The notes beneath the pieces were generated by a model, which did no database searches, was not told the origin of the DNA, and worked only from the letters and a program-made list of their open reading frames with translations. A DNA stretch of 63,937 nucleotides, filler included, from Reclinomonas americana ATCC 50394 (lineage: Eukaryota), in assembly GCA_048213135.1 (NCBI GenBank). It is 15 parts of 15 records of this genome, joined end to end, with 100 filler letters (N's around TTAATTAATTAA, not from the genome) between each part and the next. Parts side by side here need not be neighbours in the genome. Positions count along the whole stretch, not along the records: positions 48,278 to 52,140 come from AFZH01019234.1; 14 more parts are not named here. One strand, written 5' to 3'. The position numbers and the translations under genes were made by a program. Positions 1-63,937 of the stretch are shown in pieces; position 1 is the stretch's first letter; every line of letters begins with the position of its first letter.

Positions 1-1375
1 TCGTTGTGCGAGGCCGCCAAGTCGTGTCGCCGATGATGCTGCGGTGTGGGAGTGAGAAACATGCAAGCGATACAGAAGGAAACACACACTTGCACAGGTA
101 CGTACAGGTGCAAGCCTGAGAACACACAAGAACGCACGGATGAACGCGCAAGTCCAATTACGAAACAGAATTCACAAGCACATTAGCTGACGAAGACCAT
201 ACACACACACGCACACTTCCTGACACACACATGTATGCACAAGAACAAGCATCTCTACCAATAACTCCTTCCATCCCCATTCTCCCTTCCCTTCTCCCCT
301 TTCCCCTTCTTCCTCGCTCACCTCCTTGAGCTCATTCACAGCATCCTCAATGCGCACCAACTCTAGCACAAAGGCGCTACAAGTTCGCAGTGAGCATAGA
401 GTTCCTGGCGTGTATCGCGGCATACACACACGCACCCGCTAAACCGGAATCTCAGTATCGTCGTCACTTCGTCACGGTTCTGCTGCGCCAGCGCCAGCAC
501 CTCGTCTCGGCGATGCATCTCCTCAAACTCAATGTCCAGCGGGCGATCCACGTACCGCGGGTCCGCCACTGTGCGACATGTCAGTGTTGGCCGCTGAAAG
601 AAATGATCAAAAACGAAAAAACACACCAGTCTTCCGGGACACGGCATTAAATAGGAAATCGGGCAGCCACGTCAAGTACTGCGCATCGAGCAGCGCCAAT
701 CGCACGCGATGCTCATCGCATTGGGAGATTTCCTGCTGTCCAGCCGCCACATCGACCTGCACACCAATAGCAATAAGACTGGGGAAAGGGGGGACAGATC
801 GAGTGCGACGTGCTCACCGTGCTCGGCTGTAGCGAACCCACATGGTTGAACGACATGATGGGCCCGACACGGGTGAGCTCCTGTCCGTAGAAGCGACACA
901 CGGTGGGCTTGGAGCCGGGAGCACTGTCGCCCAATGCCGTGCCGCTGCCGCTCGTGCGATTGGCACCGACAAAGTGCGTCACAGAGGCGAGGCGTGTGGA
1001 GATGCGCTTGCACAAATGTCCCACCTCGAAGTGCGTGTTGATGACGTCGTACCAGAGCGTCTCGGGGAACACTGCGCACGCAAAAGAAAGAGTGTCAGTC
1101 GCTGGGCTCCCATAAATGCTGTTTTTCTGTCTTTCTTTCTCTCTCTTTCTCTCCCACACTCTGAACTCTTCCATCTCAATTTGTTTTTCGTTCTGTCCTC
1201 TGCCTCTCCTTCCCCCCTCACTCTCTCCCTGTCACACACACATGCACACATTGTGAATGCTTTCCACCCTAATTTCTCTTCTCTACACGCGATGCGAGAA
1301 ACTCATTCACCTCTTCCTTTCTCTTTGCCTGCTTCTCTCGTCACACACTCGCTGCGAGTATGTCGCTCTCTTCCT

Positions 1376-1408
<33 letters not shown>

Positions 1409-1708
1409 GACTCTCGTTTATCTCTCTCCCTTGCTCTACCTACTTCTCCGTTACATCTATACCTCCTCTCTCTCTCACTCTCACACACACAAAAGGCGAA
1501 CGTCCTCCTCTCTCACTTCCTTCTCCGTCATTTCTCTCCCTTCTCTCTGCCTACTTCTCCACAATCTCTTTCCCTTCATGCGCCCTTTCCCCACCGCCCC
1601 CTGCTCCTTTATACCTTCCCGATCATTGCCAATCAGCGTCAGCAAATGCGCAGCATCAACATCGCCCTTCAGCGCGGCCGTGTCGGCCAAGAAGCCATCA
1701 ATGTCCAT
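1..1708 (-). CDS. Multi-exon coding region, probably the downstream continuation of the EPG5-like gene (partial)
   Basis: GT-AG-bounded minus-strand exons with protein-like composition (MDIDGFLADTAALKGDVDAAHLLTLIGNDRE; VFPETLWYDVINTHFEVGHLCKRISTRL...; ...DRPLDIEFEEMHRRDEVLALAQQNRDEV; ELVRIEDAVNELKE). Same strand as the gene at 1868-6969, in which I found no stop before the spacer. Confidence 0.55.
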
Positions 1709-1767
1709 CTACAAGCAACCGTGAGTCGAAAAAATTACACGCACATACGACGGCCCCCTTGACCACA

Positions 1768-1867
1768 NNNNNNNNNNNNNNNNNNNNNNNNNNNNNNNNN
1801 NNNNNNNNNNNTTAATTAATTAANNNNNNNNNNNNNNNNNNNNNNNNNNNNNNNNNNNNNNNNNNNN
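1768..1867. other. Artificial gap spacer N44-TTAATTAATTAA-N44 (first of 14)
   Basis: Identical 100-nt spacer, with stops in all six frames, also at 6970-7069, 9777-9876, 11473-11572, 16129-16228, 23583-23682, 25557-25656, 29186-29285, 34365-34464, 48178-48277, 52141-52240, 55114-55213, 59692-59791 and 61914-62013. Confidence 0.98.
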
Positions 1868-1887
1868 TCTTCTTCTCTCTCTCTCCA

Positions 1888-1957
<70 letters not shown>

Positions 1958-4900
1958 CACTACAACAACACTCTGCTGATTGATGCACTCCGTCCGGCTC
2001 GCACGAGACGTCGTATCTGCTATCCACATCTCGCTCCTTGGCGATGACACTCATTTTCTCTCGTTTGCTGCTGCTGTCGCTCTCTCTCCTCCCATCTCTC
2101 TTTCCGCATTCACCCAATTCAACTTCTTCATCGTCTCTCTCCTTTCTCCCCTTATTCCCCCTTCGCACCTAGCAACACGGCAGTCTCCTCCATCGGGGTG
2201 TTGGGCGCATGAGCGTAGGCCAGACCAAACGTGGAGCGCACAGGGCCCTCTTGAATGGCAATGCTCACTGCGCACACGGATTCGCACTCAGCAGTGTGAC
2301 AAACCGTCACCGACGAGCCCACCCCACGCAACTCAAAATCGCCAGCACCAACGACGAGTAGCCGCTCAGCGGATCAATGTGGATCGAATCGAAGAGTGGC
2401 CCACGGAGAAGCAGACTGGCACTTGTGTCGCCGGCGGCGGTGGTGCGCAGTGACCGTCGATCCGAGATCATAAAGTTGCTGGAGAAAAGAAAGGAAAGAA
2501 GAGAGTGAGAAAGAGGGAGAGAGAGAGATAAGAAATGTGAGACGCTAGCAAGAACACAGATTGTGTGCGAGAGTGATCACGACGCACCGCACAAGCGCCT
2601 GTCGGTACAACAGCGGATCGACCACATAGTGGAACTTGTGAATGGTCAGTGCGGCTTCGGCGCACCCATCGAGGATCATCAGTGACGCGACGCCAAGGAT
2701 CGCGTCGTTGGTGTATGGCAGGAATGCTGCCGCAAAATTACGTGTCAGGCACTGAAGTTGACAGGATTAGCGAGCAAGCGCAAGCACCTTCCAACACCAG
2801 ATTCATCATCATATCCAGTGGGCACACGCGGCGCTCATCTGCAAGCGCAAACCATGAGTACCAGTGACAAACAAAGCCGTCTTGTCACCCGCGACGCACC
2901 AGCGAGACACCAATACTGGAAGCAGCTCTTCAGGGCGGCCAGGAACTCGCTCTGCATCTCCTCCGACGTGCGCGAGGCGCCGACAAACACTTTGAAGCGA
3001 TTCCACACGCTACCCTTGTCGGTGTATCTCTCCAGCACGCGCTGCACGCACCCATCGTCGTCAGAACATGGCAATCTCAACGATAACTGCACCAAAGCAC
3101 GCATACTCTTCTCTTCCCCGTCCTTCTATCTCCCTCTCTCGCTCTCTCTTTCGCCCTCTTTCGCCCTCTCTTTCGCCCTCTCTTTCCCTCCTGCCCTCTC
3201 TCGCACCTGCACCGCACAACGCAGCAACGACGCCGCATTGGACGGCATTGCGCGCTCCCTCGTGCACGCGACGACCGCATTGAGAATGCACACAGAGCAG
3301 GCCACAGGGTATTTCCATTGCGACACCGCATGCTCCAGCTTCTCCGCGTACTCGCCCGGAATCAAGTTGAAGTTGATGAACTCAAAAAAGGCGTCTTGGT
3401 CCTCCACACCCTGCGCTACAACAGTAAGCAACGTGAGCACCAACAGAGTCGATCAATGAGACGCACCAACATCGGGAATGCCTCAAAGCGCACGCTCGAA
3501 TAGCTGCACAGTGGAGAGAGAATGTGAGCACAGCGGCAACATTAACATAGGGTGAGATTCACAAGGACATCCACTCACGCTCCAAACGTGTTGACCGAGA
3601 GAGCGACACTGCACGCCCAGCGCAGCATGTCGGCTTGCGATGCAGCGCGCTTGCGCGACAAGTCGAGATCACGGCAGTGGAATTGGACGGCCTGTCGCGC
3701 ACCAGTGTGAGCAGAAGGCGATGACAGATGAAATGCGCAGGAACACAACACGCACCGCGCCCAACAGATGCAGCAAGCGCAGGCGCAGTGTAATGATAAC
3801 ATCCGAGTCGGCGTTGATTTCGCCGAGTGGCGGTGGCGCTGTCACGTCAATGGCGGAAATAATGGCGCGGCCGAGAGCGTGCTCCGGTGACGCCTACGAA
3901 CGGATCGCAGTCGTGAGCGATCAAGGAGAGAGTGTGCGTGTGCGTAGAAGAGTTATTGCGATGAGAACGCGCGTAATGTCACTCTCTTCTCTTTCCTCCC
4001 TCCTCACTTTCTCTCCCTCTCCCTTCTCCCTCTCCCTTACCAACTCACTGCACAGCATAATGTGCAGCTTGGACATGTCGGCCTCGGTCGGGGTCCACCG
4101 CGGCAACTTGGTGTTGTTGAAGGCGTAGGTGCCGAACGAGAGCATGGACACCGACGACGTCTTGGCAAGCAGGTCGTACACGTGCGAGCACTGTGCCGAA
4201 AAACACATGTTTGTCAAAAACACCAAGATCGCAATCAGCATGAGTTCAACCACACACACACACACACGTACCAGAGCCGGCTGCACCAAGAACATGTCCT
4301 TCAGCGTGTTGCGAACTTCGCGCGCTGCCAGGCTCTTGTTGCGCAGACATGACACTGACGTGCGGTGGTAAGTGAAAGAGAGGGACGGGTAACACAGGAC
4401 TGCCTTCAACAACAACAAACCGCCCAGGTGGAACATCTCGAGACCGATAATGTGACCCAGCTGCCGACGATGGTTGGCCACCAGGTTTGGCAGGAGAGTG
4501 AGCACAAAGATCATGTGCTCATCGAGCGCATTCATGGCGTTCTCGAATTGCTCGCGTGAGTCTGGCCCAAGCGAGTGAGTCAACGAAGGGATGACATTCA
4601 ACACAGTGCAACACACCCTCTTGCAGAATCGTCTCCCACTTGCACACATCGAGTGGCGTCTGCTCCACGGCGGCTTTCAACGCTGCACGGACGTAAGACA
4701 TTTATGCGCGCGCACACGTCGAATCAACTTGCGCTCACCGTCCAGATTGAACGCGCGTCCAGGCCCGAAATACAGGCGCGCAAACAGGCGATCGGCGCAC
4801 GAATCGCTGACGTGCGACAGCGGCAGAATCACCAGGTTGGACAGCAACGGCGGTGTCTCGAGACTCATGAATCCATCAAAGAGCTGCAACACACAAAGGT

Positions 4901-5498
4901 TACACACAAGCGCGCATTATCCAGACTCCACAGCCGCACTCACCGAATACGTCATCTCGTCAATGTGCGACTCGAACAGTGTTTGCCACTGCAGAGCGGT
5001 GAGCCTGCGCGCATTCACGTGCGACATGAGCACATGGCGCGCGAAACAGCAAAAAATGGAAATGTGCGCACGAATCGCGACGGTCGAGAGCCAACGCGCA
5101 AATGGTGCTGGTGAGGGTGGCCACGGTCTGACAGATTTGGTGCACGAGGCGACGACGCCCGGGGTGCACGGCGGCAAACGGTGCGACAGCCGGAGGAGGT
5201 GGCGGTGACGGAGTTCCCGAGGTCGGCGAGAGGTTCTCGTCGAGATCCACGGTCTCGCGACGACGGCGGCGTTCTGCCACCACAACATTATGAGAAAGAG
5301 AGTTGCAGTAAAGAACAAATATGACACATGCACCAACCTTCTTCGGCAGCAGCCTCGTCGGATTCGACGACGTAGTCCACGGAGCACAGATGGCCAATGA
5401 CGGTGAGAACGCTGCGGAAAAAGTCCTCCACGATCTTGGCACCAAAGGAGGACGACGGGTCGTGCTGATGGCAACAAAGGTCAGCCATGAGCAGGGAG

Positions 5499-5539
<41 letters not shown>

Positions 5540-6969
5540 CGTGAACGCACCTGCATGACGTCTACAACAAACGAAGCAAAACGATCGAACGGCAGCTGAT
5601 CCCACACGCGGACGAGATCCTCTTCCGATGCTGCACGAACGCAGATGAGTCACTTGTCTTCAACAAAGTGAATGCTCACTGCACACAGAAATGCACACCA
5701 GTAGTGTCGCCAGAGTCAGCAGATGAAGAACCACGCGATCCACCACGCCCACTGATGGTCGGTCGGCCGCTGGTGGCCGACAGAGGAAGGGCGCTGTACA
5801 ACAGCATGGTGGCACACTCGATGAACGAATCTGCGGTCGCCAGGTCCCACTGGCCCTCGTCCGGGAACTGCAAGTAGCACACGAGGTGCGCCATGGACAC
5901 TGCGCAGTGTAAGCACAAGCACCACCTTGCGCTTGACACAGCAGACCACTCGCAACTCTCTGGCAGGTTGACACGCCCGCAAATTAGCGCGACCAGGTAC
6001 CGCCGCAGCTGTGGCAGACTGGCCTCGGCACACAGCGTCATGAGGTATTGCACGACTTGAGTGAGCATGTCGCCGAAGACGGATCTTGCGGCCTCCACCG
6101 AGCTGACATCGACCGCCAGGCCACCGGGGTCGTCCACGCCACGATGCGCCGTAGCATCCTCTGCTACAAAGAGATGAGGACTTAAAAAAACGAGAACACA
6201 AAACTACCGAATGCAAGCAGAGACGCACCATCGCCGGACCAGCGCGACGGGGACGAAGTCGAGGAGCCAGTGGACGAGGGCGAGATGGCGTCTGGTGACA
6301 CCACTTCGTCGCGGAATCGCACGCGCTTCTTTACGCGCGTCTTCCCCTCCTCGCGCATAATGCCGGCAATCGTCGAGGACGACCGGCGTGCAGGTCGGCT
6401 CAGCGGCAGAGAACCGCCGGTGCATCGAGTGTACACATCCAGCAGCGTGTGCACGCAGTCGAGCAGTGGCGCCGGATCGTCGCCACCAATGTGCACATCA
6501 AACACAACACCGTCCACGGGACTCGTCGACACGGACCGTCGGGCGGCTCCCACTGCTGCCGGCGCAGCTGCAGATGACGACGACGAGAGGCCGCGCGAAA
6601 AGAATGAATCGCTGCCGCCAGTCGGTTGTGCCAGCCAGTCGTCCTGCGAGGGCGACGACGACAGCAACGCGTCAGAATCCGACCCAGAGGAGTGTTGCAC
6701 TCGTGAGTAGGTCGACGAGACCTCGCCGCTGCCGGAGCTGTCGGTGCGGAAGAGCACACGCGACGCCCCACTGTCGTCCTCGTCGCGAGTGCCAGTGCTG
6801 CTGCCAGCCTGCACGCACATCAGCACCACAGTGAGGGTTAGACATTTAAAAATAATGGAGAGGAGACAGTGCGCATCACTGACCCCCGACTGCGGCGGTG
6901 AGGCGGACGATGGACGAATGTGGCGCAAGTGTGCACACGGCGAGTGCAGCACGACACTGTAGATGTGCA
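1868..6969 (-). CDS. EPG5: Large multi-exon helical protein, EPG5-like autophagy tethering factor (partial)
   Basis: Spliced exons give SEEDLVRVWDQLPFDRFASFV and AAREVRNTLKDMFLVQPALCSHVYDLL...FGTYAFNNTKLPRWTPTEADMSKLHIML...HALGRAIISAID. These resemble, in the same order, the EPG5 blocks NEDDLVTILAQFPF and GRELLGTITAVHP...[25 protein letters not shown]...KLACVILEGLNW (recalled from memory). Confidence 0.55.
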
Positions 6970-7069
6970 NNNNNNNNNNNNNNNNNNNNNNNNNNNNNNN
7001 NNNNNNNNNNNNNTTAATTAATTAANNNNNNNNNNNNNNNNNNNNNNNNNNNNNNNNNNNNNNNNNNNN

Positions 7070-7923
7070 AGCCTCGCTCTCTGCGCTGCTGGCGGCCTCG
7101 CTGGTGTTCGTCTACCTGTCCTCTGCCACGTGGGGCGTGGCGCTGCTCAGCGTGCTCGCCTACTCGTTGACTCTGCGCGTGGTCGCACGTGCGCTGTCCG
7201 CTGTGCGGTTGTCGCGCACTACAAGTCAACTGGTGGAGACTGTGTGGCGTCGCATGTCGCAGCGTGTCGACTTGAAGTCGGTGCTGCTCAACAGCCGCTT
7301 GTTTGTCATTGCGTTGCGCGTGTGGATGCGCTGCTCGCCACTGGCGCTGGTGGCGATGCTGGTGGCCACTGCGTTGGTGTTGTCGTCGAGCTGGTGGTGC
7401 TCGCCGACGCTGGTGGTGTCGACACTGGCCGTGCATGCGCTCGTGGTGGCCCTGCGCGAGTCGTGGGTGCACTGTGCGCGTCTGCGTCGCCTGCTGGACA
7501 TTCTCAGTGTGGCGCCTGTGCCGGAGGATGGCGTGTCGTCGGTGGTGCAGGCCACCCCCACGCGCACGCCGACGACGTTTGTGGTGTCGGCGTCCAGCTC
7601 GCCTTCTGCTTCGCCTGTGTCGTCTGCTTCCTCGTCACCGGCACTGTCGATTAGTACCGAGGCGCGCACGCTGCTGTCGTCGCGCCTGCGCAGTGCCATT
7701 GCCGCGGGTCACCAGAAGCGCCTGGCCATGACGGAGGCGGAGGAGCTCGAGGCCACCAAGGAGGAGAAGCCTGTGAGTGAGGAGACGTGTGCCACGGATG
7801 CCGCCTCCACGACTGCGGCGGATCAAGACGAGCCGGCCCCCACGTGCACTGCAGCGACACTGCCTCTCTCGCAATCACCGTTGCTGGCGCGGGCGCTGTT
7901 GATGGCCCGCCAGCACAAGCTGC

Positions 7924-7956
<33 letters not shown>

Positions 7957-8066
7957 CAGAAGAAGTAATAGAATCAAGACCTACACTCGCCGCCGAGCCT
8001 TTGCCGGCGGCAGCACCCGCACTTCCAGTGGAGCCCGCGTCCGAGCCCATCTCGGTCGCCGCATGA
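7070..8066 (+). CDS. 3' part of a membrane protein: two hydrophobic hairpin-like regions, then a Ser/Ala/Glu-rich tail with polyQ (possibly reticulon-like)
   Basis: Uninterrupted GC-rich ORF from the spacer to TGA at 8066, followed by an AT-rich 3' region. Hydrophobic segments are LVFVYLSSATWGVALLSVLAYSLTL and LALVAMLVATALVL...LVVSTLAVHALVVAL. Confidence 0.65.
7923..7955 (+). repeat. (CAA)11 coding polyglutamine tract
   Basis: Perfect CAA run in frame with ORF 7104..8066. Confidence 0.9.
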
Positions 8067-8376
8067 CGAGGCTCCCACTGAGCAGCAGCACCACTTTATA
8101 ATGTTTTGTGTACAAAGCTGTGTTTAGAAAAATATGATGATGATAAATTGTTTACGAATGTTTACGAGCGGGGAAGGGGGAGGGGTGTGGGGTGGGGAGC
8201 AATTAATAGAAGAGCCGTCAGCAATTGGGGAGGGAGAGCGGTGAACAAGTCGCAAACTGCTGCATCTGCAACGTCAAACAGACTAGCTATAGTCGACTGT
8301 CTGCGTCGTGGCCATCCATTCTTCGGGAAAGGCCAAGGAAAGGCAAACAGAGCAAAGCCGAGGCGGTCTCAGGATC

Positions 8377-8604
8377 CGGAGCTCCGAACAAGTCTATCTG
8401 AAACGCCCAACACCGTGTGCACGTGGTCAAACAGCGGACTTGACGCACTTGCGCAGATGCTCAGCGTTCACTGCATTGCCAATCGTCGGGGAAAGGCCAA
8501 CGCGGGGCGAACGAAGCAAAGCCGGGTCCGGATCGCGAGTTCTGGTGGTCTTCTGTCCGAGCGTCGACCAAGTCGAGAACTGTGACCTGCAAAACAACAG
8601 CGTG
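8377..8604 (-). repeat. Two copies of a short dispersed element also present at 56982-57056
   Basis: The reverse complement of 8377-8452 shares GCAAGTGCGTCAA.TCC.CTGTT..ACCACG and GACTTGTTCGGAGCTCCG with 56982-57056. The reverse complement of about 8565-8604 shares CACGCT.TTG....G.AG.TC.CAGTTCTCGACTTG.TCG. Confidence 0.7.
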
Positions 8605-9024
8605 ACGGGCTTGCTTGTGAACGAATTGTAATCAATATCGATTTATCTGTACTTGTGTACGGATTCATATTCCCCCCCGCCTTCGATATCGACGAGGTCA
8701 GGTGCACGCCACGCGCATGCACAATCCACCGACGCATGAACCAACGTGCAGGCGAGTCGGATTCTCATGCCGCAAGGCGACGAAAAAAGAAATCTCCGCT
8801 CAGTTTTCCTGCATGCACAGAATACCGGAGCCGCGACGATGACCACGCGCAACACCTCTTACTCGCGTGGCCCAGCAGCGCGGATTCTCCTGCACCACCA
8901 CCGAGTGCTCCATGCAGGACAACGTAGCACCGCACGTTTAGTTGCATGCACAAACTCCGCACTTCGATCGATTACAATTATTCCTTTCCCTTGCTCTCGT
9001 CTCCGCTGACGACATTGCACACAG

Positions 9025-12000
9025 ACAACCAGTGCACACTTACACACGCGCTGCTGCTGGTGGACAGCGAGCAAGTGAGTGACAAGTTGCGCCGCGTCCC
9101 GCACATCGAATACCGGCGGACTTTGGTGGCGAAATCGGCGGGAATCAACAACAAACACACACAGAAAGAAGAAGAACGCGCTCTCGCACACATGCTCACC
9201 TCCAACTTATTCACACTGGTATGCTCTTTCTCCTCGTCCCCCTCACACACGCTGTTACACTCACTCTCTCTTTGTGTGTGTGTGTGTCAACGCAGAGTTG
9301 GAAACACTCTGTGCACTTTGAGCGCGTGCGACGAGTGGTGTTGCACACAGCTGAGCGCGCACATCGTCTTCAAACACTGTTGGATTCTCTTGTCACACGA
9401 TGCATTCCGTTCAAGCTGCAGGTTCACTCTCTCTCTCACTCTTTCTCTCTCACACTCTCTCACTCTCTCTCTCTCAGGGCGAGGAGAACGCGAATGGTCC
9501 TCTTGCTGTGGATTTGGTCGTGTTTGGTGACTCACTAATGTCGCCGGCGTCGTTGAGAGAGTTGCGATTGTGTGCATTGCATTTTTTGTCAAAAAAGAAC
9601 AAGCTCTCCTCTCTCTTTCTTCTTCTCTCTCTCTCTCACTGTCAGTCAGTCTTTCTTTCTTCTCTTGTCTCTGCATCGAGGAATCGTGTGCCACTCAAAT
9701 GCTGGTTGTCTCTTGCTTGCAGCGCGCTCATTGACACGCTTTCTCTCTCTTCTCTCTTCTCTCTCTCTCTCTCTCGNNNNNNNNNNNNNNNNNNNNNNNN
9801 NNNNNNNNNNNNNNNNNNNNTTAATTAATTAANNNNNNNNNNNNNNNNNNNNNNNNNNNNNNNNNNNNNNNNNNNNGTCACTTGCATGCAGCGCGTGCTC
9901 ATTGACACTCTTCTCTCGCTTTCTCTCTCTCCTCTCGTCTGCCGCCCCTGTCTCTCTCTTTCTTCTTGTCTCTCTCTCTCTCTCACTGTCTTTCTTTCTT
10001 TCTTCTCTTGTCTCTTGCGTTGAGGATGCTCTTGCCACTCAACATGCTGGTTGTCTCTTGCATGCAATGCACTCATTGACTTGCCTCTCCCTCTGCTCTC
10101 GCCTGCCTCATCTGTCTCTCTCTCTCTCTCTCACTCTCTCTCTCTCACACACACACACTGTCTTGCCTCTCTGTCTTTCTTTCTTTCTTCATCTTGTCCC
10201 TTGCGTTGAGGATGCTCTTGCCACTCAACATGCAGGTTGTCTCTTGCATGCAGCGCGCTCATTGACTTGCCCCTCTTCTCTCTCTCTCTCTCTCACACAC
10301 ACACACTGTTAGTCTTTCTCTCTTCCTCTTCTCTCATGCGCTGAGGATGCTCTTGCCACTCAACATGCAGCTTGTCTCTTGCATGCATCGCGCGCTCATT
10401 GACACTCTTTGTCTCTCCTTGTCTGTCCCTTTCTCTCTTCCTCTTGTCTCTTGTGGTGAGGAGACTCTTGCCACTCAAAATGCGTGCAGCGTGCCCCTTC
10501 CGCTCTTTCACTTTTTCTTCTCCTCCCTTCTCCTGCTCATACCTCCCTCTCCTGTAGAGCCCTTGTCGGCGACGTGGACGACCCTGTCATTGTCTTCGAG
10601 ACCGGCGAATGGAGTCCCGCGGCCGACGACACCGAGTCACTCACAGTGCTGTTTCTCGAGTCGCTGCTGGATCTCATTGCCAGGTTCGCCACGTCGTGCC
10701 TCCCTCTCTCTATCTCTCTCCCCGCCCTCACTTTTCTTGCGCCTCGTTTGCAGCGTGTGCAAACGTGTGTACACAACCAACCCGCAACTGGAGGGTTTCT
10801 ACAGCCGCCACGCTGTCACCGGCGCCATGCGGTTCCACTTTCGTGTGCAATTGGTGTCAGCGATGCGCACGACTGAGCAGGTTTGGCGATGCGCCGATGC
10901 GCAAGTCCTCACTTCCGACACTCAAAGCGAAACCGCTGTATCTGCAGCACGCCAATGTCGTCGGCAACGCACCAGTGTACCGCGCTCTGCTGCAGGAGCT
11001 GCAGCTGCGATTGTTGCGTGCGCACGCACGTCCACGAGGACTCGTCCTGTTTCTAAATCACCATCTACCTCCGCAGACCCGCAGCCGTGGCTGGTTTCGA
11101 TGATTCAACGACGGCGGCGACCACCCAGCAGGCTTCCGCTGCGCCTCCTCTACCGTCCTCCGGTGCTTCCGCAGCATCGTCGGCAGTCGTTGTGGCCAAG
11201 AGGAAACGCGAACGCAAGCGAGTGCGCCCACAAGATGATCGCGCAGTCGAGGGCATGCAGCAGGACGGCGAAGAGGCCGCCGTCATGGACATGATTGATG
11301 CGATCAACGGGAGTGTGAATGGAGCGGGGCTGGCGGTTATGCAATCGTGCGTGCATTCCGCACTCCCTCCACATCGACGTGCGCATCTTCTGATATATCT
11401 TTGCATTCACAGCGAATCGTCCATGTCTGTTCCGTCGCCATCGTTGCCGCCACCGCCACCGGTACGCAGCGGNNNNNNNNNNNNNNNNNNNNNNNNNNNN
11501 NNNNNNNNNNNNNNNNTTAATTAATTAANNNNNNNNNNNNNNNNNNNNNNNNNNNNNNNNNNNNNNNNNNNNGCCACCGCCGCCACCTCCGCCACCGCCA
11601 ATCCCAGGTTTTTTCAGCGATGCGTACGGTTTCGCGTCCCCGTCGCAGCCGGCGCCCTTGCCACCACCACCACCCTCTGCCATTCTCGGTTCACCCATGT
11701 TGCCGCCGCCACCACCGCCGCCTCCACCACCACCGGGTTCGTCGTCCTTCTCAGCGCTTCCACTGCCGCCGCCCCCACTTGGCGGTCCAATGCTCCAGCT
11801 ACCGCCTCCGCCGTCACTGTCACCTGCAGCAATGCACATGGCTCCAGCACCGCTTATGACGTCGCCCATTGTGGTTCGACTGCCGCCTGTCAAGCCCTCC
11901 AACGTCAGTGGTCGGCGGCAGAAGCTGTACAGGCCGTCGAAGAAGAGCAGTGCTGTTGCGTCTTCCGTCTTCTCTCATCGCAGTCGATGCGGGGAGATGC

Positions 12001-15000
12001 TTACAGTGTGATGTGCAGGCCACCACGCTGACCAACATGACGCGACATCGTGGAGGTGATTTGATTCTCTCCTCTTCGCTTCTCAATCTCGCGAACAAAC
12101 TCACCCCCTGTTGATGGCAGACGTCGGTGGGTCGGCAGGCCGCCCGATGCTTGTGCAACCGTCGCACGTGCAGATCATGGCCTCTGGTTTGTCTTTACTC
12201 TGTTTTTTTGTTGCCCCTCAGCCTCATTCATCCTCGCTTCCCAATCCCAGCCATTCGTCGAGCCGTGCAAGAGGAAAAGGAGGAGAATAAGCGACTGCTG
12301 CAGTTGCGTTGTGGCAGTGACGTGCTTGCTTCCGCGCTTGAAAGCCTAACCGCCTTCGCTTCATGCAGTCGACTAACCGAGCAGCTGTCGGCTCTGGGTC
12401 TCCGTCGAAGTGTCGCGGAAATGTGTGTGGAATTCATGCTGAGTGGAATGCGAACGGCGACGCAAGATCCGCTCGATCACTGCATTAGTGTGGCAGATGC
12501 GCTGCCGAGCTCCGCCCGTGGCGCTTCGTCGCTTGCCTCATTTTCGATTGCCGCTGACGAGAACATTACGCTGCCACCACCCGCGTCAACGACGACGACG
12601 ACCACAACGACGGCAACGGCGAACAGTGCTTTCACTGATTCCGACGCCGCACAGCAGCGCATCTTGAAGGCGCTGCGGCAAATCAACTTTGCTGTCACTC
12701 GGCGAGTTGACGAAACAGTGGTGGCATCGGTGAGCGTGTCGCGCATGTGTGTGTGCGCACACTTTGTCATGGAATGCCTGACATGCCTGTGCGCTTGTAG
12801 TGTTTTGAAGTGCTGACCGAGGCCTTCAAGTGGCTTGCGGTGTCGGTCGAGGATGCTGTGGTGGCGAGACGGTCGCATTCGGCTGACGGTCCGTCAGCGT
12901 CGTCACTAACTGGTCTCGGCTCGTTGGCCGCCGCCGAACTTCGGCAGCGTGTGGAGTTTGTATTGCACCTGTTGTGCATTCCACCCAGGTGACTCCCTCT
13001 CTTTTCAGGCTTGTTGACTTCAATGTGCGCTCATGGGCATCGCTGTTTTTCCCACGTCGCAGTAAATCGAGCCCGGCTCCGGCGCTCCCGGCAATGTGCG
13101 GTGAGCCGGATATCGGGCGCGATGCGGAGGCGCTCGATCAGCTGGTGTTTAGCGAGTCGGTGGCCAGTCCGTTGTGGGACTCGCAGTTGCGCGTGCGCAG
13201 TGCAGCCTTTCACTGGGGTACGTAGGCTGCGATTTCGCGATGACGTAGATTTACTTGCTGAGATGTCGTCTTGTGCTGTAGGTCCACCACATGCACTTCG
13301 TCGTCGAGTGAGCTGGTGTGTGGACACGTGCGAGGGTGTGCGAGTGATGCGGCGAGCGACGCAGTCGCTTTCGCACGCCGCTCACCTGACGCAGGCCACT
13401 TGCCAGCTGCCAGCCTCCACAATCGCCGGTGAAGTGTCGCTGGGTGGTGAGTTATAATTCTCCTCATCCTTCTTGCTCCTACTGTTGTCCTTGTTGTTGG
13501 TCTTGGTTTTCTTTTTCTTCATCTTCTTGTCTTTTTCTTCTCTCCCCCTCACCTTCTGCGCGTGCGTGTGCCCTTTGCTGTTTATCTTATCCGTGTCGCA
13601 GAGCTTTCGGGCAACGTAAATGCAGCGGCTGTCTCGCTGACGGTGTACGACCTCGCCGACGAGAACATCACTGTGCAAGTCTCCCTCAACGACAACGCCA
13701 TCTCCATGTCGCCGACGTTGCTCGGGTTCTGGGAGAAGTTGGTTTTGGAGCCATTCAACGACGGCAAATCGGTGCGTCAGTCACAGTGTTCTGTCGCATG
13801 CATTGCTTCTCACCCTGCGAGGTGCAGGTATTGTACACGGTGGTGGCGCCCTACACGCCCAGTATCACCACGCTGCTGCGTTCGTTCATGCGCGATGTGA
13901 AGACCGAGTTTGAGGTGTGTCCCGTCCGTGTTCATCGTTGAGAGAGAGAGAGAGAGAGACAGTGTGCTGAAAAGCACCGCAGACACTGCAATTGGGCTCG
14001 CTGCGCCCCCTCGAGATTCCGTGCTTCTGGTCGGGGAACGCGCACCAGCTCGGATCGCCACCTGACAGCATCTACTTGGTCAACACGTCTCCGCCGCCGT
14101 CGCTCTCTGCCGCAAGTACGTCCACAGTCCTAGTAATATAGCGATCCACTGCTAACACGTCGTGGCGCAGATGCTCGAGCGGCCGCCGATGCATGGTTGG
14201 CCGGGTATTGCAGTAAGCTGATGGAGTTCTTCGAGCGTATCAGTTGCGTCGCTTGGCCAACATTTCAAATCTACTGCACACAGCTTCGCTCACTGCGTAT
14301 GTGTGTGTCGGTGAATGTGGCAGAGGAGGATCTCGTGTCGTTTGTGCGGCGCCAGCGAGTGGAGGATTTCATTGGTATCTATGTGGTGGTGCCGTCGTGT
14401 GGTGCTGCCGATTGGGTGCGCGTGCTGCGTACTCTCGCGTCGCTGTGTGCCTCCTGCTGGACTCGTGCGCACCTCGGGGCACGGCTGGTGATCCTGGTGA
14501 GCCTCGGCCTGCCTTTTTTTTCCGTCGATGCATTCCTTCTCACCTCTGCGTTGCCACGCAGCCGATTCCGCTCAACTGGGTCGGCAGTTTTCACGGCCCG
14601 CACCACCGCTCCGTGGCGTTCTCCACTTTCAACAAGTGCCGAGCCGCAATGGCTGCCCATCACATTGCGCTGCACGCACAACAGGGTCGTCCGACTCAGT
14701 CGTACGGAGCCGGTTCGTCGGCCGTGTTGCAGACGACCCCGTCCCCGGTGGCGCCGCTGGGAGTTGCGTGTGCGAATCATGAAGCACGCGCGCACACATG
14801 GCGGTGATTGCTCACACACGCACATGAAAAATGTTTGCCGCACGCAGTTCCGACCCAACAGTCCTTTTTCGCCCATGAATCCCAGTCCGTCGCCGGCGCC
14901 GCACCACGTGAGGGCGCAAGTGGCGGACCGCTCCGTCGCTCGCATTCTCAATCCACTGGGGTACCTGGGAGGTTGGTGCTTGGTGGTGGCAGCAGAGAGA

Positions 15001-16128
15001 TTGCGCATCACCTTTCTCATAACTTGCGTTTGCGCAGCCGAGGCCATTTACTTTGTGCGCGAAGTGGAAATGCGCACACCGCTAATTCCACCCGGCTTTC
15101 CGCGCCCGCCACCGCACTCGGCGCACCCGGGCCACCTGTTGTACGAGCCAGCGGTGGTGCTGCAGGGTGGATCACTGGCAGCGCACTGCCAGGCGCTGCG
15201 AGATGCCAGCGGGTATGTGACTGTGGTGCTGATTTTCATTCTCCACTATTTTTGTTGTTGTTCACGTCTCCTGTTGTGCGCCATACAGCATCAGAGAAGA
15301 GGAAGTGGCTCGAATGTTGCAACCGGATCGTGTGCTCCACGTATGCTACGGTCCGTGCGCGTCCAAGGGCAGCGCTCCCCGGCGGTGGATGTGTGTGGTG
15401 ACAGATCACGAGGGCATCCTGCTGGACAGATTCATGTCGTACTTTTGGTACGGCAATGAGCACCTCACTGACGCACTGTCACGCATGCTTACCCCTCTCT
15501 GTTCTTCGCACAGTGATGTAGCCTGGTTGTGGAGTTGCATATCGTCGGTGCTTCCACAACAGCCGTGTGCTTGGGGTCTGGTGATTGCCAAGTTCGATGA
15601 TGCCATGACGGAGGCCGAGTACCACGGTTTGTGTCATTCATTGCACCAACCATGTCTTGCCATTGAGGCTGCTAATCACGATGATGCAGACTGGTGCACG
15701 TGCTTGGAGATGGTGTCGCTGCAGCCGCTGTCGCTGTCGGCAGAGCGCGACACGCCGTCGAGTCCGCGCAGTCCGCGCGGTTGGAGCGATCCGCGCCCGA
15801 GTACACTGGTATGCGGATCACCTCCCTTTTTGCGGTGTTGTAGTATTATCCGTAGCGTGACCGCTTGTGTTGCGCGCAGGGAACGGCTGCGCTGCAATGG
15901 GCTGTTATTGCCTCGCTGCACCCGACGTCGAATCTCTCGCTGTCGTTCCAAACACCAAAGACATCATCGTCAGCAATGCCTCCGGTCGAAGAAATGGAAG
16001 AGGGCGAAGAGGATCCGCGCTCTCCGACTGCCTTGTCGACGACGTCGTCTGGCACCGCCTCCAAAGGTTTTGTCGCGACGAGTCGGAGACTTCCGACCCC
16101 CGCACTTCCTCACTCACCAGTGCCACAC
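9025..16128 (+). CDS. MED13: Mediator kinase-module subunit Med13 (multi-exon, spans two spacers, both ends incomplete)
   Basis: Spliced exons contain the Med13 MID-domain motif ISMSPTLLGFWEKLVLEPFNDGKSVLYTVVAP...FMRDVKTEFETLQLGSLRP. They also contain the Med13_C motifs LLYEPAVVL, VLHVCYG...RWMCVVTDHEGILLD and LWSCI...AWGLVIAKF, plus a proline-rich linker at 11.4-11.9 kb. Confidence 0.85.
9660..10495 (+). repeat. Intronic tandem repeat (about 6 units of a 60-nt core plus CT microsatellite) in Med13
   Basis: Core GAGGATGCTCTTGCCACTCAACATGC.GGTTGTCTCTTGCATGCAGCGCGCTCATTGAC recurs near 9678, 9877 (partial), 10022, 10208, 10343 and 10458. Confidence 0.85.
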
Positions 16129-16354
16129 NNNNNNNNNNNNNNNNNNNNNNNNNNNNNNNNNNNNNNNNNNNNTTAATTAATTAANNNNNNNNNNNNNNNN
16201 NNNNNNNNNNNNNNNNNNNNNNNNNNNNTAGAGAGGAAACAGTGCGAAAGTCAGCTTCCCAAGAAATCAGTAATACTCGGTTTGTTGCGACCGCAAAAAA
16301 AACACTTACTCGGCCGGGAACATCACCACCATCCCCCCACTATCGCACACCCGG

Positions 16355-19300
16355 TTACATGGAGAAAGAGGAGGACGACGAGGAGATCGACACCGATGAA
16401 GAGGCCGCCGGCTCAGTGGGCACACTAAGCGCGATCTCCTCGAACAGTCTGCGAATGTCTTCGTGCGCCGTCGGTTGCGTGAAATGCGCCGAGTGTGCCA
16501 CACACGTCTCGCGTACGTGCGTGAGGAATGCGTCGAGTTCGCGCACCTCGGTCTCGGCCTTGCCCAGGTTGCGTGTGAGGATGCGGATCTGGGAGCGGAA
16601 CACAGGGAGTGAGGAACAGGAGGTCATCATAATTGTTGTTACACAGCACATGAGGGAAACCTTCTTCTCGCCGTGCTCCTTGTATTGCGTGGCCCACTTG
16701 CGCAGCGCCTCGATCTCGTCCTTCAGCTGCTGAATGGTCTTTTCATGGGCATTCAGCTTGATTGTGAGAGCCGACACCTGCAGTACAACGCATGAGACGT
16801 CAGCAGGTTGCACCAGGAGATTGCACTTACTGTCGAATGCACACAAACCTCGCGGTCAGCCGCCAGCTTCTCCTGCTGCAGTTGTGCAAACTCGGCCTGC
16901 GGAGACGACTCCTTCTTGCAGGTCATTACCAAGATATCCATCTCCAACACCAGTTCCTCCTGCGCATGGATGGGCGTGAGTCCATACGCATGCTCGCGCG
17001 TGAAGAGAAGCACGCTCGCAAGTCTCTCACCTTTTCGTTCTTGGCAATCTCCAGCTCGGTCTCCAACTCGGTGATGCGATCCTCGAGCTCCTTGGCGCGC
17101 TTGATGGCCGACTCGCGCGCTGCATTGAGCTCCTTGTGAGCGTCCATCAGCTGCCGTCCGACCTCCTTGGATTGTGTCTCCTGCGCGGAATAAGAATCGT
17201 GAGAAATATGTATGAATACGTCAGGGAGCAGACGTATGCGTGGCCAACCATTTCTGCCGCCTGGCGCTGCGCCTCGGTCTTTTGCTTGATGGCGTCCGCT
17301 TGTGCCTGGCGCATCTTGCTAATCTCCTCGGCCGCCTTCTTCAGCGACTTTTGCCGATCTGCCATCAACGACTGCATCTCCGACAACAGGGCCTCTTCGC
17401 GGCTCTTCACCTGTGTTTCCGCAAAGCACGCAGTGTCAGCAAATATGCGTGTCGTGCTTGTCTTTCAGTCTGCGCGACTGACCTCCTGCAACTGCTTCTG
17501 CATTGCCTCCAATTCAGCGTCATGCGCCACTGCAACCGTGCGTGATTGCGCTTCGACAGCCTCACGGAACTGCCATCACAGAGAGAGAGACAACTCAGAA
17601 TCCGATCGGCAATTGTCAAGCATTGGCATGCTCGCGACTCACCGAGACCGCCGCCCGTTCCAGCACTTCGACATTCAGCAGCACCTCCTGTCGGCTAGCC
17701 TCCACTGCGCGCAGTTGCTCCGACAGCTCGGCGTTGTCTCGAGTGTACTGTTCGATCTGCGCCTTTTGCTCCACGACACGCGATCTCAACTCGTCCGTCT
17801 CCTGACGCAGCTGCGTCTCGGCGGCCGACAATTCAGCCGAAGATCTTTGCAGCAGCGCTTGAGCCTCAGTGAGCCGGTGCACAGTGGCGTCGGCGGCATC
17901 GGCACGCGCGGCGGCCTCCTTCAGTTGCGACTCCAGCGCACACACTCGCTCGTCGGTGTCCTGCGTCGACTTGGCAAGCTCGACCTGAGCCTCGGTCAGC
18001 TGCTGCTGCAGTGCGTCACGTGCTCCGCTGGCCACCGCCAGTTGCTGCTCGATGATCTGCTGCCGGTCTTCCTTTTCTTCGAGGAGGATCTGTGTGGCAG
18101 GACAAGAAGCAAGCAACTCAGTCAGTCAGCTTTGCCGAATTTCATGTCGTGAGTAAAACAGGCAGCTTCTCACCTCGAGTTCATCGCGACGCTGCGTGGC
18201 GGCCAGCAACGAGGCCGTCTTCTCGCGAATGGTGGCATACAGAGTCTCTACCGTGGTGGTTGATTCGTCGAGCTGCGTTGTCAGCGTGTGCACACGCTCG
18301 CGCAGGCTGCCAACCTCCTCTTGCAGGCTCGTGTTGTTGAGCATCAGCGTGTCCATCTCCTGCTCCACTCCCTGGCATTGCAAAATAGCACAGCGTTAGT
18401 TTGATACAGGGAAAGGATTACCATGATTGTCGCGCACCTCCTTCTCGCGCAGCGTCTTCTCCAGTGCACTCTGATGCTCCGACTTGGACTCGATGGTCTC
18501 CTGTGCTCGGCTCAGTCGCTCCTGCAGCGCCTCGACCTGCTGCTCCGCCGCACTGGCGGTTCGGCGAGCATGCTCGACAGCCTTCTCCGACTGCGCAAGC
18601 AGAGTCAGGAACAACGGTCAGCAGCGCAATACGCACACTCCGCACTGGCGCACCTCTTGGATTGTGGCTTCGTGCTTGCACAACAGCGTCTGCACCTCGA
18701 CATAGCGCGACTCCAGATCCAACAACTCCTCGACCTTCTTCTGCAGCACAGTCGTCAGTCCGTCGTACTGCTCTTGTTGCTCTTGCAGCTTGGCAGCGCT
18801 GTGTGTGATGCACAAAATACAGTGAGTCACCATGATGCACGATGCACGAGTATATATGTACACGCAACAGCTCGGACACGCCGGCCTCGGAAGACACCAT
18901 GCGAGTGCGTTCGGTACGAATTTGCATCTGCAAGTCCGACACTTGCATCTGTGCGCTCTCGAACGACACTTGCAGCTCCTGCACACACACACCATCAGTA
19001 TCGTAGTGCACGCAGCATCTGACGCCTCATATTATCGCACCTTGTAGGCTCTCTTGAGGAGAGCATTCCGCTCCTGCATGGTGCTGTTGTTGGCGCGCAA
19101 TGTGCTGTTCTCCTCCTCGGACGACAGCAAGCGCCTGTCGGCAATCGCCAGCGACTCATTGGTGAACTCCTGCAGCGCCATCAAGCGCTGCTCGGCCACC
19201 ACTTGACGGCAGATGCTGCTTGCTGCAGCGTCAGCCAAGTCGGTACGGGTGGCAAACAGCTCTTGTTCCAGAGCCACGCGCTCGGCCTGTGATTTGAAAC

Positions 19301-22300
19301 AAGGTGGTCAGCAGCTGGCACAACAATGTTGATGAATATGATGAACTGGCATGGTCGCAACGATGGCCTGTCCCAGATCACTCTGCACGCTCACAATCGA
19401 CTCCTCCGCCTGCGACTTGAACGATGCGAATTCGTCCTCTGTCGCCGCCAGTGTCTCACGCATGCGAGCCAGTTGTTGCTGTGATGGAGGCGGGTGAGAG
19501 AGATTCAAAACAAGTCTCGCAATAGCACCATGGCTCACCTCCAGGTCAGCAATCAGCTCCTGGTTGACCTCCTTCTCCTCTGCTGCAAACTCGGACAGTT
19601 CGCGCTGCGAATGACAGGTGAGACATCATCTTCTTTCAGAAAAGGGGGGATGGGCACGCACATGTGCTTGTCGCTCCGTGTCGAGATCGTTCTTCAGGCG
19701 GTCCACCTCACTCGCCAAGAATGCCACTTGCTCCGCCTCACTCTCCACCTGCTCCTTGCGCTCGCGAAGCTGCTCGCCAAACTGACGCCAGTCGGCAAGC
19801 TCCAGAGCCTATTCGTACTTGTCGTGAGATACGCAGCCGACAAGACGGCGCCCTTGTGCGTGTGAACTATGCCCAAACCTCCTCCTCACGCCGTGTGCAC
19901 TCCTCCGCGTACACCATCATCTTGGCGTCCCACAGCGCACGATCGACGCAGAACCGAATGCTGTCTGCGTCGCGAGCAGTCTGCACTGCGCGGAGAGCCT
20001 CGCTAGCCTCACGCGCCGTGTCTTGAACGGTAATCAACTGTGCGCAGCGTCGAGCTCGGTGAGTCTTCGCGGCCTCCAATAAGATCCTTGTTGACGAGAG
20101 AATTCCCGCAAACCTGCTGCTGCAAGCCCTCAATCCGTTCCTGCAGAGTGGCAATCTCCTCGCGGGCCTCGTTCACCTCGCGGAACATGTTGCCTTGCTC
20201 GTTGGTCATGTTGGCAATCTCTTGCAACAGGGCTGCGCGCGACACCTGGTTGATAATCAATATTCCGTGCATGTCGAGCAAACGGCGCGCACCTTGCTTG
20301 TCGCTCTCCACCACACTCGACACGAGCGCAATCTCGCCCTGCAGAGCCAGTTTGTCATCCTCCAGAGACTCGATGGTCATTTGCATCTCGTCACGCAAGT
20401 TGGCCAGCACTTGGTTGTCCTGTAAAGTACAGTAGGTATGCAAAGCAACGGCGGCCTGAGGCTCGTACACAATACGCACCTGCTCCAGTGCGTCGCTGCG
20501 CTCCGAGAGCACCGTCACGCGGTCTGTGAGGCTCTCAATCGTCTCGTACGCAAATGTCTGGCGCACAAGCAGGTCCTGCACTTGCATGTGGGCCGTGGCC
20601 AGCAGACGCTGATGCTCCTCGTCCACAATGCGCACGCCGGAAGCGTGCTCCAACTGCGCTCGCAGTGATACAATCTCCTCACCCAGTTCCTGCTGCGTGG
20701 AGAGCAGCACCTCGGCGCTCGCCTGCGGAGAGAGAAAGGTGCGTTCAGTTTGTCGATGATACACGCTTGAAGTGAAAGGTAAATCATCGCACCGTCACGA
20801 CAGACTCGAACTCGGCAGTCATCTGCACAAGTTCGTTGCTCTCGGCTGCGGCCTTCAATGCCAAGTCGAGTTTCTCTTGCAGGGCGTATTTGTCGCCAAT
20901 GGCCGTCAAGTAGCGTTGCTTGTAGTTGTCGTACTGTGTGTGCATTCGGCGTCAGTGTCAACGGAGAATGAGCAACACGAGCCGTCACTGCGATACACAC
21001 CTGGAATTCGTCGCGCAGCTCCGCCATCTCCTTCTTGTGCTTCTTGTGCATCTTGCGCAAGTCCTCCTCCAGTGTGCGGTAGTTGGTGTGCAGGTCGTCG
21101 GCACGTTTCCTCCAGTGCTTCACTTGCTCTGTGGCGCGCATCAGCTGTCAGTATGTGCACAGCGCACCGCGCGACAACAAGGAATTAGACGCACCCTCAG
21201 CCTCTCCCACTCGACCGTCTGCCGACGAGGCCACCTCCTGGGCGGCCTTGAGTTGCACGCCCATTGCCGCGGCTTCGTCCGCTCGCTCGGCCACTTCACG
21301 CATCAATTCTTCCACTCGCTGCTGCAGGTGAGCGTTGGCATCGAGGAGTGCCTGTCGCTGCTCGGCAAAGGCCTCTTGGGCGCTTGCCGAAACGACTGTC
21401 AATTTGCTCTCCAGCCTACGATGGAAGCGAGTGTCAGAGGCATGACGCGAGAGAAACGTGGGGATCGAGACGGAACTCGCGAATCGCCGCATCGCGCTGT
21501 GCAATCACCACGTCGCGCTGGGTGGCCAGCTGAGTCGCGTCGTGCGCTGTGGCCTCCAACAACGCCTTGGTCTACGCCAAGCCGCGCGCGCGTAAGTGGA
21601 ACGGAGAAATAGCAGACATGCCAGAAAAACCACTTGCCTGTGAGAGGTGCGCGAGTTGCTGCTGCAGCTCCGTGTTCTCCTCGCGGAGCATCTGATTGCG
21701 AATGTTCATGCTCTCCAGTCGCTCCTTCATGTGATCGGGGCTGCCACAGGGTCAAGCAATGTCAACAACCTAGGAATCAAGAGGTATTTTTGCGCTATCG
21801 TGTACCTGCAGTCAAAGTCGTCCGGCAACGATGCGCTGGCAGATTTTAGCGGCCGTGTGGGCGTCTCTGTCGCTCTGCTCGTCTCTTGCTTTTGTCCCTG
21901 CTCCGCGATTTGTGCCAGTGCCTCGTCGAGTTGTTGGCGCAAGACCTGTTCATTGGGGGAAACATGAGCCTTGTCCCTCCATGAGTCGGCGACACGAGTA
22001 CCCTCAGTTACCTTGCATTCCTCGACCCTGGTTGCCAGCTGCGAGGCCACGTCGTCTTGCGAAGTACCAGCATTACGTTGGAGTTCCTATGCATGTGAAC
22101 AGTAAGAGGTGGCGAAAAAACAATCAAATGGCTGTGCCTTGTCGCCACACACCTCATTCTCGGCCTTGAGCGTGGCGATTTCGGCACGAGCGTTCATAAA
22201 GCTCTCCGCAGCCTCCTTGTACTTGTCCGTAGCCGCACGATACTGCGCCTGCACCGCCGCCGTACGCTCGGCCGCCTGCGCCAGTTCCTCACGCAGAGCT

Positions 22301-22883
22301 TCAATCGACGCATCGCGTTCCGCCACCGTGCCCTCCAGCTGCGCCGTGCGGCTCATCAACTCGGTCACCCGCTGCGTCTTCGACACGTACTTGATGTAGA
22401 GCTGACGACCCTCCTCCTTGATCGACTCGTACTCCTCCCTGAAAGCCTCCACATTGTCGCGCTCGTTGATCAGATGCGTCGACAGCTCCTTGATGCGCGC
22501 TCGCAGCTCCGTCACGTCGCCGCCCTTCTCTTCTTCCGCCTCCTCCTCCTCCTCTTCCTCCTCCAGCACTGTAAACGGCGCAGGCGACGCACCCACGCCC
22601 ACCACACTGCTGCCTCCTGGAGTGCGACGATGCAAAGGCACACCGAGTGGCGTCGATGCGCTCGCCGGCGAAAACAGCGACGAAGCAGCGCAGCCGGGCG
22701 ACTTGCGACGCACTCCAGTTGCACTCGGGCTGCCCTTGGTGGGTGTCACCTTGGGTTATGTAGACGCACAAAAACACACGCACAAGAGTGAGCACAGAAG
22801 ACTTTCTCTCATACTGTCTCTGTTTGTGTTACCTGATGCGGCACCGGTGCAAACACATTCTCCTTCTCCTCCAGCTCACTCAT
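16355..22883 (-). CDS. Very long multi-exon coiled-coil protein with N-terminal KEN motif and S/T-P sites
   Basis: ATG at 22883 gives MSELEEKENVFAPVPHQ|VTPTKGSPSATGVRRKSPG. More than 20 GT-AG-bounded exons rich in E/Q/L/A/K heptads follow, and the last exon ends ...SSSSSFSM* at 16355. Confidence 0.8.
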
Positions 22884-23027
22884 CGCTCACACACGCACAC
22901 ACACAAGAGAGCGGAAGTCGACTCCACTCCTCTCACACGAACAGTGAAATGCAAGGCGAACGTTACAACGGTACATTTGCGATGACTCATCCCTTCAATC
23001 TGTCCTCTCATATCTCTCTCTCCATCC

Positions 23028-23249
23028 ATGGCGTTTCCGCACTCACTGCTCTCTGCGGGAACGCGTGTGAGCAGTGGACGTGAGTGTGTGTTGCAGAGTT
23101 GCGCACCTGCTTCTTTGCTTTTGTTCTTTGTGGATTATTGATTGATTTCGTAAATATCTCAGATATCGCCGAATGTGAGGGAGTGTCGCAGCGATTGCAG
23201 AGTATGTTGGGTCCGCGTGGGCGAGATAAGTTGTTGGTGGAGGCGGATG
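23028..23249 (+). CDS. 5' exons of a divergent group II chaperonin (CCT/TCP-1 family or chaperonin-like); remainder presumably in the gap
   Basis: Exons 23028-23079 and 23163-23249 splice to MAFPHSLLSAGTRVSSGHIAECEGVSQRLQSMLGPRGRDKLLVEADG, containing the chaperonin LGPRGxDK motif. Confidence 0.7.
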
Positions 23250-23523
23250 GTAAATGGGGAGAAGGAGGACAAGGGGGCAAGGGAGGGAGAGAGAGAGAGG
23301 AGAGGAGAGGCGAAGGTGAGAGAGAATATAAGAGAAGGAAGAGAGAAAGAGAAGAGGAGAGAAAGAGGAGAGGAGAGGAGAAGTGCATGAGAGAGGGCGA
23401 GACAGAATGCAAGGGAAGACAAGGATGGGAAAGTGAGTTGGAGAAGGATGGTGAAGGGAGGAGAGGGAAGGGAGGAGAGAGAAGACAAGGGTGAGTGCGA
23501 GATGAAGGGAATGGGAAGGGTGG

Positions 23524-23573
<50 letters not shown>

Positions 23574-23682
23574 ACGCGTCGTNNNNNNNNNNNNNNNNNN
23601 NNNNNNNNNNNNNNNNNNNNNNNNNNTTAATTAATTAANNNNNNNNNNNNNNNNNNNNNNNNNNNNNNNNNNNNNNNNNNNN

Positions 23683-23757
<75 letters not shown>

Positions 23758-23779
23758 CCCTTGTCCCGTGACTACTTAT

Positions 23780-24325
23780 GTCTCCTTTTCTGTCTTTCCT
23801 TTCCCCGACACCTCGACCTGCGTGTCTCAGTCTCGTTCTGGTTGCGCTCGCTGTTGAGTTCTCTGTGCATGTCCTCTCTCTCCCCCAACCCTTGATCCTT
23901 CTTCTGTCTCTTCTCGCTCATATGTCCACTGCAGTTTTCTCCTCCTCCTGTCCTCAGTTTCCCCAGCCCGCTAACATATCTGCTCGCTATTTTGTTCCCT
24001 TCTTTTCCACTCTTCCCCATCTCATCGCGTGACATTCGGTTTTCCTCCACTCTCTATTCTCGCTCTTTGATCCACTGCAGTTTCTCCTCCTGTCCTCAGT
24101 TTCCCCAGCCCGCTAACCTATCCGCTCGCTATTTTGTTCCCTTCTCTTCCACTCTCCCCCAACCCTTGATCCTTCTTCTGACTTCTTCTCTGTTCTCGCT
24201 CTGTGATCCACTGCAGTTTCTCCTCCTCCTGTCCTCCTTTTCCCACGACACTTGCCCTGCGTGTCTCAATCTCGTTCTCTTTGCGCTCGCTGTCGATTCT
24301 CTGTGCAAGGCCTCTCTCTCCCACC
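23780..24325 (+). repeat. Intronic nested direct repeats
   Basis: ACTGCAGTTT...CAGCCCGCTAAC.TATC.GCTCGCTATTTTGTTCCCTT occurs at about 23928 and 24073. CCTGCGTGTCTCA.TCTCGTTCT..TTGCGCTCGCTGT occurs at about 23817 and 24256. Confidence 0.8.
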
Positions 24326-24386
24326 TACCTCTGCCCTCAATTCCTTACACCCACCTCCTTCGCCAATCCCTTCCCCTGCCTCACAG

Positions 24387-24547
24387 GCGACACCCTGTCC
24401 GTCGGCGCCAACGCTGGCTGGAACCAGGCCGAGGGCGCCAACGCTGGCGTCGGTACGTCACACCTCTCCCTCTCCCACCTCCCTCCCTCCCTCCGCCCTC
24501 TCACTTCCTCCCCCCTTCTCCACACAGGTGTGACCTTCTCGTGGTAA
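24387..24547 (+). CDS. Last two exons of a gene ending in an amphipathic beta-hairpin (GDTLSVGANAGWNQAEGANAGVGVTFSW*)
   Basis: Exons 24387-24452 (cag|...|gtacgt) and 24528-24547 (cag|...TAA) join in frame. They form GC3-rich coding islands inside pyrimidine tracts. Confidence 0.7.
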
Positions 24548-24707
24548 CTCGTGCAACAATGTGTTTTTCTTGGCATTTTTTCACTCCCTCTTCAACCACC
24601 AAACCCCCCTTTTCCCCCGACGAACCCATCCACTTCCCGTTGAAAATTCTCTCTTTGGCTTCACCGCACGCGAATGAAGACAAGAGGCGGGAGTTGATGG
24701 ATCCGTC

Positions 24708-27700
24708 TTACGCAAACGACATGTCGAACGACAACTGCCACCATCTTGACTTGTCGTTAGCGTACATGCGGAGCGGCCATGAAAAATTGAGCTCGAAGCT
24801 GTGGAGCAGATGTTAGAACAAGATAATATGGGAGTGGACGTGCTCGCACGACGTACCCTTGCACGCGGAATCCAAAGCCGGCGGCCACACGAACGGTGCG
24901 CGCCATCAGCGAGGCAGCTTCCTTGAGGTTGTCTGAGGGGAGGAAGTCAACAGAAATGAACATTCAACCACAGCCATTGTGCTCGATCAGTTCTCTCCCA
25001 GGTGCTCGCACACAAGCGAGGACGTGATTTACAGATATGAACACGCTGCTCATATTTGACACTGATCCCTTCTCTCACTTATTCCGACCCAAAAACTCTC
25101 TCTGTGCGTGCAATGTACATGCTTGACGCAAGCAAATCCTCCACTCTGGTGCACTAGCCTTTGTCAGTCTCTTTACATTCTCTCTTCCTATCTCGTCCAG
25201 CACGTTCGTCTCGCGATCACACACACGAACACACACACGCACACAACACAAAAGCTGCAAACACCAGCCTCATCGCTCACATTCTCTGTCATACACAAGC
25301 TCTCGTCTTCCTCTCTCACGTGCGCAAACGAGCACATCCTGCTTAAGACTATGACAACTATGCACCCCGTCGTTGATCACACTCGTGTCGTTGCCGAACT
25401 CTCTCTCTCTCTCTCACACTCACTCACTCACTCACTCACACACACACACACAAATGCACAAACGGGTACACAATCCTATCTTACACTCACATGCTGTCTC
25501 AACCACATCCATGCTCCTGCGTTTCCACGCATCTCCTCTCCCTTCCCCTTCATCCCNNNNNNNNNNNNNNNNNNNNNNNNNNNNNNNNNNNNNNNNNNNN
25601 TTAATTAATTAANNNNNNNNNNNNNNNNNNNNNNNNNNNNNNNNNNNNNNNNNNNNTTTCCCTTTCCCTCCACGCAACTCCCATCCAAGCTAAACATCTT
25701 CCCCATGTTCCCGGCAAACATAAACACCTGCCCGTGCAGCCCGATCCGCTCAAACATCGGATGCGGAATCGGGAACAGCAGCACGGCGTTGAGGGCGTAC
25801 ACAATGTTGCCACCGAGGCAGTAGTCTGTGCACATACACACACAGAGAGGAGTCAGCATTTTCTCTCTTGTGTATTTGTGTGTGCCTCTCTCTTGTACGT
25901 GTGTCTCTCGCTCCCCTTCTCTCTCTTTTCTCTCTCTCTCTCTTGTAGTTCTCTCTGTGTGTGTCTCTCTCTTCTCTCTCACTCTCATTCTCTCTGTCTT
26001 AGCTCTTTCTCTCTCTCTCTCCCTCTCTCTCTTCTCTCTCGCATTCTCCTTCGCTCTCACCAACTCTCCTTCTTTCTCTTTTCTATTCTCTCTGTCTCCC
26101 ATACTCCCTCTCTCTCCTTCTTCTCCCCTTCTCTCTCTCTACTTCTTCTCCCTTCTCTCTCTCTCACTCTCTCTCTCTCTCTCCTTCTTCTCTCTCCCTC
26201 TCTCTCTCTCGCATTCTCCTTCGCTCCTCTCACTCCCCTTCTTTCTTTCTCCCTCACTCTCTTCTCCCAATCACGCACCGCGATCATGGTCTCCAATTCC
26301 ACGCTGGGCAAAGCCGCGCACCGGCACATCGTCGAGGAAGAACAGGTCGTTGATTCTCAAGTTGGCGCCAAACATGGAGTACATGAAGCCGGCGTTGGCT
26401 TGCAGGCCAAGGCTCTGCGAGGAATGAGCAAAGGGTGACAGAGTGAGAGAAGGAGAGAATTAGGGAAGGAGAAGGAGCGAGAGGTTGGCATGAAACAGAA
26501 CAATAAGAGAAAACCAACGTGAACGCATATACAGAGAGACACAGAAAAAGACGTGCACATAGAGAGCACAAGCGAGAGAGAGATATGAGGTTAAGAATCA
26601 CACAGACACGCACGTGAGAGGCAAGCACACAACCAAGCAGAAAGAGAGACATGGAATGAGAAAAACACGGAGAGAGGGAGAGCACACACGCGTTTCAGAC
26701 TGACAAAGACACAGTAACAGAAGCAAACACACAGACACGCAGACAGCTGAATGAGAGGCACACCTACAGAGATACAAGGGTACACTGGCACACACACATA
26801 CAGACGAGCACACGCGCACACACAGAGAAAGGCGCACCACTCGGTTGTTGAACAGCGGCAAGTGATACGACGCCAGCGCCGAGTGCTTGCCAAATCGCGC
26901 GTCACCACCCAGACCAGCCAGTTCCTGGAAGAGGGAAAGGGTGAGTTTCCAGCAGAAGATGAGTGTTGCCCTGTGAATTGCATACCGTCGTCAGTCTCAG
27001 TGCGTAACCCCTCCACGGAAGCAGCGGGGAGTTGCGGCGATCGTAGAAATACGAGTACTTGATCGAGTTCTTCAGTGATTTGCCGTTGGACAGGCTCACC
27101 CTGGTGGGAGGGAAAGGAGTCAGCACGAAAGCTACAGAAACGCGTCCTCTCGTCACGCACCCAAATTCCATCGCCTCTCACCGACCTTTTGCAACAGCCA
27201 CACTTTCTCTCTCTCCTCTCTCTCTCTCTCACTGTCTCGCATTTCTCCGATTCTATGTTCCTCATTCTCTCAATCACTCTCGCAATCTATCTCACATTCA
27301 CTCACGCTTCACCTCTCTCACTCTGTCTCACATAAAGTTGACTTTTCTTATGCTAAGCAAGACCATTCTCTCACCAAGCACTGCATCATCTCCCTCGCCA
27401 TCCTGACCGACCTATCGTTCTGAATCTCAAAGCCCCTGTCTCCATTCTTCGATTTGTCAATGACTGCTGGTCATTCCCCATAAATCCTCCGTCGCTTCTC
27501 CTTCTCATCATGCCAATATCTCAAGCAATCAACAGCAGGTCGTTCCTAATTCCTCTGATCCACTTCTCTGCACTTCACTACCAGTTCCCTCCTCATTCAC
27601 GCATTCACTCACACACACACACACACACACTCTTTTTCTCTTACTCTCTTCCCCCATCCCCTCCCCTCCCCTCCCCCTCTCCCCTCCTTTCCCACTTTCC

Positions 27701-29535
27701 GCAACTCCGTCGGCGGATGCTTCACGGGATTCACATGCCGTGAGACCGACTCGAGTGTCACCGTGTGGCGGCCCTTGCTCAGCGACCCATACGCTCCCGT
27801 CTTGGTCTCGTGGAATCCACTGCTGTACGCGTACGAATCCTTGTCGTAGAATCCGCCCACCGAGGCCCACGAGTTGATGCCGGCCCAGTTGGGAATGCGG
27901 AAGGAGGCCTGCAGGGCGCCAGATGGACGGGCGAGTGGGCGGGTGGGGGAAAGGGAGAAGTGGGGAGAACGGGGGGTACGCAACGGCAGCCGAGTGGCTC
28001 TCCTGATTGGCGTACGTCACGCGAGCGTTCCAGTGGTCGCCGTAGCCGAGTGGGTTCTTGAGGCCGGTGGAGACGGACTGCGGGGGGAAAGGGGGAGGGT
28101 GGTGAGAGGGCACATAGAGGGCTCAATGCTCGCGGGACAACGCATCAGGAGAGAGACAAGGTAAGAGTTAAGGATTGAGAATGATGACAGGACGCGAAAA
28201 CAGCAGAACGTGCGGAAGATTTTGAAGTGAAGCGCACGCTGCCTCCTTCGAATCCCTTCTCCATTCTTTTCCCCTTTCTTCCCCCTCCCTTCCCCCTCCC
28301 TCCCTTTTCCCCACTCACCAACTCCGCCCCGTTGCTCCCGCCGTCAACATTCGCCTTCAGGAAGAACGGCTTCTTCTCCTGCACATGCACGCCAATGACG
28401 GCCGTCTTGATGCGATCGCCGCCCGACACCACCACGCGCACGCTCTTGAAAATGTCGAGTCCTTGCAGTTGCTGCGAGATGGAGAAGGTGTGAGACGGGC
28501 AACAAGAGAGAGAGAGAGAAAGATAGAGAGAGAAAGAGAGAGGGAGGGAGACTGAGAGAGAGAGAGAGAACGACAACTCGTGTTCATGAGCAGCAGAACT
28601 GAGACGTGGGAGAACAGACAAGATAGGCAGCGGATAGTCTTGCGGGAAATGCAAGACAGCGAGAGAGAAACATGGACAGAGAGAGAGAGAGAGAGAGAAA
28701 CAAGGACAGGTAGTCGGATTCACTAGGCCCCAGAGCCCACTGTCCGAAGCAAGAGAGAGAGAGAGAACGAAAACAATGCATAACAGCGAACTGCATGCAC
28801 GATCAAGAGCTTGTCCTCCCTTGTCTCTCCTTTTCCCCCCTTCTCCCTGACAAACGCAACGCTCTCCATCTCCGCCATTTGCCGCCGCAACGTGGCCACA
28901 CTGCGCTCCTTATCCATGTCTCCAAACACGCCCACGGCGGCCGCACGCATCAGCGACTGCTTCGTGCGCAGTGTGCCCCACACTTGCACATTGTCAATCG
29001 TCACGTGTGTCTTCACGTTGGCGGCGAGCTGCAGCAGGGGAAGGGTGGGGGGTGAGAATGCAAGGGATGGGGGGGAGAAACGGACAGAGAAACAGAGTGA
29101 CGCAGCGATGCCTGCAAAAAGGGACAAGAAGAGAATGCAAGACCGAAGACTGAAGAGAGTGGAGAGAGAGAGAGGGAGAGAGAGANNNNNNNNNNNNNNN
29201 NNNNNNNNNNNNNNNNNNNNNNNNNNNNNTTAATTAATTAANNNNNNNNNNNNNNNNNNNNNNNNNNNNNNNNNNNNNNNNNNNNAGAGAGAGAGAGAGG
29301 AGGGGAGGGAGGGAGGGAGAGAGAGAAAGAACGAATGCTCATTTGTGAATGCGAGTGCATATTGACATCAACATACAAAGAGAGATGCACACTCACTCAC
29401 ATTCTCTCTCTCTCTCTCACACACAGTCTCACTCTCTCACTCACACTTACACACAGATTCCGAAGAGGTGCGCCATGGTGGACACATGACAACACACACA
29501 CTCACACAAACACACACCTGCACGCAACACACTGC

Positions 29536-29581
<46 letters not shown>

Positions 29582-29628
29582 TCCACACTTACACAAACCT
29601 TTCGCGCCAGCTCATCAGCCTCACCCAT
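24708..29628 (-). CDS. SAM50: Sam50/Tob55 (Omp85 family) mitochondrial outer-membrane beta-barrel insertase
   Basis: Exons give a POTRA domain (VTIDNVQVWGTLRTKQSL...QLQGLDIFKSVRV), LKNPLGYGD, SLKNSIKYSYFYDRRNSPLLPWRG, ELAGLGGDARF, DLFFLDDVPVRGFAQRGIG, YCLGGN, VRVAAGFG and FELNFSWP...WWQLSFDMSFA*. The probable start MGEADELARK at 29628 is less certain. Confidence 0.92.
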
Positions 29629-29794
29629 CCCTTCACTGCAACAAACACACACACACACACACAGTGAGCACACACACACACACACTCTCTCTCACACACA
29701 CACACACACCCTTTCCTCCACAAACACTGCGCAAAAGACTTCCGGTCCCACAGGACACGCTGTTGTCTCTCTTCTGTCCCTTCTATCTCAAGCA

Positions 29795-32700
29795 ATGGAG
29801 CTCTTGCTGTTGTTTGTGCGACCGGCATCGGTGCAATCCATGGTGCGTCAAGTGAGAGAGAGAGAGAAAAATAATAGCGACTTCTGAAGTTGTGGATGCA
29901 TGAAGCGCGAAAAATGACACTCTCTCACTGTGCGTGCACACACACGCGCACTGTGCATGTGAAGCAATTGAGAGCCTGCATTTCTGTCTTTTCTCACTCA
30001 TCTCTGCATTCTTCACATCATTCTCACTCGCTCTTCTGCTTTCCCCACTCACTTGCCCTTCATTCCTCCTTTTCCTCATCAACCTCCTTAATTACATCTC
30101 ATCCCTTCTCCCCTTTCTTCTCCTCATCCATCTCCTCTCTTCCTCTCATCCATCTCTTCCCTTTCCCCTTCCCCTATTGCCTTCTTCTGATCCATCCCTT
30201 CCCTTCCCCTCTCGTTTTCCTCCCCTCATCCACCTCCTCCCTTCCCCTCGTGCATCTCTTCCCTTCTCCTCCCTTGAACTCATCCATCTCCTCCCTTTCA
30301 TTCTTATCCATCTCCTCCCCTCCCCCTCTCCTCCTTCCCCTCCTCATCCATCACCTTCCATTCCCTTCTCATCCACCTCCCCCCTTCTCCTCTTCCACCT
30401 ACTCCCTTCCTCTCATGCATCTCCTCCCTTCCTCCCATCCCTACTCCCTTCTGCCTTCTCATACATCTACTCCCTTCATTCCTTATCCTTCTCCTCCCTT
30501 CCCCCTCTCCTTTGCCTCCCCTCATCCATCTCCTCCCATTCCCTCCTCGTACATCTCCTCCCATTCCCTCCTCATACATCTCCTCGCTTCCTCTCATGCA
30601 TCTCCTCCCTTCCTGTCATCCATCTCCCCTTCCCCTCATCCGTCTCCTCCCATTCCCTCCTCATGCATCTCCTCCCTTCCCCCTCTCCTTTGCCTTCCCC
30701 AGCCCTCGTCCTTCTCCTCTTATCCCCTTCTTCCCGTTTGCCCTTCCACAGCCAACATCCACCCTCCACCGCCGCCTCCGCCTCGCCAGTCTCTTCCTGC
30801 TGATGGGACCCATTTCCGCGCTCAGCATCTGGTCTCTGCTCTCCTCATCGTCACCGCCCTCACCGCACGCCAACTCAATGTGGCACGTGGTGGTGACGGT
30901 GGCGTTGGTGCTGTTGGGTGCACTGGTGGTGGAGCTCATGAGCTCGTCACGAGGTGGAGGTAGCGGTGCAGTGCGATGGGCCGTGTCCATGTCGCTCGCC
31001 GCGCTTTTGTTGCTGGTGGGCCACGATGCGGTGCAGACGAGAACGCAGCCGCTGGTGAGTGAAGAAAGGGGGTTGAAGGCGATGGGATAGTCTTGAAAGA
31101 GAGAGAGAAGAGTACAGGGTCATATTCACGTGGTGTGCAGCCACGATGCGCACAAAGGGAAAGAGCGAGAGAGAATGAGTGGATTATCGGCAGCAAGAAT
31201 GAAAGAGAGAAAGAAGAGAGTGATCCAGCGTACGAGCGGCGGGGATCACACGACGACAGAATGTGAGAGCAGGTCAGTCAGAGAACAGAGAAGAGAGTGA
31301 GCAAGAGACAAACAGACCAAGAGAGAGAGAGAGCTATCTGAAAGAACAGGAAGAGGATCACTGTGCGAGGTGACAGCACGTTGCTTCTCAAACTTGCGTC
31401 CTTTCTGCAGCTATGGAGCGTGCTCATCATGGCCGCCTTTGGTATGGGCATCTTCTACGCCTTCAGCAACGAGACGACATCCGTGCGATTCCTGCCGACA
31501 TTGACGCTGTTTGTGGCCAGCGGGCTGGTGTCGGGTGCCGGAAGTAGTTTCGTGCAGCGAGAAGGGGAGTGACAGAGCGAGAGAGATATGGAGATACTCA
31601 GCGACGAAGATCGGCACAATGATGCCTTTTCTCTGTGTCTGTGTGTCACCCTCTATGCCGCACTCACCGAGCAAGAAAGAGACGAGTATTCACGGTTTGC
31701 GCATTGTCTTTCTATGAGCAGAAGTCATCACGAAACCTGACTCGCTCGCCGTCCCTCTCTCTTATGTGAGGTTTCTCTGCATTTCAGCATCGCTGCCCTC
31801 CCTCTAGGCTTCCTCTCCCTTCACTCTTCCGTTCCCCATTCTCCATGCTTCACCTTCTGTCAACTCTCAGGGTCACCCTCCCTTCTTCGTCTTCTACTCC
31901 CTTTTCCCATCCTGTTCACGCCATTCCTCTTCTCTCTTCAGATAGAGAGATTGACAGAGACATCTGCGTGATAATAGGTGAGAAATGCGAAGAAGCATGG
32001 TGCTAAAGGAGTCAGAGAGAAAGAGAGAGCCGGAGAAAGACAGTTAGAGCTTAATCCCCTCTTTCTCCTTTTTGTCCGTCTTCACCCTTTCCTATTCCTC
32101 CTCTAGCCTCCTCACCCTTTCCTTTCCCTCACCATTCCCTCACCCTTTCCCTCACCCTTTCCCTCACCATTCCCTCACCCTTTCTCTCGCCCTCTCCCTC
32201 ATCCTTTCCCTCACCCTTCCCTCATCCTCACTCTCACCCTTTCCCTCATCCTTTCCCTCTCCCTCACCCTTTTCCTCACCCTTTCCCTCACCCTTTCCCT
32301 CACCCTCACCCTTCACCTCCCCTCATCCTTCCCCTCTCATAGACTCCCTGCTCGACGGCCTCACCGGCGCCCTCGGCCTCGGCCTCTCCCTCACGCTCAC
32401 CGCCAACTGGTACATGACGCTGTGGACGTGGCTTTTCGCCGGCACCCTTCGCCTCGCCGCCGCCGTCCTCCTCACTGGCGAAGTTGCACTCCTCCTTTTC
32501 CCTCTCTCTTCCTCATCCTTCCCTCATCTCGCACCCAGGTCACCGCCTCCGGCTCCCTCCCTGTCCTCGGTCTGGCCGCCCTCAGCATCATCGTGGTGGT
32601 GATCAGCTCCTCCATTGCCTACCCGCCACCCTCGCGCGATCGCGGCCGCGGCCGCACCCTGCGCTACGCACTGGCAGTGGTCGCCACCCTCGCCGTCGTC

Positions 32701-33524
32701 GCTGTGGTGACCTACGTGGCCGTCGAGGCCGTCGTCGTCTACAATCTCGGCAACTCCAGCTTCTACACCACTGTGCTGCTGCTCGGCGGAGCCGCACTCG
32801 TGCAGCTGCACCCGGTGGTGGCCAGGAGTCGCACCACGTTCATGGCCGTGTTCCGCGGCGCCTTGTGGATTGCGGCGACGGCCGTGGTAGTTGCGTGGGG
32901 AATGCGATTGTGGGAGAAGGGCAGTTGTGTGTGAGCTGAAAATGTCGTGATTGTGGTGCGCAGCTGGGCGTCGCGTCGGTGCCTCTGGTGTTCATCTCGT
33001 TGTTGCCCATCATGTTGCATTTTGGCTCGGATCCAACCGAGTGGAATGATGTGCATGGTAGGCCGCCGTACTTTCTCTCCCATGTCCGGCGATGTGATGC
33101 TGAAAGGAGTGTGTGCGCAGGATCGGTGATTGCCAAGGCGGTCCCTGCCGGTATCTCAGCACTGGAGCTGCGCTTGACTTACCCAACCATGGCCATGGCC
33201 GGCAGCGTGTTGCTGCTGCTCGGCGGCCTGTTCCAGCCGGCGTTTGAAAAAGGTCACCTTCCTCCTCGCCACTGAATTGCTTCATCCCGCTCACCGTCCA
33301 CTGCAGGCGTGCCCGTGGCCTCCCTCGTCGCCTCGCTGTTGCACATGGCGGTGGCGGCTCTGCATGCCATCTCCATTTTCTCCCTCAGCATCGCCGTTGG
33401 CCGCGTCACGCGCCTCAACCTGCAGAGTGCCTCCACCTCCAGAGCATCACTGCTCCTCCTCGCGTTGCTCGTCGGCAGTGTGGTGGTGTTTGTGCTGACG
33501 GGGTCGGCACGGCTGGGTGTGTGA
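29795..33524 (+). CDS. Orphan multi-pass membrane protein (roughly a dozen or more hydrophobic segments)
   Basis: In-frame GT-AG exons near 29795-29842, 30752-31054, from 31411, 32343-32482, from 32539, from 32964, from 33121 and 33307-33524, nearly all hydrophobic. No family recognised. Confidence 0.7.
30000..30750 (+). repeat. Intronic pyrimidine-rich minisatellite (CCTCATCCATCTCCTCCC-like units)
   Basis: Many degenerate copies are visible. A similar CCCTCACCCTTT array lies at 32105-32340. Confidence 0.8.
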
Positions 33525-33675
33525 TTGGGAAAAAATGCAGCAGAGGGTGCTTTTTACGAAGGCAACGAAAGGAGTCGAAGGTGCAAGGGTATCTAACTGC
33601 ACGAATGATGTGACACTCGTTCAGAGAGGCAGACCTTCAACGGAGTGGATGATGCGGACGCGGACCAGTAGCACT

Positions 33676-33856
33676 GGATGGGTGTCGTCTGTGGCAGTCT
33701 CTCCCAATGGTCAGCACACTGTAGGTGCGGGTGGCCGAGACAAGACGATACGAGTGTGGCCCACGCTGCGTGGCCTTGCTCGCTTCGAGCTCGACTCCGC
33801 GCGCTCGGCCATGCGAGCTGTGCAGGAGATGCAGGAGGAAGAAGATTTACCGTGCC
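33676..33856 (+). pseudogene. Truncated dispersed copy of the WD40-plus-tail gene family (last repeat and part of the tail)
   Basis: Translates GWVSSVAVSPNGQHTVGAGGRDKTIRVWPTLRGLARFELDSARSAMRAVQEMQEEEDLPC, matching ...TVRVWSTPCGLARQEMDAARSAMRAVQEMQEKGEGDSRC at 60.2-60.3 kb. Confidence 0.85.
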
Positions 33857-34060
33857 CTCCCTACTTCGCCTTCAGCCCTCTGTCCTCTTGTTTCTCACTG
33901 TGCGTCAGTGTTGAAATCACTGCTGCGACAGCAGACAACAACAACAGCTTACGCCACCATCGATATAAGCCCCACCAATGACGACGTCATTGCTGCTTTG
34001 CTTTGTCTCTCTACTCGATCCGCCTTCAGTTGTCCCACCAACGCGTCCTCCCACCAGCAA

Positions 34061-37000
34061 ATGGAAGACGACGATGAGAGCGACACACTCGCGAGCGTTC
34101 TCCGCTGCCTCGGCGACTCTGCACTCGCTCCGGAAGTCACTCGCGTACTTTGTGAAGCTTACGGACAGTGCGCAACAAGCATTCACACACAACACAAAGA
34201 GAGAGAGAGAGAGAGACAGAGAGAAAGAGAAGAGAAGTGATGAGAAGAAGAGAAAGATGTGCACTGGGAGAGTCACCTGATCACTCTCTCTCTCTCTCGC
34301 TCTCTCTCTCTCTTCTCAGTGACGTTCGTGTGACTCCACTGCGCGACGTTCTTCATCGTCTGGCNNNNNNNNNNNNNNNNNNNNNNNNNNNNNNNNNNNN
34401 NNNNNNNNTTAATTAATTAANNNNNNNNNNNNNNNNNNNNNNNNNNNNNNNNNNNNNNNNNNNNTTCTGCGAGAGGCAGCCAGACATCGACACTTCAAAG
34501 ATTTTCTGCGCTTGTGAGAAGAAGAGTTAGGTACGGAGACAGAGAGCGACGATGGGGGTGAGTTCCGGATCTTTCAAAGGGGGTTGTTGTGTGTCTTGTG
34601 TGTATGAGATTGAGCATGAGGAAGAAGAGTGAGAGCGAGGGAAAATGACCGTCTGTCGCAACATGGGCCATGTTGAGAACAGTTGCACCACACACACATA
34701 CACATATACACACACTCACTCTTCCACTCACTCCCTCTTACTCACTCACTTACTCATGCACACGCGAACACAAATCGAGGTACAGAGAGTAACAATTGCT
34801 AGTCGCTCTCTCACCTACCTGCCCTTTGCCCCTTTGCCCCTCCCCCTTTGCCTTTGCCAGTGACCCTCTCCTCTCTCCACGTCTGCGATGGAACCGGCGA
34901 AGCTATTGTGGAGCTGCGCGGCCACCCGTTGCCCAGCATGGCGCTACTGTACTGTGGATGGCTGGTCGTCGAAGCCTGGCAGCTCGTGCGCGTTCGGGAG
35001 CAGGGAGCGGAGGTGCGCTACACGGAAATGAGTGAGATCAATGCTGTTATTCATGTCGATGTCTGCAGGCCGTGGCAAAGCGCTTCTTGGAGGTGGCTGA
35101 CACACCTGTGACCGTCGAAAACTGCCGGTGTGTGCTTCCACGACGTTGTTCCGCTCCACTTGTCAGTCTTCTTTCCCTTTCTCGCCTCTCGCTTCAGGTT
35201 CTACTTTGCACAGGCTGTATGTACACTCTTTCAGCTGCTGCTCAACCTTTTCACCCGTGCATTCTTGTCTTCACATGCAATACGCTTGTTACTTCCTTCA
35301 CAACGTCCCATACCTTCTCGCCGCCGTCAATCCTCTCTTCTCTTGCTACCATGCTCTCTGCTCTTTTTCCTCGTTCTACTCCTCCTTCTTCTTCTTCTTC
35401 TTCTGGTCTGAGTCATTCGTTTCAATGCCGCCGCCCTCTCGTCCTCTCGTTTCTTCCGGTTTTCTTCTCTCGGCATCATGTACTCTGCCTTCTCCTTCAG
35501 TCTCGTTCCCTCGTGTTCTGCTGGTGCGATCTTGCACTTCTCCCAGTGTACATCTACATCTGCCTTTCGCCGCTGCATGCTCTCTCTCTCTCTCTCTCTC
35601 TCGCTCTCTTGTCCCCGGCCTGCCCTTGTGTTGCATCTGCATCTCATTGATTTTCTAAAATCTCGCTCTCTGCCCCCCTGCTTTCTGCCCCCTCCTTCCC
35701 CTTTCCCATTTTCCCTTCCCCCTTCCCCCTTTCCTTTCACCTGTTCCCCCTCTCCCTTTCCCTTCCCCCTTTGCCCCCGCAGCGACCTCGTCCGCTCCCT
35801 TGCCTACTTCGAACTATGTGCGGACCGCATGCGCCCACTGGCCGAGTTGCTACCCACCTCCGCCCCAGCCACCCCCGTCCCACCCATCCTCCGCGGTCGA
35901 TTCCCCATGTCCATCTCCAGCGTTCGCCAGCTGTGCGATCGTCTGTCCACGGCACAGCGACACGTCCGGTGGCACGTTCGCGGCCTGGTGTCGGCAGTGG
36001 GGTTTGTTTTCACGGTCGTGGAATCTCTGCCTTTTCTGGATATTCAAGCTTGATCACAGGTCCCTCGCACACGGACCATTCCCATTGCCGGCCGTGTTGC
36101 CCACCCTGCCAGCTTCCGTGGCCGCCGATGCCGCGCCGCACTTTTTGATTGAGTTGGCAGACGAGGCTGGTATGTTTTATTGAGCAACAGTTGACTCCCT
36201 CGCCTTCTCATCCATCGCCTTGATCACCAGATGCCATGTTCTCTGTCGTTCTGTTGTGCTGGGGCACCGAGGCGTGCGCCATGCGGCATTTCGTGCAGGT
36301 CGGCTTGCCGTTCCTCTTCACCGATTGCACGGCAATCGCACCGGGTGACGATCGCGGCAACCCACCCATGTTCCTCGCCTGCGCTGCCGCGCACAATGTG
36401 GGCGCGCCGCGATTAGCGCCAACGCCGTTGTGCGTGTCGGTGGAGGGTGTGGAGTGGAGGTACACTTTGTTGGGGCTGTGATTCTCTTCACCGAATTGTT
36501 GAAAACTCACTTTTTTGCGTCACTGTGCAGTGAGAGCTCCTCGGCGGCCGCCATGCCCCCACCAGCAGCGATCGGCCCATCTTGCCGTGTGTCGATCATG
36601 TCGCAGTCGCAGGCGAGTGGCGGCGGAGAGACAGTGTACTCCCATGCTTCACTGTCGCAGCTAGCGAGTCTCGAGTCGACGGGAGTTGGCGGTGGCAGTG
36701 GTAGTGCACCCATGCCGGAGCTCCTACACTACATTGGGTGAGTGGGCGGAAGTGGAGAAGGGTGTTAAATCAGGAGATTAGAGCAGATTCACGTCAAAAG
36801 AGGTGGCATCCTGCACTGATGCTTCTCGTCCTGCCTTTCCTTTTCGTTGTCCTCATCACTCCCCTCCACCTCGTCGCCATCATGCAGAAGCATCACCTTT
36901 CTCATTTGCTGCACTTATGCTTCTCGTCCTCTCTTTCCTTTTCGTTGTCCTCATCACCCCCCTCCACCTTGTCGCCATCATGCAGAACTATAACCTTGCT

Positions 37001-49409: not shown

Positions 49410-51639
49410 GTTCTTCGACATTACGGTGAGTGCAGTGTGAGGGAGGGAGGGACTGGGAAAGGAGAAGGAGGAGGGGGAAAGAGAGAGAGGGAAAAGGAGA
49501 AATGAATGAGACAGCAATTCCGTTGGACAATGCATCATGTGAGAGAGAAGAATAGGAAGAACAGCACAGCGCATGGGGCTGCAAGCGTGTGCGTGTGTGT
49601 GAGAGAGAACGACTCAATCGGCGACATCGCCTGCAGACACAAAGTTTTACATGAGTGCAAAACGGAGAGAAAAGGTACACACAGAAGTGCAGCGCAGACT
49701 TTGAAGTTCATCTGTGTGGAAGGTCTTGAAGTTAGAGGGATGAAGTCGTTTTTGTGTTTGTTTGAAAGACGGAGAGACCCAAAAAGCACACGGATGAAGG
49801 AGAAGAGACAGCAGAGAGCGCATGGGCAAGAGAGGAGACGAAAAGCCAGCGACCACGTGCTGCAGCGCATTCACTCTATTCCTCCTCTCCAGATTGGCGG
49901 CAAGAAGGCCGGCCGTGTTGTGTTCGAGCTGTTCGGTGAGTGTCTTGCTTCTCGATGCTTCTCGTTGGACGAGATCCTCATTCTTCATCGCAGCCGACGT
50001 CGTCCCGAGGGTACGTGTGCAATCCCATGACTCTTCTGATTGAGCTCCATCGTGCTCACGTCGCACTGTAATTGCTCTTGCCGATGATTCCCTTCATCCC
50101 ACAGACTGGTGAGTTGCATTTGCTCGACCCTTCCCCTTGCCTCCCACCGCGCTAACTGTTGTGCTCTGCGCGCAGCCGAGAACTTCCGCGCTCTGTGCAC
50201 GGGCGAGAAGGGCACGGGAGCGTGAGTTGTCTTTGCATGTCATCTATGGGCCCTCATTGTGGTAGCTCATGATTGTGTGTGTGTGTGTGCAGGAGCGGCA
50301 AGTCGCTGCAGTGCGTTCGCCTGTCGAGTTCTGCATGAACTGCTGATATCTGTCTCACATTTGTTGCAATCGCGTGTGTTCCTGGCGATCAGCTACAAGG
50401 GCAGCAAGGTTTGTGTGTGCGAGAAGGAGAGAGAGAGAGAGAGAGAGAGAGAGGAGGAGAGAGAGAAGTAGGAGGGAAGAGGGAAGAGAGACAGAGTGAA
50501 TGAGGAAGAGCACACACACATGCACGCAGAGAGGGAGAGAGGGGGGGCACAATGAGAAATTGTGTGTTTGTGCACACCTCTCTCCCTCACTCAAAGATGA
50601 GAAGACGACTCGGTTTCTTTCTCGCCATCTGCTGTCATTTTCTTGTCCCTTGCTCTTTTTCTTCTCGTGCCTCACTCTTCTAGTTTTTGTTCTCCGCTTT
50701 CCCCCTTCTGTCGCTCCCTGTTCTCCTCGCCTTTTGGTCTCGTGTTTGCTCTCCTTTGCATGTTACCGAGTCTCGTTTTCTTGTTTTTCTCTCTTCCTCC
50801 TTCTTCATCCTCTTCTCCCTCCGTCGCTCCCTCTTCTCCTCGCCGTCTGTGCGCTCCTTCGCATGTTCCCGAGTCTCGTTTTCTTGTTTCCCTTCTCTCT
50901 TCTCCATCCTCTTCTCCCCTTCCATCACGCCGTCTACTCCTCGCTGTCTTGGTCTTCTGTTTGCTCTCTTTCCTTCTCCTCTCTTCCTGCCCGTTCCCCT
51001 TCCATTCCCTCTCTAACGTGTTCCGTTGTCACAGTTCCACCGCATCATCCCGAGCTTCATGTGCGTAATACCCGCTGTATCTTCAACTGTTTTACGCAGA
51101 TACTCACCTCTTTGTGTGCACAATGCAGGTGCCAGGGAGTTTCGTTACCCACCCCTCCCATTCTCGCTCGTGTGCATTGCTCACCACCTCGTCTCGTCTG
51201 CATCACCTTATGTATTGACAACAGGGGTAAGTCTTGTTGCTGTGCCGCGATTCTGCGTCTGCGTTGCTGATTGTTGCATTCTCTTGCACAGCGATTTCAC
51301 CCGTGGGTTCGTTGACTGTTTGTGTCCGAATGCTTCCAGAGTCTCACCATCTTGTGTATCTTTACCCCCATCGCCAACAGAGACGGCCGCGGGTGAGTTT
51401 TTCCACACCTGTCTTGCGATCACCATCATTCTCACTCACTCTGCGACGCGCACAGCGGCGAGAGCATCTACGGCCGCAAGTTCGTTGCGTACCTGTCAAG
51501 ATGTGCCGTTGACGTCGCACTCTGCTCACCGCCCTGCAGGACGACGAGAACTTCAACCTGAAGCACACCCGCCCGTACCTGCTGTCGATGGCTAACGCCG
51601 GCCCCAACACCAACGGCTCTCAGTTCTTCATCACCACCG
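49410..51639 (+). CDS. Cyclophilin (peptidyl-prolyl isomerase), divergent-loop type; 14 visible exons, ends incomplete
   Basis: Exons: 49410-25, 49893-935, 49994-50010, 50105-08, 50176-221, 50293-310, 50393-408, 51035-60, 51129-38, 51225-26, 51292-306, 51381-92, 51456-83, 51540-639. They splice to [117 protein letters not shown]. Confidence 0.95.
50105..50108 (+). other. 4-nt micro-exon (ACTG)
   Basis: Context cacag|ACTG|gtgagt. Supplies the T and the first base of the A in the conserved PRTAENF. Confidence 0.9.
51225..51226 (+). other. 2-nt micro-exon (GG)
   Basis: Context aacag|GG|gtaagt. Needed to build the second Gly of QGGDF and to keep the frame. Confidence 0.85.
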
Positions 51640-52012
51640 GTGAGTGCGATAGAAAGGGAAAGGAAAGCATGGAAGGAATGGTGCCTCTCACTTGTGTTTC
51701 TCTTTCCATGACACTCCTTATCGATGATTTGTCTCTCTGCTTGCCTCTTCATGTCTTCATTCTTCGCTCCATTCCATGATTGAGTTCCCGAATCCGTTTT
51801 CCATGTTGTCACGAATTCACTCTTTCTGTCTCGTTGCTTCCTTCCCGCAACCCCTCTTTGTCTCTTTTCCAGTCTCTCCGCCTCTGTGTCTCGATCCCTC
51901 GCCCTCTCCTCATTCAACACTTCTCCTGTTTACCTTCTCATGTTTGTTCTGCACTGGGAGCTACTCTGGGTGATGTGATCCTCTCTTGGTTGCTCTCGCT
52001 CTCTCTCTTTTA

Positions 52013-52051
<39 letters not shown>

Positions 52052-52995
52052 AAGAGAAAGCAGGAGAGACAAGAAGGAGATGTGCTCTCACTTAGTTTAT
52101 TCCAATCCCTGTCCCCCTTTCTTCCCCGTCCTCCTTTCCTNNNNNNNNNNNNNNNNNNNNNNNNNNNNNNNNNNNNNNNNNNNNTTAATTAATTAANNNN
52201 NNNNNNNNNNNNNNNNNNNNNNNNNNNNNNNNNNNNNNNNGCAGAGAAACGGACGCGGAGAACCAACGCACACTTATTGCTCTTTGCACCCGTCGACAGA
52301 GAGGGAGAGAGAGAGACTGAACGCAGTGTACAAGATGCACGCTCTCGTGATCCCGAAAGACGGAGAGGAGAGAATGCTAGTACAAATGGAGGACAGAAAG
52401 AAAACACCGCCGTCCACAGTTCGAGAGCAGACACCAGGAATACACGCATTCTTCAACACCAAGAAAGAAAGAGAGGAACGGAGTGCATGTTGAAGATCAA
52501 GAATGCCGTTCCCACAAAGAATGAAAGACGAAAGTCGGAACACACCAGACATGCCCGTATTTAACAGCTCCCAGAAAAGAAGCGAGATGGCGTGCATTAG
52601 GAAGAGCACGAATGCCATACCCACAAAGAATGGAGGAAAGCTGGAAAGGCAGAAATGCACGCATCCTAAGGGAATGACAGAGGAAGGGACTCCATGTTGA
52701 AGGCGTGAGAGCAATGGACACAAATGGGCGTCCACCAAGAGAGTGTGAGAGAGAGAGAGAGCACTCCAAGCGCAAACGAGCATAAAATGCGCAAGTTACG
52801 CGCAGCAACACAAACACTGATGCAACAAGAGTGAAACCGGCGAATGCGCAGAATGCCAAATTGCGACGCGCATGACGCACACAAACATGCAAAACAGGAG
52901 ACAGTCAATAACACAGACTCTTTCTCCGTCCACCCTCCCGTCCCCACTTTGCCCTTGTCCTCCCTTCCCCTTTTCTCTCCCCTCCTCCCACTCAC

Positions 52996-53685
52996 CGCAA
53001 TCACCACATCCTTCGAGGTGGCGCCATTGCGCGAGCCCACGGCCTCAATCGCACGCACAACGTCCATGCCCTCAGTCACGGAGCCGAACACGACGTGCTT
53101 GCCATCTGCGCCAGGGGGAAGTCAATCACAGCTGTCGACTGAGAGAACGCGCGCACTACCGCCACGAACCGAGCCACTCAGTCTTGGACTGTAGATTGGC
53201 AAGAGAGGGGTGAGTGAGAGTGAGGGAGCACAAACTGGCGACGCAAGTGGCAAAACGCAACGGTGCACAGGAAGAACTGCGAGCCGTTGGTGTTCGGGCC
53301 GGCGTTGGCCATCGACAGGATTCCCGGGCCGGTGTGCTTCAGGGTGAAGTTCTCTGTGGGAGGGTTGGACAATGATGAGCGAGGGACAGGATGAAGAGGG
53401 ATGAAACGGCAGGGGAAAAGATCGGGATACGGTGAAGACGGTTGAAACAGACGAATGTACACAGATGATAAAAGAGACAGCAACAAGGCAAATGACAGAA
53501 GTCGGATGAGACGACAAAAGGGAAACACACAGGGATAAATGGGGAAGGCAGATCTGACGCAAAGACAAACGGAGACAAAGAAGCGCAGTGTGACTGGGAC
53601 AAGAGATAAGAGCGACGGAACGCATGCACCCGCAAGGGAACAAGAAGGGGTCAACGAGGAAAAATTCAACACGAAGTGAGAGAGA

Positions 53686-53733
<48 letters not shown>

Positions 53734-54972
53734 GACGAAACGAAAGAACAAGAAAGGAAGTACGACACAAGCAAAGAGTCGAGATGAGCGAGAAATTACA
53801 GCGAGACAGACGGCAAGCAGCAACAGGCGTGCAGCAGCAGTCAAAACACAATACACACGCACAATTCCAGTGAGAGAAGAAGAGTAGAGAGAGAGAGAGA
53901 GAGAGGAAGACAGAAAATCACATATGATCAAACAGCAGGAGGGCAAAAAACACGTATAGCGGAACGACAGATGTAGGGCTTCGACAAAGGATACTGAAAC
54001 GCAGATATAGAACGACTGAACACGCGATGGGAGGCATTACAAGGCAGCAAACGAAACGAGGAATCAAGAGGCGTGCAACGCCAGTTGAAAACGATACACA
54101 AGCACCATGGCAGTGTGCACAGAGAGAGAGAGAGAGAGTAGAGAGCAAATGCAGCCTCTCTCACTCTCCCTTGCCTTCCCCTTGTCCTCTCCCTCCCCTT
54201 CCTCTCCCTTCCCTTTCCCACCCCCTTTCCCCTTGTCGACTCACCATCGGCGAACTTCCTGTCGCCCGCAACGCAAAACCGCACGACAGTGAGCACATCA
54301 AACTCCCTCAATTCAACACACACGACTGCAGCGCTTACGAAGCTCGCCGTAGATGCTGTATGCACACACACGAAAGTCAGCGACTGCGCATCATCGCCCA
54401 AAATTATCAAGCGACACCAACCTCTTGCCACCAGTGCCGTTGCCGCGGGTGAAGTCGCCCTGATACAAAAAACAGAGATGATCAGTCACTCGCCATCCCT
54501 CCACTCGCACATGACAGTAAAGACTCACGCCCTGGCACATGAAGTCCGGAATAACGCGGTGGAACTGCATGACCACGAAAAGTCAGCCACCCGAGTCTCT
54601 CTCTTCCCTCTCAAAGAAGCGAACCTTGCTGCCCTTGAATCCAAAGCCCTTCTCGCCCGTGCACAGCGCGCGGAAGTTCTCAGCTATCACACAAGTGAGT
54701 CAACCAACATGCAAAGATTCTCCCGCCCAACGAATTTGAGCTCACCCGTCTGCCACGACACAGTGAGTCAGGGCGCATGACGACGAGGAGACAAGCAACA
54801 GTCGAACAACACACACACCTTCGGGCACACGTCGCCTGCCACCCGACAAAAAAGCGCAAGTGAGAAGAGGAGATGTGCGCATACTTTCGCGCCAAAATGT
54901 GCGATTCACTCACCGCGCAGCTCCATGACAATGCGGCCGGCAGCCTTGCCGCCAATGGTCATGTCAAAGTAC
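52996..54972 (-). CDS. PPIA: Cyclophilin A-like peptidyl-prolyl isomerase; 11 visible exons, first and last exons not seen
   Basis: Exons: 54914-72, 54819-35, 54746-49, 54625-83, 54529-64, 54422-59, 54344-55, 54245-58, 53262-353, 53170-88, 52996-53105. They splice to [153 protein letters not shown]. Confidence 0.95.
54746..54749 (-). other. 4-nt micro-exon (ACGG)
   Basis: Context ggcag|ACGG|gtgagc on the minus strand. Same position as the 4-nt exon of the other cyclophilin. Confidence 0.9.
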
Positions 54973-55793
54973 CTATTATGGGAGAGAGAGAGTGTGTGCG
55001 TGTGTGAGAGAGGGGGGAAAAAAAGACAAAAAGTTGGCAGACATTTCTCGCATCTCCGAGACAACAAAAGACGACAATGAGAAGTGCGAAGGGAAAGAGG
55101 CAGTGAGTGAGGANNNNNNNNNNNNNNNNNNNNNNNNNNNNNNNNNNNNNNNNNNNNTTAATTAATTAANNNNNNNNNNNNNNNNNNNNNNNNNNNNNNN
55201 NNNNNNNNNNNNNGAGTGTGTTTGTGTGTGCGTGAGAGAGAGAGGAGAGAGAGCGTGATTGAGACACCATGAGACAGCTCAAAGTCTCTCTCTCACTCGC
55301 TCACTCTCTCTCTCTCGCTCAACAATCAGCACATGTGTACATAAGACAACTGAGAGGAGACGAGCAGACGCACGCACGACAATGCTTTGTGTGTGTGAGC
55401 AAGCGTGTGAGTGTGTGTCAAGGCACATGGCACCACAGACAACGGAACAACAAAAAAAGTGCGTGCACGTGTGCGTATGCAAGAGTGTGCAAGAGTGTGT
55501 GGCAAAAGGAAACGCAACACGTTCGTCTTGGACATTGTGGATTCTCGGGAACAACAAAAAAAGTTGAAAGTGGACAATGAAACGCGAGCAAATGCAAGTG
55601 CATTCTCTTGTATAGTACGCTCTCTTACAGTTCATCTTCATCAGCAAACACACTGCTGTCTTTCCCTCCTTTTTCTTTGCTCTCCTCCCTCCTTGACACT
55701 TCCTTTCTCTCCCCCTTCTCCTTGCTCTCCACTTTCCTTTTCCCCTTTTCCCTCTTGTCCCTTCTCCTTCCCTTTCTCTCCCCCTTCTCCCCT

Positions 55794-56867
55794 ATGGCCT
55801 TCCGCTGCTCCCACACTCTCTCCTACGGTGACAACGTCCCAGTCTGTGCCGTCACCACCACCCCCGACGGTCAGCACATTGTGAGCGGTGATGAAGACGG
55901 AACAGTGCACTTGTGGTCACTGGCGAGTGGAAAGCAAGAAGTGCAGCAGTTCGACGGCCACATGTCTTCTGTGTGGTGCGTCGCCGTCACGCCCGACGGT
56001 CAGCGCATCGTGAGCGGCGGTGCTGATCACACAGTGCGCGTGTGGTCGCTGGCGAGTGGCGAGGAGGTGCTTCAGTTGGAGGGACACACAGACTGGGTGC
56101 TGTCAGTCGCGGTCTCTATGGATAACCAGTTTGCGGTGAGCTGTGGTCACGATTGCACAGTGCGCGTGTGGTCGCTGGCGAGTGGCAAAGAAGTGCGACA
56201 GTTGGTGGGGCACTCGGACTCGGTGCAGACGGTCGCCATTACTCCCGATAGTCAGCTCGTTGTGAGTGGCGGTTGTGATAACACGGTTCGTGTGTGGTCG
56301 CTGGTGAGTGGAAAAGAGGTGCGACGAACGCAGGGGCGCACGTCGTTCATGTTGTCGGCCGCCGTTTCTCCCGACGGTCTGTTCATGGTGACCGGGTGTG
56401 AGGACACGACGGTGCGAGTGTGGTCGCTGGCAAGTGCGGAGGAGGTGCGTCGGTTGGTCGGGCACGAGCATGTCGTAAACTGTGTCGCCGTCACTTCCAA
56501 CAGTCAGCACGTCGTCAGTGGGAGTGAAGACGCGACTGTGCGGGTGTGGTCGCTGGCGAGTGGCGAGGAGGTACAGCGGTTGAAGAGGCACACGGCAAAG
56601 GTGTGGTGTGTTGCCACTACTTCCGATGGCCAGAACATTGTTAGTGCGAGTGAGGATGGTACAGTGCGAGTGTGGTCGACGCCGCACGGTCTTGCTCGGC
56701 AAGAGTTGGAGGTGGCGCGCTTGGCCATGTGCGCGGTGCAAGAGGTGCAAGAGCGGGAAGAGATGGATTCTCGGTGTTTGCCGGAGCTGGTGTTGCGATG
56801 TTTCATTGTCGAGGAGGCCGAGGTCGTGGTGCACCGGTGCTTCTGCAATCCCCGCCTTTCTCTCTGA
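55794..56867 (+). CDS. Intronless 7-repeat WD40 protein with conserved C-terminal tail (copy 1)
   Basis: MAFRCSHTL... followed by seven GH..V..VA.TPDG..VSG..D.TVRVW repeats and the tail GLARQELEVARLAMCAVQEVQ...DSRCLPELVLRCFIVEEAEVVVHRCF. Confidence 0.93.
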   Translation: MAFRCSHTLSYGDNVPVCAVTTTPDGQHIVSGDEDGTVHLWSLASGKQEVQQFDGHMSSVWCVAVTPDGQRIVSGGADHTVRVWSLASGEEVLQLEGHTDWVLSVAVSMDNQFAVSCGHDCTVRVWSLASGKEVRQLVGHSDSVQTVAITPDSQLVVSGGCDNTVRVWSLVSGKEVRRTQGRTSFMLSAAVSPDGLFMVTGCEDTTVRVWSLASAEEVRRLVGHEHVVNCVAVTSNSQHVVSGSEDATVRVWSLASGEEVQRLKRHTAKVWCVATTSDGQNIVSASEDGTVRVWSTPHGLARQELEVARLAMCAVQEVQEREEMDSRCLPELVLRCFIVEEAEVVVHRCFCNPRLSL

Positions 56868-56981
56868 GTGGAGGCGGAGGACATGCAGCTGACACTAATG
56901 ATAGGTACTTCACTGATCGATGCACAACATGAGCATCACCAGTGATCGCCAACAAATCTCGTGTGCTTTCCTTCGACTTAA

Positions 56982-57056
56982 GCAAGTGCGTCAAATCCAC
57001 TGTTCAACCACGCTTTTGCGGTGAAGATCGCAGTTCTCGACTTGTTCGGAGCTCCG
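56982..57056 (+). repeat. Short dispersed element (copy of 8377-8452 and about 8565-8604)
   Basis: Shares blocks with the 8.4-8.6 kb copies and ends in the palindrome CGGAGCTCCG. Confidence 0.7.
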
Positions 57057-57219
57057 AGAGCGAACACACTCACACAACAAGGAACCTGCTGCTGCCTCAA
57101 GACTGGTGTCTGTTGATGTTTTGAATATGGTTGAACTTGTTCATACAGCTGTTGCTTGTTTGTTGAATAAATTGTTGTTGCCTGTAGATTGCTGGGCAGT
57201 TGGTGGCTTCTTGCGAGGT

Positions 57220-57450
57220 CGAATGAAGGCAACTCACCCCACTTCCAGATCGCCGATCGCGAGTCGCTCGCTCACTTGGATCCAGCGGCGATGCAGCAGC
57301 ATCAACGTCGATGCCTGACAGAAAGAGACATGCAGTGGCAACATGTCCTCGTCGAAAACACCTTGAGACTCGCAAGCACGACGTAGCAAGAAGAGGACGT
57401 CTCCGTCAGAGGACGAGCTCGGAGGTTTGACGGAATTCTGTCCTCTCCAC
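57220..57450 (+). repeat. Duplicated intergenic segment of the WD40 array (paralogous to about 58720-58925)
   Basis: Shared CGAATGAAG.CAACTCACCCCACTTCCAGAT...GACAGAAAGAGACATGCAGTGGCAACATGTCCTCGTCGAAAACACCTT...GAATTCTGTCCTCTC. Confidence 0.9.
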
Positions 57451-57453
57451 AAT

Positions 57454-57492
<39 letters not shown>

Positions 57493-57577
57493 ACAGCAAC
57501 AACATCGACCCGTCTGCTCTCCCTTCTCCTCTCCTCCTCTCCTCCCTCTCCCCCCCTTCTCCCTTCCACCCTTCCCT

Positions 57578-58663
57578 ATGTCCTTCCGCTGCTCCCGCAC
57601 TCTCCCGCACGTCGACAACGTCCTGGTCGATGCTCTCGCCATCACACCCGACAGTCAGCACATTGTGAGCGGTCAACGAGACGGAACATTGCGTTTGTGG
57701 TCACTCGCAACTGGGAAGCAAGTGCGACACTACGACGGGCACACGTACGCTGTGAACTGCGTCGCCGTCACTCCCGACGGCCGGCACATTGTGAGCGGCG
57801 GTGACGATTGCGCAGTGCGAGTGTGGTCGGTGGTGAGTGGCGAGAAGGTGTATGAGATGGAGGGACACGAGGATTCGGTGTTGTGTGTGGCGATCACTCC
57901 CGACGGTCGGCTAGTTGTGAGTGGGAGTGAGGACTGCACAGTGTGCGTGTGGTCGCTGGCGAGTGGGGAACAAGTGCGGCAGTGGAAGGCACATGATGGT
58001 TTCACGCGGTCTGTCGCCATTACTCCCGACAGTCATCTCCTTGTGAGCGGCGGTACTGATAACATTGTGCGTGTCTGGTCGCTGGCGAGTGGCGAGCAAG
58101 TGCGACAGTTAAAGGGGCAGACAGGCTGGGTGGCGGCTGTGGCTGTTACTCCCGATGGTCAGCACGTTGTGAGTGGAAGTGATGACTGCACCGTGCGAGT
58201 GTGGTCTCTGGCGACTGGGGAAGAACTGAGACTGTTTGGGGGGTACATCGGGGAAGTGATGTCCATCGTCGTCACCCCCGATGGCCAACACATTGTGACT
58301 GACTGCGACGACACGACAGTGCGTGTGTGGTCGCTGGTGAGCGGCAAAGAAACACAACGGTTGCAGGGACACGCTGAGGAGGTGTGCTCTGTGGCCGTCG
58401 CCTCCGATGGCCAGCACATCATGTGCGGGGATGGCGATGGCATAGTGCGCGTGTGGTCGACGCCGTGTGGTCTTGCTCGACTGGAGATGGAGGTGGCGCG
58501 CTTGGCGATGCGTGCAGTGCAAGAGATGCAGCGGGTAGGGGCAGCAACGGAGGAGGAGGTGGATTCTCGGTGTTTGCCGGAGATGGTGCTGCGCTGCTTT
58601 ATCGTGGAGGAGGCCGCAGTCGTGGTGCACCGGTGTTTCCGCGATTCTCACCTTTGTTTCTGA
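57578..58663 (+). CDS. Intronless 7-repeat WD40 protein with conserved C-terminal tail (copy 2)
   Basis: 361-aa ORF, MSFRCSRTL..., with seven WD40 repeats and the tail ...DSRCLPEMVLRCFIVEEAAVVVHRCF. Confidence 0.93.
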   Translation: MSFRCSRTLPHVDNVLVDALAITPDSQHIVSGQRDGTLRLWSLATGKQVRHYDGHTYAVNCVAVTPDGRHIVSGGDDCAVRVWSVVSGEKVYEMEGHEDSVLCVAITPDGRLVVSGSEDCTVCVWSLASGEQVRQWKAHDGFTRSVAITPDSHLLVSGGTDNIVRVWSLASGEQVRQLKGQTGWVAAVAVTPDGQHVVSGSDDCTVRVWSLATGEELRLFGGYIGEVMSIVVTPDGQHIVTDCDDTTVRVWSLVSGKETQRLQGHAEEVCSVAVASDGQHIMCGDGDGIVRVWSTPCGLARLEMEVARLAMRAVQEMQRVGAATEEEVDSRCLPEMVLRCFIVEEAAVVVHRCFRDSHLCF

Positions 58664-59079
58664 GCGGTGGACATGCAGATGGCAAGAGGCACCGGCTTTG
58701 TTGAATGGCTTTTTGCGATCGAATGAAGACAACTCACCCCACTTCCAGATACCCGAGTCGCTCGCTTACTTGAATCCAGCAGCATCAACGTCGACGCCTG
58801 ACAGAAAGAGACATGCAGTGGCAACATGTCCTCGTCGAAAACACCTTTGACTCGCAAGCGCGACGTAGAACGAAGAGGACATCTCCGTCAGAGGAGGACT
58901 GACAGAATTCTGTCCTCTCACAAAGCACACGCACACACAGAAGCAACAGCAACAGCATCACCCTCTGTTCTCCTTTCTCCTCTCCCCTGTCATCCCTCTC
59001 CTTCTCCTCCCTCCCTGCTCCTCTCCTCCTCTCTCCCTGTCTCTCACACTTCTCCTTCCCTTCCCTCTCTTCTCTCCCT

Positions 59080-59691
59080 ATGGCCTTCCGCTGCTCCCGC
59101 ACTCTCCCGCACGGCAACAAAAACGCAATCCTCGCTGTCGCCACCACTCCCGACGGTCAGCACATTGTGAGCGGCGACGGAGACGGAGCAGTGCACTTGT
59201 GGTCGCTGGCGAGTGGGCAAGAAGTGCGACTGTACAAGGGCCACACTTCCTCTGTGTGGTGTGTCGCCGTCACGCCCGACGGCCGGCACATTGTGAGCGG
59301 TGGTGACGATCGCACAGTGCGCGTGTGGTCGATGGTGAGTGGCGAAGAAGAGCATCGAATGGAGGGACACACTGAACAGGTGTTGTCTGTCGCGGTCTCT
59401 GCGGATAACCAGTACGCAGTGAGCGGGGGAACCGATGGCACAGTGTACGTGTGGTCTCTGGCGAGTGGCGAGCAAGTGCACCGACTGGAGGGACACGCTG
59501 GCGGCGTGCCTTCTGTTGCCGTCACTCCCGACAGCCAACTCATTGTGAGTGGAGGTCGGGACGCAACAGTGCGTGTCTGGTCACTGGCGAGTGGCGAGCA
59601 AGTGACGCAATTGGAGGGACACACAGAATGGATGACTGCAGTGGCGGTCACCCCCGATGGACAGTTCATTGTCAGTGCGAGTTACGACGAG
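59080..59691 (+). CDS. Intronless WD40 protein, 5' part (copy 3, cut by gap)
   Basis: MAFRCSRTL... followed by four complete repeats and part of a fifth. Confidence 0.9.
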
Positions 59692-59791
59692 NNNNNNNNN
59701 NNNNNNNNNNNNNNNNNNNNNNNNNNNNNNNNNNNTTAATTAATTAANNNNNNNNNNNNNNNNNNNNNNNNNNNNNNNNNNNNNNNNNNNN

Positions 59792-60427
59792 GCCGTTGCC
59801 ACTCTCGACAGCCGACACGTGGTGAGCGGCAGCGACGATCGCACTGTGCGGGTGTGGTCGCTCGCGAGTGGCGAGGAGGTGCGATGCATGGTGGGTCACA
59901 CCGGCAACGTGGTCTCTGTCGCCGTCACCGCAGATGGTCGACACGTGCTGAGTGGGAGTACCGACCGTACTTTGCGCGTGTGGTCATTGGAGAGCGGGGA
60001 AGAGGTGCAACGGCTGCAGGGACACTCTGGCGTGGTCATGTCGGTGGCCGTCACTCCCGACGGTCGTCACTTTGTGAGTGGCAGTTACGATAACTCAGTG
60101 CAAGTGTGGTCTGCGTCGAGTGGCGAGATGGTGCGTCGACTGGAGGGCCACGATCTGTGGGTGTGGTCAGTGGCTGTGGCTCCGGGTGGCCAGCATATTG
60201 TTAGCGCGAGTGGTGATTGGACGGTGCGCGTGTGGTCGACGCCGTGCGGCCTCGCTCGACAGGAGATGGATGCTGCGCGGTCGGCCATGCGGGCGGTGCA
60301 GGAGATGCAGGAAAAAGGGGAAGGAGATTCACGGTGCCTGCCGGAGATGGTGTTGCGGTGCTTCATGGTGGAGGAAGCGGAGGTCGTGGTGCGTCGTTGT
60401 CTCAGCGATCCCCAGCTGTATCTGTGA
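59792..60427 (+). CDS. Intronless WD40 protein, 3' part (end of copy 3 or a fourth copy)
   Basis: One partial and three complete repeats, then the tail ...DSRCLPEMVLRCFMVEEAEVVVRRCL. A degenerate duplicate of the tail follows at about 60440-60505. Confidence 0.9.
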   Translation, partial: AVATLDSRHVVSGSDDRTVRVWSLASGEEVRCMVGHTGNVVSVAVTADGRHVLSGSTDRTLRVWSLESGEEVQRLQGHSGVVMSVAVTPDGRHFVSGSYDNSVQVWSASSGEMVRRLEGHDLWVWSVAVAPGGQHIVSASGDWTVRVWSTPCGLARQEMDAARSAMRAVQEMQEKGEGDSRCLPEMVLRCFMVEEAEVVVRRCLSDPQLYL

Positions 60428-60552
60428 GTCGTGGCGGTTGTCAGACATGGTGTGGCGATGTTTTATGGTCGAGGTGGCTGCGGTTGTGGTGCAGCGGTGT
60501 CTTGAGTCGAGGATTGCTTCGTCATTTGTGGATCCCTACAACAAATGTGGTT

Positions 60553-60817
60553 CGGCTGGGGGAACTTGTGCTTCATGCGAGTCGCTGCGTGTCATTGACA
60601 ACTTTGTTGTGTGCCGTGTTTTACTAAATATATAATTGTAATCGATCCTGTGCTAACAACTTTATTTTTGTTGCAGTCGCCTTGCGGCTGGAGGAACTTG
60701 TGCTTCATGCGAGTCGCTGCGTATCATTGACAACTTTGTTGTCTGCCGTGTTTTGCTAAATTTATAAATGTAATCAATTCTGTGCTGACAACTTCATTTT
60801 TGTGGCAGTCGCCTTGC
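60553..60817 (+). repeat. 132-nt tandem duplication upstream of the EEP gene
   Basis: CGGCTGG.GGAACTTGTGCTTCATGCGAGTCGCTGCGT...GCAGTCGCCTTGCG occurs twice, starting at 60553 and 60685. Confidence 0.9.
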
Positions 60818-60819
60818 GC

Positions 60820-61913
60820 ATGGACAAGTCTGCCACTGCGCCATCGGATGTCTTGGCTGCTCCTGCGAAGAAACTTTCCGTTGCCCGCCGTGTAGTAGGC
60901 AGACTGATCACAGCGGTGAAACGCCTCGTCTTGTGGGTTGGCTCTTTCAACATTCTGGGCAGTTCGCTGCACTTGGAAGACACTGTGCACTGCTGGAAAA
61001 GCCGCCGTGATAATCTGTGCCGCCAGATGAGGGAATGCGCTGCATCGGTGACTGCCAGCTCGCATCGTCCGTCGACGTTGGGCTCGCCCGCAAGTGCTGA
61101 CCTGGATGTATATTCTTTGTTTAGGTCCTCGGCCTGCAAGAGGTTTTTGCACAAGGAGGACAACTTCGCGCTCTGGTACAATGTCAAGGGTGAGTGTTGA
61201 GCTTGATGCCTTGCTATGGAAGTCACTGACACCACGCATCTGAAAGGTGGCGATGCATTGAAGGTGCCGGGCGACATGGGCACGATCCTCCACTCGGGGA
61301 ACGGTGCCCGATCATGTACAGACCTGATCACGTCAGCTTGGTTTGGCACGGGTTCATGTGGTTGTCCAAAACGCCGTCGCAGCCTGGTTCCTGCGGAGTG
61401 GAGGGTGCTTCCATTCGCGTGTGCACCTACGCATTATTCCGCATGAGGATCGGGGATGCTGCTGGTGGCTACTTTTGGTTCTTCAACACCCACTTGTGCA
61501 ATCTCAAATCCAAGGCTCGCGTGTTGGGCGTGCACGCAATAGTTGATCGAGTGCGTGCTCACAGACGTGATTGGTGAGGCTAGCTTTCGTTCCCTTATAA
61601 CGGCAAAACCTCGCACTTGCATGCACTCACCCCAGATTTTTATTTGGCGAACACAGGGGTCGGCTGCCAGTAATCATTTGCGGTGACCTCAATGCCCGCG
61701 CGGACGATGAGCCATGCCGCTTCTTGCAGGAGTGTGGATTCGTCGACACCGCTCAGATAGCACCGGAAGTGCACGACCGAAGAAACAAGCTGCAACAGGC
61801 CTCTGTGGCCGGCTGCAACGTTAACACCACCGTCAACAAGGGCGCCGCTGATAACAAGGCTGCTGCGGCTCCAGCTGCAGCTCCGGCTCCGGCTGCCAAA
61901 GGCAAGAAGGGTG
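60820..61913 (+). CDS. Endonuclease/exonuclease/phosphatase (EEP) superfamily protein (multi-exon, 3' end not seen)
   Basis: Exons give VGSFNILG...HCWKSRRDNL, VLGLQEV, GFMWLSKTPSQPGS...RVCTYALF, FFNTHL and PVIICGDLNA...GFVDT. Confidence 0.85.
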
Positions 61914-62016
61914 NNNNNNNNNNNNNNNNNNNNNNNNNNNNNNNNNNNNNNNNNNNNTTAATTAATTAANNNNNNNNNNNNNNNNNNNNNNNNNNNNNNN
62001 NNNNNNNNNNNNNTAG

Positions 62017-62785
62017 TTCCCCCGGAAACACACTCGTACGGTCGAGACGATTCGTCGTGATTCACACGACTTGATTCGGGATCGCTCGGACGAGAACTTG
62101 CAACGAAAGATGTTTGACCGACGCAAGGCTGGCGATTTTGCACCACAGTTGCGATGACTCTTATTCTGTTTTGTCTGTCCACGCTGTAGGAGCTCATCAT
62201 CCGCTCCACACAGATCTCGCGACATTATCTCTCAACCCGAACAAGTTTCGGCACCGGCATCACCACGTCGAGCGGCCACGACCAACACGGAGGACGGCTT
62301 GAAGCGCAAGATCCGAGAAAAAGTCAATCAGGCCGGATCGAGTGCTGCCACCGTGTTCCGGACACTCACGCGCGGCAAGGACAGTTGCGTGTCACCTCTT
62401 CTCCTCAGTGTGTGTTACTGTGTGGTTATGTCACATGAGTGTCTCTCGCCTTCTCAGGCATTCTCTCTCACTCAGTGTGTTGTTCGACGTGATGTTGCAC
62501 TGTGTCTCTATATGATTGTCTTCTCTGTCTCCTCCTCTCTCTCCTCACTCTCTCCCTCTTTTTCGCTTTCTGTCTCTCTCTCTCTCTCTGAGTATTTGTT
62601 TGTGCTTCATAAGGGTCATCTATCGCTCTTCTCTCAATCTCGTTATTTTCTCTCACTCCAGTGTTTCTTTCTCACAGTTGCTGTCTCTATGTCTCTCTTT
62701 CTGTTTATCTCTCTGTGTGTCTCTTTGTATCTCGCTGTGCGTTAATGTTTCATCTGTGTCTTGTTGTCTCTCTCTCTCTCCTCTC

Positions 62786-62837
<52 letters not shown>

Positions 62838-63592
62838 CCTGTCCCTCCCTCCCTCTGTCTCCCTATCCCTCCCTATCCCTCCCTATCCCTCCTCCTCTTT
62901 CCCATTGCTCACCTCCCTCTCTCCCTCCCCCAGGTGCCATTCTTCGACCAGAAGACATTCGCGACGCCTTTTCTCGCATTGGCTTGCCGCTGAGCGAGGG
63001 CCAGGCAGCACGCGTGATGTTGATGGCCGGCAGCGACCCTGCAAAGGGTGTGTCGCTGGCCGAGTTTTGCAAGACCTATGGTGGTGCGCCGCTGTCGCCG
63101 CTGGGCGAGGAGCTAAGTATGCCCGGATCGGCCGACCGCAAGAGCAAGGGCTTCCAGAACGTGTCAGAGGACCCGCACTTTGGTCCGTTTATTCGCGACG
63201 AGATCAATGGCCCTGTGCCGCGCCGCAACGTCAGCAGTGGCGACATTATCGGGCACACGGATTCGGTGGAGGGCGAGCTGTCGTCCGATCCGCTCATCCC
63301 CGTCGGCTCGTTCCAGGCCCTCAACTCGCCCACGGCGATGTTGCGCGGTCGCCAGTGCTCGCCCGCGCCTGCACGCGACCCGATTACGTGGCGCACGGAG
63401 GAGCCGTTGAAGACGGAGCCACTGCCACCGCCCGAGCTGCGCAAGGAGATTGGTGTGGTGGTGCAGCGCGCCAGACCACTGACGCCCGGACCGACGCTGA
63501 AGAAGAGCGACTGGAGGTCACCGAACTCGAACTATGGTGCGGTGCGATTCTCCACACCGCCGCCGACTCCACGACGGAACCCGCTGTTCTAA
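62017..63592 (+). CDS. 3' part of a protein with a degenerate EF-hand pair and a Pro-rich disordered tail
   Basis: Exons give LKRKIREKVNQAGSSAATVFRTLTRGKDS and AILRPEDIRDAFSRIGLPLSEGQAARVMLMAGSDPAKGVSLAEFCKTYG, ending at TAA 63592. Confidence 0.65.
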
Positions 63593-63937
63593 GAGCGAGC
63601 GGAGAAAAGAGAGAGAGAGAGAGAGCGGCATGGGGCGTTGCTCTCTTTTTTGTTGTGTGTGTGCGCTCTGTTGCGTGTCGTCTGCTGCTTGTATCATGTG
63701 CATTACAAACGAAATACATGCCTTATTGTGAGGAAGTGGGGGGGGGACGGGGAAAGGGGGAGGGGAGAAGGAAAGGGCGATGAGAAAGACAAGCGCAAGG
63801 GTTAGTCGTCCAGCAAACCAGAAGGTCCGGAATGCATGTTACAAGTCCGATCCGGATGTCAGAGTTTGCCAAACTCCTCAAGAGGAGAAGGAGTTCGAGG
63901 AGGATGAGTGACTTGCGAGTCCTTCTAGAAACTATCA

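What the first reader, a model, noticed from the sequence alone, without database searches (positions are those of the whole stretch)
51129..51306. Frame-required 2-nt micro-exon inside the cyclophilin QGGDF motif
Seen: the conserved MCQGGDF is split as G TGC CAG GGA | GG | C GAT TTC. The GG (51225-51226) has its own acceptor (caacag) and a strong donor (gtaagt), flanked by introns of 86 and 65 nt. Skipping it causes a frameshift, and I find no other GT/AG choice that restores the motif. Known: exons of 3 nt or less are rare and are missed by gene finders. Inference: this lineage splices ultra-short constitutive exons routinely, probably by intron definition or ordered/recursive splicing.
Basis: partly seen in the sequence, partly recalled or inferred. 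Interest (0 to 1): 0.78.

Follow-up and report, generated by a model that had tools for sequence, protein, structure and literature searches.

The report
Two-base coding exon in cyclophilin gene
A cyclophilin gene in an unidentified, intron-rich eukaryote most likely carries a two-base exon that completes its catalytic motif; such tiny exons are already documented in plants and fungi, and no RNA data were available to confirm this one.

Summary
GG at 51225-51226 lies between a good acceptor (acag) and a consensus donor (gtaagt), flanked by introns of 86 and 65 nt. Of all one- and two-intron GT/GC-AG combinations between 51129 and 51306, only this one restores the QGGDF motif.

One correction: a single-intron choice (donor gttacc at 51144) also keeps the frame. 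It gives QGVSDF, with one extra residue.

Support for a real micro-exon:
- Chance of such a site pair in an intron-like 153-mer is about 0.002.
- Both flanking introns fall in the gene's usual 56-94 nt class.
- The upstream intron sits at the same place as the only intron in that motif in a paralog on the next contig.
- Both paralogs share a 4-nt exon.

Limits:
- No RNA run was listed.
- No close relative was found.
- The gene is truncated on a 3.9-kb contig.
- A phosphatase gene in the window has only normal exons.

Exons of 1-3 nt are already documented with transcripts in plants and in Coprinopsis, which has 57 exons of 2 nt. This is a likely new member of a known kind. Confidence is about 0.75 and interest is moderate.

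The parts
48994..51639 (+). Gene 1: cyclophilin A-type gene, 15 modelled exons and 14 introns. The C-terminal third is missing because the contig ends at 52140.
   Evidence: Pfam PF00160 on exon 51540-51641, E 9.2e-09. PDB cyclophilin A hits, E about 1e-13. Spliced alignment to three homologs. The deduced 123 residues are 77-80% identical to the best database cyclophilins.
51035..51060 (+). 26-nt exon (FHRIIPSF plus two bases of the Met codon), donor gtgcgt.
51129..51138 (+). 10-nt exon: last base of the Met codon, then Cys, Gln and the first Gly of the motif. Weak donor gtttcg at 51139.
   Evidence: Donor score 1.6 bits.
51139..51224 (+). Intron A, 86 nt, phase 0 between the two Gly codons. 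Acceptor ...gacaacag.
   Evidence: Acceptor score 6.7 bits, top 6% of 384 AG sites. Same position and phase as the paralog's intron.
51144..51145 (+). Alternative GT donor (gttacc). Joined to the acceptor at 51291 it keeps the frame but gives QGVSDF.
   Evidence: Donor score -0.7 bits.
51225..51226 (+). The 2-nt exon GG: first two bases of the second Gly codon.
   Evidence: Only splice combination that restores QGGDF. Chosen by the spliced alignment with all three references at intron penalties 8 and 10.
51227..51291 (+). Intron B, 65 nt, phase 2, donor gtaagt, acceptor ...ttgcacag. Specific to gene 1.
   Evidence: Donor 6.3 bits, top 7% of 511 GT sites. Acceptor 5.6 bits. Absent from the paralog.
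51292..51306 (+). 15-nt exon: last base of the Gly codon, then Asp-Phe-Thr-Arg and two bases of the next Gly codon.
50105..50108 (+). 4-nt exon ACTG in gene 1: Thr codon plus the first base of the Ala codon in the conserved TAENF stretch.
   Evidence: The same exon is present in the paralog.
54746..54749 (-). 4-nt exon ACGG in gene 2 (the paralog), at the same codon position.
   Evidence: In the alignment of the two regions, the block cag-ACnG-gtgag is conserved while the surrounding introns are not.
54460..54528 (-). Gene 2's single 69-nt intron within the motif, phase 0 between the two Gly codons. Counterpart of intron A.
52996..54971 (-). Gene 2: paralogous cyclophilin on the neighbouring contig, 11 modelled exons.
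   Evidence: 78% residue identity to gene 1 over 110 codons, dN/dS 0.41.

Best explanation
GG at 51225-51226 is a genuine constitutive 2-nt coding exon of a cyclophilin A-type gene. The pre-mRNA loses two ordinary short GT-AG introns, of 86 and 65 nt. The two retained bases complete the second glycine codon of the catalytic QGGDF motif.

The acceptor AG of intron A lies inside the stretch that U1 must pair with at the donor of intron B. The two introns therefore cannot be recognised at the same time and must be removed one after the other, by intron definition. The consensus donor gtaagt gives the micro-exon its identity. This mechanism is inferred; it is not shown here.

Intron A is old, since it is shared with the paralog. 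Intron B arose 2 nt downstream of it in gene 1 only, or was lost from gene 2.
For: 1. The GG exon is the unique solution restoring QGGDF among all one- and two-intron GT/GC-AG combinations.
2. 108 of 120 database cyclophilins carry the five-residue Q-x-G-D-x motif without insertion, 100 of them as QGGDF.
3. The micro-exon's own sites are strong: acceptor 6.7 bits (top 6% of 384 AG), donor 6.3 bits (top 7% of 511 GT).
4. Chance of such a pair in a 153-nt intron-like sequence is 0.00195, and 5e-6 with GG.
5. Introns of 86 and 65 nt fit the short class that holds 20 of 24 introns in the two paralogs (56-94 nt). A merged intron of 148-153 nt would fall in the empty range 95-398 nt.
6. Intron A has the same position and phase as the paralog's only intron in the motif.
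7. A 4-nt exon is shared by both paralogs. In each it is the only solution that restores the conserved TAENF stretch, and it is embedded in otherwise unalignable introns.
8. Only a G-run of exactly four bases (51224-51227) keeps the frame, which argues against a homopolymer-length error.
9. There is precedent elsewhere: 1-nt exons validated in plants with GTRAGT donors (PMC8831610, PMC4674806; passages read), and 57 exons of 2 nt in Coprinopsis from long reads (PMC12230235; passage read).
Against: - No transcript evidence could be obtained.
- The upstream donor gtttcg is weak: 1.6 bits. Five of the 26 modelled donors score 2.1 bits or less.
- An in-frame canonical alternative exists: donor at 51144, product QGVSDF.
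- The alignment program's preference depends on the intron penalty. The micro-exon path wins at 8 and 10 and loses at 15.
- The same program invents exons of 4 nt or less in 8 of 80 unrelated metagenomic cyclophilin loci.
- The paralog lacks intron B, and no orthologous locus was found, so there is no conservation test.
- The gene is truncated on a small unplaced contig of a fragmented draft assembly.
Confidence: 0.75

Rival explanations
1. A single 148-nt intron (51144-51291) is removed using the donor gttacc. The protein then carries QGVSDF in place of QGGDF, either as the main product or as a sizeable alternative isoform.
For: It is canonical GT-AG and in frame, and needs one intron fewer. 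The spliced alignment prefers it at an intron penalty of 15.
Against: - The donor scores -0.7 bits, about the median of all GT dinucleotides.
- The product puts an extra residue into a motif that has no insertion in any of the 108 homologs in which it was found.
- A 148-nt intron lies outside both length classes seen in the 24 introns.
- It leaves the strong juxtaposed acceptor and donor around GG unexplained.
Confidence: 0.08
2. This copy is a frameshifted pseudogene, or the contig carries an assembly or indel error in the motif region. The acag-GG-gtaagt arrangement is then a coincidence.
For: The contig is 3.9 kb, unplaced and truncated, in an assembly of many small contigs. No RNA holder was listed and no identical protein was seen among the database hits. 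A paralog with an uninterrupted second Gly codon exists.
Against: - The coincidence has probability about 0.002, or 5e-6 with the correct dinucleotide.
- All 13 other junctions of the gene keep the frame and the conserved residues.
- dN/dS against the paralog is 0.41.
- GC3 of 0.89 is retained.
Confidence: 0.1
3. One non-canonical intron (51140-51290, with TT...CA ends) is removed. This also yields QGGDF.
For: It is the only single-intron excision that gives the exact motif, as follows directly from the sequence.
Against: None of the 24 modelled introns has non-canonical ends other than one GC-AG. The 151-nt length is atypical. It ignores the strong internal sites.
Confidence: 0.02

Closest known systems
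Ultra-short constitutive coding micro-exons of plants: 1-15 nt, including the 1-nt exons of APC11 and VPS55
   Same: - Not a multiple of three, and needed to keep the frame of a conserved protein.
- Flanked by ordinary GT-AG introns.
- Strong GTRAGT donor directly after the micro-exon.
- Missed by gene finders.
- The proposed mechanism is intron definition with one-after-the-other removal (PMC8831610 and PMC4674806, passages read).
   Different: The plant cases are backed by RNA-seq, RT-PCR and conservation across land plants. Here there is no transcript and no ortholog. The organism is an unidentified eukaryote with 56-94 nt introns.
Exons of 3 nt or less in the long-read annotation of the mushroom Coprinopsis cinerea
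   Same: - A genome with short introns.
- 2-nt exons are the commonest class among exons of 3 nt or less: 57 exons in 50 genes, against 13 of 1 nt and 27 of 3 nt.
- Omitting them breaks the gene model (PMC12230235, passage read).
   Different: Those exons are supported by full-length transcripts. Whether the present organism is related to fungi is unknown. The supplementary figures of that paper were not seen.
Zero-nucleotide recursive splice sites (ratchet points) of Drosophila and vertebrate long introns
   Same: An acceptor is followed almost at once by a consensus donor, and removal must be stepwise. This is cited as a model in PMC4674806 (passage read); the primary papers are recalled, not read.
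   Different: Two bases lie between AG and GT and stay in the mRNA. The introns are 86 and 65 nt, not tens of kilobases. Nothing here subdivides a long intron.
1-nt exon in Fusarium CYP621A P450 genes
   Same: A micro-exon inferred mainly from the need to assemble a conserved protein (PMC12940212, search listing and start of abstract only).
   Different: Different gene family and lineage, and 1 nt rather than 2 nt.

Membership tests
Cyclophilin-type peptidyl-prolyl isomerase (Pfam PF00160) | Significant match to the family profile | tested here: met
   Exon 51540-51641: E 9.2e-09, 36.2 bits against a cut-off of 21.7. PDB cyclophilin A hits, E about 1e-13.
Cyclophilin-type peptidyl-prolyl isomerase (Pfam PF00160) | Intact five-residue Q-G-G-D-F active-site motif | tested here: met
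   Met only if the 2-nt exon is included. 108 of 120 homologs carry the five-residue motif. Of the 12 without it, two were inspected and are N-terminally truncated; ten short fragments were not inspected.
Cyclophilin-type peptidyl-prolyl isomerase (Pfam PF00160) | Complete domain of about 160 residues | tested here: inconclusive
   Only 123 residues can be modelled. The last exon ends in a donor at 51640, and no further coding exon was found before the contig ends at 52140.
Constitutive coding micro-exon of 3 nt or less | Canonical acceptor and donor directly flanking it, each belonging to an intron long enough to be spliced | tested here: met
   acag before and gtaagt after. Introns of 86 and 65 nt lie within the 56-94 nt class.
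Constitutive coding micro-exon of 3 nt or less | Required for the reading frame and the conserved residues | tested here: met
   The caveat is that a one-intron alternative keeps the frame but not the motif.
Constitutive coding micro-exon of 3 nt or less | Present in mature mRNA | not testable with these tools
Constitutive coding micro-exon of 3 nt or less | Conserved in orthologs | tested here: inconclusive
   A pattern for this architecture gave 0 hits in metagenome contigs and 0 in prokaryote genome contigs. The 80 related metagenomic loci reach at most 85% identity, and in none of the 18 examined does an intron fall there. The in-window paralog lacks intron B.
Zero-nucleotide recursive splice site | AG and GT directly juxtaposed, with nothing retained in the mRNA | tested here: not met
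   Two bases separate them, and they must be retained for the frame.
Introner-type (transposon-derived, multi-copy) introns | Near-identical copies of the intron elsewhere in the genome | tested here: not met
   Introns A and B have no match elsewhere in the window at E up to 0.05. Only 64 kb could be searched, so power is low.

The most novel reading that the evidence does not exclude
Gene 1 records an exceptional, lineage-specific accumulation of introns: 14 introns in 370 nt of coding sequence, one per 26 nt. At least six positions are absent from its paralog. New introns landed within a few bases of old ones and so created exons of 2-18 nt. This would mean that the spliceosome of this organism has effectively no lower limit on exon size, and that it relies on a strict order of intron removal.
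Probability: 0.3. Interest if true: 0.6.

Novelty: new member of a known kind. Interest (0 to 1): 0.4.

Why it matters
If real, the site shows that an essential active-site codon can depend on a two-base exon. Any annotation of this genome made without micro-exon-aware methods would then yield a frameshifted or motif-broken cyclophilin. The gene would also make a compact natural substrate for studying the order of intron removal around exons too small for exon definition: exons of 10, 2, 15 and 12 nt in a row, separated by introns of 63-86 nt. The phenomenon itself is already documented with transcripts in plants and fungi, so the gain is incremental.

Tried and rejected
**Genome and RNA data**
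- Whole genome: none is held for this window.
- Earlier scan notes: nothing for this genome or sequence. One unrelated Naegleria 6-nt exon note came up.

**Database protein identical to gene 1**
- The best hits to the 100-nt exon reach 97% identity, and none is identical. The database therefore gives no transcript-derived copy.

**Taxonomic placement**
- The WD40 ORF search gave at most 55% identity and no informative names.
- The Atlas look-up gave no taxon.
- No Rfam family and no tRNA in the window.
- The organism remains unidentified.

**Relatives with the same architecture**
- The pattern scan gave 0 hits in metagenome contigs and 0 in prokaryote genome contigs.
- The protein-based locus search returned 80 loci, none close.

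**Other micro-exon evidence in the window**
- Pfam scan of 150 of the 488 ORFs of at least 60 residues that passed a low-complexity filter, covering 1-18149: 0 hits. The other 338 ORFs were not scanned.
- The word search with the phosphatase exon found nothing. The representative search gave homologs, and with them the phosphatase gene showed no credible micro-exon.
- Window-wide excess of juxtaposed strong sites: 41 observed against about 34 expected, not detectable.

**Mechanism and origin**
- Introner hypothesis: no similarity of introns A or B to other window sequence.
- RNA structure around the micro-exon: z-score 0.30, nothing special.
- A rule that the donor upstream of a micro-exon is always weaker than its own donor: true for GG (1.6 against 6.4 bits) but not for the two 4-nt exons. 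Rejected as a general pattern.

**Literature**
- Search for '2-nt exon' phrasings: 5 papers, 4 listed, none about natural 2-nt exons.
- The search combining micro-exon terms with alveolate names was not specific.

Full report
**What the window is.** The 63937 bases are 15 short contigs of 1.6-13.7 kb, joined by linkers of N runs around a TTAATTAATTAA spacer. No whole genome is held. The finding lies on a 3863-base contig, 48278-52140. The DNA is eukaryotic, about 54% G+C and rich in CT/GA microsatellites. I could not identify the organism.

**The observation.**
- A 10-nt exon, 51129-51138, carries the last base of a Met codon, then Cys, Gln and the first Gly. It is followed by gtttcg.
- An 86-nt intron ends in acag at 51224.
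- GG sits at 51225-51226 and is followed by gtaagt.
- A 65-nt intron ends in cacag at 51291.
- A 15-nt exon, 51292-51306, starts with the last base of the Gly codon and continues Asp-Phe-Thr-Arg.

I enumerated all 29 GT/GC donors and 5 AG acceptors in 51129-51306. Among all one- and two-intron combinations, with introns of at least 20 nt, exactly one restores QGGDF: the 2-nt exon.

The donor gttacc at 51144, joined directly to the acceptor at 51291, is also in frame. It gives QGVSDF, one residue longer.

**The gene.**
- The largest exon (51540-51639, 100 nt) matches Pfam PF00160 at E 9.2e-09 and solved cyclophilin A structures at E about 1e-13.
- I wrote a spliced-alignment program that allows exons of any length. 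With three database cyclophilins as references (P0036, P0056, P0040) it gave the same model each time for the conserved core from 49410 onward (the three differ only in the first, start-codon exon and past 51639). That model has the GG exon, a 4-nt exon ACTG at 50105-50108, and exons of 10-46 nt around them.
- With an 18-nt exon (50293-50310) that supplies a six-residue loop insertion, the model has 15 exons and 14 introns in 370 nt of coding sequence.
- It encodes 123 residues that are 77-80% identical to the best database cyclophilins over their full length.
- The C-terminal third is missing. The last exon ends in a donor, and no further coding exon precedes the contig end.

**A paralog as an internal control.** The next contig (52241-55113, minus strand) holds a second cyclophilin gene with 11 modelled exons. 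It is 78% identical to gene 1 over 110 codons, with dN 0.16, dS 0.39 and dN/dS 0.41. Two things follow.
- The paralog has a single 69-nt intron in the motif, at phase 0 between the two Gly codons. This is exactly where intron A sits in gene 1. Intron A is therefore older than the duplication. Intron B is specific to gene 1.
- Both paralogs have a 4-nt exon (ACTG and ACGG) at the same codon position, supplying Thr and the first base of Ala in the conserved TAENF stretch. In each gene it is the only splice combination that restores that stretch. The block cag-ACnG-gtgag is conserved inside introns that otherwise do not align.

So this organism has kept at least one exon of 4 nt through a gene duplication.

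**Splice-site and length statistics.**
- Of the 24 modelled introns of the two genes, 23 are GT-AG and one is GC-AG, and 23 end in CAG.
- Twenty are 56-94 nt, and the other four are 399-891 nt. None lies between 95 and 398 nt.
- Introns A and B fit the short class. A merged intron of 148-153 nt would fit neither class.

I built position weight matrices from the other sites (24 donors and 22 acceptors).

| Site | Score (bits) | Rank |
|---|---|---|
| Acceptor before GG | 6.7 | top 6% of 384 AG sites |
| Donor after GG | 6.3 | top 7% of 511 GT sites |
| Downstream acceptor | 5.6 | — |
| Upstream donor gtttcg | 1.6 | — |
| Rival donor gttacc | -0.7 | — |

- The upstream donor is weak. Five of the 26 modelled donors score 2.1 bits or less.
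- Only three AG dinucleotides occur between 51160 and 51300.
- In 200000 simulated intron-like 153-mers, an equally good AG-nn-GT pair with at least 50 nt on each side occurred at frequency 0.00195. With GG it occurred once.
- The G-run at 51224-51227 keeps the frame only if it is exactly four bases long.

**Conservation of the motif.** Of 120 database cyclophilins, 108 carry the five-residue Q-x-G-D-x motif, 100 of them as QGGDF, and none has an inserted residue. The 12 without it are 75-168 residues long. Two were inspected and are N-terminally truncated; ten short fragments were not inspected. The QGVSDF alternative would therefore break a pattern without exception in this sample.

**Cautions.**
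- My aligner is not proof by itself. Its preference for the micro-exon holds at intron penalties 8 and 10 but flips to the rival donor at 15.
- On 80 unrelated metagenomic cyclophilin loci it produced exons of 4 nt or less in 8 loci, all in poorly aligned genes.
- No RNA run was listed. No database protein identical to gene 1 was seen.
- No locus with the same architecture was found in metagenome or prokaryote contig collections.
- The 80 related loci reach at most 85% identity, and none of the 18 examined has an intron at this place.
- A tyrosine-phosphatase gene in the window has ordinary exons of about 77-149 nt and no credible micro-exon.
- A window-wide count of juxtaposed strong acceptor/donor pairs (41) does not exceed expectation (about 34).
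- 'Routine' use of ultra-short exons is thus shown only for the two cyclophilin genes, where 15 of 26 exons are 19 nt or shorter.

**Mechanism (inferred).** The AG of intron A occupies positions -4 and -3 of the donor of intron B. The acceptor and the donor therefore cannot both be bound at once, and the two introns must be removed in sequence by intron definition.
- If B goes first, GG becomes the start of a 17-nt exon.
- If A goes first, GG becomes the end of a 12-nt exon with a consensus donor.

The sequence does not decide the order. The contrast between a weak upstream donor and a strong own donor holds for GG but not for the two 4-nt exons. No unusual RNA structure is predicted. This is the model proposed for the Arabidopsis 1-nt exon, with the potato invertase 9-nt exon as precedent for removing the downstream intron first (PMC4674806, discussion passages read).

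**Comparison with what is known.**
- Exons of 1-15 nt are documented in ten plant species. About half are not multiples of three, 1-nt exons have been validated, and GTRAGT donors are conserved (PMC8831610, passages read).
- In Coprinopsis cinerea, long-read annotation lists 13 exons of 1 nt, 57 of 2 nt and 27 of 3 nt (PMC12230235, passage read).
- A 1-nt exon is reported for Fusarium P450 genes (PMC12940212, listing only).
- My phrase search for natural '2-nt exons' found no dedicated paper.

The present case is a probable new member of this known kind. It is not a zero-nucleotide recursive site, because two bases are retained. I found no sign that introns A or B belong to a multi-copy introner family within the window.

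**Verdict.**
- The micro-exon reading is the best explanation, at about 0.75.
- The lineage-wide inference is only partly supported.
- Novelty is modest.

The more unusual feature is the intron density of gene 1, one intron per 26 coding bases. It suggests repeated intron gain next to existing introns. That remains a hypothesis.

Noticed in passing
whole window; linkers such as 52141-52240: The window is 15 small contigs joined by linkers of 44 N, TTAATTAATTAA and 44 N. Neighbouring genes are therefore not necessarily neighbours in the genome.
   Followed up: yes
50293-50310 (+): An 18-nt exon with its own good splice sites encodes exactly the six-residue loop insertion that gene 1 has and gene 2 lacks. 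Skipping it keeps the frame, so it could be alternative.
   Followed up: partly
54259-54343 (-): Gene 2 has one GC-AG intron (donor gcttcg), the only non-GT donor among 24 introns. A gtaagc lies 5 nt downstream but would break the frame.
   Followed up: partly
48994-51639 (+): Gene 1 has 14 introns in 370 nt of coding sequence, one per 26 nt. Gene 2 has 10 in 459 nt. At least six intron positions of gene 1 are absent from gene 2.
   Followed up: partly
50011-50016 (+) and 54813-54818 (-): In both paralogs a GT lies 4 nt downstream of the donor that precedes the 4-nt exon. Using it and skipping the micro-exon would keep frame and length but replace the conserved Thr-Ala. This is probably a by-product of the GTnnGT donor consensus.
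   Followed up: partly
55794-56864, 57431-58663, 58903-59691, 59792-60427 (+): There are four paralogous WD40-repeat ORFs without introns. In the three whose 3' end lies within a contig, the ORF ends in a similar non-WD40 tail. The best database identity is 55%.
   Followed up: partly
45023-47390 (-): A tyrosine-phosphatase-domain gene has ordinary exons of about 77-149 nt and introns of about 50-590 nt. A word-based search with its 48-residue exon found nothing.
   Followed up: partly
1-18149: None of the 150 ORFs of at least 60 residues scanned here (after a low-complexity filter) has a Pfam match at E up to 1e-4. Long low-complexity CT/GA-derived ORFs dominate.
   Followed up: no
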